A stretch of 64,000 nt of DNA from Francisellaceae bacterium UBA6186 (GTDB taxonomy: Bacteria > Pseudomonadota > Gammaproteobacteria > UBA6186 > Azoamicaceae). The translations under genes and the position numbers were made by a program. The notes below the pieces were generated by a model. That model was not told the origin of the DNA. It saw nothing but the letters and a program-made list of their open reading frames with translations, and made no database searches. This document shows, piece after piece, positions 1 through 64,000 of this stretch. Positions within the stretch are counted from its first letter, which is position 1, and the number at the start of each line of letters is the position of its first letter. The stretch spans positions 892 through 64,891 of the forward strand of contig DITK01000053.1 in the NCBI GenBank assembly GCA_002422785.1. The letters run 5' to 3'.

Positions 1-279
1 AAATATTTTAAGCTATTATTAAATGATATTCCCTTAAAACAACACCAATTAGATCAATATATTAGTAAATATAGTAACAGAACTATCGCCCAATTAGATC
101 CAATTGAGCTTTGTATCTTACACGTCGCAAGTTACGAATTAATTTTTTGCCCTGATGTACCGTTTAAAGTAATCATCAGCGAAGCCCTAGACCTAGCTAC
201 GATGTTCGGTAGTGAAACTAGTTATAAATTTATCAATTCCATTATAGATCGCTTAGCAAAAGACTATAGAAAAATTTAG
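1..279 (+). CDS. nusB: Transcription antitermination factor NusB, C-terminal part (5' end lies outside the window)
   Basis: Frame +1 is open from the window edge to TAG at 277-279. The translation ...LDPIELCILHVASYELIFCPDVPFKVIISEALDLATMFGSETSYKFINSIIDRLA has the conserved NusB C-terminal helices (LDPIE..IL..A.YEL, DVP.KV.I.EA..LA..FG....KF.N..). Confidence 0.85.
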   Translation, partial: KYFKLLLNDIPLKQHQLDQYISKYSNRTIAQLDPIELCILHVASYELIFCPDVPFKVIISEALDLATMFGSETSYKFINSIIDRLAKDYRKI

Positions 280-349
280 CATTTGTACTATGCTGTATGG
301 TATATACAAGTTAGAAGATTACCTATATCTTGAGCTATATGGAAACTAT

Positions 350-916
350 ATGGATCCTGAACACACAAATTATACGCCATACAAAATATCCTCAGGGTTA
401 AAAATTAGCCTACTAGCTATTTATATCTTAACAATAAATATCGCAAATTCAGCCTATGCTGTAAACAAACAAACCGATCTCGCCAACGACAAAAGCTCTT
501 ATAAAAATTTTAACGATCCCACCAGACCCAAAATTACTATTTCTACCGAAGAATCAGCTGATCTTAAAGATCCAAATACTACGGTTACAACAAAATCCTC
601 AGTCACAAATTCTGAAAAATTAAAACTAAGCATGATTATAATTAAAAAAAATGATAGAAGTGCAGTTATTAACGACACAATCGTCAGAGAAAAAGATCAA
701 ATATCCGGTTACGAAATTACTAAAATAGAAAGTAATAAAGTAATTTTAAAAAATCCTAAAAATAAGGCTGCAAATCAAAAAACACCCCAAGAACCAAAAT
801 TACCTGGAGCTGATAGTTTTACAGAATTAAAATTACCTGCAGTGATTATAAAATCTTTTTTCACAACTACTAAGCATGCTACAGCAAAAGAAAATTATGC
901 TGGGGTTACAAAGTGA
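350..916 (+). CDS. MshK/PilP-like pilus assembly protein (track ORF starts at 290; ATG at 350 precedes a signal-like segment)
   Basis: Lies immediately upstream of the MshL secretin. Hydrophobic signal-like LKISLLAIYILTINIANSAYA. The C-terminal segment LKLSMIIIKKNDRSAVINDTIVREKDQISGYEITKIESNKVILK resembles the MshK/PilP/GspC-HR motif. Confidence 0.45.
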   Translation: MDPEHTNYTPYKISSGLKISLLAIYILTINIANSAYAVNKQTDLANDKSSYKNFNDPTRPKITISTEESADLKDPNTTVTTKSSVTNSEKLKLSMIIIKKNDRSAVINDTIVREKDQISGYEITKIESNKVILKNPKNKAANQKTPQEPKLPGADSFTELKLPAVIIKSFFTTTKHATAKENYAGVTK

Positions 917-2721
917 AAAATTTTTTAATTAAATCATCCAGCATAACTATATTGTTGTGGATATTTTTAACCTCTTGCAGCAGCCACCCGGCAAAATATG
1001 GCACTACTTTAGACAAAATCAAGCCCGAACTTAAACAAGCTTTTAATCCAGATAAAATACGCCCTTTAACCAAAGTGCCACATAGTATCGCTAATTTATT
1101 AATTCCCAAAATTAACAATATAGAATTAGCAGATGCTAACGATAATAATCAAATAGACAAAAAATTCAATATTGTGGCAGACAATACCCCAGCTAAATCG
1201 TTTTTTTTAGAGCTGGTAGATGGCACACCAATCAATGTAGTTGTACACCCTGAAGTTGTCGGCAATATATCTCTTTCTTTAAAAAATGTAAGTGTAAATG
1301 ATGTCTTAGAAGCAGTACAAAAAATTTATGGTTTTGGATTTGAATCATCTCAACAATCTATTAAAATTCTACCAGTATCCTTGCAAACTAGAGTTTTTAA
1401 ATTAAATTATTTAGATTTAGTCAGAACTGGAAATTCCGGAACTAACATAACTGGAGTTAATTTTTCCTCTTCTGGCGGAGGATCTAGCAGTACTAGTTCC
1501 TCTTCTTCTTCGTCTGCTAGCAGCAGCACTACCGGTAGCAATGTAAATACCACTAATACCACTAATTTATGGGATCAATTATTAAAAACTATTCAGTCAA
1601 TCTTAGGTATAAAACCTGGATCATCTTCTGGCTCTACAGATATTAATAGAAGCGTTGCGGTAAGTCCTATGACTGGAATGATTATAGTCACAGCGTACCC
1701 AAACGAATTGCAAAAAATAGAACAATTTTTAAATACTGCGGAAAATTCTTTAAATAAACAAGTAATGCTAGAAACTAAAGTATTAGAAGTAGATTTAAAT
1801 GATGGATATAGATCTGGAATTAATTGGGCTGTATTAAATGATCATATGAGGATCTCCCAAATTGGTAACGATATAAATAACGATGATAACTTAACTACTA
1901 GCAGCATAATAAATAGCGTTGCAGCTCAAACCGCTGGCAGCCACCCAGCCGATCTATCCACCGGAAATAAATATTTAGCACCAAGCATCCCCACTACTAT
2001 ATCAAATTTCGGCGGACTATTAACCTTAGGTATGAATTACCGAAAACTAGCAACTTTTGTAGAGTTATTATCCGCACAAGGTAATGTTCAAGTACTATCT
2101 AGCCCAAGAATTACTACTAGCAATAACCAGAAAGCACTAATAAAGGTTGGCAATGATCAATTTTTTATCACTAATGTAACAACAACTACAACTACGGCAG
2201 TTGGGGGAGGAGGGTCTGGATCTTCCGCTTCTACGCCAACTGTTACCCTCAGTCCCTTCTTCTCTGGGATAGCACTAGATGTTACTCCACAAATCGGCGA
2301 AGAAGATTTAATTTTACACATTCATCCAACTGTCAGCACCATAACCGGCATCAATACTAATATTCCTGGATCTGGTTCATTTGCGTTAGCTAAAAGTTCG
2401 ATACGAGAATCCGATAGTATCGTCCGGGCTAAAAATGGACAACTAATAGTTATCGGCGGATTAATGCAAGATAAAACAGCGGAACTTATAACTGGTATTC
2501 CATTTTTAAAAGATATCCCTTTTGTGGGAGCCGTATTTAGGCATACGAGACAACAAGCGGCTAAAAGCGAACTAGTCATTTTATTAAGGCCAACAATTTT
2601 AGATGACTATAAAATGAAGCATCAATTACAAAATACTTATAAAAGAATTAATGATTTGGATCATGGATTTCATGTTGGAGGAGGCAGCGGATGGTACGGA
2701 AATTTAGGCGAATCACCATAA
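913..2721 (+). CDS. mshL: MSHA-type pilus secretin MshL (lipoprotein secretin of the T2SS/T4P family)
   Basis: Lipobox LTSCSS. Conserved secretin C-domain (VLSSPRITTSNNQKALIKVG, IRESDSIVRAKNGQLIVIGGLMQD, IPFLKDIPFVGAVFR, ELVILLRPTIL). GTG start overlaps the upstream stop. Confidence 0.9.
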   Translation: MKNFLIKSSSITILLWIFLTSCSSHPAKYGTTLDKIKPELKQAFNPDKIRPLTKVPHSIANLLIPKINNIELADANDNNQIDKKFNIVADNTPAKSFFLELVDGTPINVVVHPEVVGNISLSLKNVSVNDVLEAVQKIYGFGFESSQQSIKILPVSLQTRVFKLNYLDLVRTGNSGTNITGVNFSSSGGGSSSTSSSSSSSASSSTTGSNVNTTNTTNLWDQLLKTIQSILGIKPGSSSGSTDINRSVAVSPMTGMIIVTAYPNELQKIEQFLNTAENSLNKQVMLETKVLEVDLNDGYRSGINWAVLNDHMRISQIGNDINNDDNLTTSSIINSVAAQTAGSHPADLSTGNKYLAPSIPTTISNFGGLLTLGMNYRKLATFVELLSAQGNVQVLSSPRITTSNNQKALIKVGNDQFFITNVTTTTTTAVGGGGSGSSASTPTVTLSPFFSGIALDVTPQIGEEDLILHIHPTVSTITGINTNIPGSGSFALAKSSIRESDSIVRAKNGQLIVIGGLMQDKTAELITGIPFLKDIPFVGAVFRHTRQQAAKSELVILLRPTILDDYKMKHQLQNTYKRINDLDHGFHVGGGSGWYGNLGESP

Positions 2722-3506
2722 TATTATTAGTGTTTTTATTGCTATTTTGGACAAACTTTGCCTGGTCTGATATCAATGAAGATATGATGTCAGAAATAAT
2801 GTCAGGGAAACCAATAGAATCAGCAGATGCAACTACAGAAATACCAACAATTACCCAACCATTGCCAGAAATTACAAATTCTAAGCAGGCAGTTACCAAC
2901 ATAATTAAAGAACAATTACCATTAACTGCCCAAGATCAAGCAATTATTTCTTACAATAAAGGATTAGAAGCTGTTACCAGCAACCAAGAAATAGAAGCTG
3001 TAACATTATTCAAAAAAGCATTAATAGAATATCCAAAACATCACAAATCAAGGATGCAACTTATAAGCATCTATCAGAAAATTGGCTGGAACGATGAAGT
3101 AGAAAAATTATTGCAAGCTGGATTAGATTTAGATCCTGAACATGCTGATTTTATTAAAAATTTAGCACTATTATATCAACAGAAAGGGCAAATGAGAAAA
3201 GCATTATCTATATTACTTTCAATGCCAGATAATCAAGCTACTCAACCTGATTATTTGGCATTATTAGCATTAGCATATTTAAATGCCGATCAACCTAGTA
3301 TGGCGGAAAAATACTATCACAAATTACTAACAGTTAATAAAGAAAACTGTATTTGGTGGCTAGGATTAGCAGTTGCTCAAGATGCTAATGGAAATTATAG
3401 AAAAGCAATAGATAGTTTTAATCAAGCCAAAACATTAGGTCGATTTAATACTGAAACTTTAGATTACATCAATAATAAAATGGAAGAAATTAAACAATAT
3501 GAATAG
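2691..3506 (+). CDS. TPR-repeat pilus biogenesis protein, MshN-like
   Basis: N-terminal membrane anchor followed by TPR-like repeats (AVTLFKKALIEYPKH..., LALLYQQKGQMRKAL, AEKYYHKLL, YRKAIDSFNQA). Sits between the secretin and the MshE ATPase, as mshN does in Vibrio msh loci. Confidence 0.55.
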   Translation: MVRKFRRITIILLVFLLLFWTNFAWSDINEDMMSEIMSGKPIESADATTEIPTITQPLPEITNSKQAVTNIIKEQLPLTAQDQAIISYNKGLEAVTSNQEIEAVTLFKKALIEYPKHHKSRMQLISIYQKIGWNDEVEKLLQAGLDLDPEHADFIKNLALLYQQKGQMRKALSILLSMPDNQATQPDYLALLALAYLNADQPSMAEKYYHKLLTVNKENCIWWLGLAVAQDANGNYRKAIDSFNQAKTLGRFNTETLDYINNKMEEIKQYE

Positions 3507-3512
3507 GATCTC

Positions 3513-5279
3513 ATGAATAAAAACAAAATAAAGCTAGGAGATTTATTGTTAACCGCAGGTGTTATTAATGATGAACAATTAAATCAAGCTTTAACAGTGC
3601 AACGAGAAAAAGGTAACAAATTGGGTGCAACTTTAATAGAACTTGGATTTGTAACAGAAAAAATATTATTAGACACCTTATCTAAACAATTAAATATACC
3701 CTATATAGATTTAACTAATTTTAATGTCGACGCAGAAATAGTACGTCAGATACCAGAAAGAATAGCACGTCGTTTCCGAGTTGTAGCATTAGATCTAAAG
3801 AACGACAAATATACAGTTGGCATGGTAGATCCAACTGATGTGTTAGCATTTGATGAAATCAGCAAAATTTTAGGTAACTCTATCCAAATCGTCTTAATCA
3901 AAGAATCTGGTTTATTAAATATAGTTGATCATGTATATCGACGCACTGAAGATATCGTGTCTTTTGCTAAAGAATTAAAAGAAGAACTGGGCAAAGAAAA
4001 GCCTGCTTTTAGAACGTCCGACGAAAATGTTTCTGGTGATGAATCATCTCCTGTTGCAAAATTATTAGATTCTATTTTTGAAGATGCAGTTCAAGTTGGC
4101 GCATCAGATATCCATATTGAACCAGAAACTAACTTAGTAAGAATAAGACAGAGAGTTGATGGTATATTACAAGAAAGCATTATAGAAGGCAGACAAATCG
4201 CTGATTCTTTGATTTTAAGAATTAAATTATTAGCTAAATTAAATATTTCTGAAAAACGTTTACCACAAGATGGTAGATTTTTAATCAAAGTTAAAAGCCG
4301 CTCATTAGATGTACGTGCTGCCACTATGCCAGTTAGGTATGGAGAAACTGCGGTATTACGTTTATTGGATCAATCGGCCGGAATTTTACAGATAAACCAA
4401 TTAGGGATCAGGGAAGATATTTTACATAAAATTTTATTTCATATTCATAGACCAAATGGACTAATTTTAGTAACAGGACCTACCGGTAGTGGTAAAACTA
4501 CAACATTATATTCGATATTAAATGAACTAAATATACCAGACAAAAAAATTATCACGATAGAAGATCCAATAGAATATTCGTTATCAAGAATAAGCCAAAT
4601 CCAAGTTAATGCAACTATTGGTTTGACGTTTGCTAGAATTTTGCGTACCGCTTTAAGGCAAGATCCAGAAATTATTATGGTTGGTGAAATGCGTGATGAA
4701 GAAACTGCTCAGATTGGCTTGCGTGCCGCTATGACTGGTCACTTAGTACTAGCCACTTTGCACACTAATGATGCAGTAAGCTCCGCCACCCGCCTAATTG
4801 ATATGGGTGCTGAAGGATATTTAGTCGCAGCATCACTAAGAGCAATTATTGCCCAAAGATTAGTCAGAAAAATTTGCATTAGCTGCATTACAGAGGCCGA
4901 CATAACCCCGGATGAACAAGAAATATTAAAAAATTTAATTGGTCGTATAGATCTTAAATGGAAATTCAGTAAAGGCACTGGCTGTTCTCATTGTACTAAT
5001 ACTGGCTATAAAGGTCGGGTTGCCGTACATGAATTATTAGAAATGAATTTTGCATTATCTAATGCACTAAGAACTGGCGACTCTGCTGTTTTTACTAAAA
5101 CAGCATTACAACAAAAAGATTTTCGACCATTGGCGATGAATATACTAGACTATGCTTTAAAGGGTATAACCAGTTTAGAAGAAATGTTTAGAATAGCTGG
5201 CGAAGTTTCGGATATTATTAAAGACAATGATACCAATAATCACGAAACATTAGCTGTAGATCAAAATAACCCAATTTGA
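3513..5279 (+). CDS. mshE: MSHA pilus extension ATPase MshE (GspE/PilB family) with N-terminal c-di-GMP-binding MshEN domain
   Basis: Walker A GPTGSGKTT, Asp box, Walker B IIMVGEMRD, His box LVLATLHTND, and a tetracysteine CISC...CSHC. Two tandem MshEN motifs at residues 7-59. Confidence 0.92.
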   Translation: MNKNKIKLGDLLLTAGVINDEQLNQALTVQREKGNKLGATLIELGFVTEKILLDTLSKQLNIPYIDLTNFNVDAEIVRQIPERIARRFRVVALDLKNDKYTVGMVDPTDVLAFDEISKILGNSIQIVLIKESGLLNIVDHVYRRTEDIVSFAKELKEELGKEKPAFRTSDENVSGDESSPVAKLLDSIFEDAVQVGASDIHIEPETNLVRIRQRVDGILQESIIEGRQIADSLILRIKLLAKLNISEKRLPQDGRFLIKVKSRSLDVRAATMPVRYGETAVLRLLDQSAGILQINQLGIREDILHKILFHIHRPNGLILVTGPTGSGKTTTLYSILNELNIPDKKIITIEDPIEYSLSRISQIQVNATIGLTFARILRTALRQDPEIIMVGEMRDEETAQIGLRAAMTGHLVLATLHTNDAVSSATRLIDMGAEGYLVAASLRAIIAQRLVRKICISCITEADITPDEQEILKNLIGRIDLKWKFSKGTGCSHCTNTGYKGRVAVHELLEMNFALSNALRTGDSAVFTKTALQQKDFRPLAMNILDYALKGITSLEEMFRIAGEVSDIIKDNDTNNHETLAVDQNNPI

Positions 5280-5299
5280 CAATCATGGTAGGATAACAT

Positions 5300-6514
5300 A
5301 TGCACTTTATTTATAATGGCAAAAATTCTACGGGAGAAGCCGTAACAGGTAAAATTGATGCAGTAAATCGTGATGCAGCACAAGATGCATTGAACAAAGA
5401 CGGTATAACCGTAATAGAAATAGATCTTGATGACGACACTTCTGATTTAATGGCAAAATTAAATGTCTTTAACAATCCAACCCCAACAGATTTGATTATT
5501 TTTTCTAAACAAATGTATGCCATGCTAAGATCAGGTGTGCCAATAATTAGATCGATAAACATAGTGAGTGATAGTTGTAAAAATCAAAAATTAAGTACTA
5601 CTTTATCTAATATTGCAACTCGCTTGGAGTCTGGATATGGATTTGCAGTATCAATAGAAAAATATCACAAAATTTTCCCAAGGTTAATGGCAGCCCTAAT
5701 AAGCATCGGAGAACAAACTGGAACATTAGATAAATCATTCCAACAAATTGCTACCCACTTGGAAAAAGAAGATGAAACAAAGAAACGCATCAAAGCGGCC
5801 ATGCGTTATCCAATACTCGTCATTTGTGCCATTGCTATTGCAATAGCAATTATGAATATTGTAGTTATTCCAGCATTTGCAGGATTTTTCGCTCAATTTA
5901 AAGCTACATTACCGCTACCAACCAGAATTTTAATGGCAACCTCTAAGTTTACTTTACATTATTGGTGGTTAATTTTGGCTGTTATTATTGGCGGCACATT
6001 AATACTCATAAATTATGTTAAAACTAAACAAGGTAGATATATATGGGATCGCTATAAAATTCATCTCCCTTTAGTTGGTAGCATTATAGAAAGATCGTTA
6101 TTAGCAAGATTTTCTAGATCTTTTGCTTTATGCTTTAGAACCGGCATACCTTTATTAGAAGCTATATCTCTTATTGCAGCCACTTGTGATAATTCTTATG
6201 TGGAAAGTAAAATATTAGATATGAAAACCAATATTGAACATGGCGAATCAATGACAATTGCCGCAAAAAACACTAAATTATTCAACAGCTTAGTATTACA
6301 AATGATTTTAATCGGCGAAGAAAGTGGTGAATTAGATAGATTATTAGACGAAGTTGCCAATTTTTATGAGCAAGAACTAGATTATGATATTAAACAGCTT
6401 AGTAGTTTAATTGAACCGATTTTAATTGGTGTTATGGCTGGTATGGTATTAATTTTAGCCTTAGGCATTTTCTTGCCTATGTGGGAATTAGCCAAAGTTG
6501 CTGGCAAACATTAA
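5300..6514 (+). CDS. mshG: Pilus platform protein MshG (GspF/PilC family)
   Basis: Two GspF repeats (FSKQMYAMLRSGVPI / FSRSFALCFRTGIPLLEAI), three predicted TM segments, C-terminal EPILIGVMAGMV. Confidence 0.9.
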   Translation: MHFIYNGKNSTGEAVTGKIDAVNRDAAQDALNKDGITVIEIDLDDDTSDLMAKLNVFNNPTPTDLIIFSKQMYAMLRSGVPIIRSINIVSDSCKNQKLSTTLSNIATRLESGYGFAVSIEKYHKIFPRLMAALISIGEQTGTLDKSFQQIATHLEKEDETKKRIKAAMRYPILVICAIAIAIAIMNIVVIPAFAGFFAQFKATLPLPTRILMATSKFTLHYWWLILAVIIGGTLILINYVKTKQGRYIWDRYKIHLPLVGSIIERSLLARFSRSFALCFRTGIPLLEAISLIAATCDNSYVESKILDMKTNIEHGESMTIAAKNTKLFNSLVLQMILIGEESGELDRLLDEVANFYEQELDYDIKQLSSLIEPILIGVMAGMVLILALGIFLPMWELAKVAGKH

Positions 6515-6563
6515 AATAGTTAACTAAAATTAATGTACAAACTTTTATAAATTATATAATAAA

Positions 6564-7091
6564 TTGAAACATATGAAAACTATTGTATCGCCATATCAAA
6601 ACCATAACAATAAATTACTAGGTTTTACACTAATCGAATTAGTAATTGTTATCGTACTAATTGGTATTTTATCAGCAGTGGCTTTACCAAAATTCGCCAG
6701 CCTAACTACCCAAGCCAGACAGTCATCCGCAGCTGGAGTTGCAGGTGGTTTAGCTTCAGCAGTTGGGTTAGCCCATGCTCAATGGCTAGCAAATGGCGGC
6801 GGAACCGCCGCCAGCGTAACACTAGAAGGACAGGTTATTTACCTTAGCACTAATGGTTGGCCAGAAGATACCGCCGGTTCTGTGTCTGGCGTTGCAACAG
6901 CTGCCAAATGTTTAAATGTATGGAATGCGGTTTTAAATAGCCCGCCACAAGCTGCTGCTGGCACTTGTACTGTACCATGTCAATATTTGGTCACCGGGGC
7001 AACGACAGTTTGTTCCTACAAAGATCAACAAGGAACAGGGACGAATATTATAACTTATAATATTAGTACCGGAGCTGTGGTCTCTCCGTAA
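6564..7091 (+). CDS. Type IVa (MSHA-type) pilin, paralog 1 (TTG at 6564; ATG at 6573 is an alternative start)
   Basis: Class III signal/N-methylation motif G|FTLIELVIVIVLIGILSAVALPKF. Four Cys in the C-terminal half. Paralogous to the next gene. Confidence 0.85.
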   Translation: MKHMKTIVSPYQNHNNKLLGFTLIELVIVIVLIGILSAVALPKFASLTTQARQSSAAGVAGGLASAVGLAHAQWLANGGGTAASVTLEGQVIYLSTNGWPEDTAGSVSGVATAAKCLNVWNAVLNSPPQAAAGTCTVPCQYLVTGATTVCSYKDQQGTGTNIITYNISTGAVVSP

Positions 7092-7142
7092 ACATAGTCT
7101 ATAATTATTAAAGTAACGGTTGATAAACAATATAAATAATTT

Positions 7143-7664
7143 ATGTATATGCAACATATTAAAAATAAAAATTATAGTCAACAAGGCTTTACGCTAATTG
7201 AATTAGTAATTGTTATCGTATTAATTGGTGTTTTATCTGCCGTGGCTTTACCAAAATTTGCAAGCTTAACCACCCAAGCAAGACAGGCTGCTGCAGCTGG
7301 TGTTGCGGGCGGCTTAAGTGCTGCCGCATCGGTCGCCCACGCTCAATGGTTAGCAAGTGGCAGCCCAACCAGTATTACTTTAGAAGGACAAATAGTATAT
7401 ATGAGTCCAGTGGTAGCCGGAGTTGGCGGTTGGCCAGAAGACACCGCAGCTGCTGGCACTGGAACCGCAACTGCAGCTAAATGTTTAGCGGTATGGAACG
7501 GTATTTTAAATAGTCCACCACAAGCTGGAACTGCGTGTGTATCACCTTGCCAATATTTGGTAACAGTTACTACCTCTCCTACTTGTAAATTTCAAGACCA
7601 ACAAGGAACTGGAGCTAACATTATAACCTATAATATTAATACTGGTGCGGTTGTTTCTCCGTAA
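7143..7664 (+). CDS. Type IVa (MSHA-type) pilin, paralog 2
   Basis: G|FTLIELVIVIVLIGVLSAVALPKFASLTTQARQ is near-identical to paralog 1. The C-terminus QDQQGTGANIITYNINTGAVVSP is also shared. Confidence 0.85.
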   Translation: MYMQHIKNKNYSQQGFTLIELVIVIVLIGVLSAVALPKFASLTTQARQAAAAGVAGGLSAAASVAHAQWLASGSPTSITLEGQIVYMSPVVAGVGGWPEDTAAAGTGTATAAKCLAVWNGILNSPPQAGTACVSPCQYLVTVTTSPTCKFQDQQGTGANIITYNINTGAVVSP

Positions 7665-7671
7665 TTCTTAT

Positions 7672-8154
7672 ATGTTACTGCACAAAACATCAGGGTTTAC
7701 TTTAATCGAATTAGTCGCATCAATCATTTTAACTGCTATTGTTGCATATAATGTTATACCTAAATTTTTTAACGCAGTAATATTCTCTCAAAATTTATTC
7801 GTTCAAAATACCACCAGTGCTTTATTATACGCACAGAATCTAGCAATGGGATCTGGATGCCATATATCGGTTACCGCAACTACCAATACTATAACTTTAA
7901 ATTTAAGAAGCAGCTGTACTTCTGGTAATTTCACTAATGTCGTACAAGATCCTAATAATATTGCCAATTCTTTTATAAAAACAGCCCCCACCGGAGTTAC
8001 CCTAACTAATACTAATTTTCCACTTTATTTTGATGGGTCCGGTAGAGGTAGGCTGGTCAGTAATAATAATACTACTAATGCCACAATTAATATTATTGGC
8101 AGCGGCCTTACCACTACAATTAATATTAAAGGAAATACTGGCCAGATTAGTTAA
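7672..8154 (+). CDS. Minor pilin, MshC-like (track ORF starts at 7645)
   Basis: Prepilin motif SG|FTLIELVASIILTAIV, located directly after the major pilin genes. Confidence 0.6.
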   Translation: MLLHKTSGFTLIELVASIILTAIVAYNVIPKFFNAVIFSQNLFVQNTTSALLYAQNLAMGSGCHISVTATTNTITLNLRSSCTSGNFTNVVQDPNNIANSFIKTAPTGVTLTNTNFPLYFDGSGRGRLVSNNNTTNATINIIGSGLTTTINIKGNTGQIS

Positions 8155-8179
8155 TTAATTTCGCATTAAGGGTTTAATA

Positions 8180-8659
8180 ATGTATTTAAAAAGAATAACA
8201 GGGACATCATTAATCGAGTTAGTTGCGTCCATTACCATTGTCAGCATTTCTTTAACTAGCGTAGTACTTGCTTATTACCAAGCATCAAAAGCTCCATCGG
8301 CTAATGCGATGCAACAAGCCCTTACTATTTCTTCTAACTATTTGAATGAAATTCTACATAAAAATTTTCCAACAACGCTGCCATGCCCAGCCCCGCCTGC
8401 TAGTCGTCGAAATTATACCAATGTTTGCGACTATAATAATTTAATCAATGTTGGGGCCAAAGATAAAAATGGCAATGCAATTACTGGATTAGAAGATTAT
8501 ACCGTCTCTGTAAATTTAGTTACATCAACAGCTGCAGTTTTAGGTGGTTTAACAGGGGGCGCAACTGCTGCGGCGGCCAAAGTCGTAAGAATAGATGTTA
8601 CCGTGACTAATATTAGTATGCCTAATTTTGTTATTAGCTCCTATAAAGGAAAATATTAA
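8180..8659 (+). CDS. Minor pilin, MshD-like
   Basis: Prepilin-like N-terminus TG|TSLIELVASITIVSISL, in operon position after the MshC-like gene. Confidence 0.55.
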   Translation: MYLKRITGTSLIELVASITIVSISLTSVVLAYYQASKAPSANAMQQALTISSNYLNEILHKNFPTTLPCPAPPASRRNYTNVCDYNNLINVGAKDKNGNAITGLEDYTVSVNLVTSTAAVLGGLTGGATAAAAKVVRIDVTVTNISMPNFVISSYKGKY

Positions 8660-9168
8660 TGATTATTGCTTTGGGCTTTAGTTTATTTGAGGTAGCTCTT
8701 ACATTAGTTATAAGTAGTATTGTATTAGCAATTACTGGTACATTTGTAGCATCATCCGTTAATATTGTAACGGCAGTTGCAAGTCAAGCAGCTTCTAGCT
8801 CTACAGCAACTGTGGCATTAAACATTCTAACCGATGATTTTATAAATAATAGAGGCAATGTTGATATAGGTGCTAAGCATGATCACAAGAATAACACACT
8901 AACTTTGCAATTCAAAATAGCTAAAACTAACGATCCAGCTCATGACATGCTAGTTAAATATATTTGTGATTATGATTTTAACCAAGTATATAGGCAAACC
9001 GAAGGCTCTGCTAAAGAGCTATTTTTAGATCAAATGACTGCTTGTGACTTTGCAACAACTATCTCTGCAGATAAAACTACTATAACTCTTACCACTAATA
9101 TTACAATTATGATGAATAATACTGCAATTAATTTATACGAGGTTACAGATGCACCGTATGACAAATAA
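8659..9168 (+). CDS. Minor pilin-like protein, MshO-like
   Basis: N-terminus LG|FSLFEVALTLVISSIVLAI (G-F-S-L-x-E). Start overlaps the previous stop (ATGA-type junction). Confidence 0.45.
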   Translation: MIIALGFSLFEVALTLVISSIVLAITGTFVASSVNIVTAVASQAASSSTATVALNILTDDFINNRGNVDIGAKHDHKNNTLTLQFKIAKTNDPAHDMLVKYICDYDFNQVYRQTEGSAKELFLDQMTACDFATTISADKTTITLTTNITIMMNNTAINLYEVTDAPYDK

Positions 9169-9529
9169 AAATTCCGCTGTCACTATAATGTCTGCTGTTT
9201 TTATTTTATTAGTGATGGCTTTAACTGCTAAATTTATCGTAGATATATCAAGCGACACTATGGCAGGTAATAATATTTTATTACAAGGCGGACGTGCAGT
9301 GTATGCTGCCAGAAGTGGTGTACAGTGGGGTTTAACTACCGCCGTTACCAATACTGCATGCCCACCTGCAACTACCATATCAATTAATCAAGCTGGGTTA
9401 ATTGGTTTTTCAGCCTATGTAACCTGTACTTCTCCTTCTGCTAACAGATATAATGTAACAGCAGTTGCAACTTATGGTACCTTCGGGCAATTTGGTTACG
9501 TGACCAGAACCGCAACTGGTAGCAAATAG
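9149..9529 (+). CDS. Small pilus-associated membrane-anchored protein, MshP/PilX-like
   Basis: N-terminal hydrophobic anchor SAVTIMSAVFILLVMALTA with no Glu5, as in MshP/PilX-type proteins. It is the last gene of the pilin run. Confidence 0.4.
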   Translation: MHRMTNKNSAVTIMSAVFILLVMALTAKFIVDISSDTMAGNNILLQGGRAVYAARSGVQWGLTTAVTNTACPPATTISINQAGLIGFSAYVTCTSPSANRYNVTAVATYGTFGQFGYVTRTATGSK

Positions 9530-9614
9530 TTTTAAGACAAACAGCATTCTCAGGTTGAAATCCCCTAATAGTTTTGTTATTAATCAGGTAATAATAAAAT
9601 TATTAGGGGATGAC

Positions 9615-11048
9615 ATGAAATTTACAATACGCTCTATGCAAGATTTTAGAGAATTAATAGATACTTTAAGAAACAAACTGATAAATGGTAAAAGTCCAGA
9701 ATCATTTCAAAAAGAAGGTATGCAAATTACTTTTTCAGAAGCTAATGACGAAAAGCCGGATACAGCTACTTATTTAAACTCACAGGGTCAAGAAATAATT
9801 GATTTTTTTGTTGAAATTAAAAATTTATTTGTACAGAACATCATTATAAATTTCGATACTTATATAGATAGTAAAATAGCGAAGATGTTAGAACAGTTGC
9901 TGCTAGCAGGTAAAGTAAAACAAGTAAAATTTACTGCGAACACCAGGAAAGATATTGATCATTTAAAATATTTTAAAGAATTAGAAAAATTAACTTTGGC
10001 TGTTGAGATGGATACAAATACTAGTTTAAACGAATTATGCGAAACTTTGAAAATCTTGGTTAAATTAGAAATGTTAGAATTAAATAGCTCTAAGAATATC
10101 CCGTTTGTGGAGTATAGACATGGGTTTCGTAATTTATTAAGCAACAACACCAGTATTAAACAATTGATACATACTGATTTATTAGATCAAAACATTATGC
10201 ATCAGCTTAGATTGAATAATGCATCTGTAAACTTAGAAGAAACGTACAACCAGTACGAAACAACAGAAGATCAGGCAAGTACGGCAATACTTGTAGCAAC
10301 AAAATATCCCGACAATAGATTCCTACAAGCCGCAATGGAGGATGGACAATCAGCGATAAAGGCAGCATATACTAAATTAACAGAATTATTAAATAACTTA
10401 ATCAACTTAAATATCACCGAAGCTAATTATTACTTGGCAAAGTTATCAGAAAAGAATGGCGATATTGAATTAGCTTATGAATTATTAAAAAACATTCCTA
10501 GCTATGCAAGTAGTTATAAAAAAGCAAGCTGTATGCAAGCACGTTTAATCTTGGTTAACAAACAAAGTATATTGGGTGATCTAATTAGCGAAAAATTTAA
10601 AAATCAGCTACTTAAAGATTTTTCAGCTGAAATAGATAATAGTATAGATCCAAGTGCAAGTGATTTTAAAAGTAAAATATTATTATTAGGAATTAAATAT
10701 TCAATGAGATCCGGAGAAGAAGAAGAAAGTAGACCTTTTTTATCTTCATTTTTACAAGAATTTATTTATAATGATATTAATGGAAGTTTAGCCAATAATA
10801 TACTTCAAAACATCAAAACTCCTACTAATTTAGAAAATTTTGACGATGCATTTGGTACCATACTTAGCTTATTGTATGTTTTACGAGCAGAAGCAATTAA
10901 ATCTAAAAATTACCTAACAGAACAAAAAACTGTAGGTACCAATACTGACGCTACTTCATTATTATTATTTTCTAAATCAAAACATATTGATGACAAACCT
11001 GTAAGTTCTATCGCTAGTAAAAAAAGAAGCCATTCGTGTCATCCTTAA
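9615..11048 (+). CDS. Hypothetical protein with LRR-like N-terminal half and helical-repeat C-terminal half; no signal peptide (track ORF starts at TTG 9555)
   Basis: ATG at 9615 is preceded by GGGGA. Leu-rich periodic segment LKYFKELEKLTLAVEMDTNTSLNELCETLKILVKLEMLELNSSKNI...LLSNNTSIKQLIHTDL. The function is not recognised. Confidence 0.35.
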   Translation: MKFTIRSMQDFRELIDTLRNKLINGKSPESFQKEGMQITFSEANDEKPDTATYLNSQGQEIIDFFVEIKNLFVQNIIINFDTYIDSKIAKMLEQLLLAGKVKQVKFTANTRKDIDHLKYFKELEKLTLAVEMDTNTSLNELCETLKILVKLEMLELNSSKNIPFVEYRHGFRNLLSNNTSIKQLIHTDLLDQNIMHQLRLNNASVNLEETYNQYETTEDQASTAILVATKYPDNRFLQAAMEDGQSAIKAAYTKLTELLNNLINLNITEANYYLAKLSEKNGDIELAYELLKNIPSYASSYKKASCMQARLILVNKQSILGDLISEKFKNQLLKDFSAEIDNSIDPSASDFKSKILLLGIKYSMRSGEEEESRPFLSSFLQEFIYNDINGSLANNILQNIKTPTNLENFDDAFGTILSLLYVLRAEAIKSKNYLTEQKTVGTNTDATSLLLFSKSKHIDDKPVSSIASKKRSHSCHP

Positions 11049-11073
11049 TAGTTGAATAAAACATACTTTAATG

Positions 11074-11328
11074 CTAAGTTGTAGATTGCTCGTTATCTTG
11101 CACCGCATGCTCCACATTGTTTAATTTTTTCAGCATGGAATACAAAGTCTTTTCCCAAACTTCGTGCTTATCTTTAAGCACATTATTATCGTCTTGTAGT
11201 TTAATATTTTTTTCTTCTAGTTCTTCTATTTGTAACCGCATAATTTCAATAGTTTCTACCGTTTCGTCTACCTTGGCTTCTAGTTGCTCTAATAATTGGC
11301 TGGACATATTGTTTAATTCCTTATCCAT
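11074..11328 (-). CDS. zapB: Cell division coiled-coil protein, ZapB-like
   Basis: 84-aa coiled coil. LEQLEAKVDETVETIEIMRLQIEELEEKNIKLQDDNNVLKDKHEVWEKTL parallels the ZapB pattern (FEKLEAKVQQAIDTI.LLQMEIEELKEKN...W). Confidence 0.6.
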   Translation of the reverse strand: MDKELNNMSSQLLEQLEAKVDETVETIEIMRLQIEELEEKNIKLQDDNNVLKDKHEVWEKTLYSMLKKLNNVEHAVQDNEQSTT

Positions 11329-11363
11329 ATCTAAATTATAAAATATTTGTAATATATCATAAA

Positions 11364-12422
11364 TTAATAAAATATTGTCTCCAACGCAATACCCTTTTCT
11401 TCTAAAATAATCCGTAATGTTTTTAAAGCCTCTACTTGAATTTGACGTACCCTTTCTCTAGTAAGACCAACTTCACTACCAACTTCTTCTAAAGTCGCAG
11501 CTTCGTGGCCTAACAAGCCAAATCTTCTAGCTAAAATAGACCGTTGTTTATCATTTAACATATTTAAACAATAATCTAGCTGCTCTTTAATATTATTATT
11601 TTCTAATATTTTTGCGGGACTATGGTTTTTATGATCAGCAATAACCTCTAATAGAGATTTTTCATTATCATCACCGACTGGAGTATCAACCGACAAAGTT
11701 CTTTCATTTAACCTTAATAATTTATTAACTTCGTGTGGACACTTATCTAGTGCTTTTGCGATATCTTCAAAAGATGGCTCATGATCTAGCTTGTTAGTAA
11801 TCTCGCGAGCTTTTCTTAAATAAGTGTTTAATTCTTTAATAATATGGATCGGTAACCTAATCGTACGAGTTTGATTCATTAATGCTCGTTCAATATTTTG
11901 TTTGATCCACCAGGTAGCATAGGTAGAAAATCTAAAACCTCTTTCTGGGTCAAATTTTTCTACTGCTCTTATTAATCCTAAATTACCTTCTTCAATTAAA
12001 TCTAATAAAGCTAATCCTCTATTCAAATAACGCCGAGCAATCTTCACTACTAAACGTAAATTACATTTAACCATGTGATTTCTAGCATTATTATCACCCT
12101 TTTTAGCTAACCTAGAATAATAAACTTCTTCGTTAGCTGTTAGCAATGGCGACTTACCTATGTCTTCTAAATAAAGCTGTGCCGGATCTATATCTTTTTT
12201 CTTTTTCTTGAGTACCGACGATGATCCTACATCTTCGTTTTCTATATCATCAGTATTATTAGCATCAGACATAGAAACTTCTTCAACATGCTCTATATCC
12301 TCTATAGCATCGTCAGTAAAACTTAATTCGGCTTCTTCTAAGCCATCCTCTGATGGCAATAGATCTTCTGTAATTAAATCTAATTCATTAGCCTCTTCAT
12401 CAATTCCTTGGACACTAGACAT
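11364..12422 (-). CDS. rpoS: Stationary-phase sigma factor RpoS
   Basis: Long stretches match the RpoS hallmarks as I recall them: [116 protein letters not shown]. Acidic N-terminal extension. Confidence 0.92.
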
Positions 12423-12539
12423 ATAATTCCCCTGTTTCTTCCATGAATATAGGGTTAATTGTAAAAAATACTTTACCTATGAACATTCATTATAGCAATA
12501 ATGTTTCATTTATCTATATTTATTTTATAATATATACAA

Positions 12540-12869
12540 ATGCAACAGATTAAAAATACTAAACCTTATATTAATTGTTCAGATATAATCATAATTTTAG
12601 CTGATCAATATCCTAATGTCGCAAATCAAAAAATTAAACTGGCAGTAAAATCTATGTTTGCAACTATCACCGATGCTTTAGCTCATAATCGCAAAATAGA
12701 ATTACGTAATTTTGGTAATTTTTCTACCCGCTTTAGATCTAAGAGAAACGCCAGAAATCCAAAAACTGGAGAACAAATTAAATTACTGGCAAAACATGTG
12801 GTGCATTTTAAACCAGGGAAGGCATTAAATGCAAAAATTAATAAAATCGATACCAACAAAAAACCATAA
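12540..12869 (+). CDS. ihfB: Integration host factor beta subunit
   Basis: KIELRNFGNFSTRFRSKRNARNPKTGEQIKLLAKHVVHFKPGKALN matches the IHF-beta arm (R.GRNPKTG...HFKPGK). Confidence 0.8.
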   Translation: MQQIKNTKPYINCSDIIIILADQYPNVANQKIKLAVKSMFATITDALAHNRKIELRNFGNFSTRFRSKRNARNPKTGEQIKLLAKHVVHFKPGKALNAKINKIDTNKKP

Positions 12870-13722
12870 TTTTTCAATAATAAATTGTATTTTATTATTA
12901 AACTTATTGTTTTTTATCATAAAAAATCCAGCATGCGCTATGGAACCAACTACTGATCCAAAATATGGCAATGGACAAAGTACGCAGTTTATCAAAGCCA
13001 TGTATGGCATGGGTCCTAATTTAACCGAACAAGAATTGCAACAAATAGCCATATCTATCCCTGGCGATAATATTAATAAATTTTTTATACGTTTTGGTGC
13101 TAATAATGGTACTAGTTCTTTAAGTAAAATTAAAAATACCTCTGTCAACGTCGGTATGACAGCAGCCACAGTTGTTACCACTAATAAAACTATTGATTCT
13201 AAATATGGGGGAGAAATCGGCGCTGGCTATCGCTGGGACAAATTATCATTAGAACTAGAACTAATGGCTACAGAAAATATCCAATATAATAGCAAAAAAT
13301 TATTTAGTAATTTAAATGGTTCGTTAAACAGTACAGTTAAAGCCCAAGGAATATTATTAAACAGTTATTATGATTTTATAAATTTAAAAGCATTTAGAAT
13401 TTTTTTCGGTATGGGCGTGGGGGCCGGCATCAATAGAACTAATTCTAATTTTTTTAATAATGCCACATTTGCGACAGGAGAAAATTTTGCGAGAAGAAGA
13501 GTTTCTGGAGCATACAATTTAGTTTTAGGCTGTAAATTAAATATAGTACCACAGCTATTTCTGTGTGCATCCATGAGATATACTAATTTTGCAGGTTTTG
13601 GTAATATCAAAATGCTAGCTACCAGCAATGTAGAATGGAGAGATGAGTCTCAAAATTTACATCTCGAAGGACAGCACACTTTAGTCGGTTTTAGTATAAA
13701 CTTAATACATGTATTTTTATAA
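12829..13722 (+). CDS. Outer-membrane beta-barrel protein (OmpA-like TM / opacity-porin-type)
   Basis: Signal peptide ending PACA. Alternating beta-strand pattern, e.g. GGEIGAGYRWDKLSLELELM, GILLNSYYDF, FFGMGVGAGIN, AYNLVLGCKLNI. Confidence 0.5.
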   Translation: MQKLIKSIPTKNHNFSIINCILLLNLLFFIIKNPACAMEPTTDPKYGNGQSTQFIKAMYGMGPNLTEQELQQIAISIPGDNINKFFIRFGANNGTSSLSKIKNTSVNVGMTAATVVTTNKTIDSKYGGEIGAGYRWDKLSLELELMATENIQYNSKKLFSNLNGSLNSTVKAQGILLNSYYDFINLKAFRIFFGMGVGAGINRTNSNFFNNATFATGENFARRRVSGAYNLVLGCKLNIVPQLFLCASMRYTNFAGFGNIKMLATSNVEWRDESQNLHLEGQHTLVGFSINLIHVFL

Positions 13723-14158
13723 TATTAATAGCAAAAAATTAACTGCAATATCCCTGATAGAATTAATAGTTACTTTATCTATTGTAGCTATCTTAATTGG
13801 TATATCTTACAGTAGCGCATCTGGGATAAAAATGGAATATCGTCGCAAAGAAGCACAAAGTGAGTTAGTAAAATTAAAATCTAATATAGAAGCGCTGGCA
13901 ATGTCTGGTCCAACATCGTCATTGGCTATAGCGACCAAATTCTTGACTGAGAATAAAAGTATAACAACGCAAAATGGTTACTATGAGATTACAGTTTTTA
14001 GTGCTGACCCAATACCCACAAATCGCCCTAACCCTGGCTATATTTTAAACGCAGTGGCACAAGGACCGCAAGCTAAAGATACCCCTTGTAGAACTATTTC
14101 ATTGAAAGTATCGGCTGATCAAGATGATGAAAAAACGCCAAGCGATTGTTGGAAATAA
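13709..14158 (+). CDS. Type IV minor pilin, PilE-like, with atypical Ala at the -1 cleavage position
   Basis: KKLTA|ISLIELIVTLSIVAILIGI with Glu at +5. C-terminal Cys pair (TPCRTISL...PSDCWK), typical of PilE-type pilins. Confidence 0.55.
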   Translation: MYFYNINSKKLTAISLIELIVTLSIVAILIGISYSSASGIKMEYRRKEAQSELVKLKSNIEALAMSGPTSSLAIATKFLTENKSITTQNGYYEITVFSADPIPTNRPNPGYILNAVAQGPQAKDTPCRTISLKVSADQDDEKTPSDCWK

Positions 14159-14173
14159 CGGTAGGGATTATAT

Positions 14174-14692
14174 ATGGCAAAAACTAATAAAAAATTGCTA
14201 GGTGTAACCTTGATAGAGTTAATTGTAACTATGGCCATCGTGGTTATTTTAGCTGGAGTCAGTATAGCCAACATGCGAGGATCAAGAAGATCTAAAAACT
14301 TGGTGGATGATACCACCGATCTAATAGTAACTGCATTAAACCAAGCTAACGCCACCTCAATCGCATCAGGTACAACTAATCCTGCAAAAGTTTGCCATAT
14401 AATCGCAGGAACCGGAAACAATAGAGCAGATTGTGATCCTGATCTTACCAGAACCACTTGGCAAAATGTCAATGGGGTAAAATTCAATGCAAGAGTAACA
14501 GTTAATATTACTGGTGGGCCGGTAATAACCTATACTAATGGACTAATAACTAGTGGATCCTCAAATGATGCAGCATTCACGATTACTGTAACAGCTACAG
14601 ATTCAGATACTAGTTGCACCAATACCAGTATTCCTAGCAATACCATTAAGTTATGGCAAAATGGGGTGGTAGATGTTACTAAACTATGTTAA
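14174..14692 (+). CDS. Type IV minor pilin, FimT/GspH-like
   Basis: LLG|VTLIELIVTMAIVVILAGVSIANMRGSRRSKNLVDDTTDLIVTALNQA matches the FimT/GspH-type N-terminal domain pattern. Confidence 0.55.
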   Translation: MAKTNKKLLGVTLIELIVTMAIVVILAGVSIANMRGSRRSKNLVDDTTDLIVTALNQANATSIASGTTNPAKVCHIIAGTGNNRADCDPDLTRTTWQNVNGVKFNARVTVNITGGPVITYTNGLITSGSSNDAAFTITVTATDSDTSCTNTSIPSNTIKLWQNGVVDVTKLC

Positions 14693-14723
14693 TAACAACG
14701 GCTTCTATTCAAGGTAAAATGTT

Positions 14724-15173
14724 ATGAAACAACAATCGGGGTTCACATTAATAGAATTATTAATTGTTATCGCAATTTGCAGTGTATTAGCAGGGATTAG
14801 TATCTCAGGTTATATGGGCACGCTACGGGTCGAGAGACGACAAGATGCTGTTTTATCGTTACAAAAAGCCTTGTTAATTATTCAGAGTACCGCCACTCAC
14901 GATACTGCCATGTGTACATCAGCTACTCCTCCAGTTGCCTACAGTCCTACTGGTAATTGTTTATCTAGTAACGGATTTTATTATGTTAATTATAAAACTG
15001 GTACTGATGGTTTTCCCCCTACAGGAAACATGATTAATTCTATGCTGCCTAACGAATCATTAATTTTACAAGCAACCCCTGTAACCGGACGTGGTCAAGA
15101 TAAGGACACAGATTGTCCGGAGATATATTTATCTAATTTAAACAAAGTTTATCCAGAAAGTTGTGGTAAATAA
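14724..15173 (+). CDS. Type IV pilin, PilE-like
   Basis: QSG|FTLIELLIVIAICSVLAGISISGY. NGFYYVNY and C-terminal DCPEIYL...ESCGK disulfide loop. Confidence 0.65.
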   Translation: MKQQSGFTLIELLIVIAICSVLAGISISGYMGTLRVERRQDAVLSLQKALLIIQSTATHDTAMCTSATPPVAYSPTGNCLSSNGFYYVNYKTGTDGFPPTGNMINSMLPNESLILQATPVTGRGQDKDTDCPEIYLSNLNKVYPESCGK

Positions 15174-15187
15174 TAAGCAGTATAATA

Positions 15188-16186
15188 ATGGACAATAATT
15201 TTTCTCATTTTTTAATCACAGGTGCTAATGGTTTTATAGGCCGTAGACTATCTGAATATTTAAAAAATTTAGGATGTAAGATCACCGCAGTTTTAAGAAG
15301 CAATCCGGATAATGTTCCATATAATCTTTGGGATCAAATAATTATTCATGATTTTAATCAAAACGATAACTTCGCTAAACACCTGCCAAATATTATTAAT
15401 AAAAATATTGATGCTGTTATCCATTTAGCAAATATCGCTCATACTAACAATCCTAGTTTTAGTTTTTCAGATTATTGGAAAACCAATGTAATATCCACAT
15501 TAGATTTATTAGATTTTTCTGTACTAGCTAAAGCTAAATCTTTTTTATATTTAAGCAGTATTAAAGCTGTTGCCACCCCCAAAGATAGTGTTTGCCGAGA
15601 TGAATCTTATAATGTCTGGCCAGATAATCAAGATTTTTATGGAATAACTAAACGCACAGCAGAAGAATTACTACAAAGATCTTATCATCCAAATTTACAA
15701 GTATCCGTTCTACGGCCAAGCTTAGTATACGGCCCAAATTTAAAAGGACACTTAGATTTACTGATTAAAGCACAACAGCTGTTACCTAATTTACCAGATA
15801 TTAATAATAAGCGCAGCATGGTACATATTGATGATTTAATTCAAGCGATATTGCTTGCTATAAAAAATCCTAAGGCTAATCAAAAAATTTTTATTGTTAC
15901 TGATAACATGCAATATTCAACCAGACAAATTTGCGATCACATAAAAAAACAAATTTCAAGTAATACTTTTTTATCTAAAATAACGATCCCGTATTTTATA
16001 TTAAACATAATGGCTAAATGTGGAGATTTCTGCCAATTAATGTTGGCAGAAAGATTAAGTCATAAGTTTTATTTCAATTCTCAAATGCTAGATAAGTTGT
16101 TGGGCTCTAGCTGTTTTGATGCTACACAAATTAAAAACACCCTTAATTGGGAACCCAAACATACTTTTTTTGATGAAAAAATATAA
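15188..16186 (+). CDS. NAD-dependent epimerase/dehydratase (extended SDR)
   Basis: Rossmann motif ITGANGFIGRRL. YxxxK as YGITKRTAE. Size is typical of UDP-sugar 4-epimerase-like SDRs. Confidence 0.75.
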   Translation: MDNNFSHFLITGANGFIGRRLSEYLKNLGCKITAVLRSNPDNVPYNLWDQIIIHDFNQNDNFAKHLPNIINKNIDAVIHLANIAHTNNPSFSFSDYWKTNVISTLDLLDFSVLAKAKSFLYLSSIKAVATPKDSVCRDESYNVWPDNQDFYGITKRTAEELLQRSYHPNLQVSVLRPSLVYGPNLKGHLDLLIKAQQLLPNLPDINNKRSMVHIDDLIQAILLAIKNPKANQKIFIVTDNMQYSTRQICDHIKKQISSNTFLSKITIPYFILNIMAKCGDFCQLMLAERLSHKFYFNSQMLDKLLGSSCFDATQIKNTLNWEPKHTFFDEKI

Positions 16187-16400
16187 TTTCGCCTGATTAA
16201 AAAAGTCTTGATTTTTTGCAAAATATGCGGTTACAATAATAATTAGATTGATTTAGTAATACAACAAGAATAAAATTTTAAAGTTAATATAAAGTGTGGC
16301 TTTTTACTTTTTTCAATTAAACAATAAAAAATTAAATATTTAGATCTTACTTATAGCTTCGTTGTTATAGCTTTCGATGGATTTATGGTGAATTAATTAT

Positions 16401-17216
16401 ATGTTATTGAGATTAAAAAAATATCAAAAAAATGAAAACATCTGCCATCCAGAAAAAATTTACAATTTCTCTCCTGTAATTAGCAAACTCCAGTTAGCAA
16501 CCACTAGTACATTAGTCATTTTTGAAATAAATGATGTATTGATAATACCAAGCAATCATGATGATGATTTTAGTTATCCTTATCGCGCTAAATTATTAAC
16601 ATCAATGCTAACCCGACTGAAAAAAAACGCAGATGTGCTACAAAGCATTATTCTATCTTCAACTAAATATGTTTTGGTAGATGATGAAATAAAAAATATT
16701 TTTAATATTTTACAATCAAAGCACATACCAGCTATTGCGTTAACCTCTATAAATACTGGTAAATTTGGCATTATACCATCCATGGAAAATTTAACGATCA
16801 AAACATTAAAAAATGTTGGCATACCATTTAAGGCTTTAGCTACAAAATTCAAAAATACTAGTAAAAATCCAACATCCCCCAACGAACCTCTATTAAAATC
16901 TGGTATTGTTTTCACATCCAATTTTGATAAAGGCGAGGCTTTAAGCTATATGTTTCGTAAACATAACTATTATCCAAAAAATATTATATCGATTGATAAT
17001 AACTTAAACAGCTTTGAATCATTAAAAACATTATGTATGGAATTAAATATCAATTTTTGTGCATTTGACTATAATAAGTCGCCTTTGATTCCACCACCTA
17101 CTATTGATCCACAACTGGAAAAGCTTCGTTTTGAAATATTAGAAAAACAATTGGTTTGGCTAAGTTATAAACAATTAAATAGTATTTTATTTCACACTAC
17201 TACTGGTCAAATATAA
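16401..17216 (+). CDS. Hypothetical protein, possibly HAD-like (DUF2608-type) with degenerate motif I
   Basis: LVIFEINDVLIIP sits where HAD-type proteins have fDiDdTLl. LTSINTG, GIVFTSNFDKGEAL and IISIDNN resemble HAD motifs II-IV. Recognition is from memory only. Confidence 0.3.
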   Translation: MLLRLKKYQKNENICHPEKIYNFSPVISKLQLATTSTLVIFEINDVLIIPSNHDDDFSYPYRAKLLTSMLTRLKKNADVLQSIILSSTKYVLVDDEIKNIFNILQSKHIPAIALTSINTGKFGIIPSMENLTIKTLKNVGIPFKALATKFKNTSKNPTSPNEPLLKSGIVFTSNFDKGEALSYMFRKHNYYPKNIISIDNNLNSFESLKTLCMELNINFCAFDYNKSPLIPPPTIDPQLEKLRFEILEKQLVWLSYKQLNSILFHTTTGQI

Positions 17217-17284
17217 AGATAAATTTACTAAAAAATAATATATTTTGTACTACAATTTTATATTTATTAATTATAATAATTAGT

Positions 17285-17659
17285 ATGTTATCATTTAAAA
17301 ATAATGGTTTTAGCCAAATGTCAGTTTTAATTAATCTATTAATTATTATTATACTATTAATTTTATCTTTGCTGTGGCAAACCCATAATACCGACAAAGA
17401 ACAGGCTAAATTTAATTACAATATAGCCAAGGTATTAGCTAACGATATAGCTAACAAAGTGCAGCTTAATTATCCAGCCACAATCCCAGCTAATGATATT
17501 AGCTATTGGCAACAAGCTATCCGGGAAAACTTACATAACGGCTTTGGTGAAATAACTATTATGAACAATAATTTAACCATCAAGATTAATTGGCAAGATC
17601 TATCCAACCATAAAAAAAAGATAATGATTACTACGCTTTTATTACCTTATAAACCATAG
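17285..17659 (+). CDS. Hypothetical membrane-anchored protein (pseudopilin-like N-terminus)
   Basis: NNGFSQMSVLINLLIIIILLILSL is a hydrophobic N-terminal anchor but lacks Glu5. No other motif recognised. Confidence 0.3.
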   Translation: MLSFKNNGFSQMSVLINLLIIIILLILSLLWQTHNTDKEQAKFNYNIAKVLANDIANKVQLNYPATIPANDISYWQQAIRENLHNGFGEITIMNNNLTIKINWQDLSNHKKKIMITTLLLPYKP

Positions 17660-17669
17660 CGATACAATA

Positions 17670-18128
17670 ATGATGACAAGCAATAAACAAAATGGCAACA
17701 GCAGGATCTTAATTATCATTATTTTTCTTACTGCCATATTGGGTATCATGACTATTGTATTTAGTATTAAAATGAAAAATTCTCATAAAATTAAATGGCG
17801 TACCCTAGAGGCCCAGCAAGCTAGCTCTAATGCTTTACTGATTGCTAAAAGCATGTTAATTACTAATTCTTTAGAAAACAATTGTGTGAATACTTCTGGA
17901 TGTCCATTTTGGGGGGGGCATCATAATATTCGTTTGACTAATAAGGACGGCACGCCAAATAAATTATGGTGGCATGCAAATTCTTACGCAATTATCGGCT
18001 CCAAGCATAATTCGAGATTTATAATTATACAAAAACCAAATAATTCCTATAAAATCATAGCTTTTGCCGAAGATCTATCTGGCTCTCAGGCAATTATTTC
18101 TGCTGGTTATGTGTTTAATGATTGCTGA
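17670..18128 (+). CDS. Hypothetical membrane-anchored protein (PilX-like N-terminus)
   Basis: N-terminal anchor SRILIIIIFLTAILGIMTIVFSI followed by LEAQQASSNALLIAKSML, reminiscent of PilX_N-type proteins. Confidence 0.3.
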   Translation: MMTSNKQNGNSRILIIIIFLTAILGIMTIVFSIKMKNSHKIKWRTLEAQQASSNALLIAKSMLITNSLENNCVNTSGCPFWGGHHNIRLTNKDGTPNKLWWHANSYAIIGSKHNSRFIIIQKPNNSYKIIAFAEDLSGSQAIISAGYVFNDC

Positions 18129-18253
18129 TATATTCAGCTAAACACATATTTAAAGCTTGCATATACAACAAACAATCTATTGAATATATGTCAAAAATTG
18201 TTTATATTACAAAATTATTTATAACAATAATTCAATAGCTGGGGCAATTTACT

Positions 18254-18673
18254 ATGAAATATTCAGATAATAAAAAAATTTTCTTAAAAAGCATTTCATC
18301 AAATAACGACATGGCTTTAAATGCAAAAAATTTTAATGCTGTTGATTTACCAATGATAATAGAAAGCAAAGGTGTTACACCTAAAGCTAGAAGTTTTTTT
18401 CTAGTTTATAGAGAAATTATAAAAGGCAAATATAAATCTGGAGAAATAAAAATAATTGCTTTAAACGGTATAGATTTTGATTATTGTACCAAAATAGACT
18501 TTCCATGTTCTGGCGGCACGATTGGTGTATTAGAATCATCTTTTACCAATAGTGTAACTAGTGAGCTATTTAAAAAATTAGCTGATCTAAATGGCGAATT
18601 CAGCAACAAAGATAAAGATCACGACATTAATAAACATAGTGAAATGGTAAATCTGGCACCAAGAATTTTATAA
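18254..18673 (+). CDS. Hypothetical protein
   Basis: 139-aa ORF in the same orientation as its neighbours. No motif recognised. Confidence 0.3.
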   Translation: MKYSDNKKIFLKSISSNNDMALNAKNFNAVDLPMIIESKGVTPKARSFFLVYREIIKGKYKSGEIKIIALNGIDFDYCTKIDFPCSGGTIGVLESSFTNSVTSELFKKLADLNGEFSNKDKDHDINKHSEMVNLAPRIL

Positions 18674-18768
18674 TAAACAATAAAGCCACTTAAAGTGGAC
18701 CATATGGGCCCATATCCATCTATAATAATTATATAAATTAGCTTTTTGTTAATTTATAATATATTACT

Positions 18769-20844
18769 ATGGCAATAAAAATTTATCATAAAGTTTTAAT
18801 CAATATAATTTTAGTAAACATATTTATTATATTGGCAGTTATTGTTAGTTTGGACGCAAAACTACCAGCTGCTGCGATATTAAAAGATGTGAAATTACAA
18901 GTACCGCTAAGAGTTTATTCCATAGATCGAAAATTAATTGCAGAATATGGTGATAAGCGGTGTACGCCAATATTTTTAACTCAGATCCCAGATGATTTAA
19001 TCAACGCTGTTATTGCCACAGAAGATCATAGATTTTTTACTCACCCAGGGGTTGATATTCGCGGCATAATTCGTGCTGCAGTTTCATTAGTAACTACTGG
19101 CAATAAAGAACAAGGTGGCAGTACCATAACTATGCAAGTTGCTAGAAATTTCTTTTTAACCCGTAAAAAAACTTATTTGAGAAAAATTAACGAAATTCTA
19201 TTAGCACTAAAAATAGAAAAAGAGCTTAGTAAAAATGAGATCTTAGAACTTTATTTGAACAAAATTTATTTTGGCAAACATGCATATGGAATAGCTGCGG
19301 CCGCTCAAGTTTATTATGGTTGCAAAGTAGAACAACTATCTTTGGCGCAAATGGCTATGCTAGCTGGTTTGCCACAAGCACCTTCTACTATAAACCCAAT
19401 TAATTCCCCTCAGGCTGCCCTCAAAAGGCGTAACTTAGTATTAGACAACATGCTCACTCATAATTACATAACCAATGAACAATACGAAAAAGCTAATTTA
19501 GAACCCATAGAAACTTCTTACCATGGTAAAGCAATCGAATTAGAAGCACCTTATATTGCTGAAATGGTAAGACAAGAATTAGTAGATCGTTTTGGGGAAG
19601 AAATTTATGACAGAGGTTACGAGGTAATTACAACAATTCATAGCAATATGCAAATCGCCGCCAATTCAGCATTAACCAGAGCACTATTAGAATACGATGA
19701 ACGCCATAATAGTAAAAAATTATTACTTAATGAAGAAGAAGATGAAGAAGATCCGGCAGATGATCAGATTGCACATAAAGCAACTAACATAACTAAGAGC
19801 CCAGAAATAGAAGGAGCTTTAGTGGCTATTAACCCAAATAATGGTGCGGTTTTGTCATTAGTTGGCGGTTTTAGTTTTCAAAAAAGTTCTTTTAATAGGG
19901 CAACTCAAGCCGAAAGACAACCAGGATCAAATTTTAAACCTTTTATTTATGGTGCAGCATTAGAAAACGGTTTTACAGCAGCAACAATACTTAACGATGC
20001 CCCAATAGTACAAGAAGGATCGCTGTTTTTAGATGATTGGCGACCACAAAATCATACCAAAAAATTTTATGGTCCAACTACCCTAAGAACCGGAATTATT
20101 AAATCCAGAAACTTGGTTTCTATCCGCTTACTACAAGCTCTTGGTATCGATAAAGCAGTAGAATTTATAGATAAATGCGGATTTTCTTTACACAAACTAC
20201 CAAAAACTTTATCTTTAGCTTTGGGCACCAATCTAGTAACTCCGTTAGAACTTGCTGCTGGATTTAGCGTGTTTCCTAATGGCGGTTTTAAAGTTACTCC
20301 TTATTTCATCGATAGTATTTATGATTATCAAGGGAATATTTTATTTAATATTAATCCGCCAGAATTGATCCCTGCAATTAGACCACAAACTGCATACTTG
20401 ATTACATCTATGCTGCAAGAAGCAATAACCAGCGGAACTGGTAAAAAAGCTATGCAATTAGGAAGAAAAGATTTAGCTGGCAAAACAGGTACCACTAACG
20501 ACCATTTTGATGCTTGGTATACTGGATACAATCGTGATCTAGTGGTCACTACTTGGGTAGGATTTGATGAACCAAAATCTATAGGTGAATATGCCGTTAA
20601 TACTGCTCTTCCTATGTGGATATATTTTATGGAAAAAGTATTAAATCAAATGCCGGAATCACCACCATCTCAACCAAGTGGCTTAGTTTCAGTAAAAATC
20701 GATCCGGATACTGGATTACTAGCACGCCCAGATCAAAAAAATACCATCTATGAAATATTTACTACCGACACCGTACCAACTGAAATGTCACCATTAGCCA
20801 CAAGTGATGGCCAAGATATAACCAATCAAGATAATATATTTTAA
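18769..20844 (+). CDS. mrcA: Penicillin-binding protein 1A (bifunctional transglycosylase/transpeptidase)
   Basis: GT51 motifs EDHRFFTHPGVD, GGSTITMQVARN, RKINEILLALKIE. Transpeptidase motifs SNFKPF (SxxK), SRN, KTGTTND. Confidence 0.9.
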   Translation: MAIKIYHKVLINIILVNIFIILAVIVSLDAKLPAAAILKDVKLQVPLRVYSIDRKLIAEYGDKRCTPIFLTQIPDDLINAVIATEDHRFFTHPGVDIRGIIRAAVSLVTTGNKEQGGSTITMQVARNFFLTRKKTYLRKINEILLALKIEKELSKNEILELYLNKIYFGKHAYGIAAAAQVYYGCKVEQLSLAQMAMLAGLPQAPSTINPINSPQAALKRRNLVLDNMLTHNYITNEQYEKANLEPIETSYHGKAIELEAPYIAEMVRQELVDRFGEEIYDRGYEVITTIHSNMQIAANSALTRALLEYDERHNSKKLLLNEEEDEEDPADDQIAHKATNITKSPEIEGALVAINPNNGAVLSLVGGFSFQKSSFNRATQAERQPGSNFKPFIYGAALENGFTAATILNDAPIVQEGSLFLDDWRPQNHTKKFYGPTTLRTGIIKSRNLVSIRLLQALGIDKAVEFIDKCGFSLHKLPKTLSLALGTNLVTPLELAAGFSVFPNGGFKVTPYFIDSIYDYQGNILFNINPPELIPAIRPQTAYLITSMLQEAITSGTGKKAMQLGRKDLAGKTGTTNDHFDAWYTGYNRDLVVTTWVGFDEPKSIGEYAVNTALPMWIYFMEKVLNQMPESPPSQPSGLVSVKIDPDTGLLARPDQKNTIYEIFTTDTVPTEMSPLATSDGQDITNQDNIF

Positions 20845-21791
20845 GTAACTTTGGCTGGCTCTACATAATATTTATTACGACCAGTATGCTTTGCTGTATA
20901 TAATGCAAAATCTGCAGCTTCGAGTAACTCTAAAGAATTGTTCATTTCTGGATTAGTAACTGCAACCCCGGCACTAATTGTTAAAATATTACTGCAAGCC
21001 GAGCCTTTATGCAAAATACCTAAGTTAGATATTGATTTAATTAGCTTGTGAGCTATCTGTAATACAGCATCAGTAGTCTCGTGCGGCAACAATACCGCAA
21101 AAGTTTCTCCCGCAGTCCTTGCGATATTGTTACTATATTCTGCTGGTAATTCATTTTGTAATTCTTTAGCTATTTGTTTAATCCTTTTATCGCCAACATC
21201 AGCACCATAAATTTCGTTATACGCCCTAAAGTAATCCAAATTTAATAAAATTAAAAAAATTTCATAATTTGCTTTTTTAGCTTTAAACCATTCGGTCTCC
21301 AATTTTCTATAAAAAGTATTCACATCACAAATACCAGTCATAACATCTTTTTTGTTAACATTTTCTAATGCATGATTAGCGATAGCTAAATCATGAGCCA
21401 TTTCAAAAATATCATTTTTTAATTCTTGGTGTCTTTTAGCAGTTGATAATTTATATAATAATTGAAAATAATTTATAGGCTTCAATAAAAAATCATCTGC
21501 TCCACAATCTAATCCTTGCTTAAAATCATTTTCTACCATAACTTCCGCCATCAACACTATGGTATTCCACACAGCACTACCACCTAATTGACGTATGTTA
21601 TAAACTAGTTCTATACCAGAAATTCCAGATAACTTACTATTAATAAACAATAAATCAGGACATTTATTTTTACATATTTTTAGAACATTTTGTTCGTTAA
21701 GAGCTTCAACGACAGAGTGTCCTAATTCAGCTAATTTAGCAGCTAACCAGGTACGGTGCTCTACGCTATCATCAGCTACTAGAATGTGCAT
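20841..21791 (-). CDS. Response-regulator-like protein with pseudo-receiver and degenerate GGDEF domain
   Basis: REC fold (ILVADDS, LLKP) but the phospho-acceptor position reads DLLFINSKL (Asn, codon 21639-21641). In the GGDEF domain (LNLDYFRAYNEIYG) the signature reads RTAGETF (21099-21113). Confidence 0.8.
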   Translation of the reverse strand: MHILVADDSVEHRTWLAAKLAELGHSVVEALNEQNVLKICKNKCPDLLFINSKLSGISGIELVYNIRQLGGSAVWNTIVLMAEVMVENDFKQGLDCGADDFLLKPINYFQLLYKLSTAKRHQELKNDIFEMAHDLAIANHALENVNKKDVMTGICDVNTFYRKLETEWFKAKKANYEIFLILLNLDYFRAYNEIYGADVGDKRIKQIAKELQNELPAEYSNNIARTAGETFAVLLPHETTDAVLQIAHKLIKSISNLGILHKGSACSNILTISAGVAVTNPEMNNSLELLEAADFALYTAKHTGRNKYYVEPAKVT

Positions 21792-22560
21792 CTTCTTCCT
21801 TTACTAGACTTAATAATGAGTCAGAAGTTATATACCCTGGAATTATCTTACCATCTTGTAAAATTATACTTGGAGTCGCTTGTATTCCAATTTTTCTAGC
21901 TAAATTTAATTGGCTTTCTATCGGATCATTTTTACAGGTTAAGGTAGAAACAGTTTCTCCGTTATTCGCCATAGAGAATGCTTTATTATGATTTTTAGCA
22001 CACCATACTGATACCGATTTTTTATAGCTATCGGACCCAACCCCTGCTCGTGGAAACAATAAGTATCTGACCTCTAAACCTGATCCCACTGCTTTTTCTA
22101 CTTCTTTATGTAATCGATTACCATAAGGACAATCTAAATCGGTAAAGACAGTAACAAACCCTATTGATTTTTTTAGCCCCCAAGAATTACGCTTCGGCTT
22201 AAAAACAATCATTTTATTGGTAGGAAATTTATTTAATTCTGATTTTCTTATCGATCTTTTAGATATCTCTGTAATATTACGATTATTTTTGTCTATTTTA
22301 TTCAGATCTAATAAATCTCCATAAACAAAATATCGACCTTCTTGTGAAATATAAAACACTTCTAAATCTGAACTAGAAACTATTTTATATAAATTAGAAT
22401 CAGGAACAATATCAATAGTTGCATTTATGATATTAAATTGTGGATTTATTTTCTTGATAGCAACATCTAAAACAGCTAACTGTTCCTTAGATACATCAGC
22501 CGCAACAACATTGGCATAAAAATACAACGCTAATAGTACGATTAACTTCCATGTTTTCAT
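21772..22560 (-). CDS. DsbC/DsbG-family periplasmic thiol:disulfide interchange protein homolog with CPYG instead of CxxC
   Basis: Signal peptide, N-terminal dimerisation domain, VTVFTDLDCPYGNRLH...VRYLLFPRAG (DsbC pattern FTD..C.YC..LH), cis-Pro region ATPSIIL. Active-site codons tgt-cct-tat-ggt lie at 22120-22131. Confidence 0.8.
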   Translation of the reverse strand: MKTWKLIVLLALYFYANVVAADVSKEQLAVLDVAIKKINPQFNIINATIDIVPDSNLYKIVSSSDLEVFYISQEGRYFVYGDLLDLNKIDKNNRNITEISKRSIRKSELNKFPTNKMIVFKPKRNSWGLKKSIGFVTVFTDLDCPYGNRLHKEVEKAVGSGLEVRYLLFPRAGVGSDSYKKSVSVWCAKNHNKAFSMANNGETVSTLTCKNDPIESQLNLARKIGIQATPSIILQDGKIIPGYITSDSLLSLVKEEDAHSSS

Positions 22561-22591
22561 AAATATATCCTATTATTTCATGTATAATTTT

Positions 22592-22951
22592 TTATTTCTT
22601 AATTAGCCTTTCTTTAATACGCGCCTGTTTCCCTGACTTTTGTTCTAAATAGTAAAGCTTAGCTTTGCGAACTTTTCCTCTTCTTTTAATTTCAATGCCT
22701 TTTATTAATGGGCTATGAGTTTGAAATATGCGGTTTACTCCTTCTCCATAAGAAATTTTTCTTACAGTAAAAGACGCATTAAGACTTTTAGGTTTGTTTT
22801 TGGCTATAACCACCCCTTCAAAAGCCTGTATTCTAACTTTGGCACCTTCTGTTACTTCCACTTTAACAATTATAGTATCTCCAGGACGAAAATTGGGTAT
22901 ACCCTCCGTCTTCATCTGCCTGTTTTCTATCTCTGCAATAATATTACCCAT
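22592..22951 (-). CDS. rplS: 50S ribosomal protein L19 (track ORF extends to 22999)
   Basis: [50 protein letters not shown]...[21 protein letters not shown]...AKLYYL is collinear with L19 from the ATG at 22951. Confidence 0.92.
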
Positions 22952-23003
22952 TTTTATACTTTTAATACCTTTGTTTTTGCTGCTATTTTCAATTGTCATA
23001 ACC

Positions 23004-23696
23004 TTACCCTCCTAATAAATCTTTACGTCTAGCCTTAGTACGAAATAATCTTTGCTCTTGTCTCCAATTATAAATTGCTTGATGATCGCCACTTAATAAC
23101 ACTTCTGGAACATCCAAACCACATATAGATTTTGGCCTAGTATAATGAGGATGATCTAATAATTGATCTTCCCCGAAAGAATCTTCCGACAAAGAAATAG
23201 GATCGCCTACAACACCAGGTATCAATCTAATTATTGCATCTATAAATGTCATAGCTGCCAATTCTCCGCCACTTAAAATAAAATCACCAACCGACCAGTC
23301 GTCATCAATAGCTAATTCACAAAACCTTTCGTCAATACCCTCGTAACGTCCGCAAACAAATATTGCCCCTTCTTGTAGTTTAATAATCGATCTAAGATCT
23401 TTTTGCACTATTTTTCTACCTTGGGGAGACAAAATTATAGTTGGCACTTTTTTTAAATGCTTACTTTGTTTTTTAGCTGCAATTACCGCATTTAACAACG
23501 GATCTACTTTCATAACCATGCCAGGACCACCGCCATAGGGCCTATCATCAACACTACCGTGTTTGTCTAAAGTATAATCTCTAGGATTATATAGATTTAA
23601 TTCCACTAGTCCACGGTTTATAGCACGTTTATTAATACCATAATCTTTTATGGCCGCAAACATCTCTGGAAATATGGTAACCACACCAAACCACAT
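23004..23696 (-). CDS. trmD: tRNA (guanine37-N1)-methyltransferase
   Basis: [57 protein letters not shown] are TrmD hallmarks. Confidence 0.95.
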
Positions 23697-23702
23697 AATT
23701 TA

Positions 23703-24266
23703 TTACACATCCCAATTAACAATTATTTTTTTAGTAGTTAAATCAATAGTAACAATAAATTCTCCGATTTTATATGGTATTAAATATTGGCTACTATTTC
23801 CTATACTTTTATCTATTTCAGTATCTTTCATCTGTACTACCATAACCTCGTTCGCTGCAGTTGCAAACATATGATCTACGACTCCAAGAAATTTATTAGA
23901 TAAATTATAAACGCTACAATCAATTAAATCTGCCCAATAATATTGATTTTTTGCTAATTTTGGCAAATTATTTCTTTCGATGGCTATTTTTTTATTAGTA
24001 AAAGTTGCAGCTTTAGTACGATCTTCAATTCCTGTAAGTAAAACTAATAACTTGTCTGTGGATTTTTTTGTATCCAAAATACTTATAGGAAATTTTTCAG
24101 TAATATTATCGTACTGATTATCTACAAAATACCAATTTTTAAAACGAAAAATATTTGTTTTAGGATCAGTATAAGAATTAACTTTTAACCAACCATTAAT
24201 CCCAAAAGGAGCACCAATACTACCAATAACAATTAGACCGCTTGTTGAGCTATGGTCTTGTCCCAT
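23703..24266 (-). CDS. rimM: 16S rRNA processing protein RimM
   Basis: [29 protein letters not shown] and the C-terminal PRC-barrel-like region. Conserved rpsP-rimM-trmD-rplS order. Confidence 0.85.
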
Positions 24267-24496
24267 TCCTTCACCAAACTTTTAACCCTGGCAGACAGCT
24301 CGGCCCCAACCGATATCCAATAATTAATTCTTTCCCTGCTAACTTTCAACCTAACAGCTTGACCTTTAGCAAGTGGGTTAAAATAGCCGATTCTTTCTAA
24401 ATATTTACCATCCCTAGGGCAACGCTTATCAGCAGCCACCACATGATAAAAAGGCCTTTTTTTAGCCCCACCCCTTGATAAACGTATAACAACCAT
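24233..24496 (-). CDS. rpsP: 30S ribosomal protein S16
   Basis: [41 protein letters not shown]. Confidence 0.95.
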
Positions 24497-24521
24497 AATT
24501 ACCTCTTTTTAATAAATGCTT

Positions 24522-25469
24522 TTAATCTTTAAAACAACTAGAAAAACTTTCCGCCAAATTATTAATCAACTTAAAATAACCATCTGCCCCCAAATCTTGA
24601 TCAGAGCCCAGTGGATCTAATATACCAACTTTTAACTGTGCATTCAAATCTTTAGATTTTAATAGATAATCTAGCACTTTTGAGCTAAATTGTGGTTCTT
24701 TAAAGACGCACTTTATCCCTTGATTATTAATTAAATCGTGAATAACTAACATTCTCTGAATACTAAGTGGTATAGCTGGATTATCAGTTATAACTATCGG
24801 AGCCTGTAGCCCATAAAATTTTTCAAAATATTGATATGCATCATGAAAAACTAGATAGTTTCGATGCGATAACAATTTTAATTTGAGCCTAATGCCCGAA
24901 TCAATGCCTTGCAACTTTATTACAAAATTCTTCCTATTCGTAGCATATTTTTTAGCGTTGACTGGATCTAACTTAGCTAAAGTTTGCTCTATAGACCTGA
25001 CGATAACTATAGCATTCTTTGGAGATAACCATATATGCTCATCTAAATATTTCTTATTTCTAAATGTTAAATTATTTAAATTTCGCAAATCCTGGACAGT
25101 TAACAGCTTATCTGCAAATTTTTGTTGTTTTAATAATTTGGTTAAAAAAAATTCTAGCTGATCCCCCCCCCAAACAATTAAATCTGCCTGTGCTACCAAC
25201 TTAATATCACTCATTTTTAAATTATAATCATGAGGAGAAACGTTACCATGCAACAATAACACGGGCCTATTAGTAGTACTAATGCCTTGCACCATAGCCA
25301 TAACTAAATTATATAGTGGTTTTATTGTTACAACTATGCGAATATTACGACTTTCCGGTATGCTATTAGCATTAGCTAAAATAGCTGTTGCAAACAAATT
25401 GATGCTAATAAATAAAATTATTTTTATAACACACAGTTTTGACAGTTTTAAGCGTGTATATTTTTTCAT
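24522..25469 (-). CDS. znuA: Zinc ABC transporter periplasmic binding protein ZnuA (track ORF extends to 25508)
   Basis: Cluster-9 SBP pattern (VVTIKPLYNLV, SPHDYNLK, DEHIWLSP, VFHDAYQYF, VFKEPQF). Divergent from znuCB. Confidence 0.8.
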   Translation of the reverse strand: MKKYTRLKLSKLCVIKIILFISINLFATAILANANSIPESRNIRIVVTIKPLYNLVMAMVQGISTTNRPVLLLHGNVSPHDYNLKMSDIKLVAQADLIVWGGDQLEFFLTKLLKQQKFADKLLTVQDLRNLNNLTFRNKKYLDEHIWLSPKNAIVIVRSIEQTLAKLDPVNAKKYATNRKNFVIKLQGIDSGIRLKLKLLSHRNYLVFHDAYQYFEKFYGLQAPIVITDNPAIPLSIQRMLVIHDLINNQGIKCVFKEPQFSSKVLDYLLKSKDLNAQLKVGILDPLGSDQDLGADGYFKLINNLAESFSSCFKD

Positions 25470-25548
25470 AAAAAATTTATACCTAAATTGAAAAAAAACA
25501 TAATACACTAAAATGCTATTACGAATAAACAGTTAAGCTCGCAACATT

Positions 25549-26316
25549 ATGAACAACCATACAATAATTCCCCTAATAAAAGTAGAAAATCTTAGTGTTA
25601 ATTTTAATAACAAAACAATATTAAAAAACATTAATTTTGAAATAATGCATCAACAAATTATTACCATAATAGGGCCAAATGGTGCTGGTAAATCAACCTT
25701 ACTAAAAGCCATTTTAGGTTTTATTAAGCCATCTAGTGGAAAAATAATTACACATCCTAACTTAAAAATAGGATATATGCCACAAAAAATTTTTTTCTCG
25801 GAACAAATTCCTATCACTGTGATTAAATTTTTAAATTTAAACAACAACCTTAACATTAAAGAAAATATAGAATTAATACAATTGAATAAAGAATTAAATA
25901 TCGAACAATTATTAGATAAATCGATACATAGCCTATCTGGCGGAGAACTACAAAGAGTATTATTAGCTAAATCCTTACTTAATAAACCAAACTTATTAAT
26001 ACTCGATGAACCAACTAAAAGTATCGACGTTAATGGCCAGGCGGAATTTTATAAATTATGCTCTAATTTACAAGAAAAACTACATTGCGCTATTATAATG
26101 GCGTCTCATGACCTAAATATCGTAATGTCCGGGATTAATTTTGTGATCTGTTTAAACAAACATATTTGTTGCCACGGATTACCTGAAACAATTAGCCAAC
26201 ATAAAGAATTTATTGAATTATTCGGCACCAACTTAAATAAACTAGCATTTTATGCCCACCACCATAACCACCAACACTTATTAAATGGAGATATTAAAGG
26301 GGAGAATAGTGACTGA
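25549..26316 (+). CDS. znuC: Zinc ABC transporter ATP-binding protein ZnuC
   Basis: Walker A GPNGAGKST, signature LSGGELQRV, Walker B LLILDEP, H-loop SHDL. Confidence 0.85.
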   Translation: MNNHTIIPLIKVENLSVNFNNKTILKNINFEIMHQQIITIIGPNGAGKSTLLKAILGFIKPSSGKIITHPNLKIGYMPQKIFFSEQIPITVIKFLNLNNNLNIKENIELIQLNKELNIEQLLDKSIHSLSGGELQRVLLAKSLLNKPNLLILDEPTKSIDVNGQAEFYKLCSNLQEKLHCAIIMASHDLNIVMSGINFVICLNKHICCHGLPETISQHKEFIELFGTNLNKLAFYAHHHNHQHLLNGDIKGENSD

Positions 26317-27115
26317 TTTTATCATAAAAGCACTGCTCGCCGGTATTGGAATATCAATTATTTCAGGACCAATCGGCAGTTTAATGATCTGGCAACGCAT
26401 GACATATTTTGGCGACACTATAGCCCACGCCTCCCTGCTGGGGATTAGCATTGCCACAATGTTCAATATTAATATATATTATGGATTAATTTTTACTTGT
26501 GTCATAATTGGAATAATTTTAACTATTCTTGCTACTAACAAAAAATTTACCAACGATACTACCCTTAGCATCCTGTCACATTCTGTATTTGCTGCAGGAT
26601 TAGTTGCTGCCAGCTTACTAAAAAATACCAGAGTAGATCTTTTTTCATTCTTATGCGGAGATATTTTGTCAGTCACAAACTATGATCTAATTTTGATTTT
26701 TATAGTAGATATTATCGTGCTTATTAGCTTATCGTTTTTGTGGGAAAAATTAGTTTTTATTACTATTAACCGAGAATTAGCTATCGTTGACGGAATAAAA
26801 GAATCTCAAATACGTTGGATCTTTATTTTACTAGTATCTCTAATTTTTGCTGTATCAATAAGATTAGTTGGGATATTGCTAATCAATGGATTATTACTCA
26901 TACCATGCTCTATCGCCAAAATTTGGTCCAAAAGCCCAACTCAAATGGCAATTTTAGGCAGCATATGCGGTTGCTTAACCATAATTTTGGGAATTATTGG
27001 GTCTTTACTTTGGAATGCACCCACGGGGCCCGCAATTGTCGTCAGCGCAGGTTTGTTATTTATGTTAAATATCCTTATAAAAACTGTAATCAAAAAATTT
27101 TTTATAGCACATTAA
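26285..27115 (+). CDS. znuB: Zinc ABC transporter permease ZnuB
   Basis: ABC-3 family permease pattern (RMTYFGDTIAHASLLGI, GDILSV, multiple TM segments), directly after znuC. Confidence 0.85.
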   Translation: MEILKGRIVTDFIIKALLAGIGISIISGPIGSLMIWQRMTYFGDTIAHASLLGISIATMFNINIYYGLIFTCVIIGIILTILATNKKFTNDTTLSILSHSVFAAGLVAASLLKNTRVDLFSFLCGDILSVTNYDLILIFIVDIIVLISLSFLWEKLVFITINRELAIVDGIKESQIRWIFILLVSLIFAVSIRLVGILLINGLLLIPCSIAKIWSKSPTQMAILGSICGCLTIILGIIGSLLWNAPTGPAIVVSAGLLFMLNILIKTVIKKFFIAH

Positions 27116-27204
27116 CCCTGTAGGCAAAATAATATAGCTATGCTATATTAAATCATTATATTTATATTATGTTTTAAAATTTTTTAATTACAGGAGAATT
27201 TTGC

Positions 27205-27690
27205 ATGGCAGCAATAAAAAAAAGCGCTAAAAAACCACAACATAAAACTAAAAAAGTAGCAACAGCAAAAGCTAAAAAAACTCACCATACTAAACCAAGC
27301 GCATTAAAAAGCATTCTAAAAAGCGTAAAAAATGCGGTTAAACTCTCTCACACTCCTAAAAAGCTTCCACCATTAGAGAAAGTAAATAGTGCTTTTAATA
27401 AATCTCAATTGATTTCCACCTTGGCAGAACGAGTGGATCTTAATAAAAAACAAGTTTCTGTAGTTATGGATGAATTTTGCAAAATTATGGGTGTCCACCT
27501 TAAAAGAGGCGGCCCAGAAAAATTTGTTTTACCCGGAGCTTTTAAAATCGTAGTTAGAAAAATTCCAGCTAAAAAAGCCCGTAACGGTGTTAATCCATTT
27601 ACCGGACAACCTACTGTTTTTAAAGCAAAACCTGCCTCTAGAAGAGTGAAAATTATCGCCCTCAAAAGCTTAAAAGACATGGCAGTATAA
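27205..27690 (+). CDS. HU/IHF-fold DNA-binding protein with lysine/alanine-rich histone H1-like N-terminal tail
   Basis: Residues 1-65 are K/A/T/H-rich (AAIKKSAKKPQHKTKKVATAKAKKTHHTKP...). The C-terminal ~95 aa has the HU pattern (SQLISTLAE...LPGAFKIVVRKIPAKKARNGVNPFTGQPTVFKAKPASRRVK). Confidence 0.7.
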   Translation: MAAIKKSAKKPQHKTKKVATAKAKKTHHTKPSALKSILKSVKNAVKLSHTPKKLPPLEKVNSAFNKSQLISTLAERVDLNKKQVSVVMDEFCKIMGVHLKRGGPEKFVLPGAFKIVVRKIPAKKARNGVNPFTGQPTVFKAKPASRRVKIIALKSLKDMAV

Positions 27691-27715
27691 TTTTTATCTA
27701 GCTTTCACCTCACGC

Positions 27716-27747
27716 AAGCTCCGTGATTGATATAATTCATGGAGCTT
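27716..27747 (+). terminator. Hairpin downstream of the HU-like gene (11-bp stem with one G-U, 10-nt loop, no U-tract)
   Basis: AAGCTCCGTGA-ttgatataat-TCATGGAGCTT, 26 nt after the stop codon. It lacks a T-run, so it is not a canonical intrinsic terminator. Confidence 0.3.
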
Positions 27748-27787
27748 ACGGCATGCTACTCTTGATCTGGTTACTTCATAAAAAGAA

Positions 27788-27815
27788 TTGACAAATGATG
27801 CCTAATTAATATAGA
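27788..27815 (+). promoter_or_regulatory. Candidate sigma70 promoter for lptM-dapF
   Basis: TTGACA (27788-27793), 16-nt spacer, TATAGA (27810-27815), about 20 nt upstream of ATG 27834. AT-rich background makes this weak. Confidence 0.3.
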
Positions 27816-27833
27816 TTTTCAATATATGTTTTT

Positions 27834-27968
27834 ATGGAATTTATTTTGAAAAAATCATTAATAATTATAGCTTATTTAACCCTAATATTATCAGGATGCG
27901 GACAAAGCGGTAGGTTATATTTACCTCATGAAGCTGAAAACAACAGCTCCAACAACCAAAATCCATGA
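27834..27968 (+). CDS. lptM: Small lipoprotein LptM/YifL-like (44 aa; below the ORF-track size cut-off)
   Basis: MEFILKKSLIIIAYLTLILSGCGQSGRLYLPHEAENNSSNNQNP has the lipobox LSGC followed by G..G.LYLP, as in E. coli YifL. It sits immediately upstream of dapF (the conserved position). Its stop overlaps the dapF start (ATGA at 27965-27968). Confidence 0.55.
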   Translation: MEFILKKSLIIIAYLTLILSGCGQSGRLYLPHEAENNSSNNQNP

Positions 27969-28780
27969 TAGTTAATTTTACTAAAATGCACTCTTTGGGT
28001 AATGATTTTATAGTCATAGATGCTATCACCCAAAACATTAAGATACACAGTAATTACATAAAAAAAATTGCTGATCGCCATGTTGGCATCGGATGCGATC
28101 AGGTTATCTTATTAGAACCACCAATACACCCTACATCTGATTTTTATTATAAAATATATAATCCTAACGGTAAAATGGCCGAACAGTGTTTAAATGGAGC
28201 CAGATGTGCAGCCAGGTTTGCATTTGACTCGGCTCTTGTTAATAAAAAATTTATTACTGCAGATTGCTTTGCCGGAAAAATAACTTTTACTATAGAAGAC
28301 AACCAATTAATTACTGCTCATATAGAGAATACTAATCCAATTATCAATCCTATCTTATTAAAATTAGATAATTCTGATGTTGCGGGTCAGATATATAATT
28401 TATCTATCGGTAATCCACACGCAATATATTGGCTAAATAACCAAAATGAAGAACTCGATTTAGAACACGATAAATATATTATACTAGCTAACAACATCGC
28501 AGCTCAAGAAATGTTTGCACAAGGAATAAATATTGGTTTTGCTAAATTAATTGATTCTAGCAATATTCGATTGCGAGTTTTTGAACGAGGAGTAGGAGAA
28601 ACTTTGTCATGCGGCACCAATGCTGTAGCCACTTTTTTAGTTGCCAAACATCTAAGTTTAATTAAACATGAAGCCAATATTTTATTTAAATTGGGCCGAC
28701 TACAAATAAAATTAGATAATAATAAATTAATAATTACTGGACCAGTTAACTCAGTATTCTCTGGAAAGTTCAAGATTTAA
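27965..28780 (+). CDS. dapF: Diaminopimelate epimerase
   Basis: FTKMHSLGNDFIVID. Catalytic Cys motifs EQCLNGARC and ETLSCGTNAVA. GNPHAI. Confidence 0.9.
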   Translation: MIVNFTKMHSLGNDFIVIDAITQNIKIHSNYIKKIADRHVGIGCDQVILLEPPIHPTSDFYYKIYNPNGKMAEQCLNGARCAARFAFDSALVNKKFITADCFAGKITFTIEDNQLITAHIENTNPIINPILLKLDNSDVAGQIYNLSIGNPHAIYWLNNQNEELDLEHDKYIILANNIAAQEMFAQGINIGFAKLIDSSNIRLRVFERGVGETLSCGTNAVATFLVAKHLSLIKHEANILFKLGRLQIKLDNNKLIITGPVNSVFSGKFKI

Positions 28781-28896
28781 AACAATATTAATTTTTTAAC
28801 AAATGTTATTAATGATTGCGTACCAAATATAAATCGCATAGTATAATATCGATAAACATGTATCTGTTTGTAAATATAATTATTAAGGAGTTGAGT

Positions 28897-30156
28897 ATGG
28901 TAAATAATATTACAAATTACAAATCAATAAAAATAAATTTAGCTTTGGCTTTTGGATTAAGTATCCTGTCTTCTTTCTCAGCTTATGCTCATGATTCAGC
29001 GTATAAAGGATTAAAATATGGCACTAAAACCGACCCCTATTGGTTATCGCTTAGTGGCGCATTAAAATTGGACCAAAGATTATTTTTCGGAGACAAACGC
29101 GGCCAATTACATAACGGTGCCAGCATTAGAGAATTTAGTTTAGATGTGTCCGGTGGTATGGGTAAAGATGTTTCGGTGGCTTTAGGAGTAAGCTTTGACT
29201 CAGCAACATCTAAAGTTAGCGTGGAAGACGCATACGTAACCTATACCGGTTATAAAGGCTTTGGAGAAAATTTCCAAGTATCTATCGGTAAAGTTAATCC
29301 TACCTTTTGCCTAGAAAATCATAGTAGCGGTAAATGGATTCCATTTTTAGAAAGAAGTTCTGTGACTACAGCTTTTAGACCAGATGCAGGGCTTGGTATC
29401 AGCGTTAATAAATGGCAAGACGATTATTCATTAAATGCAACTATCACTCAACCAAAACCTAGCAATGTTACCAATGATGAAAAAGGCAACGAAGTTAAAC
29501 ATTCTGATCGTCTGCAATACAATGCTAGAGCTACCAAAGCGCATTTCTTTGGGGTTAACAAATTAGTGCAAGCTGGTATTTTTGGTCACTTTAAAGATGA
29601 TGGACATAATGGTTTAGAATTCTCTACCCCACCAGAAGCTAAGGCTAGACATTCAACTACTATGTTGCTTAATACTACAACCCCTGGAGATAAAGGACAA
29701 AGAATTAAGGCTAATAGCCATTACACTATTGGTGCTGAAATTTTAGCGCAAGACGGACCATTGAGCGGCGAAATTGAATATCAACACACTAAAGTTAATC
29801 GCGATCGAGGTCAACCAGGCGGCAATTTAAATTTCAAAGGTTATATAACAAACATTAACTATGTATTAACTGGAGAATCTCGTAATTTTAAAAATTCTAA
29901 CGGTACTCTAGGACAAGTAATTCCTAACAGCACTAATGGAGCATGGGAAATATCTGGTCGTTATGATTATATAAATCTAAACGATAAAAATATAGTTGGT
30001 GGCGCAGCTCATCACATGGGTGTTGCTACAACTTGGTATGCAAACTATAATTTTTCTGTTACCGGAGAATATATTAGATCTAAAATTGCAAGAAGCTTTA
30101 CTTTAGAAAAATTAAAAGTAGATACTATAGGAGCCAGATTACAACTTGTGTTTTAA
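28897..30156 (+). CDS. Phosphate-selective porin O/P family outer-membrane protein (track ORF starts at 28816)
   Basis: AAGGAG lies 6 nt upstream of ATG 28897. Signal peptide ...SSFSAYA. OprO/P-like pattern (LSLSGALKLDQRLF, IREFSLDVSG, AWEISGRYDYINLND) and terminal LQLVF. Confidence 0.7.
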   Translation: MVNNITNYKSIKINLALAFGLSILSSFSAYAHDSAYKGLKYGTKTDPYWLSLSGALKLDQRLFFGDKRGQLHNGASIREFSLDVSGGMGKDVSVALGVSFDSATSKVSVEDAYVTYTGYKGFGENFQVSIGKVNPTFCLENHSSGKWIPFLERSSVTTAFRPDAGLGISVNKWQDDYSLNATITQPKPSNVTNDEKGNEVKHSDRLQYNARATKAHFFGVNKLVQAGIFGHFKDDGHNGLEFSTPPEAKARHSTTMLLNTTTPGDKGQRIKANSHYTIGAEILAQDGPLSGEIEYQHTKVNRDRGQPGGNLNFKGYITNINYVLTGESRNFKNSNGTLGQVIPNSTNGAWEISGRYDYINLNDKNIVGGAAHHMGVATTWYANYNFSVTGEYIRSKIARSFTLEKLKVDTIGARLQLVF

Positions 30157-30706
30157 ATGGATAATTAAAACTTTCACAATTAAAACAGTGCAACATTATT
30201 TCAGATTGGTTGCACTGTTTTGTTTTTTAATATTACTCGGCTCTTTATTTATCGAACATGTTTTGATGATAGAACCCTGCATTCTTTGTACTATTCAAAG
30301 AATAATGTTTTTATTAATTCTAATCACATGTTTACTTGCCTTAATTACAAATATTTTATGCACTAAAAAACCAACTATTCAAAATACTATAACCTGGCTT
30401 TGTTTAACCACTGTCGGTTTATACGCTATCGCCGGCACCTTAGTTGCTGCAAGACAGTCATGGTTACAAATTTTTGCTAAACTTAGCATTCCCAGCTGTA
30501 GTGGCGGGCTCACACAATTGTTAAAACAATATAGTTTTTTTAAGATTATCTCTATGGCTATTGAAGGCAAATTAGAATGTTCGGCTATTGGCATGAAAAT
30601 TTTAGGATTATCTTTAGCTAATTGGGGATTTATAAATTTTTTAATTATTTTATTATTTCAGCTGTTATTTATTTATAAATTTTTATCAACTCGAAAAAAA
30701 AATTAA
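30146..30706 (+). CDS. dsbB: Disulfide bond formation protein DsbB
   Basis: Four TM segments. First redox pair in EPCILCTIQR, second pair PSC...LEC in the second periplasmic loop. Confidence 0.75.
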   Translation: MCFKWIIKTFTIKTVQHYFRLVALFCFLILLGSLFIEHVLMIEPCILCTIQRIMFLLILITCLLALITNILCTKKPTIQNTITWLCLTTVGLYAIAGTLVAARQSWLQIFAKLSIPSCSGGLTQLLKQYSFFKIISMAIEGKLECSAIGMKILGLSLANWGFINFLIILLFQLLFIYKFLSTRKKN

Positions 30707-31323
30707 ATCTTACCTTCCGTGTGATTAAATAAATTTTGAATATTTTGCTTATGCTTCAACAAAATTAGCCCACCTAAAAAAATAATACAAATAGCGAACT
30801 CTGTAGGTAAATACAAGTTAGTTTTAATATGCAAAGACAATATACTTATTAATATAGCCACAATAACTGCACTAATAGCCGCTAAAGATGAAATTCTAAA
30901 TACCATAAATGTAACCACCCAAGTTATAAGACACAATAAAGATAATGGCCAATAAAGTGCCGATATTATCCCCAAAGTAATAGCCACCCCTTTACCCCCG
31001 CGAAAACTAAAAAATACTGGAAATAATTGTCCTAAAAAAACCGCCAAAGCCATTATTGCAACAACTAAATTAGGCATAGCTAATAATCTGGCAAACCATA
31101 CAACAGCACAGCCCTTCAATACATCTAATAACAATACGCTAAAGGCTAATTTTTTACCGGCTATTCGTAATACATTAGTTGTTCCTGGATTTTTAGAGCC
31201 TTGTGCTCTCGGATCTGGTAAATTGAATAATTTACATAATAAAATAGCGGTAGATATAGAGCCAAACAAATATACACAAATTATTAACATCAGCACTAAT
31301 TTAATATTTAATGGAGTTACCAT
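30703..31323 (-). CDS. plsY: Glycerol-3-phosphate acyltransferase PlsY (track ORF extends to 31452; ATG at 31323 or 31290 fits family length)
   Basis: YLFGSISTAILLCKLFNLPDPRAQGSKNPGTTNVLR, FRGGKGVAT-like FRGGKGVAI, multiple TM segments. Confidence 0.85.
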   Translation of the reverse strand: MVTPLNIKLVLMLIICVYLFGSISTAILLCKLFNLPDPRAQGSKNPGTTNVLRIAGKKLAFSVLLLDVLKGCAVVWFARLLAMPNLVVAIMALAVFLGQLFPVFFSFRGGKGVAITLGIISALYWPLSLLCLITWVVTFMVFRISSLAAISAVIVAILISILSLHIKTNLYLPTEFAICIIFLGGLILLKHKQNIQNLFNHTEGKI

Positions 31324-31711
31324 GATACACCAACACACAATACATAAAGATATAATTTTTATTAATGATTTGACGGTCAATACTACCATAGGCCAAGAAG
31401 TTTGGGAAAGAGAAATAAAAAAATCTATAGCTATCAGCACATCTATCATCACGAGTTTTGCAAATATTAATCAAAACAGCTTACTACCAACAAATATTGA
31501 TCATAAATTACTTATTAATTTAATTAATGAATTTTGTATTAATAATACTTTCACACTATTAGAATCATTAGTTATAGGTATAGAACAATTAATCGTTGCT
31601 AAATATTCAGAAAACATACTGGCTTTGCAAATTGATGCTAAGCAACTATTTCCAACAACTAATGTTAAAGACATCGGAGTCAGCATTGCAAGAACTTACA
31701 CCAATCAGTAA
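31322..31711 (+). CDS. folB: Dihydroneopterin aldolase (track ORF starts at 31223)
   Basis: IIFINDLTVNTTIGQEVWEREIKKSIAIS matches the FolB N-terminus (I.i..l.....iGv..wE....Q.l..d). About 129 aa from ATG 31322. Divergent from plsY, as in E. coli. Confidence 0.65.
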   Translation: MIHQHTIHKDIIFINDLTVNTTIGQEVWEREIKKSIAISTSIITSFANINQNSLLPTNIDHKLLINLINEFCINNTFTLLESLVIGIEQLIVAKYSENILALQIDAKQLFPTTNVKDIGVSIARTYTNQ

Positions 31712-32819
31712 CAATTATAGCATTAAACTTTCTAATTATATTAAACAAAAAATTCATAAATCAGGCGGCATGATATCGTTTGCGACTTTTATGCAATCGG
31801 CGCTTTATGCCAAAAATTTAGGATATTATAACAATAAAGTTTGCGTAAAATTTGGGGAAAATGGCGACTTCATAACGGCTCCAATGTTAGGGGAACTATT
31901 CGCACATTGCGTTGCTAATCAATGTTCAGAAATTTTTAATAATATTACAGAACATAATATTTTAGAATTAGGATCTGGAGATGGACAATTAGCTTACCAA
32001 TTGATTAAACTATTAACATCAAAATCAATACCAAAATATAACAATATTCATCTTGACAATTATTTGATTTTAGAACCTAGCAAAGAATTACGACGTAGAC
32101 AAAAAAAATTATTGCTGAATAGCAATTTAGATCCCATCTATAAAAACAAACTTTATTGGATCGAAAAGTTACCAGAAAATTTCAAAGGAATCATATTGGC
32201 CAACGAAGTGCTAGATGCACTACCAGTACATTTATTTAAAATTCAAAACAATCAAATTTTTGAAATATCCGTAACTTTAAAAGAACATAATTTTTGTTTT
32301 ATAACAACTAAAGCCCCTACCAATATTTTAAATAAAATAATCAAGCTACCAATAGCTAAATCTAATTATACTCAACAAGCCTATACCTCTGAAATTTGCT
32401 TGTTAATTCCAGATTTAATTCAATCATTATCTAAAAGTTTAAAACAAGGATCTATTTTACTGTTTGATTACGGATTTTTAGAGCATGAATATTATCATCC
32501 AGACAGATCTAGTGGTACTTTAATGTGTCATTATCGACACCAAACTCATACCGATCCATTTTTCTTACCAGGACTACAAGATATAACCGCCCATGTGGAT
32601 TTTTCTATGGTTATCCAATCAGCTACCACCAACGGTCTTATAGTTGAATCATTTGCGTCATTAGCTAATTTTTTAATAGCGAATAATTTAGAATTTTTTT
32701 TTACGAGGCAAAGCAACAACACTAATCCATCATACAAAGTACATCAAGAACTTGGTGTTTTAATTTCTCCAGCTGAAATGGGCGAAATATTTAAAGTGTT
32801 ACATTTGAAGAAAAAATAA
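31662..32819 (+). CDS. SAM-dependent methyltransferase, MidA/NDUFAF7 (DUF185) family (start uncertain; track ORF starts at 31596)
   Basis: ISFATFMQSALYAKNLGYYN...FGENGDFITAPMLGELF, ILELGSGDGQLA, ANEVLDALPVH, DITAHVDFS are family hallmarks. Confidence 0.7.
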   Translation: MLKTSESALQELTPISNNYSIKLSNYIKQKIHKSGGMISFATFMQSALYAKNLGYYNNKVCVKFGENGDFITAPMLGELFAHCVANQCSEIFNNITEHNILELGSGDGQLAYQLIKLLTSKSIPKYNNIHLDNYLILEPSKELRRRQKKLLLNSNLDPIYKNKLYWIEKLPENFKGIILANEVLDALPVHLFKIQNNQIFEISVTLKEHNFCFITTKAPTNILNKIIKLPIAKSNYTQQAYTSEICLLIPDLIQSLSKSLKQGSILLFDYGFLEHEYYHPDRSSGTLMCHYRHQTHTDPFFLPGLQDITAHVDFSMVIQSATTNGLIVESFASLANFLIANNLEFFFTRQSNNTNPSYKVHQELGVLISPAEMGEIFKVLHLKKK

Positions 32820-33035
32820 TATGAATTATGTATAATTAAATTGCCATCCTTGGCAAACAACTTTCCTGTAATTATTAAATACAATATAATTTATTAACAA
32901 TATTCAAAACAATCATAAAAAGCAAGGCCTTATATAAAGCATGGCTATTATCCTACAAATAGTTCAGCCATCTCGCACAATATAACAATTATTTAGCTAC
33001 AAGTAACTTATATCTATCTACACTACAGTAATAGT

Positions 33036-33446
33036 ATGGAAAGTGTAACAAAATGTGTCAACCCGTGGTTGCAACAAAGACAAGAAATATTAATAATCCT
33101 GAATAATTTAGCACGATTATTACCTAACAGCTTAAATAAAGAGGATATTTGTTTAACTAATTTTTTTCAATTGTTAATAGACTATACTTGCGCAGGACAT
33201 TTACAAATTTTTACTTTGTTAATAAAACAAAATGTAAAAAATTTCATATCAATCAAAAAAATATTACATCAAATAAATTATACCACTAATTCTATTATTA
33301 AATTTAATTACAAGTTTAATAAATTCAAAAACATCTCTACGAATGACATCACAAAACTATTGGAACAGTTTGCTAATCGCATAGAATTAGAAGATTTATT
33401 ATTAAATCATCAGCCAACCACTATTCATAAAAACCAAATCAATTAG
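33036..33446 (+). CDS. rsd: Rsd/AlgQ-family regulator of sigma D (anti-sigma70)
   Basis: W..QRQE.L in the N-terminus, and FFQLLIDYTCAGHLQIF matches the Rsd/AlgQ core (C..LVDY.S.GHF.iY). Confidence 0.55.
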   Translation: MESVTKCVNPWLQQRQEILIILNNLARLLPNSLNKEDICLTNFFQLLIDYTCAGHLQIFTLLIKQNVKNFISIKKILHQINYTTNSIIKFNYKFNKFKNISTNDITKLLEQFANRIELEDLLLNHQPTTIHKNQIN

Positions 33447-34242
33447 TTATAGAGAATTCATTACTAATTTTTACAAAATCAGCAACAGTTAACTGTTCTG
33501 GACGGATCTTAGGATCTATCCCCAAATTATTTAAATCATTAGCACTACCATATTGTTTTAAGGCATTAGATAAAATTTTTCTTCTTTGACAAAATGCAGC
33601 TGTTACTAATTTATAAAAATGATCATAATTATTAGCTTTATCAGGCAAAATTATGTGTGGTACAAAACGCACAAAACAAGACTCCACTTTAGGGGCCGGA
33701 TTAAAAGCATTACTGCCAACATGAAACATGATATTCATTTTAGCATGATATTGGGCCATAATACTGAGCCTACCATATTGTTTATTATTTGGGGCTGCGA
33801 CTAATCGTTCTGCCACCTCTTTTTGCAATAAAAAATGCATGTCATCGACATGAACCGCATAAGAAAATAATTTAAATAATAATGGCGTAGAAATATTATA
33901 AGGCAAATTACCAACAATTCTGACTTTATTATTATCTAATAAAGTCAAAAAATCTACTTGTAACACATTGTGATTTATGATCTTGACCTGATGATTAATG
34001 ATCTCTGTTGCGAATTGATTGGTGAGTTTAGCACATAAACTATCGTCAATTTCGATTGCAATTAATTTGGCACAGTTTTGTATAATGTACGTTGTTATCG
34101 CCCCCAGCCCAGGTCCAATTTCTATTATACTTTGATCTTTCTTCAAATTAATCGTTGCAATAATTTGATTTATAACGGATTGATCAGTTAAAAAATTTTG
34201 TCCCAATTGTTTACGTGGCTTATGATTACTTGACAACAACAT
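33439..34242 (-). CDS. rsmA: 16S rRNA (adenine1518/1519-N6)-dimethyltransferase
   Basis: KQLGQNFLTD, IIEIGPGLGAIT, VGNLPYNISTPLLF. Confidence 0.92.
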   Translation of the reverse strand: MLLSSNHKPRKQLGQNFLTDQSVINQIIATINLKKDQSIIEIGPGLGAITTYIIQNCAKLIAIEIDDSLCAKLTNQFATEIINHQVKIINHNVLQVDFLTLLDNNKVRIVGNLPYNISTPLLFKLFSYAVHVDDMHFLLQKEVAERLVAAPNNKQYGRLSIMAQYHAKMNIMFHVGSNAFNPAPKVESCFVRFVPHIILPDKANNYDHFYKLVTAAFCQRRKILSNALKQYGSANDLNNLGIDPKIRPEQLTVADFVKISNEFSITN

Positions 34243-34248
34243 GTATAA

Positions 34249-35580
34249 CTACAATAAAATTTCAACCTTAGCTTCGTCACGAATTTTCTTTAACCAAATT
34301 TCCAACATATCATTAAATTTTTGCTCTCTTAAAATGTCTGCAATACGGTGGCGCATAGCATCGCTAGAGTTACTAACATCGCGACTACCGGTAACTTGCA
34401 CTAGATGCCAACCTAATTCCGTTTTAAATGGCTTGCTAATCTCCCCTGTTTTTAATTGAGTAATGATTTCCCAAAATTCTGGCATTACTGATTTAGATGT
34501 CACCCAACCCAAATCACCACCTTTAACTGCCGTGCTCAATTCTTCTGATTTTTTTTCTGCCAATTTAGCAAAATCTTTGCCTGCTATAATTTGTTTACGC
34601 AAAATTAATAAATTAGCTGTCGCTTCTTCTTCTGAGGTATTAACCCCTGGTTTAATTAAAATCTGCCTTACCCTAAACTCTTGATAATCATTCTTTTCAC
34701 CCATGCGCTTATTATGTAATTTTATAATATGTAATCCACTAGCACTGTGGATCGGTCCTACTACCTCGTTTATTTTCATATGTGCAACATGTTTTACAAA
34801 AATAGTTGGTACTTCATTTATTTGTCGCCAACCTAAATCACCACCTTCTAATGCATTAGCACCGGAAGAGTAGGAAGCAGCTAATTGTTTAAAGTCCTTT
34901 CCTTGTTTTAATTCGTTAATAATTTTATTCGCCTTAAACTCAATTTCTTTTAACGCCGCTGAATTTGGTTTTTCTGGGGCTAAAATCAAAATATGTCCTA
35001 AACGATACTCTACACCACTGTTATCTTGGCCAATAGGTGAATTCAAATAACCATCTATGTCTATAGCAGAAATTCTGATTTCACTACCAACCTCGCGTTG
35101 TTGCAGCCTTGCTAATGTCAGTTCCGTTTTTACATGTTCTCTAAATTCCTCAAAACTCATGCCATCTTTTTGAATTTTTTGTTTATATTCAGCAGTAGTT
35201 AATTGATCATTTTTTGCCAAATCAATTATCGCTTGATTAACACTAGTGCTGTCTACTTCAATAGCAAATTGTTTAGCTAATTGTAACTGAATATGATCTA
35301 AAATAATTTTATTTAAAACTTGCTGCTCTAGAATCTTTGGCGCAGGCAATTGGATGTTTTGTTTAGACAAACCATTAATTACCAACTTGGTTTTATTCGA
35401 CAATTCAGATAAAGTAATAATATCTCCGCCAACAATAGCCACAACTTTATCTAACGGCTGAGAGGCATATGTTATATTAAACACATGCCCAGCAATAAAA
35501 AAAGATAAACCTATAAGTTGCAACAATTGCTTGGCTAGTAAGGATAATGATTTGCTGTGTATAATAATTTTATTACTCAT
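34249..35580 (-). CDS. surA: Periplasmic chaperone SurA (two parvulin PPIase domains)
   Basis: Signal peptide. SurA_N region (DKVVAIVGGDIITLSEL). Two parvulin repeats (GGDLGW... twice). Confidence 0.9.
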   Translation of the reverse strand: MSNKIIIHSKSLSLLAKQLLQLIGLSFFIAGHVFNITYASQPLDKVVAIVGGDIITLSELSNKTKLVINGLSKQNIQLPAPKILEQQVLNKIILDHIQLQLAKQFAIEVDSTSVNQAIIDLAKNDQLTTAEYKQKIQKDGMSFEEFREHVKTELTLARLQQREVGSEIRISAIDIDGYLNSPIGQDNSGVEYRLGHILILAPEKPNSAALKEIEFKANKIINELKQGKDFKQLAASYSSGANALEGGDLGWRQINEVPTIFVKHVAHMKINEVVGPIHSASGLHIIKLHNKRMGEKNDYQEFRVRQILIKPGVNTSEEEATANLLILRKQIIAGKDFAKLAEKKSEELSTAVKGGDLGWVTSKSVMPEFWEIITQLKTGEISKPFKTELGWHLVQVTGSRDVSNSSDAMRHRIADILREQKFNDMLEIWLKKIRDEAKVEILL

Positions 35581-35609
35581 TTTTGTAACCTGCTTTATAA
35601 CCTATATTA

Positions 35610-38099
35610 TTAAAATTTTTCCTGAGCTTTATAACCAGCTATTTTACCAGATAGGTAATTATTATCTAAGGTACCCACATCAGTAAAGCCTTTAAAAACT
35701 ATCTGTGCTAAAAATTTATTATCATACCTTTTTTGTATAAAATTTTCAGCAGAAAATAAACTTCTAGACCACGCCATACGCAAAATAGTACAGCAACCGT
35801 GTAGTTCCACCCCAGCTAAACTATATACTGGACGCTTTTGATGTAAATCATAATCAAATTTGCCTAATAAATTTATATCATCCTTTACTGCCCAAATCAT
35901 AGAAGTTTGCCATTGACGCTGAGGAACTGAAGTAAAACGTACATATTGGTAACCTAAATTAATAATTTTATCATCATCCAACTTATATTGGCCAGTCACC
36001 GTGCTGCTACGTGTTTGATTTAATGTTTGCTTAACTACGTTAGCCTCTAACGATATCTCTCGGGTTAAATGATAATCAAACAACAAGGCAATTGGTGACC
36101 ATCTGCCAAATTGTAAATTTTCCCCTAAATACGAGGTTAAACCATGAAAATATCTAGCCCTAGCTATGGCAAAAGAAGCTTTTTCTTCTCCATCAACCGG
36201 CAGCAACCCGGTTTTAAGCCCAAAAGTAACTTGATTAGCATCTGATAATCTATCTACGCTGCTATAACGATTATCTCTAAATAATTGGTGATAATTAAAA
36301 TCCATAGCACCACTATCAAACACCGGATAACGATTTTGCCCAACTTTTGGTACGTAAAGATAGTATATTTTTGGCTCCAATGTCTGTGACCATTCATTGC
36401 TAATATTTTTAGCAAAATGTAATCCGCTATCAATATCTAACATCGGAATAACCCTAGATGGGTTGTTTGGTTTTTTAATCAACTTGTCAGCATGGCTAAG
36501 CTTTAAATTTTGATAAGATAATAAATCAAATTGTAATCTTGGTTTTAAATAACCATAGTTTTTATAGATCGGACGCTCCAAAGTGGGACGAAAATGCATA
36601 CGCTTACCGATAGTATTAGTTGGTACGTTATTTACAGAACGCAACTTAAAGTCTACATAACTAACATTGTATCTAGTAAGATATTTTTGTGGCCAATATA
36701 GATAATTCGAACTCCAAGCAATTTCCGGCATCTTTTTATATTGCTCGAGTGCCACCGGTCCTTCAAATGAATATAAGGTTTGGTACTGTAACGCCTTAAA
36801 TACTAACATCCCGTATTTATTATAGTGCTCTAGCCTAGCAGATTGTTCAAGATGCAAAGAAGAAGCATGCATTATTTCTTCTAGATTTGATCCAGCATTA
36901 GCACCAAGAGCAGATCCTCGATTAGTATTGGAAATTTTACTGATAGAATTCAAACTAACTTGACCAATATCTTGACCAAAATCTTGTAAATAGTTGTCAT
37001 CACTAACTTTATTATAATTTATATGTAAACTAGAATTTTTTTGCATCGCTGTACTGGAAGACAACCATAAAGCATATCGACTAGTACGACGTCGCAAATT
37101 ACTATAGCGCATATCGTTAGCTGTTATTTGACCAGGATCTGAAATTTTAGTATTAACAAAATTCCTATAACTAGTATCTTTAGGTAAAAAATTAAATCTA
37201 AATATTCCCAAAGACTTATGAGTTAAATAGCGAAATTGATTGTCCAGCTTATATCCTCTTTTGCTTAAATAAAATGGTGATATAGTATAATCATAATTTT
37301 CAGCCATGTTCCAATACCAAGGCATGCCAAAAACTACACCATGCTTCGAGCTGGTAGCCAAAGTAGGTACCAAAAATCCAGATTGCCGCCTTTTATCAAT
37401 CGGGAAATTAACATATGGCCAATAAAATATTGGCACATCTTTTATATACATTTTTGCATGCCAAGCCTCTCCTCGGCCCGCAACTTTATCTATTTTTACT
37501 TTTTTTGCAAATAATCGCCAATTATTATTGCCAGGACTGCAAGTGGTATAACTCGCATCTGGCATTTGCATAGTATTATTGTCAAAAATTTCTATTTTAG
37601 CAGCATCGCCAGTTGCGTGACGATTATATATTCTATAATTAGCATTGTAGATAACTTTATAGTTTTCTTGTTGTAATACGGTGGCATTACTTCCTATCAC
37701 ACGCAACCCCGGCTCGGTTAATTGGACCAAGCCATTTGCAGTAAAAGACTCTATTCTACCATCAGAATTTTGTCTAACTTTAGCATGATCGGCAGTTAAT
37801 TTTTGATTATTTTTAGCAATAACCACATTACCATCAAAACTAGATAGACCTTTAGATACCAACTTAGTGCGATCAGAATTGATAATTAATGTATCGACCG
37901 GGTTATTTTTAGTTATTTCTAATGGATATACTGGTTCTAAATAATACCCATTACATAATTTATTCGCTTTTTGCTTACAACTGGGAAAATATCGCCAATC
38001 GCTATCATCTATTGGTTTATTAACATCTGCCCACAAATTAGCAACCATAACAAATAAAGATATGGCCACGACCCGCATTCTTAATTTGTTGATTTGCAT
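35610..38099 (-). CDS. lptD: LPS assembly outer-membrane protein LptD (track ORF extends to 38282)
   Basis: Signal peptide from MQINKLRMRVVAISLFVMVANLWA (ATG 38099). OstA N-domain (LTADHAKV..., FTANGLVQ). Large beta-barrel with a C-terminal aromatic residue. Conserved lptD-surA-ksgA order. Confidence 0.9.
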   Translation of the reverse strand: MQINKLRMRVVAISLFVMVANLWADVNKPIDDSDWRYFPSCKQKANKLCNGYYLEPVYPLEITKNNPVDTLIINSDRTKLVSKGLSSFDGNVVIAKNNQKLTADHAKVRQNSDGRIESFTANGLVQLTEPGLRVIGSNATVLQQENYKVIYNANYRIYNRHATGDAAKIEIFDNNTMQMPDASYTTCSPGNNNWRLFAKKVKIDKVAGRGEAWHAKMYIKDVPIFYWPYVNFPIDKRRQSGFLVPTLATSSKHGVVFGMPWYWNMAENYDYTISPFYLSKRGYKLDNQFRYLTHKSLGIFRFNFLPKDTSYRNFVNTKISDPGQITANDMRYSNLRRRTSRYALWLSSSTAMQKNSSLHINYNKVSDDNYLQDFGQDIGQVSLNSISKISNTNRGSALGANAGSNLEEIMHASSLHLEQSARLEHYNKYGMLVFKALQYQTLYSFEGPVALEQYKKMPEIAWSSNYLYWPQKYLTRYNVSYVDFKLRSVNNVPTNTIGKRMHFRPTLERPIYKNYGYLKPRLQFDLLSYQNLKLSHADKLIKKPNNPSRVIPMLDIDSGLHFAKNISNEWSQTLEPKIYYLYVPKVGQNRYPVFDSGAMDFNYHQLFRDNRYSSVDRLSDANQVTFGLKTGLLPVDGEEKASFAIARARYFHGLTSYLGENLQFGRWSPIALLFDYHLTREISLEANVVKQTLNQTRSSTVTGQYKLDDDKIINLGYQYVRFTSVPQRQWQTSMIWAVKDDINLLGKFDYDLHQKRPVYSLAGVELHGCCTILRMAWSRSLFSAENFIQKRYDNKFLAQIVFKGFTDVGTLDNNYLSGKIAGYKAQEKF

Positions 38100-38225
38100 A
38101 CACATTCTTAAAAACATTTTATTAATTACATAACAGCTATCTAGAATATCAGACCCATGTATTCTATAATTTGATTCTATACTGGGGTATGGTCCTTCAG
38201 CAAATAAAATTTTTGGTTTACCAAT

Positions 38226-39293
38226 ATGAAATACAGCAATACTACCACTGAAAACGATAATAAAATCAATGATTGGATACAATCTATTAGTTTAGATCTT
38301 CACTTGGGGGATAATTGGTCTATTCAACCAATGGTCGGAGACTGTAGTGTAAGAAAATACTATTTATTAAAAAATAACCAAATCAACCCATTAGCTACTG
38401 CCGCACAACAATTTGTCATTATGCAAACTCCTATTGATAACAGCATGAAAAATTTTATCAATATTGCAAAATTTTTAGCTAATTTAAATTTGCCGATTAC
38501 AATTCCCACAATTTATGCCATAAAATCTACCCCACCGGTTGGCTATTTGTTATTAAGCTATTTAGGAGAAAAGTTATTATTCAAAAATTTAAATCATAAC
38601 ACGGCCAGAACTATATACAAAACAGCGTGGCAAGCTATGGCCAGCATTCAATTAAACGCTAAAAACATAAGTTTACCAGTTATGGATCGTAGATATATAA
38701 AAAAAACATTATTATTATTTAAAACATGGTATTTAACCACTCATTTACATTTAACTAATTTATTTAATATAAATAGTTTATTAGATAATCTAGAAGATTA
38801 CTTTGTTAAAATTTTCGCCTCTCAGCCACAAGTATTTGTTCATGTTGATTACCATTCAAAAAATTTACTTTTACCAATAACCACTGATAAAAACATGATA
38901 GGAATTTTAGATTTTCAAGATGCCATGCTGGGACCAATAACTTACGATATAGTTTCATTATTGCAAGATGCTTATTTAGTTTGGCCAGAAGACCTAACAG
39001 AAACCATTTTATTTGATTACTACGATTATTTAGTGGAACATAACCCGCAATTTAATGTTACTAAAAATCAATTTGTAAGATATTTTTATTTAACCGGCCT
39101 GCAACGACATCTTAAAAATTTAGGTATATTTGCTAGAATGAAATATTTTTATAAAAAACCTGATTATTTACAATATATACCTAATTTATTGCATTATATC
39201 CATAAGACTTGTGATAAATTTCCAGACCCAGAGCTTGGCATGATAAAAAAATTATTAATAAACACTACTACTTGCCATACAACCGAAGCGTAA
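38226..39293 (+). CDS. amgK: Aminoglycoside-phosphotransferase-fold kinase, AmgK-like (anomeric MurNAc/GlcNAc kinase)
   Basis: GDCSVRKYY (family pattern GDAS.R.Y.R), HVDYHSKNLL (H.D.H..NL), ILDFQDA. Divergent from lptD and followed by murU, as in Pseudomonas. Confidence 0.65.
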   Translation: MKYSNTTTENDNKINDWIQSISLDLHLGDNWSIQPMVGDCSVRKYYLLKNNQINPLATAAQQFVIMQTPIDNSMKNFINIAKFLANLNLPITIPTIYAIKSTPPVGYLLLSYLGEKLLFKNLNHNTARTIYKTAWQAMASIQLNAKNISLPVMDRRYIKKTLLLFKTWYLTTHLHLTNLFNINSLLDNLEDYFVKIFASQPQVFVHVDYHSKNLLLPITTDKNMIGILDFQDAMLGPITYDIVSLLQDAYLVWPEDLTETILFDYYDYLVEHNPQFNVTKNQFVRYFYLTGLQRHLKNLGIFARMKYFYKKPDYLQYIPNLLHYIHKTCDKFPDPELGMIKKLLINTTTCHTTEA

Positions 39294-39295
39294 CC

Positions 39296-39967
39296 ATGAA
39301 AGCTATGATCTTGGCGGCTGGTATCGGTAAAAGAATGCTGCCATTAACTGATAAAATACCAAAACCATTAATTCAAGTTAATAAGAAATATCTAATCGAG
39401 TACTCCATATTGGCTTTAAAAAAAGCTGGAATTAATCAATTAATAATTAATGTACACCACTTGGGTTATCAAGTTAAATCAATGTTAGGTGATGGATCCA
39501 AATGGGGAGTCAGCATTAACTATTCAGAAGAATCTGATTTACTAGATACTGGCGGAGGCATAATCCAGGCAATTAATAACAATTTATTAGGCGAAAAACC
39601 ATTTGTGGTCGTAAGTTCCGATATTATTACTGATTTTGATTTTAACCTCTTGATTCCACAATTATCTAAACTTGCTCACCTAATTTTAGTACCTAATCCT
39701 AGTTTCAAATTAAACGGGGATTTTAATTTAGTAAATAATGAACTCCGATTACTTGATCATAATAACCCCGGATCAAATTATACCTATGCTAACATTGGAA
39801 TATTTGATCCAAGATTTTTCTTAAATCCAATCGATAAAATTGTGCCGTTAGTCAAATTTATTAATAGAGCAATAAACAATAACCAAATCACCGGTGAAGT
39901 TTATTATGGTTCCTGGAAAAATATTGGCAACTTATCAGATCTGCGATCTGTAAATGTTACTTCTTAA
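39296..39967 (+). CDS. murU: N-acetylmuramate alpha-1-phosphate uridylyltransferase MurU-like nucleotidyltransferase (track ORF starts at 39272)
   Basis: MKAMILAAGIGKRMLPLTDKIPKPL (G.G.R..PLT..PKPL), DTGGGI, WKNIGN. Confidence 0.7.
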   Translation: MKAMILAAGIGKRMLPLTDKIPKPLIQVNKKYLIEYSILALKKAGINQLIINVHHLGYQVKSMLGDGSKWGVSINYSEESDLLDTGGGIIQAINNNLLGEKPFVVVSSDIITDFDFNLLIPQLSKLAHLILVPNPSFKLNGDFNLVNNELRLLDHNNPGSNYTYANIGIFDPRFFLNPIDKIVPLVKFINRAINNNQITGEVYYGSWKNIGNLSDLRSVNVTS

Positions 39968-40305
39968 TATTTTAGTCTTAGCCTTGGGCTATCATAAGAA
40001 TCAGAACTAACGCTACTAAGTACATCATTATTATCAGAATTAATTATTTCGCTAGTTAAGCTAGTATCGGTACTAATGCTGTTATTACTGTATATTCTAG
40101 GTAAATATCCAAGATTGGAAGTATAGTTATAATTGTAATTAGTAAAAAATAACAATAATAAATCTTTTATCATACCACAATTACACTCAAAATTATCGGG
40201 TGGTAGCATAACTTCAGCAGAACAGAACTCAGCTAACCGATTGTTGTCAGAGTGAGGTTCTACGACCCTGACAACTTTTATATTTTTACTTAATTCATCT
40301 TCCAT
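39964..40305 (-). CDS. Hypothetical Ser/Asn-rich protein
   Basis: 113-aa ORF. The C-terminal half is low complexity (SNNSISTDTSLTSEIINSDNNDVLSSVSSDSYDS). No motif recognised, and it may not be expressed. Confidence 0.25.
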   Translation of the reverse strand: MEDELSKNIKVVRVVEPHSDNNRLAEFCSAEVMLPPDNFECNCGMIKDLLLLFFTNYNYNYTSNLGYLPRIYSNNSISTDTSLTSEIINSDNNDVLSSVSSDSYDSPRLRLKY

Positions 40306-40453
40306 ACTAACTTACTCTAAATAACAGCAATTGGCTGAAAATGGTATATTAACCATAAATTTCTGTCAAAATAACTTTTTATATTGCCTATAATATCTAA
40401 ATATGTCAGCATATATGATGATAAATTTAACATTGCACTTGTTTAACTAAATA

Positions 40454-41140
40454 ATGGAAACCACTAGTTTAAAATTAAAACCAATTCCCTCGACCATCCA
40501 AAGAGGAAGAATGTCTCACCAACAGCAACACGTTTTTGCAACGGAGCTAGATAATTATTGTATTGATTTTAATAATATAAAAAAATTAACTAGCCTAGAG
40601 GCTAACCTTATATTTAACAACTATTCTAGACTAATCATTGACATAGGCTTTGGTAATGGCGATCAATTATTGCAATTATCCGAACAGCTGCCATCTTATA
40701 ATTTCATCGGAATAGAATTATATAAAAAAGGCATAGCTACTTTAATCAAGAATATTAAACATAAAAATATTAAAAATATCAAAATTATTTATGGGGATGC
40801 TAAAGAATTATTAAAAAATTTTGATAATCAACTAATATTTAAAGTACAAATTTTTTTTCCAGACCCATGGCCAAAATTAAGGCACCATAAGCGTCGGTTA
40901 ATTAACCAGGATTTGTTAAATATTATTAAACATAAACTACTACCAAATGGGATATTACATATTGTAACTGATTCCGATAACTACTCTAAGCATATTATTC
41001 AACTGATGCAAAGATTCCCGGAATTTAACCACTTACAACAACATAATATACAGCGCCCAACAACCAAATTTGAAAAAACAGGCCTATCACTAGGAAATAA
41101 TATCTCCGATATGGTTTTTGTATTACAATCGAGTATATAG
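40454..41140 (+). CDS. trmB: tRNA (guanine46-N7)-methyltransferase
   Basis: IIDIGFGNGDQL, GIELYKKG, IFFPDPWPKLRHHKRRL, LHIVTDSDNY. Confidence 0.88.
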   Translation: METTSLKLKPIPSTIQRGRMSHQQQHVFATELDNYCIDFNNIKKLTSLEANLIFNNYSRLIIDIGFGNGDQLLQLSEQLPSYNFIGIELYKKGIATLIKNIKHKNIKNIKIIYGDAKELLKNFDNQLIFKVQIFFPDPWPKLRHHKRRLINQDLLNIIKHKLLPNGILHIVTDSDNYSKHIIQLMQRFPEFNHLQQHNIQRPTTKFEKTGLSLGNNISDMVFVLQSSI

Positions 41141-41179
41141 AAAAATAAATATAAGGGTTGAACATTGTTAGAACAATCA

Positions 41180-43012
41180 ATGAATTTAAATATCAACATT
41201 ATATTATCCCTCATTATTTTAATATTTACAGCATTTTTGTTTTTTTCTAGTATTTTAAGAACAGATGTGGTCGCTGTATTGATACTTGTGATTATCGGGA
41301 TCACTAAACTATTACCACCCGAACAACTTTTTTCTGGATTTTCCAGTCAAGCAGTCATATCTTTGATAGCTATCATGATTATGAGCTATGGTTTGGAAAA
41401 TTCTGGGATCAGCCTAGTGGTTGCCAAATGGTTGCTAAAAACAGGAAGAGAACATCCAAAAAAAATTAGCCTACTCTTAATGACATTATCTGGCTTATTA
41501 TCTGGATTTATGCGGAGTATTGGTACAGTAACCCTGTTATTACCAATAATAACAAAAATTTCAACAAGAACTGGCATCACAAAAAAATTTCTCCTGTTAC
41601 CTATGACTTTCTGTGCAATTTTAGGTGGATCTTTAACCATGGTTGGATCAACTTCGTTGATTATCTTAAACAGCTTGCTCGCCAATATTAATCAATTTGC
41701 TAATCTTGAACATAAAACTACTATCAAGCCTTTTTATTTATTTGAAGTATTACCAATAGGTGTTTTGCTATTATTCTCTGGGATTATTTATTTATATTTC
41801 ATTAGTAAAAAATTAAAATCTTCCGATAACCCAACTATAATTAGCGGCGCAACTAAAGCATACTTTCAAAAAACTTATTCTAAAGGAACAGATATTTACG
41901 AACTAAAGCTAACCAATAAAAGCCTAGTTGCTAATTCAACATTAAGGCAGTTAGAACAAATGCTACCAAATAGCATCTCTATTTTAGCGATTTGCCAAGA
42001 TCAAGAATATTTTTTCCCACCGCTAAGAAAAACTTTAATTAAGCCAAATGCCGTGCTTGCAATTATGGGAGATGCGGAAACTATCAAACAATTTGCTAAA
42101 GAGCATGATTTGAAAATATTACATAAATTAGATATTTTCGCAGAAATTTTACACCCAACTAAAGCGGGTTTATGCGAAGCGGTTATTCCACCCAGTTCAC
42201 AATTAATCGGCAAAGAAGCAAAAGAATTACATATGAAAAGAGCATATAAATTGCATGTATTAGCATTATTCCGCGACAGCAATGTTTATAGCGGCGAAGA
42301 ATTAAATGCCCTTATCCTGCGCAGCGGTGATACTTTGGGAATGTTTAGCAATTGGGAAGCATTAAATGAATTCAAAAAAAATTCTGATTTTTTTGTATTA
42401 ACTACTTCTTATCCATTAGATAAATTTTATCCTAAAAAAATGCCTTTTGCCTTAGGTTTTTTTTTCTTATCTATTTTTTTAGTAATTTCCAATTGGTTGC
42501 CAATTTCAGTAGGATTATTAATTGGTGCAGTTGGGATGATAGCAACTGGCGTATTATCTATTGATCAAGCATACAGTGCTGTTAGTTGGAAAACTATTTT
42601 TTTAATAGCAGGCTTAATGCCGTTAGGATTGGTGCTAGAAACTACGGGAACTACAGAATGGCTGATTGCTATTATAACTCAAAATAATATCATTACCTCT
42701 CCACTTATAATGCAAATTGCTTTAATAATTGTATCTGGCGGCTTAGCTTTAGTTATATCTAATGTAGGTGCTACAATATTTTTAGTACCCATCGCACTAG
42801 AGCTTGCTAATACTGTTGGAGCCGATCCTAGGATTTTTGCTTTAACCGTAGCATTATCCACTGCTAATACTTTTATATTCCCTACCCACCAAGTAAATGC
42901 TTTGATTGCAGGACCTGGTGGTTATTCTGCCAATGATTTTATGAAAATTGGTGGCTGGATGAGTCTTATTTTTGTAGTAACTATATTTGTTGGCTTAAAT
43001 TTATTTTTTTAA
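41180..43012 (+). CDS. SLC13/DASS-type permease with two central TrkA-C (RCK_C) domains (track ORF starts at TTG 41165)
   Basis: Two multi-TM halves flank two soluble repeats (YELKLTNKSLVANSTLRQL... and CEAVIPPSSQLIGKEAKEL...). Confidence 0.7.
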   Translation: MNLNINIILSLIILIFTAFLFFSSILRTDVVAVLILVIIGITKLLPPEQLFSGFSSQAVISLIAIMIMSYGLENSGISLVVAKWLLKTGREHPKKISLLLMTLSGLLSGFMRSIGTVTLLLPIITKISTRTGITKKFLLLPMTFCAILGGSLTMVGSTSLIILNSLLANINQFANLEHKTTIKPFYLFEVLPIGVLLLFSGIIYLYFISKKLKSSDNPTIISGATKAYFQKTYSKGTDIYELKLTNKSLVANSTLRQLEQMLPNSISILAICQDQEYFFPPLRKTLIKPNAVLAIMGDAETIKQFAKEHDLKILHKLDIFAEILHPTKAGLCEAVIPPSSQLIGKEAKELHMKRAYKLHVLALFRDSNVYSGEELNALILRSGDTLGMFSNWEALNEFKKNSDFFVLTTSYPLDKFYPKKMPFALGFFFLSIFLVISNWLPISVGLLIGAVGMIATGVLSIDQAYSAVSWKTIFLIAGLMPLGLVLETTGTTEWLIAIITQNNIITSPLIMQIALIIVSGGLALVISNVGATIFLVPIALELANTVGADPRIFALTVALSTANTFIFPTHQVNALIAGPGGYSANDFMKIGGWMSLIFVVTIFVGLNLFF

Positions 43013-43033
43013 AATATAAAATGGGTATAACAC

Positions 43034-43693
43034 ATGCACGATTTAAACTTAATACAATCTATTGCCATTTGGACTTTGCCGGTATTACTAGCTATTATCG
43101 TACACGAAGTGGCACACGGATATGTCGCAAATTTACTTGGAGATCAAACCGCACTGATGCTAGGCAGGCTAACATTAAATCCTCTAAAACATATTGATCC
43201 CATAGGTACCATAATCATGCCATTAATCTGCATACTGGCAGGTAGTTTTATTTTTGGCTGGGCAAAACCAGTTCCGATAAATTCTAGAAATTTCAAAAAT
43301 TTCCGTAAAGATACTGCAATGGTTGCAATCGCCGGGCCTATGTCCAACTTGTTTATGGCAATTATATGGGCTGTATTTGTTAAAAGTATAATATTATTTA
43401 TACCTAATACTCTGATGCCTATAGCTAGATTGTTTTTAATCCATATGGGGTATGCTGGAATTACTATAAATATTTTATTATTGGTGTTAAATTTAATTCC
43501 TATTCCACCACTAGATGGCAGCCGAGTTGTGGCAAGCTTATTACCACAGAATATGGCCGATATTTATGGCAAGATTGAGCAATATGGATTTATTATTTTA
43601 ATCATTTTAATGTACACCAATGTACTATCTAGAGTTATAGTGCCACCACTTAATTGGATCCAAAACAATATTTTTGATTTTTTGTCAATATAA
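43034..43693 (+). CDS. Site-2 protease family (peptidase M50) membrane metalloprotease
   Basis: HEVAHG zinc motif in TM1 and LNLIPIPPLDGSRV (N..P...LDG) motif. Confidence 0.8.
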   Translation: MHDLNLIQSIAIWTLPVLLAIIVHEVAHGYVANLLGDQTALMLGRLTLNPLKHIDPIGTIIMPLICILAGSFIFGWAKPVPINSRNFKNFRKDTAMVAIAGPMSNLFMAIIWAVFVKSIILFIPNTLMPIARLFLIHMGYAGITINILLLVLNLIPIPPLDGSRVVASLLPQNMADIYGKIEQYGFIILIILMYTNVLSRVIVPPLNWIQNNIFDFLSI

Positions 43694-43714
43694 TATATTT
43701 AACTTATTCTGGTA

Positions 43715-44443
43715 TTACAATTGATCTTGATCTGCAAAAGCAACCGCACCCCACCCATGATCATGAGATAAACTTATATCAATTGTAGTTAATCTATGAT
43801 CTTTAATACATACTATTGGTGGACCATGGCGTGTAGCATTATTAACAATAATATTTGGTCTAATTATTTCTATCTGTTGATCCAACCCACAAGATATAAG
43901 AAATTGTGTAGCATGCCATCTAGTACTACATGATTCTTTAATATGATCTTCTGAATCGATAGCAAAAATACTGTATTGAATTTTATCCCAAGCAGTAAAT
44001 ATTTTATTATTACTTAATAATACTGCAACAGCATGCACTGTGTATTTATCGAATTGCCATTTAATTGCAACTGTTTTATTTTTATAACTGACAAACCCTG
44101 TAATAGGCTTGTTATAATTATTAAATTTAATAACTGCAACATCTATATCAAATGTTATGTCAAATTTACTATGAGAAAATATTAATTCAGGATTTTTTTT
44201 TTGACATGCTTTAAAGCTAGCTTCTTTAGCTGCCCAAATAGCCCACATTATATTTGATTTATGCTTAGGGCTGGTAACAAGTTCTATAATATTTTGTTCT
44301 GATTTAGTAAATACTCGCTTTACAAATCTTTGATCTAAATATTTAGATTTAGCTCTTGCGGTAGATAGATTTACAATATCGTTACCTAAGCTTGATTCTA
44401 TTGGTGACATAATTAAATTTTCCAAAATTAAATTAATAGACAT
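43715..44443 (-). CDS. 4'-phosphopantetheinyl transferase, Sfp/EntD-type
   Basis: About 240 aa with two pseudo-repeats. WAAKEASFKA (W..KEa..Ka) and ISLSHDHGWGAVAFA (iS.SH......a.a) motifs. Confidence 0.65.
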   Translation of the reverse strand: MSINLILENLIMSPIESSLGNDIVNLSTARAKSKYLDQRFVKRVFTKSEQNIIELVTSPKHKSNIMWAIWAAKEASFKACQKKNPELIFSHSKFDITFDIDVAVIKFNNYNKPITGFVSYKNKTVAIKWQFDKYTVHAVAVLLSNNKIFTAWDKIQYSIFAIDSEDHIKESCSTRWHATQFLISCGLDQQIEIIRPNIIVNNATRHGPPIVCIKDHRLTTIDISLSHDHGWGAVAFADQDQL

Positions 44444-44506
44444 AATTATATTATCTAGTATAAAATGGCTTTATACTATTTTTTGTGTCAATTTAGGGAT
44501 AATTAT

Positions 44507-45883
44507 ATGATGTTAAATATTCCAAATAAAGATTTTAACAACATGCAACCTTTGCATAAAGAACAAAAAGAAGCAATAGCATTATTATCTATAGGTACAT
44601 TTTTAGAACACTTCGATTTATTGTTATATATTCATATGATACCTATATTAAATGAAGTATTTTTCCCAAAAATAGATCCCAAGTTTGCAACTTTATTGTC
44701 AGGATTAGTATTTTGTTCCACTTATATTTGCAGACCATTTGGAGCTCTTATTTTTGGGTATTTGGGCGATAATTTTGGTCGCAAAATTCCTGTGGTTATA
44801 ACAACTTTTATAATGGCATTATCGTGTATTACTATTGCCAATCTTAAATCTTATGCTGAAATAGGTATTGCGGCAACTTGGATTGTAACTATGTGTAGAC
44901 TTGGGCAGGGTATATCTTCCCTCGGAGAAATAGTTGGTGCTGAAATTTATCTTACGGAAAGTATTAAGCCGCCTCAACAATATTTTGCAGTTTCTTTAAT
45001 GGCTTTTTCCGCAGCAAGTGGGTGTGCTGCGGCTCTTGGTATAGCCTCTTTGGTTACGTCGTTTGGCTTTAATTGGCGTATGGGATTTTGGTTTGGTGCT
45101 TGTATTGCTCTAGTAGGGGTTATTGCTAGAACAACACTAAAAGAAACAAAAGATTTTGCTGATGCCAAATTTAGAATAAAAAATCAATTAGAAAAAAATA
45201 ATATTTCAATAAATATCATAAAAAACAATCCCGTAGTTAAAGAAAAAATAAATAAAACCATAATTTTAGCTTACTCTTTAATACACTGCGGATGGCCTTT
45301 ATGCTTTTATTTAGGCTACATACATTGTGCTAGTATATTAAAAAATTCTTTTGGGTATACTTCTGAACAAGTAATTCATCATAATTTTATGTTATCAATA
45401 GTGCAGTTATTTGGATTTTTCTTTTTAAGAATATATTTAAGCCGTAAAATGGAACCATTAAAGATCCTTAAAATAATTTTGTCAATTTTTTCTGGATTTA
45501 TATTGTTTTTACCATATCTATTAAATAATTGCAGCAATCCTATGTTTTTGTTTATAATTCAATCATTTATAATAATTTTTGCTATCGACATGGCCCCTGG
45601 GACGTCAATTTTTTATTCTTACTTTCCAATATTTAAACGCTTTACTTATGCTGGACTAGCATTTGGTATATCTAGAGCGATAATAAATGTAGCAATTACT
45701 TTCGGTTGTATCTTTTTTACCGAAAAATGGGGATATTACGCACTCATGATAGTTATAATTCCAATTCTAATCGGCTACACATTTGCAATATATTATTTTG
45801 ATGATTTAAATAAGGCAATCGAAAATTATCATAAGAAAAACAATAATATTGTTCCTCTAACAAATTTAACTGAAGCTGGATAG
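44507..45883 (+). CDS. MFS transporter, metabolite:H+ symporter (ProP-like) family
   Basis: GTFLEHFDLLLY (family pattern ..EWYDF.lY), GYLGDNFGRK, about 12 TM segments. Confidence 0.7.
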   Translation: MMLNIPNKDFNNMQPLHKEQKEAIALLSIGTFLEHFDLLLYIHMIPILNEVFFPKIDPKFATLLSGLVFCSTYICRPFGALIFGYLGDNFGRKIPVVITTFIMALSCITIANLKSYAEIGIAATWIVTMCRLGQGISSLGEIVGAEIYLTESIKPPQQYFAVSLMAFSAASGCAAALGIASLVTSFGFNWRMGFWFGACIALVGVIARTTLKETKDFADAKFRIKNQLEKNNISINIIKNNPVVKEKINKTIILAYSLIHCGWPLCFYLGYIHCASILKNSFGYTSEQVIHHNFMLSIVQLFGFFFLRIYLSRKMEPLKILKIILSIFSGFILFLPYLLNNCSNPMFLFIIQSFIIIFAIDMAPGTSIFYSYFPIFKRFTYAGLAFGISRAIINVAITFGCIFFTEKWGYYALMIVIIPILIGYTFAIYYFDDLNKAIENYHKKNNNIVPLTNLTEAG

Positions 45884-46496
45884 AAAAACAAAGACGACTT
45901 AACATATTTTCTATGTCTTTTAATTGACAGTAAGCCGCAACAGTTAAAAAACTTTTTAAAGTTTCTAATACGGTATGTTTAATTTTATCTATAGATTTAA
46001 CATTAATAGTATGCAAATTATGTAATCTATCGAACAACTTTATAATTAATCCATCTTTTTTTTGCTCTGCGTATAATTGTTCCAGTATTTCTGTAGATGT
46101 AATTTTTTTACCAAACCTTATTCTGGTTAAATCGTTAACCTTACTGGCAATCTCTGGATTAAAAATTAAACCGATCATATCCGACGTAAGCTCAGTATCT
46201 TCGATAGTATCGTGTAATATGCTAACAACCATAGCTTCTGTGCTAAATAAATAATTAGAAACAAGATAAGCTACTTCTAGTGGGTGAGAATAATATGGTT
46301 CACCAGATATTCTTTTTTGAGATCCATGATATTTTTTAGCATAATAGATTGCTTTCTTTACCTCTGTAAGATTTACTTGGTCGTTAATGCAGTTATTTTT
46401 ATTTAAAAATATAATTTTTGTTATTAATCTATTTGCATAATAACAACATTCAAATTTAGATTCCCAACAATTTAGATCATGCATATCAATCACCAA
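45753..46496 (-). CDS. Stand-alone HD-domain protein of the RelA/SpoT hydrolase type (small alarmone hydrolase-like)
   Basis: YAKKYHGSQKRISGEPYYSHPLEVAYLV...SILHDTIEDT...VNDLTRI matches the (p)ppGpp hydrolase HD pattern (H.gQ.R.sGePY..HP..VA...LHD..EDT). No synthetase domain. The 3' end overlaps the MFS gene by 131 nt. Confidence 0.65.
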   Translation of the reverse strand: MVIDMHDLNCWESKFECCYYANRLITKIIFLNKNNCINDQVNLTEVKKAIYYAKKYHGSQKRISGEPYYSHPLEVAYLVSNYLFSTEAMVVSILHDTIEDTELTSDMIGLIFNPEIASKVNDLTRIRFGKKITSTEILEQLYAEQKKDGLIIKLFDRLHNLHTINVKSIDKIKHTVLETLKSFLTVAAYCQLKDIENMLSRLCFSIQLQLNLLEEQYYCFSYDNFRLPYLNHQNNILQMCSRLELEL

Positions 46497-46552
46497 CGGA
46501 ATGTTTTACTCTATTGTAAAAAAAACTTTGTTATCATATTCTATAGTATCTT

Positions 46553-47290
46553 ATGAATATTATAAAAATAAATAATTTTAATATTATGTGTGGCCACGAA
46601 AGAGCGATGAGAGAGCTGTACGCTTCTATATTTGATGAAAAAATTTATGATTTTTCAACTGCCAATCCAACACCAAATATAATAGATGCCGGTAGTAATA
46701 TAGGCATCGCAACCTTGTTTTTCAAAAACAAATATCCCGGCGCAAAAATTTTATGTTTCGAGCCAGATCCATATAATTTTCCAGTTTTACAAAAAAATAT
46801 AATTCTTAATAATTTAAATAATGTAACGACAATTGAAGCGGCTTTAGCTAAAAATACTGGATTTACATCATTTTACGGGGAAATAGATAGTTGTGCTGAC
46901 ACTAGGGGTAATTCTATTAGTAAACTTTGGGGCCAGCAAAGAACTACTACAAAAACGGCAACCGTTAAAGCAGTGCAATTATCTTCTTATATTAATCATG
47001 AAATTGATTTGCTAAAAATGGATATTGAAGGTGCGGAACAACAAGTTATAGAAGATATAACTAAAAAACTATTTTTAATAAAAACTTTAATTATAGAAGT
47101 ACATGAAGCACAAAAAGTTTATTTTGATAATAATTTACAAACTATTTGTAATATTTTACAAAATAATAATTTCAATATAACCATAGAACCTTCTGATTAT
47201 TTGCAAAACCCAACTAAAAATACCATTGAGAAGTGGGTAGAAAAAGTAAAACCCAAATTAACCGTAATTAAAGCTATCAAAATATACTAA
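46553..47290 (+). CDS. FkbM-family SAM-dependent methyltransferase
   Basis: IIDAGSNIGIATLFF...KILCFEPDPYNFPVLQKNI..NNLNNV (iDvGAn.G....f...v.afEP.p..f..L..N) and LLKMDIEGAE. Confidence 0.7.
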   Translation: MNIIKINNFNIMCGHERAMRELYASIFDEKIYDFSTANPTPNIIDAGSNIGIATLFFKNKYPGAKILCFEPDPYNFPVLQKNIILNNLNNVTTIEAALAKNTGFTSFYGEIDSCADTRGNSISKLWGQQRTTTKTATVKAVQLSSYINHEIDLLKMDIEGAEQQVIEDITKKLFLIKTLIIEVHEAQKVYFDNNLQTICNILQNNNFNITIEPSDYLQNPTKNTIEKWVEKVKPKLTVIKAIKIY

Positions 47291-47311
47291 TCAAAGTTTA
47301 TAACATCTTGG

Positions 47312-47339
47312 TTGACTAATAAAAAATATTTAGTATAGT
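47312..47339 (+). promoter_or_regulatory. Candidate sigma70 promoter upstream of the GHMP-kinase gene
   Basis: TTGACT (47312-47317), 16-nt spacer, TATAGT (47334-47339). GGAG lies about 8 nt upstream of ATG 47375. Confidence 0.4.
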
Positions 47340-47374
47340 GTGCACAATTGGATTGTTTTCTAATGGAGTAGTAT

Positions 47375-48250
47375 ATGGGCACATTTGGTTTTTCGTATGG
47401 GGCGTTTGGAGAATTATTACAAGGAGTATTACCAAATGATAGGCATTTTTTAGTTACTTTACCTATTAATATAAAATCTAAGGCTTACTTTAATCATCAG
47501 CCTAGCAAAAAGTTTATTGTTTATCCTGATTGTAAAGAAAAAATAAAAATTTTTATTAATTTATTTTGTAATTATTATGGTATTTCTTCTGGTGGGTATT
47601 TATCTATAGATAGCGAAATCCCAATCGGCAAAGGTTTGTCTAGCTCTACAGCAGATTTAATTGCAGCTTTCCGTGCTTTATCCAAAGCATTTAACATTAA
47701 TTATTCTCCCGAATGTGTAGAAAAATTAATGCGTCAAATTGAACCTTCTGACGGATTATTATACGATGGCGTTGTTGCTTATTATCATAAAGAAGTTTCT
47801 TTGTTGCAAAAATTTAATTATTATCCTGATTTAATTATTCTTGGTGTAGACGAAGGAGGTAAGGTTGATACCATAGAATACAATCGAGTTAAACAAAATC
47901 CATCTATAGAAGAAAAAAATGAATTTAAACAATTATTATCTCAATTTATTCAAGCAATAACAAAAAAAGATTTAAAAACTATTGGCAGTATAGCTACTCG
48001 TAGTACCGAATTAAACCAAAAATATAACTATAAACCATCGTTTAATAATATATTAGAAATTAATTATGCAATTAATGGTTTAGGCTTAATATGTGCTCAT
48101 AGCGGTACCTATGTTGGAATTTTATTAAATAAATTAGATATAGATTTAAATGCGAAAATCAATTATTGTCAGCAAGTATGTAGTAAATTAAATAAAAAAA
48201 TGGAATTATTTCATACCGTAGAAGAAGTAAGTTATGCAGCAATGTGTTAA
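47375..48250 (+). CDS. GHMP-family kinase, PduX (L-threonine kinase)-like
   Basis: N-terminus GAFGELLQG... (PduX-type G.cGE..QG). GHMP motif II PIGKGLSSSTADLIA. Confidence 0.7.
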   Translation: MGTFGFSYGAFGELLQGVLPNDRHFLVTLPINIKSKAYFNHQPSKKFIVYPDCKEKIKIFINLFCNYYGISSGGYLSIDSEIPIGKGLSSSTADLIAAFRALSKAFNINYSPECVEKLMRQIEPSDGLLYDGVVAYYHKEVSLLQKFNYYPDLIILGVDEGGKVDTIEYNRVKQNPSIEEKNEFKQLLSQFIQAITKKDLKTIGSIATRSTELNQKYNYKPSFNNILEINYAINGLGLICAHSGTYVGILLNKLDIDLNAKINYCQQVCSKLNKKMELFHTVEEVSYAAMC

Positions 48251-48353
48251 ATATTTAGCAAAGAAACTATCTGAATCAGAGACTTTCTGGTTAAAAAAAT
48301 TTGAGATGAAATTTGGTAATTATAGAATTTATAATGATATAAGGAATAAAAGT

Positions 48354-49328
48354 ATGAAAGGGATATATTTTTTCTGTTGCGACCCCAACAAAGATCCTGT
48401 TGCATCAGGAATATTTAATCAAGTTATTAACATGTATAATTTGCAAGAAACCACACATATTTTTGATAATCAGCCGGTATTAAAATATGTGGACTTAAAA
48501 GGTAATGAATTTTTGTTTGCCAAAACAGAGGAGGTATTAAGCCATAATTATATAAAATATTTATCACAATTAGAACAATTGAATGATAAATATGATTTTG
48601 CTGGTATTGTAAATTGGCACGAAGGCAAAAACGCTCCAAATCAAATTTTAACTGTGCATACTAATAGCGATGTTGCTAGTGGCAATTTTAGTACAGCTAA
48701 TCCATGGTTGAATAGAAATATCATTCAAGCTATTGAGAATAATAGGTTGTTAGCCGGGCTAAAAGAATTTTCAACTAAAACAGAGGCTACTCATTGGTCC
48801 GGAGTTACTTATCAACAGCCTGCAGAATTAATACCACAATTTACTGTACCTTTGGTTGATATAGAAATAGGTAGCTTACCAGATAGTTGGTCTCATCCTA
48901 TTGCTGCTGAAATTATTGCAACATCTTTAACTCAAGTGTTTGATAAAATTGATCAAGAAGAGGTTATGCCAATTTTGTATATTGGTGGAGAACATTTTGA
49001 TCAAGATCTTACCAATATTGCTATTAATGTGAATTTCCCATTTGCTTTTTGTCACCATTTACCTAATCAATGGTTTAAAGATTATGCCGCCAATCAAGAG
49101 GTGGGGTTTAAATATTTAACCAAATGTAAAGATAGTATTATAGGAGATCTGCGAGCTATATTTTATCATGACGGTATGAGCGGTCCGTTAAAAACTATGG
49201 TAAAGACATTTGCTGAGCAACATAATATACCAGTATTTAAGCATAAAGCATTAAGAGACCCTGATAAATTATTAAAAGAATTACTGAGCAGATCTGTGTC
49301 TGGGAGTCGTCCCAGGCCTCGTATATGA
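48354..49328 (+). CDS. Archaeal-type D-aminoacyl-tRNA deacylase (DtdA/DTD2)-like domain protein (track ORF starts at 48234)
   Basis: NWHEGKNAP..ILTVHTNSD, EATHWSG and VDIEIGSLPDSW resemble DTD2 motifs (ltvH.tGN, EaTHHGP, vEIGS...W) as I recall them. AGGAA lies upstream of ATG 48354. Confidence 0.45.
   Translation: MKGIYFFCCDPNKDPVASGIFNQVINMYNLQETTHIFDNQPVLKYVDLKGNEFLFAKTEEVLSHNYIKYLSQLEQLNDKYDFAGIVNWHEGKNAPNQILTVHTNSDVASGNFSTANPWLNRNIIQAIENNRLLAGLKEFSTKTEATHWSGVTYQQPAELIPQFTVPLVDIEIGSLPDSWSHPIAAEIIATSLTQVFDKIDQEEVMPILYIGGEHFDQDLTNIAINVNFPFAFCHHLPNQWFKDYAANQEVGFKYLTKCKDSIIGDLRAIFYHDGMSGPLKTMVKTFAEQHNIPVFKHKALRDPDKLLKELLSRSVSGSRPRPRI
49300..49315 (+). other. GC-rich hairpin at the 3' end of the DtdA-like ORF
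   Basis: CTGGGA-gtcg-TCCCAG is a perfect 6-bp stem in otherwise AT-rich DNA. It lies 13 nt before the stop and 23 nt before the next start codon. Confidence 0.4.
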
Positions 49329-49337
49329 ATAGCATAA

Positions 49338-50114
49338 ATGAAAATTTTAATTTTATGCTCAGACGGGCCACATAATAAATATTTAACTTATAGGATAAAT
49401 AAAGAGTTTCCAAATGTTATTACTATAGTAGAGATTTCTAATTTTAAAAAAAAGCGTTTGCTTCTTAAGCATAAATATAAAGATTATTTATATAATCTTT
49501 ATCATGATGTTAGAAGAAATTTAATAGGCCATAATAAGTATCGAGAAGATTTTTTTATTTCTAAAATACATGAACAAGGATGGAATAGAGACAACAAATA
49601 CCATATAGTCGATTGGGTAAATTCTGAACATGTAAGACAAATACTTTGCAATATTAATCCTGATATAACTATTGTTATGGGAACTTCGATAATTAAGCCT
49701 GATATATTAGATTTATTGGGTGCAAATGTAATAAATATTCATGGTGGGTATTTGCCTTATTATAAAGGAAATCATTGTTGTTTTTTTGCATTTTATAATA
49801 ATGAATTCGATAAGATTGGATCTACTATTCATTTTGTTAATAAATTTATAGATCAAGGTGATATCATAGATGTTGTTGTACCGGAAATCACAATCAATGA
49901 CAATGCAGAAACTTTGTATTGTAAGGCTGAATTAGCGGCGATAGAAAAACTTATTGTGTATATAAAAAATTATCAACTTGGTATAGATTTTCCTCGAATT
50001 CCGCAAAAAAATGTAGGAAAAATATATTATACTAGAGATCGTAAGATATACCACGAAATAATGTATTTCTTTAAAAGAAAAGGTTTGTTTAAATATTTAC
50101 AAAATATCGAATAA
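49338..50114 (+). CDS. Formyltransferase (Formyl_trans_N-type, single domain)
   Basis: INIHGGYLPYYKGNHCCFFAF (N.H.s.LP.yRG) and IDQGDII (D.G.i). Lacks the Fmt C-terminal tRNA-binding domain. Confidence 0.65.
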   Translation: MKILILCSDGPHNKYLTYRINKEFPNVITIVEISNFKKKRLLLKHKYKDYLYNLYHDVRRNLIGHNKYREDFFISKIHEQGWNRDNKYHIVDWVNSEHVRQILCNINPDITIVMGTSIIKPDILDLLGANVINIHGGYLPYYKGNHCCFFAFYNNEFDKIGSTIHFVNKFIDQGDIIDVVVPEITINDNAETLYCKAELAAIEKLIVYIKNYQLGIDFPRIPQKNVGKIYYTRDRKIYHEIMYFFKRKGLFKYLQNIE

Positions 50115-50130
50115 ATTAATTGCATAGCTG

Positions 50131-50994
50131 TCAACCTGGTTTTGTAGCAAAATAGGAATTGATATAAAGTCCAGAAATAATTAAGCAGGTTGCTACGATT
50201 TTCCACCAATCTAGGGTTTCATCTAATAGTAAAATTGAGCTAACCATGCCAAATATAGGCACTAACAAACAAAAAGGTGCTATGGTTGAAACCGGATATT
50301 TACTTAATAATATATTCCAAATATAAAATCCTAAAAAAGTCGCAATATAAGCAATATAAACAATAGCTAACATGGATATATAGTTATGTTGATAAAAACT
50401 ATTTATTATTTGTTCTGTTCCTTCAAAAATTATTGACATCAGCAATAGCAATGGCCAGGCAAATAATCCACCCCAGACAACTAAACCTATAAAATTACTA
50501 GTATTAAATTTTTTCGACATAATGCTGCCTGTTCCCCAAGCGGCGGCCGAAGTTAAGATTAGGACAAAACCAATTAAGGAAACATCTCCGCTTAAATTCA
50601 TACCAATTAAAATAATACCAAAAAAAGCAATTATGGAACCAATAATTTGCTGAATATTTATTGTTTCTTTTAAGAATATTATAGCAAGAAATATACTGAA
50701 AAATACTTGGACTTGAAATAACAATGAGGCAATACCTGCGGTTACCCCCATATTAATGCCTAAAAATAATAGTGCAAATTGTAATGCAAATGCAGTTATG
50801 CCATAAACTGCAATTAATTTGATAGGTACAGCTGGTGGTTTAATAAAGAAAATTGCTGGCATACTAACCAAAAAAAATCTTATAAAAGAAAACAGTAATG
50901 GTGGAATAAATTTAAGGCCAAATTTGATGACTACAAAATTAAATCCCCAAATAGCTGCTAATAAGATACTCATTATTAAATGTTGTATTTTCAT
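50131..50994 (-). CDS. DMT-superfamily transporter (two EamA domains)
   Basis: Ten predicted TM segments in two repeats. AAIWGFNFVVIK and AAAWGTGSIMSK are EamA-type motifs. Confidence 0.8.
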   Translation of the reverse strand: MKIQHLIMSILLAAIWGFNFVVIKFGLKFIPPLLFSFIRFFLVSMPAIFFIKPPAVPIKLIAVYGITAFALQFALLFLGINMGVTAGIASLLFQVQVFFSIFLAIIFLKETINIQQIIGSIIAFFGIILIGMNLSGDVSLIGFVLILTSAAAWGTGSIMSKKFNTSNFIGLVVWGGLFAWPLLLLMSIIFEGTEQIINSFYQHNYISMLAIVYIAYIATFLGFYIWNILLSKYPVSTIAPFCLLVPIFGMVSSILLLDETLDWWKIVATCLIISGLYINSYFATKPG

Positions 50995-51121
50995 AATTGC
51001 AATCCTTTATATTTATGTAATAAACTAATTTACAATCCTCAAATTAAATTTTTATGCAAAGTAAAAAAATTTGTGATTTAATATGCACCAAATGTTGTAT
51101 CAGCAGTATAAGGATATATGA

Positions 51122-52195
51122 ATGAATAGCCAAGCTATAGACTATACAAAATATTTAGATTTTAATTATTTATTTGCAACTTTTTCAGACTCAATTCTTT
51201 TACCTAAAATTATCCATCTTAATAACAATCTTTATGCTGCTGTATTTTCTATAATGAAATTATTGCCAGCCAAGTACATTATCTCTTCTGCTGTTAATAG
51301 AGGAGAGATTAAAGAAGGTTATACTATAGTAGATACTTCTAGTGGTACCTTTGCTTTAGGTATCGGGATTATTTGTGCAGAGCTTGGTTTTAGATTTAAG
51401 ATTTTTGGGGATCCGGCTATTGATCCCGTTTTAATTCAAAGACTAGAAGATTTAGGCGGCAGTATACATATAAGTACTAACCCTAAAAACCCAGGTGCTT
51501 ATCAGAAATTACGATTAGAAGCACTAAATACTTTTATTTCACAAAATACACTAAGTTACTGGATGAGGCAATACGATAATTTAGATAATTATAAATCTTA
51601 TGCAATTGTTGGAGAACTAATACTAAAAACTTTAGGTTCAATAGTTAATATTGTCGGTACTGTAGGTTCTGGCGGATCTACTGCTGGCATAATTAAGGCT
51701 ATTAGATTAAAAAATATTGATGCTAAATTAATTGGAGTTGATACGTTTAATAGTGTTTTATTTGGTCAGCCTGATGGTAAAAGAATATTAAGGGGACTTG
51801 GCAACTCTATTATGCCGAAAAATCTAAATCATAGTTGTTATGATGAAATTCATTGGGTGGCAGCAAACGATGCTTATTATTACACCAAATGGTTATTTAA
51901 AAACAAGTCCATTTTTTGCGGGCCAACTAGTGGTGCAGCATATCAAGTTGCTAATTATTTAGCAAAAAAAAATCCACAAGAAAAATATATATTTATTGCC
52001 CCAGATGAAGGTTATCGTTATCTTACTACAGTTTATAATGATATTTGGCTGAAGCAGCAAGAATTTTATAATACCAATATTACGGTAGAGCCAAGTTTAG
52101 TTGAGTCACCATTATATGCAAACAGTCCTTGGACATCTATTAATTGGAGCAGAAGAACTTATCAACAAGTATTAGGTAAAGAATTAAATGCATAG
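51122..52195 (+). CDS. Fold-type II PLP-dependent enzyme (cysteine synthase/CBS/SbnA-like)
   Basis: Candidate PLP-Lys in FSIMK. TSSGTFALGIG occupies the TSGNTG-loop position. Gly-rich phosphate loop GTVGSGGSTAGI. Confidence 0.65.
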   Translation: MNSQAIDYTKYLDFNYLFATFSDSILLPKIIHLNNNLYAAVFSIMKLLPAKYIISSAVNRGEIKEGYTIVDTSSGTFALGIGIICAELGFRFKIFGDPAIDPVLIQRLEDLGGSIHISTNPKNPGAYQKLRLEALNTFISQNTLSYWMRQYDNLDNYKSYAIVGELILKTLGSIVNIVGTVGSGGSTAGIIKAIRLKNIDAKLIGVDTFNSVLFGQPDGKRILRGLGNSIMPKNLNHSCYDEIHWVAANDAYYYTKWLFKNKSIFCGPTSGAAYQVANYLAKKNPQEKYIFIAPDEGYRYLTTVYNDIWLKQQEFYNTNITVEPSLVESPLYANSPWTSINWSRRTYQQVLGKELNA

Positions 52196-54878
52196 TAACT
52201 TTAAACAAAAAAACATTGCTTTTATAGAAAGCAATACTACTGGAACAGGAAGAAAATTTTTATTGGCAGCCAAAGATCATGGTCTTACACCAATTTTTAT
52301 TACCAGTAACCCTGGTAAATATAGCTTTTTAGCAGAAGAATTAATACAGCCGATTGTTTTAAATACTAATTCCAATCAAGATGTCTATCAATATTTAAAA
52401 AATATTAGCAATTTGCAAGCAATTTTTTCTACATCAGAATATTATATAGGATCGGCCTCTAGCTTAGCTAGGGATTTGGGGCTGTTATATAATAGCCCAG
52501 AGGCTATAAATCTTTGCAGAAATAAATATTTATTGGCAGGAAAATTAAGACAATATAATATAAATTGTCCTAAAACCATAAAAATTGATTCCGCCGAGCA
52601 AATAAATAGTATAGAAAATAATTTTTGTTTTCCTGTTGTAGTAAAGCCAGTCAAAGGATCTGGTAGTGTTGGGGTTAAATTATGCTTTAATAAACAAGAA
52701 GTTTTTGCACACGCAAAATTATTATTTAATGATGATAATTTAGAATCTCGTTGTGTGGTTATCCAAGAATATATTGCAGGAGAAGAATATTCGGTTGAAA
52801 CGCTAAGTTTTAACCAACAAATTAATATCATAGGAATAACGAAAAAATATTTAGGAGAGCCGCCTTTTTTCTTGGAAGTTGGCCACGATTTTCCTGCACA
52901 ATTATCCAAAGATCTTACAAAAAAAATAGAAGAATTAGTTTCAAATAGTTGCCACAAGTTAGGCTTGTTATGTGGCCCCGCTCATACTGAAATAAAAATT
53001 AAAAACGATATTCCTTATATTATAGAAATTAATCCTAGGCTTGCCGGAGGCATGATTCCAGAAATTATTAATCAGGCTACTGGTATTGATTTAATAACAC
53101 AAACTATAAATTTATTAATTGGAGAAAAAGTTAATTTAACTAAAAAAAATCAACAATTTTCAGCTATTCGTTTTATAGTGCCAAAGAATAATGGCACCAT
53201 TAAATCTATTAAATTAAACCATGACAAGCACAAATATCAATTAGTAGATTTTAAAATTAATAAACATATAAATGATGTTGTGGTTTTACGAGGAGACTTT
53301 AGAGATAGATTAGGGCATATTATTGTTAAAGCAGATACTTTGTATGCCTGTCAACAATTAGCCGAAAGATCTATCGGATCTGTATTATTAGAAATAGAAC
53401 CCAATCAAATTATAACAGAGCAAAATATCAACACTGGCAGATTAAAAGATGTGTTACTGCCAGAAATTCAAGAACTGATTAATAAAAACAATATTGTTGA
53501 TGATACTATTAAAGAATTAGAGATTTTAGCTGATATTGATGAAGCTCATATTATGATGTTACTTATAACTAATAACATTGATAGTAATAAAGCCAAGATG
53601 TTATTACAAGAAATAACAACTCTTAAAACTGACAACTTTGATCCTGTAAAAAATAATAATGCTCCTAGGGGTATATATTTATTGTATGAGAATTATTTGA
53701 TTCAAAAATTGGGTATTAATGTTGCTGGGGATGTGCATATAGCAAGATCTAGGAATGATATCAACGCTACCAAATTTAAATTGAATTTACGTGAGCGATT
53801 TATACACATTTACCAAAAAGTTTGGCAATTAAGATCCATATTAGTAAATTTATCGAAATCACATGTAAAAACATCTATACCAATTTATAGTCAGTATCAA
53901 ACAGCTTTACCAGGAACCTTGGGACATTATCTGCTGGGGATAGAAGCTGGTTTAACTAGAGAACAATCAGCATTACAAGCTATATATACTGATTTGGAAA
54001 TATCTCCTCTAGGGGCAGGAGCTGGAGGTGGAACTTCTTTTGCTATAAATCCAGAAATTACCGCAAAATTTTTAGGTTTTAGCTCTTGTGCCAGCAATTC
54101 TCTTGATGCCAGTGCTAGCCGCGATGTGTCACTTAGGATGTTATCTATATTATGTAGTTGCTCTATGTTATTAAGTAGGTTTGTTGAAGATTTACAATTA
54201 TGGTCGACTAATGAATTTAAATTGATTGAATTTCCTGATTATCTTTGTGGTGGTTCTTCTATGATGCCACAAAAAAAGAATCCATATTTATTAGAAAAAA
54301 TTAAAGGCATGTTATTATCTATGCCTGCAAATTATACTACTTGTTTATTAATCATGTATAAAGTACCCTTTGGCAATTCTTATGAAATCAGTACCGAATC
54401 ATTAAAACCTATAAACAAAGCATATGATGACTTTATTATAATTATTAATTTATTATCTATTATTATTAAAAACATTAATATTAAACATGAACATATTAAA
54501 AAAAATCAATTGGAAAATTTAACTACTGCGACTTATATAACAGATCTTCTGGTTAGGAATAAATACTGTAGCTTTAGGGAAGCTCACCATAAAATTGGAT
54601 CGATAATAAGAGATGCTTTAGATGCTGGCATAGATCCTCATGCGGCTATTTATGCCTTTTGCGATCCGATTATTAATAAATTAGATTTAGATCCTTTAAA
54701 TGTAGCCTTACAAATTGAATATGGTGGTGGCCCTGGGTTTAATTCCACTAGTAATCAATATTATCGAGCAATCGATAGATTGAATAAACACGGCGTATGG
54801 TTGACTAATAAAAAAAGGGAATTAGCTAATTGTTATTTATACAGAAAGAATAAAATTAAAGAAATTATTGCAGAATAA
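52188..54878 (+). CDS. Fusion protein: N-terminal ATP-grasp ligase domain plus C-terminal argininosuccinate-lyase-like (fumarase/aspartase superfamily) domain
   Basis: ATP-grasp: FPVVVKPVKGSGSVGVKLC, VIQEYIAGEEYSVE, IIEINPRLAGG. Lyase: HIARSRNDINAT, TALPGTLGHYLL, and the superfamily signature GSSMMPQKKNP at 54252-54284. Confidence 0.8.
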   Translation: MHSNFKQKNIAFIESNTTGTGRKFLLAAKDHGLTPIFITSNPGKYSFLAEELIQPIVLNTNSNQDVYQYLKNISNLQAIFSTSEYYIGSASSLARDLGLLYNSPEAINLCRNKYLLAGKLRQYNINCPKTIKIDSAEQINSIENNFCFPVVVKPVKGSGSVGVKLCFNKQEVFAHAKLLFNDDNLESRCVVIQEYIAGEEYSVETLSFNQQINIIGITKKYLGEPPFFLEVGHDFPAQLSKDLTKKIEELVSNSCHKLGLLCGPAHTEIKIKNDIPYIIEINPRLAGGMIPEIINQATGIDLITQTINLLIGEKVNLTKKNQQFSAIRFIVPKNNGTIKSIKLNHDKHKYQLVDFKINKHINDVVVLRGDFRDRLGHIIVKADTLYACQQLAERSIGSVLLEIEPNQIITEQNINTGRLKDVLLPEIQELINKNNIVDDTIKELEILADIDEAHIMMLLITNNIDSNKAKMLLQEITTLKTDNFDPVKNNNAPRGIYLLYENYLIQKLGINVAGDVHIARSRNDINATKFKLNLRERFIHIYQKVWQLRSILVNLSKSHVKTSIPIYSQYQTALPGTLGHYLLGIEAGLTREQSALQAIYTDLEISPLGAGAGGGTSFAINPEITAKFLGFSSCASNSLDASASRDVSLRMLSILCSCSMLLSRFVEDLQLWSTNEFKLIEFPDYLCGGSSMMPQKKNPYLLEKIKGMLLSMPANYTTCLLIMYKVPFGNSYEISTESLKPINKAYDDFIIIINLLSIIIKNINIKHEHIKKNQLENLTTATYITDLLVRNKYCSFREAHHKIGSIIRDALDAGIDPHAAIYAFCDPIINKLDLDPLNVALQIEYGGGPGFNSTSNQYYRAIDRLNKHGVWLTNKKRELANCYLYRKNKIKEIIAE

Positions 54879-54885
54879 TTTTATA

Positions 54886-56574
54886 TTAGTCTGTTGCTAT
54901 TTTAATAGCTTTACCTGAAAAACCAATTCCTATAGCACAAATATTAATAATTTTCCTAGATTGCAGCTCTGTAGTATATTTAGATTGTTTAATTTGCATT
55001 AATGCTGTCTGTGCAGCATGCTCTAATTTTGCTGGATCATTGATAACTTTAAATTCCATAACAATTCCAAGCTGCTTAGGATCTTTAGGAATAATTAACA
55101 AATCATAACGCCCATCGCCAGATTCTCTATTAGATCTAATTTCATGAGTGTCTTTCAACCCTGCCAAGATCCCTAACATTAATCCTTGATAAAATATTTC
55201 TTGTGTAGTTTTGCTAGTATCATGGTAACTTACCATCTCTGCTATAATATTTTGTAAATTTAGCTCAAATACTGCTACTTGCCCAGTAGTTAATGCGACT
55301 AATAATTCTTGATACCAAATTATTCCTCGACTACCAGATAACCATTCTATAAATATTTGTTTATATAAAAATTCTACTTCTTTGTTTGGGATCGCTAATT
55401 CACACAAATTACCGTATTCAGTAAAATTAGAAGATATTACTTTAAGATATCCTGACATTAAAAATAAACTCCAAATACCTGATCTATTTTTTTGCAAATC
55501 TAAAAATACTATGTGTTCATTAACTACTTCTGTAATGGCCTCCCCTGTAATTAATTTAGCAATTTTGTCTTGAGTATTTAATTCGGAAGTGAGCAATAGA
55601 TCTCTAATTAAATCATTACTGCTAGTATTAATCCAATATGGCTCTATTTTTCCTCTTTTTTTAATAAATTTAATAATAGACCACGGATTATAAATTGTTG
55701 TTCCACCAAAATTATAACCATTATACCATTCTTTGGTTTGGCTAGTGCTATTAGGCAATTTAGCCGTAATCAATAAATCACTAACCTCTGTTTCAGTAAA
55801 CCCAAAATAATCACAATAATTTTGATCTAACACCGAGTAAATTTCTACGTTGCTAAGGCCTGAGAATAAGCTCTCTTTTGATACTCTTAAAATTCCAGTT
55901 AAAATTGCTCTTTTAAAAAATCCATTGTCTTTTAATCCGCTACTAAGTAAATTCCTCATAAATGAGATTAATTCTTCATAGTAATTATGTGAGTATGATT
56001 CCTGAATTGGGGTGTCGTACTCATCAATTAATATAATAGCTGGCTGATTAGTTACTTTGTTAATAAATTTAGTTAATAATTTAATGCTTTCATCCCAACA
56101 AACTGGATCAGCTTTTTTTTCTAAAATCTTTTTAAACAAATCCCTCTCTTCTGGATCTAATTTTTCGCTATGTAATAAAAATCTATATTCTGAGTAAACA
56201 TTGGCTATTTGTACTTTGATATGTTCATAACAGGAATCAAAAGTTTTATACTTGGCGTCTTTTAGGGTAATAAAAATTACTGGGTATTGCCCCTGTTCTT
56301 GCATGCAAATCGTATCAGCAGCAATTTTTAGTTCATTAAACAAATCTTTAGTTAATTTGCCATTTACAGTGTTAGCAAAAAAATGCTGTAACATCGATAG
56401 ATTCAAAGTTTTACCAAAACGTCTTGGACGAGTTAAAACAATTACTGGTGTGCTATCACCTATAATTTCTTTGATTAACAAGGACTTATCAACATATAAA
56501 TATCCTTTGTTAGTAAGAGGGTTTTTATATGTAACTAAAGAGCTAAAATCACTAACACCTACGGGTAAATGCAT
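54886..56574 (-). CDS. AAA-ATPase-like domain / PD-(D/E)XK nuclease (DUF1703-type) protein
   Basis: N-terminus LPVGVSDFSSLV...YVDKSLLIKEII...VLTRPRRFGKTLNLSMLQHFF. C-terminus ESGDGRYDLLIIPKD...GIVMEFKV (E..GR.D...-..E.K nuclease core). Confidence 0.8.
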   Translation of the reverse strand: MHLPVGVSDFSSLVTYKNPLTNKGYLYVDKSLLIKEIIGDSTPVIVLTRPRRFGKTLNLSMLQHFFANTVNGKLTKDLFNELKIAADTICMQEQGQYPVIFITLKDAKYKTFDSCYEHIKVQIANVYSEYRFLLHSEKLDPEERDLFKKILEKKADPVCWDESIKLLTKFINKVTNQPAIILIDEYDTPIQESYSHNYYEELISFMRNLLSSGLKDNGFFKRAILTGILRVSKESLFSGLSNVEIYSVLDQNYCDYFGFTETEVSDLLITAKLPNSTSQTKEWYNGYNFGGTTIYNPWSIIKFIKKRGKIEPYWINTSSNDLIRDLLLTSELNTQDKIAKLITGEAITEVVNEHIVFLDLQKNRSGIWSLFLMSGYLKVISSNFTEYGNLCELAIPNKEVEFLYKQIFIEWLSGSRGIIWYQELLVALTTGQVAVFELNLQNIIAEMVSYHDTSKTTQEIFYQGLMLGILAGLKDTHEIRSNRESGDGRYDLLIIPKDPKQLGIVMEFKVINDPAKLEHAAQTALMQIKQSKYTTELQSRKIINICAIGIGFSGKAIKIATD

Positions 56575-56581
56575 AATTGGC

Positions 56582-56875
56582 CTAAATTTTATTGTTTATA
56601 ATACAAGCATATTTATGCAAAACACTAGCAATTAAGGTTTGATACGGCAAACCTTCGTAAACTGCCTTCTCTTTGATCTTTTCTAGATCTATTTTCGACA
56701 ACCTAATATTGATCCTAGCTTCTTTCTTAATATAACGACTAGCTGCCTTTTGAGCCAACTCTTTTTCTTTAGCTACATCAGGAATACTGATCGAATGTTT
56801 ATCATTTAGATTGTCTTCTAGATTTTTTTCATAAGAATCTAGCTTGTTTACTACAGTCTTCTTACGAACGCTCAT
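56582..56875 (-). CDS. Ribbon-helix-helix antitoxin, BrnA/CopG family
   Basis: LDSYEKNLE...KKEARINIRLSKIDLEKIKEKAVYEGLPYQTLIASVLHKYA matches the BrnA-type pattern (syE...kkd.rInIRls..DL..ik.kA.eeGiPYQTLisS.lHKY). GGAGGG RBS upstream. Confidence 0.6.
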   Translation of the reverse strand: MSVRKKTVVNKLDSYEKNLEDNLNDKHSISIPDVAKEKELAQKAASRYIKKEARINIRLSKIDLEKIKEKAVYEGLPYQTLIASVLHKYACIINNKI

Positions 56876-57151
56876 ACTCCACCCTCCATTAGCTAAATTT
56901 AGCCTATTGTGTGCCTTTTGTCAACCAAAGAATCTAGTGGGACTTGAGGTAACGTAAACAACTTAATTAACTGGATGAAATAATAGCAGATTTGTATACA
57001 GCCTATGATACAGTTGGTTTAAGCCAGGAGTTATTAAGTCAGGATACACTGTTATTGGCTGATTGTTTAATTTGCCGAAAAGCAATAGCTTCTGGGAAAA
57101 AAATTTATGAAGGCAAAGTTAATAATCCTCGAAAAATAGTAACATTAAAAA

Positions 57152-57637
57152 ATGAAAGTGATTATGTTAATAATAGACATTAAGAATCTTATAAAACAAG
57201 TATATAAATGTAACATTCACGAAGTCCCGTGTTTTGAGCCTTACATGACTTTTATCGAAGAAGGTAAAAAAACAATTGAAGGTAGAGTTGGAACTTCCTA
57301 TTATACAAAAATCAGATCAGGTAGTATTTTACGTCTACATAACAGAAAAAAAGAAATTTGGTGTGATGTTACACGTACACATGCCTATTCGACATTTAAA
57401 GATATGTTAGAAAAAGAAGGACTTAAAAACATGCTTCCTCAGGCAAAATCTATAGAAGAAGGGGTAAAAATATACAGAAAATTTCCAACTTTTGCTGAAA
57501 AAGAAAATAAGTTTGGAGCTTATGCTATAGAAGTTAAGTTTATTGACCTGGAAAAATTAAAACAAAAAGCTATTGTTATTACCTCTAAAGAAAAACGACC
57601 TCGCAAACAGAACGATGATTATGGACAAGATCGCTAA
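57152..57637 (+). CDS. ASCH (PUA-like) domain protein with basic C-terminal tail
   Basis: PYMTFIEEGKKTIEGRVG...IRSGSILRL...THAYSTFKDMLEKEGLKNMLPQAKSIEEGVKIYRKF...FGAYAIEVKF fits the ASCH pattern. Tail KEKRPRKQNDDYGQDR. The start is uncertain. Confidence 0.5.
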   Translation: MKVIMLIIDIKNLIKQVYKCNIHEVPCFEPYMTFIEEGKKTIEGRVGTSYYTKIRSGSILRLHNRKKEIWCDVTRTHAYSTFKDMLEKEGLKNMLPQAKSIEEGVKIYRKFPTFAEKENKFGAYAIEVKFIDLEKLKQKAIVITSKEKRPRKQNDDYGQDR

Positions 57638-57664
57638 GGTGCACACCCGATGCGAACCCCAAAA

Positions 57665-58429
57665 TCATATCCCAGCAAAATACTCTTGCTCCATGCCTAC
57701 TAAATTTTGAATAATATGCTTAGAAATACCTCGAATATTACGTAATTCAGAATGATTGTTATTAATTATTGCATCTTTAAAACCAGGCTCTAGCAATTTT
57801 AATTTACAATAAAATTTATCCCGTTTATTAGGAAAATTACTGCTATATTTTTGAGAACTACCACGCAAATAAACACATAAAACCCTAATATTTGGCACTT
57901 CGTGGATTAATTTACCAACCCCATAGGTAAAATTTTGGGTGTCAACCCTTCCTTCATGCCCCCTATGCCCTTCTGGAAATAACATAGTATATTCGCCTTT
58001 AAGCAACAAATATTTAGCTATTTTTATCGGTTGATTGTTAATTGTTTTAGGCGCACCTACATCAATAAAAATACATTTACCAATGTAACTAATAAATTTA
58101 TAGAAAAAATTTTTCTTCATATGCGTGGTTTTAGGGAAATTCCAAGCCATAGTATGAAAATTAATTAGATAATCTCGACAAGAACTAAATGCTAGAGTTA
58201 GCAATACAGAATCTATATAAGTTAAATGATTAGAGCAAATGAGCAATGGATCAGAAGTTTTTTCCATTATAGACTTAAATTGTTTACGGATCTCTTTAAT
58301 TTTTAATATACGATAGCTTTTAATTATAAATAAAAACCACCAATAACCCGAATAAAGCAAAGAAAACGCAACAAAACTTATAGCCCGCTGCAACAATAAC
58401 TTGGCTTTTATGGTCTTAGAAATACTCAT
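57665..58429 (-). CDS. PlsC-family (lysophospholipid/glycerolipid-type) acyltransferase
   Basis: N-terminal TM segment. HX4D block CSNHLTYIDS. FPEGHRG (FPEGtRs) block. Confidence 0.75.
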   Translation of the reverse strand: MSISKTIKAKLLLQRAISFVAFSLLYSGYWWFLFIIKSYRILKIKEIRKQFKSIMEKTSDPLLICSNHLTYIDSVLLTLAFSSCRDYLINFHTMAWNFPKTTHMKKNFFYKFISYIGKCIFIDVGAPKTINNQPIKIAKYLLLKGEYTMLFPEGHRGHEGRVDTQNFTYGVGKLIHEVPNIRVLCVYLRGSSQKYSSNFPNKRDKFYCKLKLLEPGFKDAIINNNHSELRNIRGISKHIIQNLVGMEQEYFAGI

Positions 58430-58469
58430 TTGACTCTAATGTTAGTTTAGCTCCGCTAATAAAATACTG

Positions 58470-58730
58470 TTAACTGATTTTTTGTTCAATAACAGCTATA
58501 GCATCCCCAATAGTACGAATTTTATCGGCTAAATCGTCGTCTATTGCTACATTAAATTTATCTTCAATGTCAATCACAATATCAACAAGCCTAGCAGAAT
58601 TTACGCCTAAATCTTCGATAAAACGTGTTTCTTTAGTAACATTTTTTACAGCATCATTTTTACAATAGGGCGTAATTATTTCTACTAAATCATTTAAAAT
58701 TACAGTAGTATCGACAGCATTAATCTCCAC
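58470..58730 (-). CDS. Acyl carrier protein (divergent, not the housekeeping AcpP)
   Basis: 86 aa. Phosphopantetheine site LGVNSARLVDIV (canonical LGaDSLd.VEL), acidic helix II/III. Confidence 0.75.
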   Translation of the reverse strand: MEINAVDTTVILNDLVEIITPYCKNDAVKNVTKETRFIEDLGVNSARLVDIVIDIEDKFNVAIDDDLADKIRTIGDAIAVIEQKIS

Positions 58731-58758
58731 AGTAGTCTCCTAAATTTTAAAATAAAAC

Positions 58759-60036
58759 TTATTTATCCCATCTTTTGAAAATCAAACAGGCATTAACATC
58801 TCCAAAACCAAAACTGGCTTTCGCCACAATATTCAAATCTATTTCTATGGTTTTCTGAACAATACTACCGGAAAATGGCTCCAGCTTAAAGTGAATATCT
58901 TCGCAATTTATTGAACCATGAACAAAGCCATTAGTTAATTGTAAAATAGACGCAACACATTCTATAGCACCAGCCGCCCCTAAAGTATGACCAATTAAAG
59001 ATTTAGTTGAATTAATAAGTGGAAATTCTTCTGGTTTGCAATTTAACGCAGTTTGCCAATTATTAATTTCTAAAGTATCCGCCATAGTTGCAGTTAAATG
59101 TCCATTAATTAAACTTATATCCCTAGTACTAATATTTGCCATATCAAGTGATTTTTGTATGCACCTAACCACACCAAATGGATTGGGTGCCGAAATACTG
59201 CCTCCATTTCTTTGGCCACCACAATTTACATGAGTTCCAATAATTTCAGCATAAATCTTTGCCCCCCGTGCCTCGGCACTGTCTAGACTCTCTACCATCA
59301 AAATACCGGCACCAGCACCAGGCACAAACCCAGAAGCCGTTGCACTCATCGGACGAGATCCTTTTTCTGGAGTATCATTAAAACCCCTAGCCAATACCCG
59401 CATCGCATCAAACGTAGCCCAAGTATATTGAGAAATGCCTTCTGTAGCTCCAGCTAAAATACGTTTAGCAAGACCTGCTTTTATAGCCCAAAAAGCATTA
59501 CTAATGGCCTCTGTTCCCGTACTACAAGCACAAGAATTGGTCGTAACCTGCCCGCCCAAACCAAGTAAACCACCAATATTGGCACTCGATGCACTCGACA
59601 TGGTTTGCTCCACCATAGTTGAACCTAGTCTTTTTACTTTTTTCTGATCAGTAAGTGGTACCACATATCCACCAATCGTTTCGCTACCACCCACCCCAGT
59701 TCCAATAATAGCTCCTGTATCCCAATCAGTAATATTGGAACTAGGATCAACAACTTTAAAACCAGCGTCTAACCAACAATCTATAGCCGCAATCGCTGCA
59801 AAAATCATGCTGCTATTCATAGCTATTAAAGCCTGTGAAGATAAATATTTTTGTTTTAAAACATCTATATTTTGCGGAATACCAGCTAACTGGCAAACAA
59901 AATTTAATTCTTGTAATAATTTAGAATGACGAATACCAGATATCCCTGTTCTTAATGCCGCCTCAAACGCCTCCAACCCATGGGCGTTCGGTGCTATAAC
60001 CCCAAGCCCAGTAATAACAACTCGATTAGATTTCAT
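58759..60036 (-). CDS. Beta-ketoacyl-ACP synthase, KAS I/II (FabB/FabF-like)
   Basis: VVITGLGVIAP. Active-site Cys in NSCACSTG. NDTPEKGSRP. His in INGHLTAT and STKSLIGHTLGAAG. FGFGDVNACLIF. Confidence 0.9.
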   Translation of the reverse strand: MKSNRVVITGLGVIAPNAHGLEAFEAALRTGISGIRHSKLLQELNFVCQLAGIPQNIDVLKQKYLSSQALIAMNSSMIFAAIAAIDCWLDAGFKVVDPSSNITDWDTGAIIGTGVGGSETIGGYVVPLTDQKKVKRLGSTMVEQTMSSASSANIGGLLGLGGQVTTNSCACSTGTEAISNAFWAIKAGLAKRILAGATEGISQYTWATFDAMRVLARGFNDTPEKGSRPMSATASGFVPGAGAGILMVESLDSAEARGAKIYAEIIGTHVNCGGQRNGGSISAPNPFGVVRCIQKSLDMANISTRDISLINGHLTATMADTLEINNWQTALNCKPEEFPLINSTKSLIGHTLGAAGAIECVASILQLTNGFVHGSINCEDIHFKLEPFSGSIVQKTIEIDLNIVAKASFGFGDVNACLIFKRWDK

Positions 60037-60494
60037 ACAGAAACTCCCATGCCAGACGCCAAAGCTGAAGCTAATATATTTTGATCTTGATCATACATTT
60101 CAATTTGTGCACGTAACTTCATTTTTCTCCAAAAAATTTTTTTTGCTTTTACTGTAATAGTATCTCCCGGGTATACTGATTTAAAAAATTCAACTTTTGC
60201 ATCCGTAAACATGGTTATCCAATTTTTGATTTGATCCGCCGGTAATGACATCGACAATAAATAAATGCCAAATGCTACCACCCCAATTTGACACATAGAT
60301 TCTAATAAAATAACCCCAGGAGTTATAGCTTTATCCGGGAAATGACCAGAATAAAAAAATTCATCTTTTTTAAAATTATAGGTTCCACAAATTTCGTTTT
60401 CATTAATATAAATAATTTGATCAATAAAACGAAATGGTTTTTGTTGCGGTATATAATGCAAAATTTCTGTTGGCGTTAATGCTATAGTTAACAT
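60033..60494 (-). CDS. FabZ-like hot-dog-fold 3-hydroxyacyl-ACP dehydratase
   Basis: IPQQKPFRFIDQI and FFYSGHFPDKAITPGVILLESMCQ (F..GHFP..P..PGVL..E...Q). Confidence 0.75.
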   Translation of the reverse strand: MLTIALTPTEILHYIPQQKPFRFIDQIIYINENEICGTYNFKKDEFFYSGHFPDKAITPGVILLESMCQIGVVAFGIYLLSMSLPADQIKNWITMFTDAKVEFFKSVYPGDTITVKAKKIFWRKMKLRAQIEMYDQDQNILASALASGMGVSV

Positions 60495-60531
60495 AAATTA
60501 TATTCTCTCGATCAATGTTTTTCGCAATTCG

Positions 60532-61131
60532 CTAGCTTTCAATTAAATTTCCCCCTACCGCATTATTATCTAAGTGAGGGTAATTACTATACTGTATCCC
60601 AGTAAATACTCCAACTCTAGCATCTTTTATAACATATATAGCCTGTCCGTCGACAAAAACATTGGCAGAACCAATAGCAATTGAAGATCCTGCCGATTTT
60701 CTTTGTACTAACCTTTTAATTTCTACCTCATATGTTACTAATTTATTGTGAGGACGAATTTGGCCAAAAAAATCTACCTCTTTGACGCCCAATGCTCTTC
60801 CCGCACCTTTCGCGCCACAGAGAGTAGCATAAAATCCTATCAATTGCCAAACCGCATCCACCCCTAAACAACCAGGCTGCACCGGATCGGCACGAAAATG
60901 ACACTGAAAAAACCAATCACTTAACGAAATATCCTGCTCTGCTACTATTTTACCTTTATTACCAATGCGTTCTATCTTAGTTACCCTATCAAACATCAAC
61001 ATCGGAGGAGCCGGAAGTATCCCACAACCTTCAAGTGGCGGATCCTTTACTAACGAACCCCACGCAAAAGCTAGCAATTCCTGTTTATTAAAAGAAGTTT
61101 TTTTTAAATAATCATCATACTTAATTTTCAT
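60532..61131 (-). CDS. fabA: 3-hydroxydecanoyl-ACP dehydratase/isomerase FabA
   Basis: LPAPPMLMFDRVTKI, WFFQCHFRADPVQPGCLGVDAVWQLIGFY, GRALGVKEVDFFGQ are collinear with E. coli FabA. Has a ~20-aa C-terminal extension. Confidence 0.9.
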   Translation of the reverse strand: MKIKYDDYLKKTSFNKQELLAFAWGSLVKDPPLEGCGILPAPPMLMFDRVTKIERIGNKGKIVAEQDISLSDWFFQCHFRADPVQPGCLGVDAVWQLIGFYATLCGAKGAGRALGVKEVDFFGQIRPHNKLVTYEVEIKRLVQRKSAGSSIAIGSANVFVDGQAIYVIKDARVGVFTGIQYSNYPHLDNNAVGGNLIES

Positions 61132-61137
61132 AAATGT

Positions 61138-62136
61138 TTATGTAACCTCGATAAGCATTCCGCCCCAAGTAAGGCCCGCCCCAACCACAACTAATACAAT
61201 TTGATCACCTGCCACAAAATTAGACCAATTTTGCGATAATACCGTAGGTGCACCAGCCGCCCCGCAATTACCAAACTGATCAACATTATATAAATGACGA
61301 TCTTCTGAAATTTCAGCCATTTTACAAATAGCACGTAACATCATGAGATTGGCCTGATGACCAATAAAATAATGTTTATTCTTTGCAACATTAGATTGTT
61401 TTCTAAAATGTTCAACAATTGCAACCATTTTTTTAATGGCAAATCTTTGTACTACTGGACCCTCTTGATAAAAATGTCCACCAGCCGGAACAGTTATGGT
61501 ATTGCAAGATGCTGGGTTAGAACCGATCATGATACTAGATATAAAAACATTCGATTTATGTTTTTTAGAAACAATTATAGCCGAGGCACCGTCACCTAAT
61601 AAAACTGCAACTTTTCTATCAGTAAAATCAACACAACGAGTCATATTTTCTGGTATAACTAACAAAATATAGTCAGGTAAACTCTCAGCATCCATTTGAT
61701 TAATAAAATTCATATGCACCGCAAACGTCGAGCATGCAGAATTAATATCAAAAGCCGGAGCATTAATACCTAATTCTGCCGCAATCATACAAGCCTCTGC
61801 AGGCAAAGAATACTGAGGTAAACAACCACCAGCAATAACCATGCCAATGTCTGTAATTGATAATTTAGCTTGCTGTAAAGCACCCTTAGCAGCCATCGCC
61901 CCCGTTTGGGCATTAGAAAATTCTATATGAGAGCCAGTGGTTAATGGAGATTTATTATACGTTTTATTAATATAGTCTAACGATAGTACCGTGCGTCTTT
62001 CTCTGATCCCAACTCTTTCCATAATCCACTCGTTACTAGTGCCTATGTTTAAATCAGTAAGAAATTGATTATCAATAATGTTTGTGGGGTGAAAATGTCC
62101 GATGCCGTGAATAAAAATCATAATGCTTTGTTTCAA
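61138..62136 (-). CDS. Beta-ketoacyl-ACP synthase III (FabH-like)
   Basis: Cys in INSACSTF, His in IGHQANLMM, Asn in FGNCGAAG. Thiolase-fold length. Confidence 0.85.
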   Translation of the reverse strand: MKQSIMIFIHGIGHFHPTNIIDNQFLTDLNIGTSNEWIMERVGIRERRTVLSLDYINKTYNKSPLTTGSHIEFSNAQTGAMAAKGALQQAKLSITDIGMVIAGGCLPQYSLPAEACMIAAELGINAPAFDINSACSTFAVHMNFINQMDAESLPDYILLVIPENMTRCVDFTDRKVAVLLGDGASAIIVSKKHKSNVFISSIMIGSNPASCNTITVPAGGHFYQEGPVVQRFAIKKMVAIVEHFRKQSNVAKNKHYFIGHQANLMMLRAICKMAEISEDRHLYNVDQFGNCGAAGAPTVLSQNWSNFVAGDQIVLVVVGAGLTWGGMLIEVT

Positions 62137-62350
62137 TATTTACTTATTTACATTTCTATTTTTATGATAATTAATACCATAGCTAAATTTTAATTAGCGA
62201 TATGTTAACAGTTCTTTAATTTTTAACAATGTAGTATTTTTAGTTTTGTCGCAAATTTTATTAATAATTTCAATGTCTTGTCAAAACCAATTAAAGTTAA
62301 ATTAACAACTAATACTATTTACCATAACAAGATTATTTAAAGTTAGATCG

Positions 62351-62953
62351 TCATAAAGTAGGTCTAGGTGATTGTATGTATATATTACTAATTTGTTGTT
62401 TACTAGCTAATAAAGCAGTTACTTGCTGCAACAGCAAATCAGCTTGCTCCACTAATTGTTTTGTTTTTACTAGTTTAGGAAAATCCTGCTCAATTTGTTG
62501 AGCATTGATCTGACTTGCGGCTAGATGAGATTGTAAAACATCGGATGTACTAATTAATGACATCTTCTTATCTTTTAAATAATTAATATCGTGCAGCAAT
62601 CTTTCTAAAGCGTGCTTAGCTTGCTCTGTGATTTGTTCACGTGCTTCTTTGTCATAAGCCGGATTATTAAGTATATCTGGATTATCTAACCATAGAGCCA
62701 TTTGTAACTGCCTGCTTAAATACTCACATAGATCTTCCGTTACACTATAAGAATTATTAAATGCTTGGATAGCTTGTTGTATTGCAAGATCTGGGTATGT
62801 TGTAAACCTATGCTGTAGTTTTTGAATAAGATCTTGTTGCATAGTTAATGTTCGTTGTTGCACAGCCGCAGTATCTATTCCTTGAAAATTGCCAAGGCCT
62901 AAATTAACTAATGTATTTAAACCTGAGATATCACTTTTTTTCATTACTTTCAT
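62351..62953 (-). CDS. Hypothetical Gln/Leu-rich coiled-coil protein
   Basis: 200-aa ORF with heptad-like Q/L-rich segments. No signal peptide and no catalytic motif recognised. Confidence 0.3.
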   Translation of the reverse strand: MKVMKKSDISGLNTLVNLGLGNFQGIDTAAVQQRTLTMQQDLIQKLQHRFTTYPDLAIQQAIQAFNNSYSVTEDLCEYLSRQLQMALWLDNPDILNNPAYDKEAREQITEQAKHALERLLHDINYLKDKKMSLISTSDVLQSHLAASQINAQQIEQDFPKLVKTKQLVEQADLLLQQVTALLASKQQISNIYIQSPRPTL

Positions 62954-63080
62954 CCTATCATGTTAAGCGCATATTCTTAATTGTCGATCAGTTATAATAA
63001 TCTTCAATTATCATTTTAATATTACTTTCTTAATACATTACCAACAAGAGAATTTTTTAAAATTAACAGTACTGTTTCAA

Positions 63081-64000
63081 TTATATAAATACCTTACTAA
63101 TAGTTTTAACATTTGTTACTGATTGAATATTTACACCGATAGATTTAAAAAATCCACGTAGTGGTGATCCTGGTCCTACCTCTACTATAGATTTAGTATG
63201 TTTAATAAAATTATCCATATTTTCTCGCCACTTTACACTACCACTTATTTGTTTAGTTAAATGATTAATTAACGTGCTAACTTGCATGTCAGGATAAAAA
63301 CCACCACTATAATTAGAAATAACCGAAGTTAAACTATCAGTATTAAATTGATCTTTAAATTGTAGCAAATAATCGTGGAAAATTGGTTCTATTTTTTGCA
63401 TATAACGTGAATGAAACGGTGATTTAGCCAACAAATATACAACTCGCATAGTTTGATCAAAAAATATTTTTTCTAATTGAACAATAGTTGCTTGCACGCA
63501 GCTTTTATATCCGCTCAAAACTACCTGTTGCTTAGAATTATCGTTAGCTATATCAACCCCAAAAGCACCAGCTATATTATTAATTTGTTCTAAAGGTATT
63601 GGATCCATAATTATGGCTGCCATGCTACCTTCTTCATCTTTAGCTACCACCGATTGCATAAGTTTGCCACGAAAATGTACAATTTTTACTGCTATATCAA
63701 AAGGTATTACCCCACTTGCTACCAATGCTGCATATTCACCTAACGAATGACCTGCAAAAAAAATCGGAGCAAATTTATAATATTTTTTTAATACCTCATA
63801 CGTAGCTATTTCTAGTGTCAGTATACACGGCTGAGTATATTCCGTACTATTTAATTTAATTTCGTTATTTTGACATATATCATACAAATCAAACTGCAAA
63901 ACATCACTAGCTATCGAAAATATATCCCTAGCTTCAGGATAAATTTCATTAAAATCTTTACCCATCCCTAAATGCTGAATACCCTGGCCGGGAAATACTA
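63081..64000 (-). CDS. fabD: Malonyl-CoA:ACP transacylase FabD (5' end runs off the window)
   Basis: GHSLGEYAAL nucleophile elbow. The reverse translation remains open to the window edge (..VFPGQGIQHLGMGKDF), so the true start lies beyond 64000. Confidence 0.9.
   Translation of the reverse strand, partial: VFPGQGIQHLGMGKDFNEIYPEARDIFSIASDVLQFDLYDICQNNEIKLNSTEYTQPCILTLEIATYEVLKKYYKFAPIFFAGHSLGEYAALVASGVIPFDIAVKIVHFRGKLMQSVVAKDEEGSMAAIIMDPIPLEQINNIAGAFGVDIANDNSKQQVVLSGYKSCVQATIVQLEKIFFDQTMRVVYLLAKSPFHSRYMQKIEPIFHDYLLQFKDQFNTDSLTSVISNYSGGFYPDMQVSTLINHLTKQISGSVKWRENMDNFIKHTKSIVEVGPGSPLRGFFKSIGVNIQSVTNVKTISKVFI

What the first reader, a model, noticed from the sequence alone, without database searches (positions are those of the whole stretch)
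46553..54878. Orphan seven-gene cluster for a small amino-acid-derived metabolite, with no NRPS/PKS
Seen in sequence:
- Six same-strand genes in this order: FkbM methyltransferase, PduX-like GHMP kinase, DtdA-like protein, formyltransferase, fold-type-II PLP enzyme, ATP-grasp-lyase fusion.
- Junctions are tight. Gap 49328->49338 is 9 nt, and the PLP gene and the fusion gene overlap at 52188-52195.
- The run is interrupted only by an opposite-strand EamA/DMT exporter (50131-50994).
- A good TTGACT-16-TATAGT promoter candidate lies at 47312-47339.

Established knowledge: every one of these families is a small-molecule tailoring or ligation family. None belongs together in a core pathway. There is no glycosyltransferase or nucleotide-sugar gene that would make this an LPS or capsule locus.

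Inference, a coherent chemical route:
1. The kinase activates a hydroxy-amino acid as its O-phosphoester.
2. The PLP enzyme performs beta/gamma-replacement.
3. The ATP-grasp domain ligates an amino acid (Asp).
4. The fused lyase expels fumarate.
5. N-formylation and methylation follow.
6. The EamA protein exports the product.

I cannot match this gene set to any characterised pathway from memory. The region sits in an accessory context: a TA remnant, a PD-(D/E)XK protein and a PPTase are nearby.
Basis: partly seen in the sequence, partly recalled or inferred. Interest (0 to 1): 0.82.

Follow-up and report, generated by a model that had tools for sequence, protein, structure and literature searches.

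The report
Diaminobutyrate operon with tRNA-deacylase-like companion
The cluster is real, and its core is the recently characterised DabABC route from threonine to the unusual amino acid 2,3-diaminobutyrate; the new part is a conserved, unstudied pair (an archaeal/plant-type tRNA-deacylase-like enzyme and a formyltransferase), often with an exporter, that accompanies such diamino-acid genes in several bacterial phyla.

Summary
All seven ORFs exist at the stated coordinates. The cluster is not fully orphan. The GHMP kinase, SbnA-family PLP enzyme and ATP-grasp/argininosuccinate-lyase fusion form a DabABC-type module. That pathway was characterised in 2024: L-Thr is phosphorylated, the PLP enzyme replaces phosphate with L-Asp, and the lyase expels fumarate to give (2S,3R)-2,3-diaminobutyrate.

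The new part is the rest. The DTD2-fold "DtdA-like" protein and a distinct formyltransferase subfamily, often with an EamA exporter, sit beside diamino-acid modules in:
- Gammaproteobacteria, Shimia (Alphaproteobacteria) and Prosthecochloris (Chlorobiota)
- soil NRPS clusters
- one SbnA/SbnB-type cluster

Gene orders are shuffled. Three proteins fuse the DabC-type lyase to the DTD2-like domain. ThrRS-like, IleRS-like or PheRS-editing-like genes lie next to it in some loci. I found no paper describing this.

Most likely the locus makes and exports free or N-formylated diaminobutyrate. The companion genes either protect translation or tailor the product. FkbM is found only in this species. Verdict: a new variant of a known kind, moderately high interest.

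The parts
46553..47290 (+). FkbM-family methyltransferase. Its membership in the cluster is uncertain.
   Evidence: TIGR01444 scores 93.5 bits (cut-off 37.7) and PF05050 gives E 1.7e-15. It is present only in same-species contigs L088-L090 and absent from every other Dab/DtdA/Fmt locus. An 84-nt gap separates it from the kinase gene.
47312..47339 (+). Sigma-70-like motif TTGACT-16-TATAGT in the FkbM-kinase gap.
   Evidence: The motif is present, but promoter-like hits in the region are below the shuffle expectation (42 against 61.6). This is a candidate only.
47375..48250 (+). GHMP kinase, DabA-like. Putative L-threonine (or L-serine) kinase that makes the O-phospho amino acid.
   Evidence: PF00288 gives E 2.6e-12. 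It is 39-40% identical to the kinases of the Burkholderia and Parachlamydia kinase-PLP-fusion loci. The motifs GELLQG, GKGLSSS(T/S)AD, EPSDG and AHSGT are conserved across kinases of Dab-type loci.
48234..49328 (+). DTD2-fold ('DtdA-like') zinc-hydrolase-family protein. It belongs to a distinct bacterial clade of PF04414.
   Evidence: PF04414 scores 92.8 bits (cut-off 33.6). The NCBIfam DTD2 equivalogs are not reached (55 against 272). The AlphaFold model has pLDDT 88.4. Foldseek gives TM 0.84 and 0.83 to PH0006 and AF0625. The family has 29 invariant columns, including C48, H129, E184, H187, E211, H254, H274, H312 and H337.
49338..50114 (+). Stand-alone formyltransferase (Formyl_trans_N only) from a small uncharacterised subfamily.
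   Evidence: PF00551 gives E 1.6e-13. There is no Formyl_trans_C domain. The subfamily comprises 88 clusters, none named by function. The closest solved structures are only distant, at E 1e-9 to 1e-6: PseJ, ArnA, sugar N-formyltransferases, the LgrA F domain and Fmt. The motif NIHGGYLPYYKG...IDQGD is read directly from the sequence.
50131..50994 (-). EamA/DMT transporter, closest to the O-acetylserine/cysteine exporter EamA. Putative product exporter.
   Evidence: PF00892 gives E 1.7e-34 and NF008523 gives E 1.2e-63, below its cut-off. EamA genes lie next to the module in the gammaproteobacterial relatives, in Prosthecochloris and beside the stand-alone DtdA-like gene of C. difficile.
51122..52195 (+). 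Fold-type-II PLP beta-replacement enzyme, DabB-like and of the SbnA family.
   Evidence: TIGR03945 gives E 4.3e-58 (196.8 bits, below the 349.95 cut-off). SbnA structure 5d87 matches at E 1.2e-30, and the Schiff-base lysine region aligns (IMKLLPAKYII against SMKDRPAKYII). It is 46% identical to the Burkholderia and Parachlamydia partners.
52188..53417 (+). ATP-grasp (L-amino-acid-ligase-like) N-terminal half of the DabC-like fusion.
   Evidence: ATP-grasp_3, ATP-grasp_4 and LAL_C2 hits. L-amino-acid ligase 3vot matches at E 1.7e-21. The canonical catalytic residues are invariant in 13 homologs: K153, E200, E204, K220 and E280/N282/R284. Its role is unknown in the published pathway.
53436..54878 (+). 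Argininosuccinate-lyase-like C-terminal half of the DabC-like fusion. It eliminates fumarate.
   Evidence: Lyase_1 gives E 1.3e-38 and ArgH structures match at E 1e-46. The SS loop GGSSMMPQKKNP is conserved. The ArgH Thr-His dyad is Ser-Gln throughout the fused clade, including Burkholderia. The protein is 37% identical and collinear with B. pseudomallei P0229.
43707..56970 (.). Strain-variable ~13.3-kb block that carries the cluster together with the PPTase, MFS, HD_4, AAA-ATPase/PD-(D/E)XK and CopG-like genes.
   Evidence: blastn against the same-species contigs L088-L090 gives 98.6-98.9% identity inside the block. The flanks differ left of 43707 and, in L090, right of 56970.

Best explanation
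The locus is an NRPS-independent 2,3-diamino-acid operon.

**Core.** Homology to a characterised system supports this part; it has not been shown for this organism.
1. The GHMP kinase phosphorylates L-threonine (or L-serine).
2. The SbnA-family PLP enzyme eliminates phosphate and adds the alpha-amino group of L-aspartate to C3.
3. The lyase half of the fusion expels fumarate. This leaves (2S,3R)-2,3-diaminobutyrate, or 2,3-diaminopropionate if serine is the substrate.

The ATP-grasp half looks catalytically intact, but its reaction is unknown.

**Companion genes (inferred).** The formyltransferase N-formylates the diamino acid, and the EamA protein exports the free or formylated product. The DTD2-fold enzyme hydrolyses tRNA esters of this threonine/serine look-alike, possibly after N-formylation, so that the producer's own translation is protected. 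The FkbM methyltransferase is an add-on found only in this species.

**Separate probabilities.**
- Diamino-acid core: about 0.85.
- The DTD2-like/formyltransferase pair is functionally tied to the diamino acid: about 0.85.
- The specific 'formylate, deacylate and export as self-protection' reading: about 0.35-0.4.

The single confidence figure given here is for the statement as a whole.
For: **Core.**
- Domain calls, plus the full-length NF002563 hit above its cut-off.
- The published DabABC mechanism (PMC10906522).
- 37-46% identity to the kinase, PLP enzyme and fusion of Burkholderia and Parachlamydia loci.
- The catalytic lysine, SS loop and ATP-grasp residues are conserved.

**Linkage of the companion genes.**
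- The same families co-occur in at least eight different gene orders. These include gammaproteobacterial MAGs, Prosthecochloris, Shimia, where IS elements flank the block, and metagenomic loci L096, L097, L103, L123, L130 and L159.
- They also follow an SbnA/SbnB-type module in L104.
- Three lyase-DTD2-like fusion proteins exist.

**tRNA link.**
- DTD2 fold with TM 0.84, and shared His/Glu core residues.
- A ThrRS-like gene directly downstream in L144.
- An IleRS-like gene inside the L086 cluster.
- A B3_4 PheRS-editing-like neighbour in L129.
- Stand-alone DtdA-like plus EamA pairs in the C. difficile group.

**Formylation.**
- N-formyl-Dpr starter units in keramamide/calyxamide-type assembly lines (PMC12858407).
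- An F-A-T protein next to the Parachlamydia Dab genes.
Against: - No product has been observed.
- I could not fetch the sequences of the characterised B. thailandensis DabABC (GenBank BK065153). Homology to it is therefore indirect.
- The PLP enzyme and the DTD2-like protein both score below the NCBIfam equivalog cut-offs.
- DabABC works heterologously without any DTD2-like protein or this formyltransferase. Four Dab-type loci lack both: L001, L002, L175 and L176.
- A lyase-DTD2-like fusion and the family's acidic pI of 4.9-6.5 fit a small-molecule enzyme better than a tRNA-binding one.
- Canonical DTD2 acts on D-aminoacyl-tRNA and N-ethyl-D-aminoacyl-tRNA, not on N-acetyl- or L-aminoacyl-tRNA (PMC7857688).
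- About 63 of 81 DtdA-like loci show no Dab or Fmt genes within the available flanks.
Confidence: 0.4

Rival explanations
1. The DTD2-like protein and the formyltransferase are true biosynthetic enzymes acting on the free metabolite. One version: formyl-Dab is cyclodehydrated to a 5-methyl-2-imidazoline-4-carboxylate, an ectoine-like cyclic amidine. Another version: formyl serves as a transient protecting group that the zinc hydrolase later removes. The product is a tailored small molecule, not plain Dab.
For: - Lyase-DTD2-like fusions imply metabolic coupling.
- The operon position lyase-DtdA-Fmt is fixed in many loci.
- The family has an acidic pI.
- Prosthecochloris and Shimia are marine organisms, where compatible solutes are common. 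This point rests on my own knowledge.
- N-formyl-1,2-diamines cyclise readily to imidazolines, which is general chemistry.
Against: - No imidazoline amino acid of this kind is known to me as a natural product.
- DTD2-family chemistry is ester hydrolysis.
- Close DtdA-like homologs occur with no Fmt or Dab genes nearby: 59% identity in L091, and the C. difficile copy.
- aaRS-type neighbours are unexplained under this reading.
Confidence: 0.25
2. The block is a precursor-supply sub-cluster. It feeds Dab to an NRPS or other assembly enzyme encoded elsewhere in the genome, as in the monobactam, friulimicin and pacidamycin clusters.
For: - Every characterised Dab operon serves an NRPS.
- The identical six-gene block abuts NRPS genes in L096 and L097, and PKS/NRPS genes in L104 and L122.
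- An Sfp-type PPTase lies in the same strain-variable block.
Against: - The 64-kb window has no NRPS.
- None appears in the 10-kb flanks of the gammaproteobacterial relatives, Prosthecochloris or Shimia.
- In Shimia, IS elements bracket the block and no synthetase is present.
- A dedicated amino-acid-type exporter is part of the set.
Confidence: 0.15
3. The ATP-grasp domain ligates Asp to a carboxylate or amine of the intermediate. The fused lyase then removes fumarate, in PurC/PurB or ArgG/ArgH-style nitrogen transfer. Formylation and methylation follow as obligatory steps.
For: - The ATP-grasp half is fused to the lyase, and its catalytic residues are invariant.
- The PurC/PurB and ArgG/ArgH logic is well-established biochemistry.
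Against: - In vitro, DabB alone couples O-phospho-Thr with L-Asp to give ACPAA.
- Feeding ACPAA to cells that express DabC gives the Dab-containing product.
- FkbM is not conserved with the cluster.
Confidence: 0.08
4. A tRNA-dependent pathway. Dab is charged onto a tRNA, N-formylated by the Fmt-like enzyme, then either transferred onward or released by the DTD2-like hydrolase.
For: - The DTD2/PTH fold acts on aminoacyl-tRNA esters.
- aaRS paralogs lie next to the genes in L144 and L086.
- In Kitasatospora, the same Fmt subfamily sits beside two FemAB-like genes and a class-II aaRS paralog.
Against: - The formyltransferase lacks the tRNA-binding C-terminal domain of Met-tRNA formyltransferase.
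- The window has no aaRS or FemAB gene near the cluster.
- Formylating and then hydrolysing a tRNA ester gives no obvious benefit as a biosynthetic route.
Confidence: 0.08
5. Chance neighbourhood. The DtdA-like gene is a housekeeping D-aminoacyl-tRNA deacylase, and the formyltransferase is unrelated to the Dab genes.
For: Most DtdA-like genes (about 63 of 81 loci) have no Dab or Fmt genes nearby. One close homolog sits among the housekeeping genes dnaB, alr and mraZ.
Against: - The genes co-localise in at least four bacterial classes or phyla, in at least eight gene orders.
- Translational overlap with the kinase gene (17 nt), plus a 9-nt gap to the formyltransferase gene.
- Lyase-DTD2-like gene fusions exist.
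Confidence: 0.03

Closest known systems
DabABC operon of Burkholderia thailandensis E264 ((2S,3R)-2,3-diaminobutyrate biosynthesis; Li et al., iScience 2024, PMC10906522)
   Same: The same three enzyme types are present: a GHMP L-Thr kinase, a cysteine-synthase/SbnA-like PLP enzyme that uses L-Asp, and a two-domain ATP-grasp/argininosuccinate-lyase protein. The PLP and fusion genes are translationally coupled. Identity to Burkholderia-group homologs is 37-46%.
   Different: No NRPS client is in sight. The kinase is separated from the PLP gene by three extra genes (DTD2-like, formyltransferase, EamA). Identity to the characterised proteins themselves was not measured. The product is unverified.
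SbnA/SbnB (also SulG/H, VioB/K, CmnB/K) L-2,3-diaminopropionate pathway
   Same: It uses a homologous PLP enzyme acting on an O-phospho amino acid. The closest solved structure is SbnA. The DTD2-like/Fmt pair also follows an SbnA/SbnB-type module in L104.
   Different: The window has no SbnB-type NAD-dependent ornithine-cyclodeaminase-family partner. The nitrogen donor is released by a lyase (fumarate), not by oxidation to 2-oxoglutarate. The score is below the SbnA equivalog cut-off.
DTD2 (archaeal/plant D-aminoacyl-tRNA deacylase; PH0006, AF0625, GEK1)
   Same: It belongs to the same Pfam family and has the same fold (TM 0.83-0.84). It shares the His/Glu core expected for the two-zinc site.
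   Different: It is only 19-24% identical and 30-60 residues longer, with extra invariant residues (D146, D209, H312, H337). It is bacterial, whereas DTD2 is described as exclusive to Archaea and Streptophyta. It is linked, and sometimes fused, to diamino-acid biosynthetic enzymes. Its activity is untested.
ATP-grasp (L-amino-acid-ligase) antimetabolite clusters: bacilysin BacD, dapdiamide DdaF, tabtoxin, rhizocticin
   Same: These are NRPS-independent. They have an LAL-type ATP-grasp ligase (DdaF E 3e-18; BacD and BL00235 hits), a non-proteinogenic amino-acid warhead and a dedicated exporter.
   Different: Here the ATP-grasp is fused to the lyase. It is also present in NRPS-serving Dab operons, so it need not make a dipeptide. 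No dipeptide product is known.
N-formylating loading modules (LgrA F domain; Fmt-A(Dpr) starters of keramamide/calyxamide-type assembly lines)
   Same: They use a formyl-THF-type formyltransferase associated with a 2,3-diamino acid. The Parachlamydia Dab locus has an F-A-T protein.
   Different: The window enzyme is free-standing and only distantly related (E about 1e-6 to LgrA). No carrier protein is nearby.
aaRS-paralog self-resistance in antibiotic clusters (ThrRS in borrelidin and obafluorin clusters, IleRS in the mupirocin cluster; own knowledge, not tested here)
   Same: ThrRS-like and IleRS-like genes are embedded in two of the related loci.
   Different: The window itself has no aaRS paralog. 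Whether those copies are resistance genes is unknown.

Membership tests
DabABC-type 2,3-diaminobutyrate module | GHMP-family L-threonine kinase encoded with the other two genes | tested here: inconclusive
   The GHMP N-terminal domain is present, and the protein is 39-40% identical to kinases of Burkholderia and Parachlamydia Dab-type loci. GHMP motifs are conserved. The Thr-kinase-specific motif IV of PduX/BluE/DabA could not be checked because no reference sequences were available. No PduX-type profile hit was found.
DabABC-type 2,3-diaminobutyrate module | Fold-type-II (cysteine-synthase/SbnA-like) PLP enzyme with a Schiff-base lysine | tested here: met
   PALP gives E 6.7e-30 and the SbnA family gives E 4.3e-58. 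The lysine aligns with the SbnA 'SMKDR' lysine.
DabABC-type 2,3-diaminobutyrate module | Two-domain protein with an N-terminal ATP-grasp and a C-terminal argininosuccinate-lyase-like domain (or the two halves as separate genes) | tested here: met
   NF002563 scores 891 bits against a 625-bit cut-off, matching across the full length. It aligns collinearly at 37% identity with B. pseudomallei-group proteins. The SS loop is conserved.
DabABC-type 2,3-diaminobutyrate module | Sequence orthology to the characterised B. thailandensis E264 DabA, DabB and DabC (GenBank BK065153) | not testable with these tools
   The record could not be fetched. Cluster look-ups returned B. pseudomallei, B. mayonis, B. 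oklahomensis and B. ubonensis members but no E264 entry.
DabABC-type 2,3-diaminobutyrate module | Product is (2S,3R)-Dab, with L-Asp as the amine donor | not testable with these tools
   This needs enzymology or metabolomics.
SbnA/SbnB L-Dap pathway | NAD-dependent SbnB (ornithine cyclodeaminase family) partner next to the PLP enzyme | tested here: not met
   There is no OCD_Mu_crystall gene in the cluster or its flanks. The PLP enzyme scores below the TIGR03945 cut-off (196.8 against 349.95).
DTD2 (PF04414) D-aminoacyl-tRNA deacylase | Pfam family membership and the DTD2/PTH-like fold | tested here: met
   PF04414 scores 92.8 bits against 33.6. Foldseek gives E 1e-22 and TM 0.84 to 2gfq and 0.83 to 1yqe, on a model with pLDDT 88.
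DTD2 (PF04414) D-aminoacyl-tRNA deacylase | Equivalog-level similarity to the archaeal enzyme | tested here: not met
   The best NCBIfam DTD2 equivalog scores 55 bits against a 272-bit cut-off. In the exhaustive search the bacterial clade scores above 200 bits with its own profile, and canonical-length DTD2s score only 60-125 bits.
DTD2 (PF04414) D-aminoacyl-tRNA deacylase | Conserved metal-binding or catalytic core (two essential zinc ions) | tested here: inconclusive
   H129, H142, E184, T186, H187, E211, H254 and H274 align with identical residues of PH0006, and most of them are invariant in the bacterial family. The published ligand list was not available in the papers I read.
DTD2 (PF04414) D-aminoacyl-tRNA deacylase | Hydrolysis of D-aminoacyl-tRNA or N-ethyl-D-aminoacyl-tRNA | not testable with these tools
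   This needs a biochemical assay.
Formyl-THF-dependent formyltransferases (PF00551) | Catalytic N-terminal domain with the Asn-His...Asp motif | tested here: met
   PF00551 scores 51.3 bits against 26.1. 'NIHGGYLPYYKG' and 'IDQGD' are read directly from the sequence and align with PseJ.
Methionyl-tRNA formyltransferase (Fmt) | C-terminal tRNA-binding domain (Formyl_trans_C) | tested here: not met
   Only Formyl_trans_N was found, and the protein is 258 aa long. TIGR00460 scores 35 bits against a 201.5-bit cut-off.
NRPS/PKS biosynthetic gene cluster | Adenylation/condensation or ketosynthase megasynthase in the locus | tested here: not met
   The largest ORFs in the window are LptD, the fusion protein and PBP1A. 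The only discrete type-II FAS-like genes lie downstream, outside the strain-conserved block of L090.

The most novel reading that the evidence does not exclude
The bacterial DTD2-like clade is a dedicated trans-editing and immunity factor for 2,3-diamino acids that the cell itself makes or encounters. These acids are beta-amino look-alikes of Thr and Ser, and their N-methyl or N-formyl forms are isosteric with Ile. The factor would work with a formyltransferase that blocks the amino acid or its tRNA ester, and with an EamA pump. The NRPS-less operon would then be a producer of an aminoacyl-tRNA-synthetase-directed amino-acid antimetabolite in an environmental, possibly amoeba-associated, gammaproteobacterium. 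This would be the first tRNA-proofreading enzyme recruited as natural-product self-resistance. It would also overturn the view that DTD2 is confined to Archaea and plants.
Probability: 0.3. Interest if true: 0.82.

Novelty: new variant of a known kind. Interest (0 to 1): 0.62.

Why it matters
**Re-annotation.** Genes annotated as 'argininosuccinate lyase', 'cysteine synthase' and 'D-aminoacyl-tRNA deacylase' in many MAGs and in cultured Prosthecochloris and Shimia are re-assigned. They form a diaminobutyrate module with a conserved companion set.

**DTD2 distribution.** DTD2-fold enzymes are not confined to Archaea and plants. One bacterial clade is genetically, and sometimes physically, coupled to the biosynthesis of non-proteinogenic diamino acids. 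That makes a new question directly testable: do producers of amino-acid look-alikes need dedicated tRNA proofreading, or has the fold been recruited for small-molecule chemistry?

**The ATP-grasp half.** It is unexplained yet catalytically intact in every Dab module, which marks an open problem in a pathway of pharmaceutical interest (monobactams, friulimicin, uridyl-peptide antibiotics).

**Genome mining.** NRPS-free Dab operons with an exporter suggest free or N-formyl diaminobutyrate as a secreted metabolite. Standard genome-mining rules would miss this class.

Tried and rejected
1. **Genome-collection scan with the fusion protein.** The pattern from the lyase SS loop pulled in about 590 ordinary ArgH genes. 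Only L001 and L002 were full-length relatives, and neither carried the companion genes. The DtdA-like protein proved the better probe.
2. **Direct comparison with the characterised E264 DabABC.** The paper gives only GenBank BK065153. Cluster look-ups returned other Burkholderia species, so orthology stays indirect.
3. **'PduX-like' label.** No profile or PDB support beyond generic GHMP hits.
4. **Promoter claim.** The motif is present but is not enriched over shuffles. The terminator-like hits lie inside genes.
5. **RNA elements.** No Rfam family and no tRNA in the window.
6. **Downstream FAS-like/ACP/acyltransferase set and the PPTase as part of the pathway (an N-acyl-Dab lipid).** Rejected as unsupported. 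Relatives lack this linkage, and strain L090 diverges before the lipid genes.
7. **Thr-catabolism (Kbl/Tdh-like) neighbours of stand-alone DtdA-like genes as independent evidence.** They come from one syntenic clade, so I gave them little weight.
8. **Mobile-island signatures.** No tRNA or convincing terminal repeats at 43707 and 56970. The only notable repeat is an exact 18-mer inside the block.
9. **Literature.** Searches for a Dab/Dap link to a tRNA deacylase, formyltransferase or aaRS resistance found nothing relevant.

Full report
**Observation**

The seven ORFs are at exactly the coordinates given, with the stated junctions. There is a 9-nt gap at 49328/49338 and an 8-nt overlap at 52188-52195. 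The kinase and DtdA-like genes also overlap by 17 nt.

Profile searches confirm each family:
- FkbM methyltransferase
- GHMP kinase
- PF04414 'tRNA_deacylase'
- Formyl_trans_N
- EamA
- a PALP enzyme of the SbnA family
- an 896-aa ATP-grasp plus Lyase_1 fusion

The fusion matches the full-length NCBIfam model NF002563 at 891 bits, above its 625-bit cut-off.

Three caveats apply. No profile supports the label 'PduX-like'. The promoter motif at 47312-47339 exists, but such motifs are fewer here than in shuffled sequence (42 against 61.6). The window has no modular NRPS or PKS. The flanks are ordinary Gram-negative chromosome: LptD, SurA, PBP1A, an MSHA-type pilus operon and a separate type-II FAS-like set.

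**The core is a known pathway**

A literature search found Li et al. 2024 (PMC10906522). In Burkholderia thailandensis:
1. DabA, a GHMP L-Thr kinase, makes O-phospho-L-threonine.
2. DabB, a cysteine-synthase/SbnA-like PLP enzyme, replaces the phosphate with the amino group of L-Asp and no other donor. The product is ACPAA.
3. DabC, with an N-terminal ATP-grasp and a C-terminal argininosuccinate-lyase-like domain, eliminates fumarate to give (2S,3R)-2,3-diaminobutyrate.

With O-phospho-serine the same enzymes give L-Dap.

The window encodes all three protein types. The PLP and fusion genes are translationally coupled. Supporting details:
- The fusion aligns collinearly at 37% identity with the B. 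pseudomallei-group protein.
- The kinase and PLP enzyme are 39-46% identical to their partners in Burkholderia and Parachlamydia loci.
- The Schiff-base lysine aligns with that of SbnA.
- The lyase SS loop GGSSMMPQKKNP is intact.

The ArgH Thr-His dyad is Ser-Gln here. The same holds in every fused DabC-type protein examined, including Burkholderia, so it is a clade trait and not a defect.

Two points were wrong: that the genes match nothing characterised, and that the ATP-grasp domain adds Asp. I could not retrieve the E264 sequences (BK065153), so orthology to the tested proteins is indirect.

**The ATP-grasp half**

Its closest relatives are L-amino-acid ligases: BL00235, BacD and DdaF. All canonical catalytic residues are invariant in 13 homologs from fused and split versions. 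The published pathway needs no ATP at this stage and assigns the domain no role. No later paper does either. This remains an open question.

**The companion genes are conserved with diamino-acid modules**

I searched with the DtdA-like protein and read the contigs that encode its relatives. The same gene set recurs in these places:
- Three further gammaproteobacterial lineages, each with a different gene order (L081-L087).
- Prosthecochloris sp. SCSIO W1101 (Chlorobiota), as GHMP-PLP-ATP-grasp-lyase-DtdA-Fmt with a convergent EamA (L094).
- Shimia thalassica (Alphaproteobacteria), where IS elements flank the block (L178).

A metagenome scan returned 80 more DtdA-like loci. A custom HMM survey showed:
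- The complete six-function block in L096, L097, L103, L130 and L159. L123 shows the same order from the PLP gene onward and is cut at the contig end.
- Partial blocks at contig ends in L111, L112, L126, L135 and L144.
- In L096 and L097 the block abuts NRPS genes.

In L104 the Fmt-DtdA pair follows an SbnA/SbnB-type Dap module inside a PKS/NRPS cluster. The pair therefore tracks the 2,3-diamino acid itself, not one route to it and not one downstream use.

The window-type formyltransferase is a small, uncharacterised subfamily of 88 clusters. It is only remotely similar to any solved formyltransferase.

An exhaustive profile search found three proteins, each no more than 50% identical to the others, in which a DabC-type lyase and the DTD2-like domain form one polypeptide.

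FkbM occurs only in the window's own species.

Not all Dab modules carry the pair. L001, L002, L175 and L176 lack it. About 63 of 81 DtdA-like loci show no Dab or Fmt genes in the available flanks.

**What the DtdA-like protein is**

A confident model (pLDDT 88.4) superposes on the archaeal DTD2 structures PH0006 and AF0625 with TM 0.83-0.84. The next-best folds score below 0.5. Several His and Glu residues shared with PH0006 are invariant in the bacterial family. This fits the two essential zinc ions of DTD2 (PMC1807948).

The protein nevertheless fails the DTD2 equivalog cut-offs. It belongs to a separate bacterial clade of about 76 representatives at E <= 1e-30. The literature describes DTD2 as exclusive to Archaea and Streptophyta, with a PTH-like fold. 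It is reported active on D-aminoacyl-tRNA and N-ethyl-D-aminoacyl-tRNA, but not on the N-acetyl forms (PMC7857688).

**How it most likely works**

Shown by homology: Thr (or Ser) is converted to the O-phospho ester, then to the Asp adduct, then to Dab (or Dap) plus fumarate.

Inferred: the formyltransferase N-formylates the diamino acid. N-formyl-Dpr starter units are known in keramamide/calyxamide-type pathways (PMC12858407). In Parachlamydia an F-A-T protein directly precedes the Dab genes. The EamA protein, closest to the O-acetylserine/cysteine exporter, would export the product.

For the DTD2-like enzyme two readings remain.

Evidence favouring a tRNA-proofreading or self-protection role:
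- The fold and core residues.
- A ThrRS-like gene lacking the TGS domain, directly downstream in L144.
- An IleRS-like gene inside the L086 cluster.
- A free-standing PheRS-editing-like B3_4 protein next to it in another clade.
- DtdA-like plus EamA pairs with no biosynthetic genes in the C. difficile group.

Dab is the beta-amino analogue of threonine, so mischarging is chemically plausible. That last point is inference.

Evidence favouring a small-molecule role, such as hydrolysis or cyclisation of formyl-Dab:
- The lyase fusions.
- The fixed lyase-DtdA-Fmt order.
- The acidic pI of the family.

I rank the protection reading slightly higher, at about 0.35-0.4 against about 0.25. I consider the linkage of the pair to the diamino acid itself well established, at about 0.85.

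**Context**

Same-species contigs share only 43707 to about 56970 with the window. Their flanks differ. The cluster therefore lies in a ~13-kb strain-variable block that also carries a PPTase, an MFS transporter, an HD-domain protein, an AAA-ATPase/PD-(D/E)XK protein and a CopG-like remnant. The relatives' contigs encode ankyrin, RGS, CBUA0006_C and mitochondrial-carrier-like proteins. This hints at a host-associated, Legionellales-like lifestyle, but I did not establish the taxonomy.

**Verdict**

The finding is real. The 'orphan' claim is half wrong, because the core is DabABC. The rest is an undescribed, phylogenetically widespread companion module whose DTD2-fold member is unexpected in bacteria. 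I call it a new variant of a known kind, with interest 0.62.

Noticed in passing
window 47309-47326 and 54798-54815: An exact 18-nt direct repeat, TGGTTGACTAATAAAAAA, brackets the six-gene core. The second lies inside the 3' end of the fusion gene and codes for WLTNKK. My rough chance expectation in 14.6 kb is about 0.02. Its meaning is unknown.
   Followed up: partly
window 43707 and 56970 (compared with L088, L089, L090): Same-species contigs are 98.6-98.9% identical to the window only between these points. To the left they carry CorC/CNNM and Peptidase_S51 in place of the window's CitMHS transporter and M50 peptidase. L090 diverges to the right. No tRNA or terminal repeats mark the ends.
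   Followed up: partly
window 53436-54878 (lyase domain, motif 'IYSQYQTALPG'); also L081, L084, L086, L175, L176, L001, L002: All fused DabC-type lyases, and the split lyase of L002, have Ser-Gln where argininosuccinate lyases have the Thr-His dyad. The split lyases of Prosthecochloris, Shimia and L092, and two of the three lyase-DTD2 fusions, keep Thr-His; no dyad motif was found in the third (P0385). There are thus two mechanistic subtypes of the Dab lyase.
   Followed up: partly
P0371, P0385, P0395 (proteins from the exhaustive search): These ~800-aa single-chain proteins fuse a DabC-type lyase (N-terminal) to the DTD2-like domain (C-terminal).
   Followed up: partly
L144 3523-5307; L086 16767-20243; L177 15749-17161: aaRS paralogs lie next to the companion genes. 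L144 has a ThrRS lacking the TGS domain (549 bits to E. coli ThrRS residues 64-631). L086 has a 1158-aa IleRS-like protein with DUF5915. In Kitasatospora kazusensis a class-II aaRS sits beside two FemAB-like genes and the same Fmt subfamily.
   Followed up: partly
L081 6391-8995 and L083 1093-3688, compared with L082 3081-3968: In two of three near-identical contigs an inserted transposase-like gene (HTH_28/29/32) splits the GHMP kinase gene into 194-aa and 103-aa pieces. It is intact in the third. The kinase step is therefore dispensable or being lost in some strains, which might then make Dap from cellular O-phosphoserine.
   Followed up: no
L082 3961-4926; L086 15685-16704: A 321-339-aa protein with a mitochondrial-carrier repeat (PF00153, E 3.8e-10) is encoded inside the Dab/DtdA/Fmt cluster of the gammaproteobacterial relatives. 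The window has no counterpart. This is an unusual family for bacteria, otherwise known from Legionella effectors (own knowledge).
   Followed up: no
L175 (B. pseudomallei UUWS01000025.1) 1-11685: A B. pseudomallei locus combines a Dab-type kinase, PLP enzyme and fusion with an argininosuccinate-synthase-like gene, a second ASL-like lyase, a different formyltransferase subfamily, a methyltransferase, an aminotransferase and an MFS transporter. No NRPS is visible in the 11.7 kb that were read. It is probably another uncharacterised Dab-derived pathway.
   Followed up: no
window 57665-63965 (- strand): A second, type-II FAS-like gene set: PlsC-type acyltransferase, ACP, KAS, FabZ-like, FabA, FabH-like and FabD-like. 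With the Sfp-type PPTase at 43715-44443 it may make a specialised lipid. I found no evidence linking it to the Dab genes.
   Followed up: partly
window 44465-45883 (+) and 45753-46496 (-): The MFS transporter ORF and the convergent HD_4-domain ORF overlap by about 131 nt at their 3' ends. The called genes in the same-species contig L088 show the same overlap.
   Followed up: no
window 52442-52957 (-): A 171-aa ORF lies antisense inside the fusion gene. It is most likely spurious, since it was found only as a mechanical ORF and has no called counterpart in L088-L090.
   Followed up: no
L129 9183-9890 and neighbours (also L131, L147, L151, L170): In one clade from anaerobic-digester and bioreactor samples, the stand-alone DtdA-like gene is flanked by a divergent B3_4-domain protein. 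Downstream lie a Kbl-like aminotransferase and an NAD-epimerase-type (Tdh-like) gene, that is, threonine-catabolism-type enzymes.
   Followed up: partly

Follow-up and report, generated by a model that had tools for sequence, protein, structure and literature searches.

A probable DabC-type ATP-grasp/lyase fusion in a gene set predicted to make a 2,3-diamino acid in an uncultured gammaproteobacterium

In Burkholderia thailandensis E264, 2,3-diaminobutyrate (Dab) is produced through DabA, a GHMP threonine kinase that yields O-phospho-threonine, DabB, a PLP enzyme that alone carries out an Asp-specific beta-replacement on O-phospho-threonine or O-phospho-serine in vitro, and DabC, a two-domain protein of the "lyase family / ATP-grasp" type with an argininosuccinate lyase (ASL)-like C-domain (Li et al. 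2024, iScience, PMC10906522). DabC releases fumarate to give Dab, or 2,3-diaminopropionate (Dap) when the route starts from O-phospho-serine; because the protein was insoluble it was characterised in vivo only, where supplied ACPAA was converted to Dab, and no role was assigned to its N-domain (PMC10906522). DabB and DabC together give L-Dap from O-phospho-serine without DabA, and cluster kinases were found solely in Dab producers, a kinase in the cluster implying Dab (PMC10906522).

Here we analysed a 64-kb stretch of AT-rich DNA (about 30% GC; hereafter the window) from an uncultured gammaproteobacterium whose nearest named relatives are Francisellaceae-labelled MAGs. Profile searches found all three genes in it, namely the kinase, the PLP enzyme and an ATP-grasp/lyase fusion (Table 1), which we likened to E264 DabABC via the family model, the primer-encoded N-terminus of DabC, its published description and the Dab genes of Streptomyces. 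On this comparison, the fusion is probably a DabC-type enzyme acting last in a kinase/PLP/lyase route to a 2,3-diamino acid. The original prediction knew of no characterised enzyme with this architecture, but the architecture is not new: it is catalogued as NCBIfam PRK02186 and has been studied functionally as DabC (PMC10906522).

Table 1. Features of the window discussed in the text, with coordinates, strand and basis of assignment.
Feature	Coordinates	Strand	Basis
DabA-like GHMP kinase, predicted L-threonine kinase	47375..48250	+	GHMP_kinases_N; homology to S. canus kinase
DTD2-like (PF04414) protein, accessory gene of the clade's cluster	48234..49328	+	Pfam 2.7e-26
Formyltransferase-family protein, accessory gene of the clade's cluster	49338..50114	+	Formyl_trans_N 1.6e-13
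EamA-family exporter, divergent from the PLP-fusion operon	50131..50994	-	EamA 1.7e-34
DabB-like PLP beta-replacement enzyme, SbnA/cysteine-synthase fold	51122..52195	+	PALP 6.7e-30
Probable DabC-type fusion protein, ATP-grasp N-domain and ASL/EDDS-lyase-like C-domain	52188..54878	+	896 aa, continuous ORF, NF002563/PRK02186
N-domain, aa 1-405, L-amino-acid-ligase-like ATP-grasp	52188..53402	+	Pfam ATP-grasp_3/4, LAL_C2; PDB 3vot
Interdomain linker, about aa 406-424	53403..53459	+	Low pLDDT, no secondary structure (AlphaFold model)
C-domain, aa 425-896, C-N lyase of the fumarase/aspartase superfamily	53460..54875	+	Lyase_1, ASL_C2, EDDS lyase
Signature loop GSSMMPQKKNP	54252..54284	+	S690 aligned with EDDS lyase catalytic base Ser280

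The fused reading frame

The ORF listing and translation showed the fusion gene to be a single open frame, with no stop or frame break along its length, including positions 53350-53500, where an overlooked one would have made two genes. Apart from this frame and one of 890 aa, the window contains no ORF above 900 aa. Pfam assigned both halves (Lyase_1, 1.3e-38; ATP-grasp_3, 2.6e-21; also ATP-grasp_4, ASL_C2 and LAL_C2), and NCBIfam model NF002563 (PRK02186) matched with 891 bits (cutoff 625), covering positions 3-886 of 890; these assignments are far beyond chance. The motifs originally quoted were all recovered (FPVVVKPVKGSGSVGV, EYIAGEEYSVE, EINPRLAGG, HIARSRNDINAT and GTLGHYLL), and GSSMMPQKKNP, aa 689-699 of the protein, lies exactly where it had been placed.

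Fused homologues of 905-915 aa were present on independent contigs at 84, 83, 65 and 63% identity, and the best 120 homologues (834-941 aa each) carried both domains without exception. Since the same fused protein recurs on independent contigs, the fusion is no assembly artefact, and the single-polypeptide architecture of the original prediction stands. An AlphaFold model of the protein was confident overall (pLDDT 92.5, pTM 0.92), with linker residues 408-412 below pLDDT 50. The N-terminal motif F[IV]ESNT[TS]G[TS]G occurs in 119 of the 120 homologues and in the window protein; the N-terminus of DabC encoded by its cloning primer, MTGIFVFIES, includes the start of this motif.

The PLP gene immediately 5' of the fusion gene terminates at 52195 and overlaps it by the 8 nt reported earlier (ATGCATAG; junction ...AAATGCATAG...), and the two genes are translationally coupled.

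The lyase and ATP-grasp domains

The closest solved relative of the C-domain in both sequence and fold is the EDDS lyase of Chelativorans sp. BNC1 (PDB 6G3D-6G3I, 6RX8), found at E 2e-47 over aa 417-894 in sequence searches (6g3d/6rx8) and as the top Foldseek match (6g3i; 3.5e-28, TMt 0.85). The signature loop aligns with GTSSIMPQKKNP of 6g3d, so placing S690 opposite Ser280, the catalytic base of EDDS lyase (PMC6973171), and both proteins have the Ser of this SS-loop as base (by alignment in the window protein), a long C-terminal helix and Gln at the ASL His position. The likeness would extend to N-substituted aspartates as substrates, the L-Dap/fumarate pair included; EDDS lyase reversibly adds L-Dap to fumarate to form toxin A (PMC10792612). 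It differs in being stand-alone, catabolic and free of an ATP-grasp domain, identity is only about 26%, and its pocket residue D290 is replaced by Tyr or Phe in the family of the window protein.

Among 200 relatives, S690/S691, K696, N698, E703 and S521-R-N-D524 were 100% conserved, showing that the catalytic loop and the carboxylate-binding motif are retained. The His of GTLGHYLL, originally named as catalytic, is not the catalytic His of the superfamily: at H580 the 200 family members have His in 101, Tyr in 73 and Phe in 21 (about 50% His), and the residue aligned with the ASL "T-H" (GYTHLQ in E. coli) is instead Q569, within SQYQ. The His of the ASL motif is His162 in duck delta-2 crystallin numbering. 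Gln occupies this position throughout the fused family, whereas split Streptomyces lyases keep His, and because of this Gln the mechanistic details of the fused subfamily may differ. The predicted reaction of the C-domain is release of fumarate, with N-(1-amino-1-carboxy-2-propyl)-Asp or N-(2-amino-2-carboxyethyl)-Asp as substrate.

NF002563 and several other sources label the family "argininosuccinate lyase", and the fold and catalytic loop of the C-domain are of ASL type, which would suit a genuine ArgH of arginine biosynthesis carrying an accessory domain. However, the ArgH equivalog TIGR00838 scored 262.9, below its cutoff of 279.5, the "T-H" His is replaced throughout the fused family, and EDDS lyase is the best structural relative. 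Conserved neighbours encode a PLP beta-replacement enzyme and a GHMP kinase and are not arg genes, and at a B. pseudomallei locus (L004) a separate ArgG/ArgH-like pair stands next to the fusion. A role as ArgH is therefore highly improbable.

The N-domain found its best sequence and fold matches among L-amino-acid ligases (BL00235 3VOT, BacD/YwfE, DdaF), with 3vot at 1.7e-21 in the sequence search and TMt 0.86 in Foldseek. It shares with them the LAL_C2 domain and the full set of ATP-grasp catalytic residues, but identity is only about 20%, an invariant motif of its own marks the N-terminus (FIESNTTGTG, aa 12-21), and these ligases form dipeptides, whereas the Dab pathway has no known dipeptide product. 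K113, K153, E200, E204, H233, H266, E268, E280, N282 and R284 were at least 99% conserved across 204 N-domains; as judged from these alignments, the ATP/Mg/acyl-phosphate site is intact, fully conserved and under strong purifying selection. In nearly every locus the ATP-grasp occurs together with the lyase, either in one chain or as its neighbour, a pattern that marks it as the lyase's obligatory partner, and most likely it performs a genuine ATP-dependent carboxylate-amine step.

The original prediction assigned to this domain the ligation of aspartate to an acceptor, probably the PLP enzyme's product, much as ArgG, PurA or PurC do, followed by fumarate removal by the fused lyase in a channelled two-step amino transfer. 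The selected active site, the constant pairing with a lyase and the unassigned N-domain of DabC (PMC10906522) are consistent with such a scheme. In the characterised system, however, DabB alone attaches aspartate to O-phospho-threonine or O-phospho-serine in vitro, and in vivo DabC turns added ACPAA into Dab (PMC10906522); the N-domain, moreover, resembles dipeptide-forming ligases and not ArgG, PurA or PurC. With a DabB-type PLP enzyme and a substrate-activating kinase both in the window, no ligase is needed for aspartate attachment, making this reading unlikely. Aspartate as amino-group donor and fumarate as the leaving fragment survive from the original scheme; the ATP-dependent ligase does not.

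Partner genes and the predicted pathway

Across 84 loci, a PLP homologue accompanied the ATP-grasp in 79, a lyase in 77 and a kinase in 63, so that the kinase/PLP/ATP-grasp/lyase set recurs in most of them and in many phyla; the N and C halves were fused in 34 and lay as separate genes within one locus in 43. The kinase, DTD2-like, formyltransferase, EamA, PLP and fusion genes stay together in close relatives (58-83% identity). All four window parts match, over their full length, the Dab genes of the S. canus amphomycin-type cluster: the N-domain at 33% identity, the C-domain at 35% (stand-alone lyase, 2e-92), the PLP enzyme at 45% (1e-112, up to aa 352) and the kinase at 36% (1e-64). The best PDB match of the PLP enzyme is SbnA (1.2e-30), with which its PLP lysine aligns; this match stops at aa 313, and the score against the SbnA family model TIGR03945 is 197 bits, under the cutoff of 350.

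In the window the kinase is separated from the PLP gene by three genes, one of them on the opposite strand. The EamA protein scored 215 bits against the O-acetylserine/cysteine exporter model, below cutoff, and its gene holds the same position in L002, L003, L085 and L087 and is also found in L086. The formyltransferase gene is co-located in L002, L012/L086, L062, L085, L087 and L088, and the DTD2-like gene, whose true start is likely M41 (48354), lies beside dab genes in these loci and in L076. The majority of DTD2-like family members are located away from dab genes. An FkbM methyltransferase is also among the neighbours.

By homology, the GHMP kinase would phosphorylate L-threonine, the step at which the pathway would spend its ATP. 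The PLP enzyme would then eliminate phosphate and couple L-aspartate, through its amino group, to the beta-carbon, as shown for DabB in vitro, giving N-(1-amino-1-carboxy-2-propyl)-L-aspartate or, from O-phospho-serine, its C3 analogue, "toxin A" or ACEAA. Aspartate would thus be the nitrogen donor, attached via PLP chemistry and not by ATP-dependent ligation. Finally, Ser690 of the C-domain would abstract the succinyl C-beta proton, as in EDDS lyase and ASL, and expel fumarate to leave (2S,3R)-2,3-diaminobutyrate or L-2,3-diaminopropionate; we infer this step from the in vivo precedent of DabC and the reverse reaction of EDDS lyase in vitro. The lyase substrate would be the product of the translationally coupled PLP enzyme, in keeping with the link between the two proposed at the outset.

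That the product should be Dab and not Dap is predicted from the published rule by which a cluster kinase points to Dab (PMC10906522). The cluster might instead make L-Dap from O-phospho-serine, the GHMP kinase phosphorylating serine or having another purpose: DabB and DabC yield L-Dap in the absence of DabA (PMC10906522), no kinase was detected within reach in 21 of the 84 loci, and the window kinase lies outside the operon of the PLP-fusion pair. Yet this kinase is a full-length homologue of one from a Dab-product cluster type, all close relatives keep it in the cluster, and such kinases occur solely in Dab producers (PMC10906522), leaving Dap a possible but clearly less favoured product.

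Within the 64-kb window no NRPS was found, and the EamA exporter, formyltransferase and methyltransferase are conserved nearby; for these reasons the diamino acid is probably exported free or after small tailoring and not built into a non-ribosomal peptide. We also weighed an exported chelator, an N-substituted aspartate (aminopolycarboxylate) like toxin A, EDDS or aspergillomarasmine, with the lyase bypassed or running towards C-N bond formation. EDDS lyase, the closest structure, is used preparatively in that direction, the C3 product ACEAA is toxin A itself, and an exporter is conserved beside the genes. But the characterised systems supply free Dab or Dap (PMC10906522), elimination should be favoured at cellular concentrations, and we identified no additional coupling enzymes of the aspartate or ethylenediamine type, so we regard a chelator as very unlikely and retain a free or lightly tailored diamino acid as the preferred product.

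Comparison with known systems

The dabABC genes of E264 are the nearest counterpart. As in the window, one polypeptide carries two domains across a short linker (16 aa in DabC, PMC10906522; about aa 406-424 here) with an ASL-like C-domain, its partners are a cysteine-synthase-type PLP enzyme and a GHMP kinase, and aspartate as nitrogen donor with release of fumarate is proposed likewise for the window. The E264 genes lie contiguously in a single operon that serves an NRPS (monobactam) pathway, whereas the window kinase sits in a separate upstream operon and the neighbours are the EamA exporter and the DTD2-like, formyltransferase and FkbM methyltransferase genes, with no NRPS in 64 kb.

The split Dab genes found in clusters for lipopeptides and uridyl peptides (friulimicin dabA/dabB, pacidamycin pacQST and the S. 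canus DSM 40017 amphomycin-type locus, L053) supply the same four functions, but their ATP-grasp and lyase are separate genes. The S. canus lyase keeps the ASL-type T-H (YTHFQ) where the fused family has S-Q, and its genes sit within an NRPS cluster with glutamate mutase and acyl-AMP ligase, unlike those of the window.

The SbnA/SbnB route to L-Dap (also SulH/SulG and CmnB/CmnK) has a homologous first step, PLP-dependent beta-replacement on O-phospho-serine. It uses glutamate as donor, however, and its adduct is resolved oxidatively by an NAD+ dehydrogenase to 2-oxoglutarate, with neither lyase nor ATP-grasp; the window PLP enzyme scores under the cutoff for the SbnA family and carries an additional C-terminal segment common to Dab-type enzymes. 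ArgG/ArgH, PurA/PurB and PurC/PurB share with the window set the net logic of aspartate nitrogen in and fumarate out, and ArgH and PurB belong to the lyase superfamily of the C-domain. There, ATP-dependent ligases (ArgG, PurA, PurC) put aspartate on a carbonyl or ureido carbon, whereas the route proposed here would proceed by PLP-dependent Michael addition to aminoacrylate or aminocrotonate, with ATP used earlier by the kinase.

The fused reading frame and its family

ORF listing and translation confirmed that the ATP-grasp and lyase halves lie, as the original prediction had it, in a single open frame of 896 aa without interruption. This frame overlaps the upstream PLP gene by 8 nt (junction ...AAATGCATAG...), and all of the motifs quoted for it were found, including the lyase signature GSSMMPQKKNP. 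The same fused protein was recovered from independent assemblies at 84, 83, 65 and 63% identity, and both domains were present in 120/120 best database homologues (834–941 aa in length), which rules out an assembly artefact. From the homologue alignment, AlphaFold gave a confident model (pLDDT 92.5, pTM 0.92) with two folded halves and a disordered linker (~aa 405–424), and in Foldseek searches the separate halves matched L-amino-acid ligases (LAL) and EDDS lyase/argininosuccinate lyase (ASL), respectively.

Features of the window and of the fusion, with domain matches and pairwise comparison to the genes of Streptomyces canus DSM 40017 (locus L053)
Feature	Position	Strand	Pfam match	Match to L053
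Phosphopantetheinyl transferase gene	43715–44443			
MFS transporter	44465–45883	+		
HD_4 hydrolase	45753–46496	−		
GHMP kinase	47375–48250	+		36% identity, E 1e−64
DTD2-like (PF04414) and formyltransferase genes	48234–50114	+		
Probable DTD2-like start (internal Met41)	48354	+		
EamA exporter	50131–50994	−		
PLP enzyme	51122–52195	+		45% identity, E 1e−112
Fusion	52188–54878	+		
N-domain (ATP-grasp half)				33% identity, E 2e−69
ATP-grasp_3/4	residues 110–289		E 2.6e−21	
LAL_C2	residues 328–403		1.4e−06; 28.9 bits, slightly under the 29.4 cutoff	
C-domain (lyase half)				35% identity, E 2e−92
Lyase_1	residues 504–709		E 1.3e−38	
GSSMMPQKKNP	54252–54284	+		
ASL_C2	residues 779–819		E 6.6e−07	
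AAA-ATPase_like + PD-(D/E)XK (PDDEXK_9), CopG-like small and ASCH-domain genes	54886–57637			
Lipid-type genes (part)	57665–63965	−		

The original prediction knew of no characterised enzyme with this architecture, but it is catalogued as NF002563 (PRK02186), an NCBIfam full-length model with exactly the fusion's architecture, which the fusion matched with 891.2 bits (cutoff 625) over positions 3–886 of 890, and it has been studied as DabC (PMC10906522). Li et al. (2024, iScience) described the dabABC operon of Burkholderia thailandensis E264, in which DabA is a GHMP-family L-threonine kinase and DabB is a cysteine-synthase-type PLP enzyme that in vitro uses O-phospho-Thr or O-phospho-Ser with L-Asp, not L-Glu, to give N-(1-amino-1-carboxy-2-propyl)-Asp (ACPAA) and N-(2-amino-2-carboxyethyl)-Asp (ACEAA), while the two-domain protein DabC converts ACPAA into (2S,3R)-2,3-diaminobutyrate (Dab) and fumarate (PMC10906522). 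In that work DabC was assayable in vivo only and its N-domain was given no role, and in other Dab operons the DabC halves were separate proteins or the N-half was fused to the PLP enzyme (PMC10906522).

The N-terminus MTGIFVFIES, encoded by the published dabC cloning primer and the only stretch of DabC that was compared, carries the start of a motif, F[IV]ESNT[TS]G[TS]G, present in 119/120 homologues and in the fusion (KNIAFIESNTTGTG). A 25-nt stretch of the primer had no match in the genome-contig collection, and no Burkholderia was among the matches listed in an N-domain family scan of genome contigs, run with an alignment headed by a Burkholderia homologue. Two Burkholderia proteins, P0109 and P0111, were rejected as DabC, being paralogues with different termini. 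Judged from its sequence, the fusion is probably a DabC-type enzyme acting in a pathway like that of dabABC, a new member of an already known type, and this assignment rests on five convergent lines (profile match, N-terminal motif, gene set, homology to the L053 genes, and neighbourhood).

P0109, a fused homologue with 37% identity, is encoded in a different Burkholderia cluster of B. pseudomallei (GCA_900593045.1; locus L004, 1–12685) that also contains genes for a GHMP kinase, a PLP enzyme, a formyltransferase, a methyltransferase, an aminotransferase and a cupin, together with a separate ArgG-like/ArgH-like pair, so that two 'aspartate as N donor' systems would be neighbours in this cluster. 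The same pattern of a formyltransferase plus an extra lyase was seen in loci L005, L006 and L017, with no visible kinase in L006.

Partner enzymes and predicted product

The window holds a GHMP kinase and a PLP enzyme as well as the fusion; the kinase gene, for whose product homology predicts Thr as the substrate, sits 2.9 kb upstream of the PLP gene. In S. canus DSM 40017, genes for a PLP enzyme, lyase, ATP-grasp protein and GHMP kinase adjoin those for glutamate mutase, an acyl-AMP ligase and an ABC transporter, and pairwise comparison showed all four window parts to be full-length homologues of these L053 genes, which belong to a Dab cluster of the amphomycin/friulimicin type. Amphomycin contains 2,3-Dab and 3-methyl-Asp. 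Its producer is S. canus (PMC9581180). Alignment of the window PLP enzyme with its L053 counterpart reached aa 352, whereas alignment with SbnA stopped at aa 313, pointing to a C-terminal extension in common with the L053 enzyme.

An SbnA-type Dap synthase was considered for the PLP enzyme, a putative Asp-using enzyme of the DabB kind, and rejected, as its score against TIGR03945 was 196.8 bits, under the 349.95 cutoff, and no ornithine-cyclodeaminase-like gene for an SbnB-type dehydrogenase partner was found in the fusion neighbourhood. The main alternative to Dab as the product is L-2,3-diaminopropionate (L-Dap), which is what DabC yielded with DabB alone (PMC10906522), and we consider it unlikely for this cluster. 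Because the kinase is present, the predicted product is most likely Dab. By analogy with the dab system, the earlier proposal that aspartate would serve as nitrogen donor, with elimination of fumarate and involvement of the adjacent PLP enzyme, was supported.

Distribution and genomic neighbourhood

We compared 84 loci, comprising 80 in genomes that each represent a species, spread over many phyla, the window's contig and three close-homologue contigs, in which partner genes were found with profiles seeded from the window proteins. A PLP homologue was present in 79/84, a lyase in 77/84 and a kinase in 63/84; the N- and C-domains were fused in 34 loci and encoded by separate genes of the same locus in 43, and in one locus the N-domain was fused to the PLP enzyme. 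An exhaustive N-domain search returned 598 representative clusters at E ≤ 1e−30, the best 150 of which included 40 fused (≥840 aa) and ~100 stand-alone (~400 aa) proteins, and the dab module had more than 520 genome matches, in Acidobacteriota, rhizobia, Chlamydiae, Rickettsiaceae, Francisellaceae-like MAGs and actinomycetes. The phylogenetic spread that the original prediction had proposed to examine covers many phyla with recurring dab partners, and the module, in both fused and split forms, reaches far outside antibiotic NRPS clusters.

Within the window, the PLP and fusion genes form a two-gene unit divergent from the EamA exporter gene, and genes for an FkbM methyltransferase, the kinase, a DTD2-like protein and a formyltransferase lie upstream on the plus strand. 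The kinase, DTD2-like, formyltransferase, EamA, PLP and fusion genes occur together in three related loci, L085 (83% identity), L002 (65%) and L086 (58%), and the Rhodothermales locus L062 carries formyltransferase, kinase, PLP, N-domain, lyase and DTD2-like genes on one strand in this order. No NRPS-sized ORF was found within the 64-kb window, and the fusion's context is NRPS-free, exporter-linked and unusual. GC content was uniform across the region (~30%), so recent horizontal transfer was unsupported. No rRNA or other RNA was found in the window with Rfam, and a promoter/terminator scan of this AT-rich DNA gave 43 promoter-like sites against 60 in shuffled controls. The nearest labelled genomes were MAGs assigned to Francisellaceae (L012, 58% identity) and 'Proteobacteria sp. 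RBC072' (L011), and ankyrin-repeat and mitochondrial-carrier-like genes in the relatives' loci suggest a host-associated lifestyle for the clade.

The DTD2-like gene, annotated 'D-aminoacyl-tRNA deacylase', probably starts at an internal Met, because its homologues begin there. Together with the formyltransferase gene it stands beside dab genes in L002, L085, L086, L062, L087 and L088 also, which represent several distant lineages. Of 80 metagenomic loci scanned for the DTD2-like family, only three (L087, L088 and L109) had adjoining dab genes, and 7/80 had the formyltransferase gene directly downstream. A dab-specific editing or self-protection partner was therefore rejected as a general rule, and the DTD2-like protein would be accessory, not a core dab partner, because most of its family lacks neighbouring dab genes; with the formyltransferase it may constitute a separate two-gene module.

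Several other genes were observed around these clusters. In the Francisellaceae-labelled MAG locus L086 (12871–18339), the fusion gene is separated from the formyltransferase gene of the cluster by genes for a mitochondrial-carrier-like protein and for a 1158-aa class I aminoacyl-tRNA synthetase of IleRS-like type, which may be the housekeeping copy or one with a resistance or accessory role. In L002, too, a Mito_carr-like gene is found within the cluster, and a 1361-aa ankyrin-repeat protein is encoded nearby. The window also carries a dedicated lipid-type gene set (PlsC-like acyltransferase, ACP, ketosynthase, ApeI-like dehydratase, FabA-like protein, KASIII and malonyl-CoA:ACP transacylase), with a phosphopantetheinyl transferase gene upstream of the dab genes. 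In L085, the lipid-type genes come directly behind the fusion gene, after the MFS, HD_4, FkbM and PPTase genes, so the dab module and lipid-type set stay neighbours despite rearrangement, and a lipo-amino-acid product is possible. The genes that separate the fusion from the lipid-type set in the window look like an insertion, because they are missing at the equivalent position in L085. Further upstream, a stand-alone small RelA/SpoT-type HD hydrolase gene (HD_4, ~245 aa) converges on the MFS transporter gene and shares ~130 nt with its 3′ end; both genes, overlapping to the same extent, also occur in L085.

The two halves compared with characterised enzymes

The N-domain was closest to L-amino-acid ligases (3VOT, 4WD3, BacD, NCBIfam DdaF and Pfam LAL_C2). 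Ten residues (K113, K153, E200, E204, H233, H266, E268, E280, N282 and R284) were at least 99% conserved across 204 fused and split N-domains, which argues for a working enzyme and not a scaffold. These presumably include the ATP-binding lysines, hinge glutamates, Mg ligands (E/E-x-N) and catalytic Arg, and K113, K153, E200, E204, E268, E280, N282 and R284 make up the residue set of an ATP-grasp ligase. The published kinase/PLP/lyase scheme needs no second ATP-dependent step (PMC10906522), so that a catalytically intact ATP-grasp half, kept as an obligatory partner of the lyase in a pathway whose published chemistry omits such a step, is a real if modest puzzle. The original prediction had assigned this half the ATP-dependent ligation of aspartate, which clashes with the ability of DabB to attach aspartate alone in vitro (PMC10906522) and is in our judgement very improbable. 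Tentatively, and with low confidence, we suggest that the ATP-grasp half catalyses an ATP-dependent reaction outside the published Dab/Dap scheme and that the non-NRPS module of this clade makes a small exported metabolite. The domain may act as a ligase on fumarate or on the newly formed diamine, or may draw the reversible lyase step forward in some other way; the metabolite may be, for example, a 2,3-diamino acid in free form or carrying a formyl, methyl or LAL-ligated group, and the DTD2-like, formyltransferase and EamA genes, which are conserved, may take part.

Among solved structures, the one closest to the C-domain in sequence as well as in fold was EDDS lyase from Chelativorans sp. BNC1, not ArgH: alignment with 6G3D/6RX8 (E 2e−47) covered aa 417–894 including the long C-terminal helix, and 6G3I was the top Foldseek match (3.5e−28, TMt 0.85). 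The fusion has the three conserved regions of fumarase/aspartase superfamily C-N lyases, among them the SS-loop (GSSxMPxKxN) and an SRND motif; in this superfamily, active sites form across the subunits of a tetramer. The catalytic residues on which the earlier reading depended are present, with S690, S691, K696 and N698 of the SS-loop, E703 and S521-R-N-D524 100% conserved in 200 relatives, and the C-domain is predicted to release fumarate from ACPAA or ACEAA. The His previously named as catalytic, H580 in GTLGHYLL, was not borne out, as it was conserved in only ~50%.

At the 'T-H' dyad of ASL region 2 (C2), the fusion has S568-Q569, which is invariant in 120 fused homologues; EDDS lyase has T-Q, whereas split Streptomyces lyases retain T-H, that of S. 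canus L053 being the sole stand-alone lyase inspected directly. Ser-Gln versus Thr-His at this dyad appears to track the fused or split architecture. Across 200 C-domains, the position of the dyad His was occupied by His in 48. An identity as ArgH was rejected on its TIGR00838 score (262.9 bits, under the 279.5 cutoff) and on the altered dyad. The name of the NCBI family model, 'argininosuccinate lyase', is therefore misleading in view of the EDDS-lyase kinship, the Ser-Gln dyad and the ArgH score, and should be corrected, the evidence pointing to the terminal enzyme of a Dab/Dap pathway. EDDS lyase acts on N-substituted aspartates in both directions, cleavage and formation, and its base is Ser280 of the SS-loop (PMC6973171). 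When it joins L-Dap to fumarate, the product is toxin A, N-(2-amino-2-carboxyethyl)-Asp (PMC10792612), and this is the DabC reaction reversed, on the C3 substrate.

Follow-up and report, generated by a model that had tools for sequence, protein, structure and literature searches.

The end of the DNA stretch analysed here (the window, 64,000 nucleotides) carries a type II fatty acid synthesis (FAS-II)-like gene run that includes an acyltransferase and no reductase, which raises the question of what acyl chain such a run makes and where the chain goes. We consider it fairly probable that a horizontally mobile accessory FAS-II cassette of the Coxiella burnetii CBU_0034-0038 type is represented here by a copy trimmed specifically in the window's clade; its mechanism is read from family membership. 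The cassette type itself is already known from C. burnetii, the agent of Q fever, and the window adds another member. The window's copy is rearranged as well as trimmed, and it comes with a carrier protein, an activating enzyme and a lipid acyltransferase of its own.

Gene content of the minus-strand run

The run comprises FabD, KAS III, FabA, a FabZ/ApeI-like dehydratase, a KAS I/II-like enzyme, an ACP and a GPAT/LPLAT-fold acyltransferase, as listed below.

63081..64000, running beyond the window end, minus strand: fabD-like malonyl-CoA:ACP transacylase (PF00698)
62123..63093, minus strand: strain-variable 971-bp insertion between fabD and KAS III, absent from the 99%-identical contigs L001 and L002
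62351-62953, minus strand: orphan ORF of 200 aa, Q/L-rich, inside the 971-bp insertion
61138..62121, minus strand: KAS III (FabH-like), initiating condensing enzyme, 327 aa (PF08545 and PF08541)
60532..61131, minus strand: FabA-type 3-hydroxyacyl-ACP dehydratase / trans-2 to cis-3 isomerase (NF003509, 212 bits against a cutoff of 124)
60033..60494, minus strand: FabZ/ApeI-like hot-dog dehydratase (PF07977; PF22818, ApeI-like, on an identical protein)
58759..60036, minus strand: KAS I/II-like elongating condensing enzyme, of a subfamily distinct from FabB and FabF
58470..58730, minus strand: dedicated acyl carrier protein (PF00550; 'DLGVNSARLVDI')
57665..58429, minus strand: membrane-anchored acyltransferase, GPAT/LPLAT fold (PF01553, 38.9 bits)

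The single run with tight or overlapping junctions reported in the preliminary description was borne out, with 6 nt between the KAS III stop and the FabA start and a 4-nt overlap (ATGA) between the FabZ-like and KAS genes. The gene order given there from KAS III to the acyltransferase likewise stood, and the genes are real. The catalytic residues were intact in all genes of the run.

The fabD gene was indeed found upstream, but it extends past the window end. Its frame is open to base 64000, about 10 N-terminal residues are missing, and near-identical contigs give a protein of 312 aa; the in-frame upstream residues are ..VFPGQGIQHLGMG, and the sequence shows the GHSLGE, R and H motifs. The "coiled-coil ORF" said to separate fabD from the run is present, but it sits within the strain-variable insertion, and fabD directly overlaps the KAS III start in L001 and L002. 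The GC content of the insertion was 28.8%, compared to 35.6% in the cassette, and the orphan ORF gave no match in Pfam, NCBIfam or PHROG. The KAS III start, earlier placed at TTG 62136, was replaced by ATG 62121, which is most likely the true start judged from the near-identical L001.

The Cys/His/Asn triad of KAS III aligns with that of Aquifex FabH (2ebd). In an alignment with E. coli FabA (1mka), the window's FabA preserved the CHF His and the GxDAxWQL Asp; FabA chemistry probably holds in the cassette, and isomerase activity is predicted. The FabZ-like protein contains both the GHFP His and the LLES Glu, and its closest solved structures by sequence were FabZ-type dehydratases. In the KAS, C171, H313 and H350 were invariant in 28 homologues, and relatives at an identity of at least 52% span more than 10 phyla. 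The "GVNSARL" site of the ACP, pointed out earlier as divergent, is present, but it is not peculiar to the window's copy: the signature "DLxVNSARLVDI", with an invariant Ser, is common to the whole cassette ACP family.

Dedicated or housekeeping system

The NCBIfam housekeeping cutoffs were missed by every cassette component but FabA. FabD (TIGR00128, 206 bits against a cutoff of 261), KAS III (NF006829, 208 against 249), the KAS (TIGR03150, 273 against 494; NF005935, FabB, 249 bits against 630) and the ACP (TIGR00517, 52.8 against 70.45) all scored well below the equivalog cutoffs, suggesting a dedicated rather than a housekeeping system. The KAS is no FabB equivalog, and its elongation of cis-3-enoyl-ACP is assumed. 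The proposal of a dedicated FAS-II-like system was further supported by its own ACP, its own 4'-phosphopantetheinyl transferase (PPTase) and an acyltransferase from a small dedicated family, for which a profile search gave no more than 152 representative clusters at E<=1e-30.

It could be argued that the cassette is the organism's sole FAS-II initiation and elongation set, since in the clade it has been passed on vertically at one fixed locus (Vut_1-TGT, then the cassette, variable genes and Tol-Pal) and is under strong purifying selection. However, besides the sub-cutoff scores, a PPTase of its own implies a carrier system apart from AcpS/AcpP, FabG and an enoyl reductase are necessarily encoded elsewhere anyway, and both kinds of system coexist in C. 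burnetii (PMC5423948). A housekeeping role is therefore quite unlikely. Compared with the sister species L088, at a cassette dS of about 1, dN/dS was 0.07-0.14 for the cassette genes and 0.29 for the PPTase. Purifying selection is evident, and the cassette values show genes maintained in working order.

Reductases in the cassette family

No FabG or FabI homologue had been noticed in the run, and this absence extends to the full window: tblastn with cassette ketoreductase (KR), enoyl-reductase (ER) and acyl-CoA-dehydrogenase (ACAD) queries detected no SDR, enoyl-reductase or acyl-CoA-dehydrogenase homologue across the 64 kb (nothing below E = 0.08). Moreover, no KR, ER or ACAD homologue was present within 10 kb of the cassette in the clade relatives L089 and L090. 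On such grounds the operon might be expected to make, on its own ACP and for a lyso-lipid or aminolipid, a chain that retains a 3-keto or 3-hydroxy group, as the preliminary description proposed, or that carries conjugated double bonds (NodF/NodE-like or polyene-like), and the ApeI-like hot-dog family of the FabZ-like gene and a clade-specific change in block II of the acyltransferase would fit this idea.

The family as a whole speaks against it. The cassette is known from more than 10 phyla in the form [FabD]-[FabL-like enoyl reductase or acyl-CoA dehydrogenase]-KAS III-FabA-[FabG]-FabZ-like-KAS-ACP-acyltransferase-PPTase, and the order from KAS III through FabA, FabZ-like, KAS, ACP and acyltransferase to PPTase is shared by Nitrospirales, Acidobacteriota, Spirochaetes, Leptospirales, Syntrophales, Bdellovibrionota, Omnitrophota and Gammaproteobacteria. 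An ER-type gene (FabL-like or acyl-CoA-dehydrogenase-type) was found in 30 of the 32 fully covered cassettes and FabG in 18, and because of these counts the ancestral chemistry is predicted to be a full reductive cycle plus FabA. The lack of reductases thus characterises the window's gammaproteobacterial clade and is no sign of an unreduced product. Since 12 of the 32 cassettes had an ER but no FabG, borrowing of FabG from the host appears to be common in the family, and host reductases routinely serve the cassette ACP. Judged from gene content, the absence of reductases in the window is clade-specific trimming and must be covered in trans. Furthermore, the run contains a single KAS gene, with the catalytic C171 kept and no partner of the chain-length-factor type, and no aryl or other special starter-activating enzyme. 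An unreduced chain is thus unlikely.

In the trimmed cassette that we favour, the PPTase would convert the dedicated apo-ACP to holo-ACP, FabD would load malonate onto it, and KAS III would prime the chain from acyl-CoA. Elongation would be carried out by the KAS I/II-like enzyme and dehydration by the FabZ-like enzyme and FabA, while keto- and enoyl-reduction would be supplied in trans by host FabG and FabI-type enzymes (housekeeping acpP, fabG, fabI and fabF being inferred). At mid-chain, FabA would isomerise the trans-2-enoyl intermediate to cis-3, which the FabB-like KAS would extend to a cis-unsaturated chain, and the finished acyl-ACP would be esterified to a membrane-lipid acceptor by the acyltransferase.

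Comparison with known systems

The E. coli FabA/FabB system is the anaerobic unsaturated-fatty-acid pathway, and both enzymes use the housekeeping AcpP. The window's FabA exceeds the equivalog cutoff with its His/Asp dyad kept, and is paired with a Cys-His-His KAS; compared with E. coli, however, that KAS is no FabB equivalog, and ACP, PPTase, FabD, KAS III, a second dehydratase and the acyltransferase are added.

The rhizobial very-long-chain cluster acpXL-fabZXL-fabF2XL-fabF1XL-lpxXL has a dedicated ACP, dehydratase, KAS and acyltransferase and borrows its reductases from the housekeeping FAS. It shares its logic with the window's run, whereas the protein families differ: LpxXL is an LpxL-type lipid A acyltransferase, the window's acyltransferase belongs to PF01553, and the rhizobial cluster has no FabA, KAS III, FabD or PPTase. 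Aryl-polyene (Ape) clusters contain a dedicated ACP and LPLAT-family acyltransferases, and their ApeI-like dehydratase (PF22818) is shared with the window; in contrast, the window's run has a true FabA and lacks a KS/CLF pair, ketoreductase, aryl-activating ligase and LolA/MMPL export genes.

The flavobacterial srs-like type III PKS clusters (L065, L070-L082) encode a FabZ-like protein, KAS (52-57% identical), ACP and PPTase homologous to those of the window and in the same order, which shows this core as a putative dedicated acyl-supply module. FabA and the cassette acyltransferase, both present in the window, are missing from these clusters; presumably, their chain is passed to a DpgA-like type III PKS accompanied by a methyltransferase, an FAD oxidoreductase and an MMPL exporter.

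The closest known system is C. burnetii CBU_0034-CBU_0038 (locus L084), an orthologous KAS III-FabA-FabZ-like-KAS-ACP set in the same order. Its KAS is 64% identical to that of the window and branches in the KAS tree as the sister of the window's clade. The C. burnetii PPTase comes immediately after the ACP, and there is neither a cassette-type acyltransferase nor fabD, both of which the window has. A FabL-like reductase, which has no counterpart in the window, lies 1.3 kb downstream in C. burnetii, accompanied by an HMG-CoA reductase, two other acyltransferases and an FAD-linked oxidase. The operon has been read as a horizontally acquired unsaturated-fatty-acid system beside the housekeeping FAS, and transposon hits in CBU_0035 and CBU_0038 reduced growth (PMC5423948; bioRxiv 10.64898/2026.05.14.724635). 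The canonical fabH-fabD-fabG-acpP-fabF genes are CBU_0493-0497 (PMC5423948). Nevertheless, the C. burnetii membranes contain mostly branched-chain fatty acids, so that even there a role can be assigned to the system only tentatively (bioRxiv 10.64898/2026.05.14.724635). A fabA-fabB operon with passengers, the alternative considered in the preliminary description, comes close to this published reading, and its FabA chemistry probably applies; the ACP, PPTase and acyltransferase, however, are conserved core and not passengers.

The displaced PPTase and the ATP-grasp island

The acyltransferase is not the end of the unit as had been assumed, because a PPTase comes next in 28 of the 32 fully covered relatives and the window's orthologue lies about 13 kb away.

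54885..57660: strain-variable 2.8-kb insertion, absent from the 99%-identical L001, with the following three genes (Pfam)
57152-57637, plus strand: ASCH gene
56582-56875, minus strand: CopG-like gene
54886-56574, minus strand: AAA-ATPase_like/PDDEXK_9 gene
44465..54878: intervening DNA outside the cassette, with an MFS transporter, an HD_4 gene and then the ATP-grasp island (Pfam)
43715..44443, minus strand: displaced cassette 4'-phosphopantetheinyl transferase (PF01648)

The PPTase is 45% identical to that of L004, which follows the acyltransferase there, its usual place; further matches are the PPTases of L005, L013 and C. burnetii. The island (46.5-54.9 kb) encodes an FkbM-type MT, a GHMP kinase, a tRNA_deacylase-like protein, a formyltransferase, EamA, PALP and an ATP-grasp-Lyase_1 fusion (Pfam).

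The cassette's chain had been suggested to be handed over to the product of this cluster, which would give an acylated amino-acid-type lipid. The two clusters adjoin in the window's species, where the island stands between acyltransferase and PPTase, and in L088, where it follows the PPTase. However, L089 and L090, which share the acyltransferase sub-clade and the block II change, have no island within 10 kb of the cassette, and none was present beside the cassette in any of 80 genome loci. Conversely, L086 and L087 carry the island without the cassette, and its fusion protein also occurs in rhizobia, Burkholderia, chlamydiae and others. The dS of the island was 0.40-0.51, roughly half the 1.0-1.25 of most cassette genes, indicating a separate history, and the cargo found behind the PPTase differs from lineage to lineage. 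The ATP-grasp cluster is an island independent of the cassette, and the hand-over to its product is decidedly improbable.

The acyltransferase and its acceptor

The acyltransferase contains the HX4D motif "NHLTYID" and "FPEGHR". Its AF2 model (pLDDT 87.7) gave squash GPAT, human GPAT1 and PatA as best fold matches. Blocks I and III are conserved; the block II R, otherwise conserved, is replaced and lost in the window's clade. Together with the insertion between fabD and KAS III and the distant PPTase, this loss might be taken as the mark of a decaying remnant, with reductase lost, operon interrupted and acyltransferase motif damaged. Decay is nonetheless extremely unlikely, as every ORF is intact with catalytic residues kept, dN/dS is low, and the altered motif is stable in at least 17 acyltransferase sequences at 46-77% identity. 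Since the block II arginine binds the acceptor, the acceptor in the window's clade may differ from that of other cassettes, and acceptors of the glycerol-phosphate type may lie outside the enzyme's range altogether.

Gene organization in the window

The minus-strand run at 57665-64000 that the preliminary description had reported was recovered with every gene in the place it had been assigned. The genes of this run, the cassette PPTase, the neighbouring ATP-grasp island and two insertions are listed below.

Features of the cassette and its surroundings in the window
43715-44443, minus strand: cassette PPTase (PF01648), 45% identical to the PPTase next to the acyltransferase in the Francisellaceae MAG L004
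46553-54878: island with FkbM-type methyltransferase, GHMP kinase, tRNA_deacylase-like (PF04414), formyltransferase, EamA exporter, PALP enzyme and an 896-aa fusion
54885-57660: 2776-bp insertion with AAA-ATPase_like/PDDEXK_9, CopG-like and ASCH genes
57665-58429, minus strand: acyltransferase (PF01553, 38.9 bits), N-terminal hydrophobic helix, motifs NHLTYID (HX4D) and FPEGHR
58470-58730, minus strand: ACP, 86 aa, DLGVNSARLVDI
58759-60036, minus strand: KAS I/II-like condensing enzyme
60033-60494, minus strand: FabZ/ApeI-like hot-dog protein, GHFP His and LLES Glu in place
60532-61131, minus strand: FabA (NF003509, 212 bits against a cutoff of 124)
61138-62136 as listed, minus strand: KAS III, likely true start an ATG at 62121
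62123-63093: 971-bp insertion, exactly between fabD and KAS III, holding the orphan ORF
62351-62953, minus strand: Q/L-rich orphan ORF, 200 aa, no family matches
63081 to beyond 64000, minus strand: FabD, the frame running on past 64000 as ..VFPGQGIQHLGMG

The tight junctions reported for this run were confirmed, with a gap of 6 nt between KAS III and FabA and an overlap of 4 nt (ATGA) between the FabZ-like gene and KAS. The catalytic residues were also in place: the catalytic pair of FabA (His70/Asp84) aligned with E. coli FabA (1mka), the Cys/His/Asn triad of KAS III aligned with that of Aquifex FabH, C171, H313 and H350 of KAS were invariant in 28 homologues, and the phosphopantetheine Ser of the ACP was invariant in 82 family members. 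No FabG or FabI homologue had been noticed in the run, and this absence extended to the whole 64 kb, where tblastn with FabG-like, FabL-like and acyl-CoA-dehydrogenase queries from related cassettes gave nothing below E = 0.08.

Compared with the 99%-identical contigs L001-L003, the window carried two strain-specific insertions. The ORF that was said to separate fabD from KAS III is indeed present and has no family match, but it is part of the 971-bp insertion. In L001, the fabD stop overlaps the ATG equivalent to window position 62121, and this alignment makes 62121 the likely true start of KAS III. Searches for target-site duplications and terminal inverted repeats around both insertions returned only AT-rich chance matches.

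An Rfam scan of 43-64 kb gave no matches, and a promoter/terminator scan, which found 19 sites against 34 expected, was uninformative because the DNA is AT-rich; its best promoter hexamer pair (62284-62255) lies upstream of KAS III and is not evidence of function. The sequencing runs that contained the window sequence were DNA metagenomes only (pond, freshwater, sediment and zooplankton), with no RNA runs among them. Elsewhere, the window has the usual gene content of a Gram-negative chromosome (a secretin and T2SS E and F proteins, a sigma factor, PBP1, ZnuA, LptD-SurA and others), and no housekeeping fab genes were found there. The stretch 913-6514 encodes a secretin, an MshEN-domain T2SS-E ATPase and a T2SS-F platform protein, followed by several small ORFs, and probably represents a cluster for an MSHA-type pilus or type II secretion, unrelated to the cassette.

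Comparison with housekeeping fatty acid synthesis proteins

All cassette components save FabA scored well under the NCBIfam cutoffs used for naming housekeeping proteins. The ACP reached 52.8 against the AcpP model TIGR00517 (cutoff 70.45), KAS III reached 181 against the FabH model TIGR00747 (cutoff 292), and FabD, whose window copy is about 10 N-terminal residues short, reached 206 against TIGR00128 (cutoff 261). The KAS stayed below both the FabF model TIGR03150 (273, cutoff 494) and the FabB model NF005935 (249, cutoff 630), and its sequence lies at roughly equal distance to the solved FabB and FabF structures. Since its Cys-His-His triad is intact while the FabB and FabF cutoffs are missed, we regard it as a KAS I/II-superfamily enzyme of a separate subfamily. 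The product of 60532-61131 exceeded the NF003509 equivalog cutoff (212 versus 124 bits) and fell below TIGR01749 (180 versus 238); by its sequence it qualifies as a FabA-type dehydratase/isomerase, with isomerase activity predicted. The earlier view of the run as a dedicated system, equipped with an ACP and an acyltransferase of its own, was thus correct.

Distribution of the cassette and its reductases

The KAS was used to survey the 80 best loci, with one genome per species and relatives at 52% identity or above. Such relatives occurred in a very wide range of bacteria, including Nitrospirales, Acidobacteriota, Cytophagia, Spirochaetes, Leptospirales, Syntrophales, Bdellovibrionota, Omnitrophota, Latescibacterota and several Gammaproteobacteria, with 79% identity in the Francisellaceae MAG and 52-57% in Flavobacteriia. 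When the window proteins were compared by tblastn with the 80 genome loci, the order KAS III-FabA-FabZ-like-KAS-ACP on one strand was the same in the loci and in C. burnetii, at identities of 52-79% for KAS, 48-78% for FabA and 30-76% for the ACP. Mapping of the window proteins and extra queries on the loci gave the conserved cassette as [FabD]-[FabL-like SDR or acyl-CoA dehydrogenase (ACAD)]-KAS III-FabA-[FabG-like SDR]-FabZ-like-KAS-ACP-acyltransferase-PPTase. The feature is therefore a further member of a cassette type already known and biochemically uncharacterised; its genes carry generic annotations, either FabA/FabB or '1-acyl-G3P acyltransferase'.

The two cassette SDRs (FabL-like, about 312 aa; FabG-like, about 242 aa) take these names from their best NCBIfam matches, both under the cutoffs. 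In Syntrophales (L034), an ACAD-family gene of about 399 aa (6028-7224) replaces the SDR-type reductase; its best NCBIfam match is acryloyl-CoA reductase, under the cutoff. MlaE/MlaD-like genes, noted in Syntrophus, lie downstream (13107-15296). In Nitrospirales (L005), a 1780-aa fused biotin carboxylase/BCCP/carboxyltransferase (acetyl-CoA carboxylase) at 118-5460 stands just upstream of the cassette.

Reductases and PPTases were counted in the 32 fully covered loci having FabA and the acyltransferase. An enoyl-reductase-type gene was present in 30 of them and FabG in 18, while 12 had a reductase without FabG; only two, the window's species and one Omnitrophota MAG, had no reductase at all. 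An enoyl-reductase-type gene inside the cassette is thus a frequent feature, not a universal one. The lack of reductases in the window had been taken as a sign of an unusual chain, a reading that these counts do not sustain, and the apparent oddity resolves as lineage-specific trimming. In 28 of the 32 loci the PPTase lies directly 3' of the acyltransferase, whereas in the window the two are about 13 kb apart, and between them lie the seven genes of the ATP-grasp island as well as an MFS and an HD_4 gene; the window PPTase is nevertheless present and under selection.

In Flavobacteriia (L065 and L070-L082; e.g. L065 5067-14365) the shared part is a FabZ-like-KAS-ACP-PPTase core, often with a FabL-like reductase. 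Unlike the cassette, these clusters have neither FabA nor the cassette acyltransferase, and the core stands beside a DpgA-like type III PKS, a methyltransferase, an FAD oxidoreductase and an MMPL/HAE3 transporter, an arrangement that we take to resemble the srs-type phenolic-lipid cluster. This association with a type III PKS cluster supports the idea that the core may provide a particular downstream enzyme with an acyl chain borne by a dedicated carrier. In L065, a REP-associated tyrosine transposase is inserted in the cluster.

The clade of the window

In the KAS phylogeny, built by neighbour-joining only, the window's species grouped with the sister species L088 (88% KAS identity) and the Francisellaceae MAG L004, with C. 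burnetii as sister; the further clade members L089, L090 and L091 were recovered through the acyltransferase. These further members shared the synteny Peptidase_M48 ... Vut_1-TGT-FabD-KAS III-FabA-FabZ-like-KAS-ACP-acyltransferase-PPTase-(variable genes)-Tol-Pal-RuvAB. No SDR was found within 10 kb of the cassette in the further clade members, and no enoyl-reductase-type gene in the relatives L004, L089 and L090. The shared synteny and the lack of an SDR in the clade point to a cassette inherited vertically at a fixed locus, with both reductases ancestrally absent.

A trimmed cassette could also be a decaying remnant. Between the window and L088, however, the seven cassette genes had dN/dS values of 0.07-0.14 and the PPTase one of 0.29, at a dS near 1 for most cassette genes and 0.53 for the short ACP gene. 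Values this low indicate that the cassette genes are under selection, which rules out a remnant.

The acyltransferase subfamily

Database annotations of the acyltransferase homologues were generic only. With a profile of 35 members, a search of 1.84 billion representatives retrieved no more than 152 representative clusters at E<=1e-30, rising to 307 when the limit was relaxed to E<=1e-10; judged from these profile searches, the cassette acyltransferases are a small, sharply bounded PF01553 subfamily. The window member exceeded the PF01553 gathering threshold of 23, with NHLTYID as block I and FPEGHR as block III. A PDB sequence search gave no meaningful match. Its AlphaFold (AF2) model (pLDDT 87.7) matched plant GPAT (1k30, 1iuq), human GPAT1 (8e4y) and mycobacterial PatA (5f2z) at TMq 0.44-0.57, so that the predicted structure is of the GPAT/LPLAT fold, whose members have diverse acceptors.

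Three motifs are conserved in the cassette family, NHLTxIDS (block I), CIPVxRGG (block II) and FPEGxRS (block III), with the block II Arg kept in at least 90% of its members. In the window and no fewer than 16 further sequences (among homologues P0280-P0304, 46-77% identity), block II instead has the form CIFI[D/N]xx (..FIDVG.. in the window), which lacks the Arg, and block III is FPEGHR. In GPATs, motif studies have found that the block II Arg helps to bind the phosphate of the glycerol-phosphate acceptor. The stable loss of this residue therefore suggests that the clade may have a changed acceptor or binding mode.

Several known systems were compared with the run and rejected. PlsC proper would require a much higher score (25.9 against the TIGR00530 cutoff of 102.95), and the block II Arg is replaced. 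For the OlsA/OlsB aminolipid pathway, the NF052553 score of 17.9 bits misses the OlsA cutoff of 300, and no OlsB-type gene is in the run. A KS/CLF pair, a ketoreductase, export genes and an enzyme that activates aryl acids mark the aryl-polyene (Ape) clusters; the one KAS of the run keeps its Cys, and the run encodes neither an SDR nor an AMP-ligase. An AcpXL/LpxXL-type lipid A cluster was also considered and rejected.

The neighbouring ATP-grasp island

The preliminary description had offered the product of the 46.5-54.9 kb cluster as a possible acceptor of the chain. The island looks like a small-molecule (amino-acid-derived) pathway. Its 896-aa fusion joins an ATP-grasp domain to Lyase_1 (argininosuccinate-lyase-like) and belongs to a family found also in rhizobial plasmids, Burkholderia pseudomallei, chlamydiae, Fluviispira and others, and the island itself is conserved in L086, L087 and L088 as well as in the window. 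The one point in favour of a link to the cassette is their adjacency in two species, the second being L088, whose cassette runs without interruption and whose MFS, HD_4 and island genes follow the PPTase in another order. Against a link, no island component lay near the cassette in the 80 genome loci, L089 or L090, L086 (65% identity) and L087 (44%) have the island but not the cassette, and the slot 3' of the PPTase holds cargo that differs by lineage. Moreover, dS between the window and L088 was 0.40-0.51 for the island genes, about half of the 1.0-1.25 for most cassette genes, which indicates a separate and more recent history. The evidence is thus against an obligate link.

The MFS gene (44465-45883, plus strand) and the HD_4 gene (45753-46496, minus strand) are convergent, and their 3' ends overlap by about 130 nt as listed, likewise in L088; the listed start of the HD_4 ORF is a TTG at 46496. 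In a third related contig, an additional ORF of 329 aa stands between the genes for PALP and EamA.

Proposed function

We consider the following outline rather probable as a whole. The PPTase would activate the dedicated ACP, FabD would load malonate, KAS III would prime the chain and KAS would elongate it. The FabZ-like protein and FabA would both dehydrate, with FabA putting in a cis-3 double bond that KAS would carry forward. Host FabG and enoyl reductase would finish each cycle, a use of host reductases that is plausible because 12 cassettes already depend on host FabG. The acyltransferase would then esterify the finished chain to a membrane-lipid acceptor.

A wider reading is possible, though we hold it to be unlikely in its full extent: that the cassette is a horizontally moving lipid-making module in more than 10 phyla, that its small family of dedicated acyltransferases (some 150 clusters when grouped at 50% identity) installs the FabA-derived chain on an acceptor, and that in the window's freshwater gammaproteobacterial clade the module was re-tooled for a lipid different from that of other cassettes (enoyl reductase lost, block II Arg lost, block III FPEGHR).

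The Coxiella homologue

A literature search for a characterised product of any cassette member found none, and the only relevant papers were two comparative-genomics papers on Coxiella; a type II PKS review, a lipid A evolution paper and a ladderane genomics paper held nothing relevant to the cassette product. Moses et al. (2017) regarded the operon CBU_0034-0038 as acquired horizontally from a delta-proteobacterial or spirochaete source, and read it as an unsaturated-fatty-acid addition to the vertically inherited CBU_0493-0497 (PMC5423948). A 2026 preprint takes the same view, with two FAS systems in Coxiella, and calls the role of unsaturated fatty acids there unclear, the membranes being mainly branched-chain (10.64898/2026.05.14.724635). 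This widespread cassette affects growth of C. burnetii in host cells, as transposon insertions in CBU_0035 and CBU_0038 reduced intracellular growth (cited in PMC5423948). To this, the present comparison adds that a dedicated ACP, a PPTase and an acyltransferase all belong to the conserved unit, in which reductases may be present or absent, and that one clade has an altered acceptor-binding motif in its acyltransferase; together, these make a clear experimental target.

The C. burnetii locus (L084, PPFR01000023.1) has the order KAS III-FabA-FabZ-like-KAS-ACP-PPTase, and differs from the window in having a FabL-like reductase 1.3 kb downstream. The stretch directly downstream of this cassette (7369-12847) holds, besides that reductase, an HMG-CoA reductase, a PF01553 acyltransferase (232 aa), a 563-aa FAD-linked oxidase (GlcD-like by NCBIfam) and a YihG-family LPAAT, a lipid-gene neighbourhood that might bear on what the Coxiella cassette feeds.
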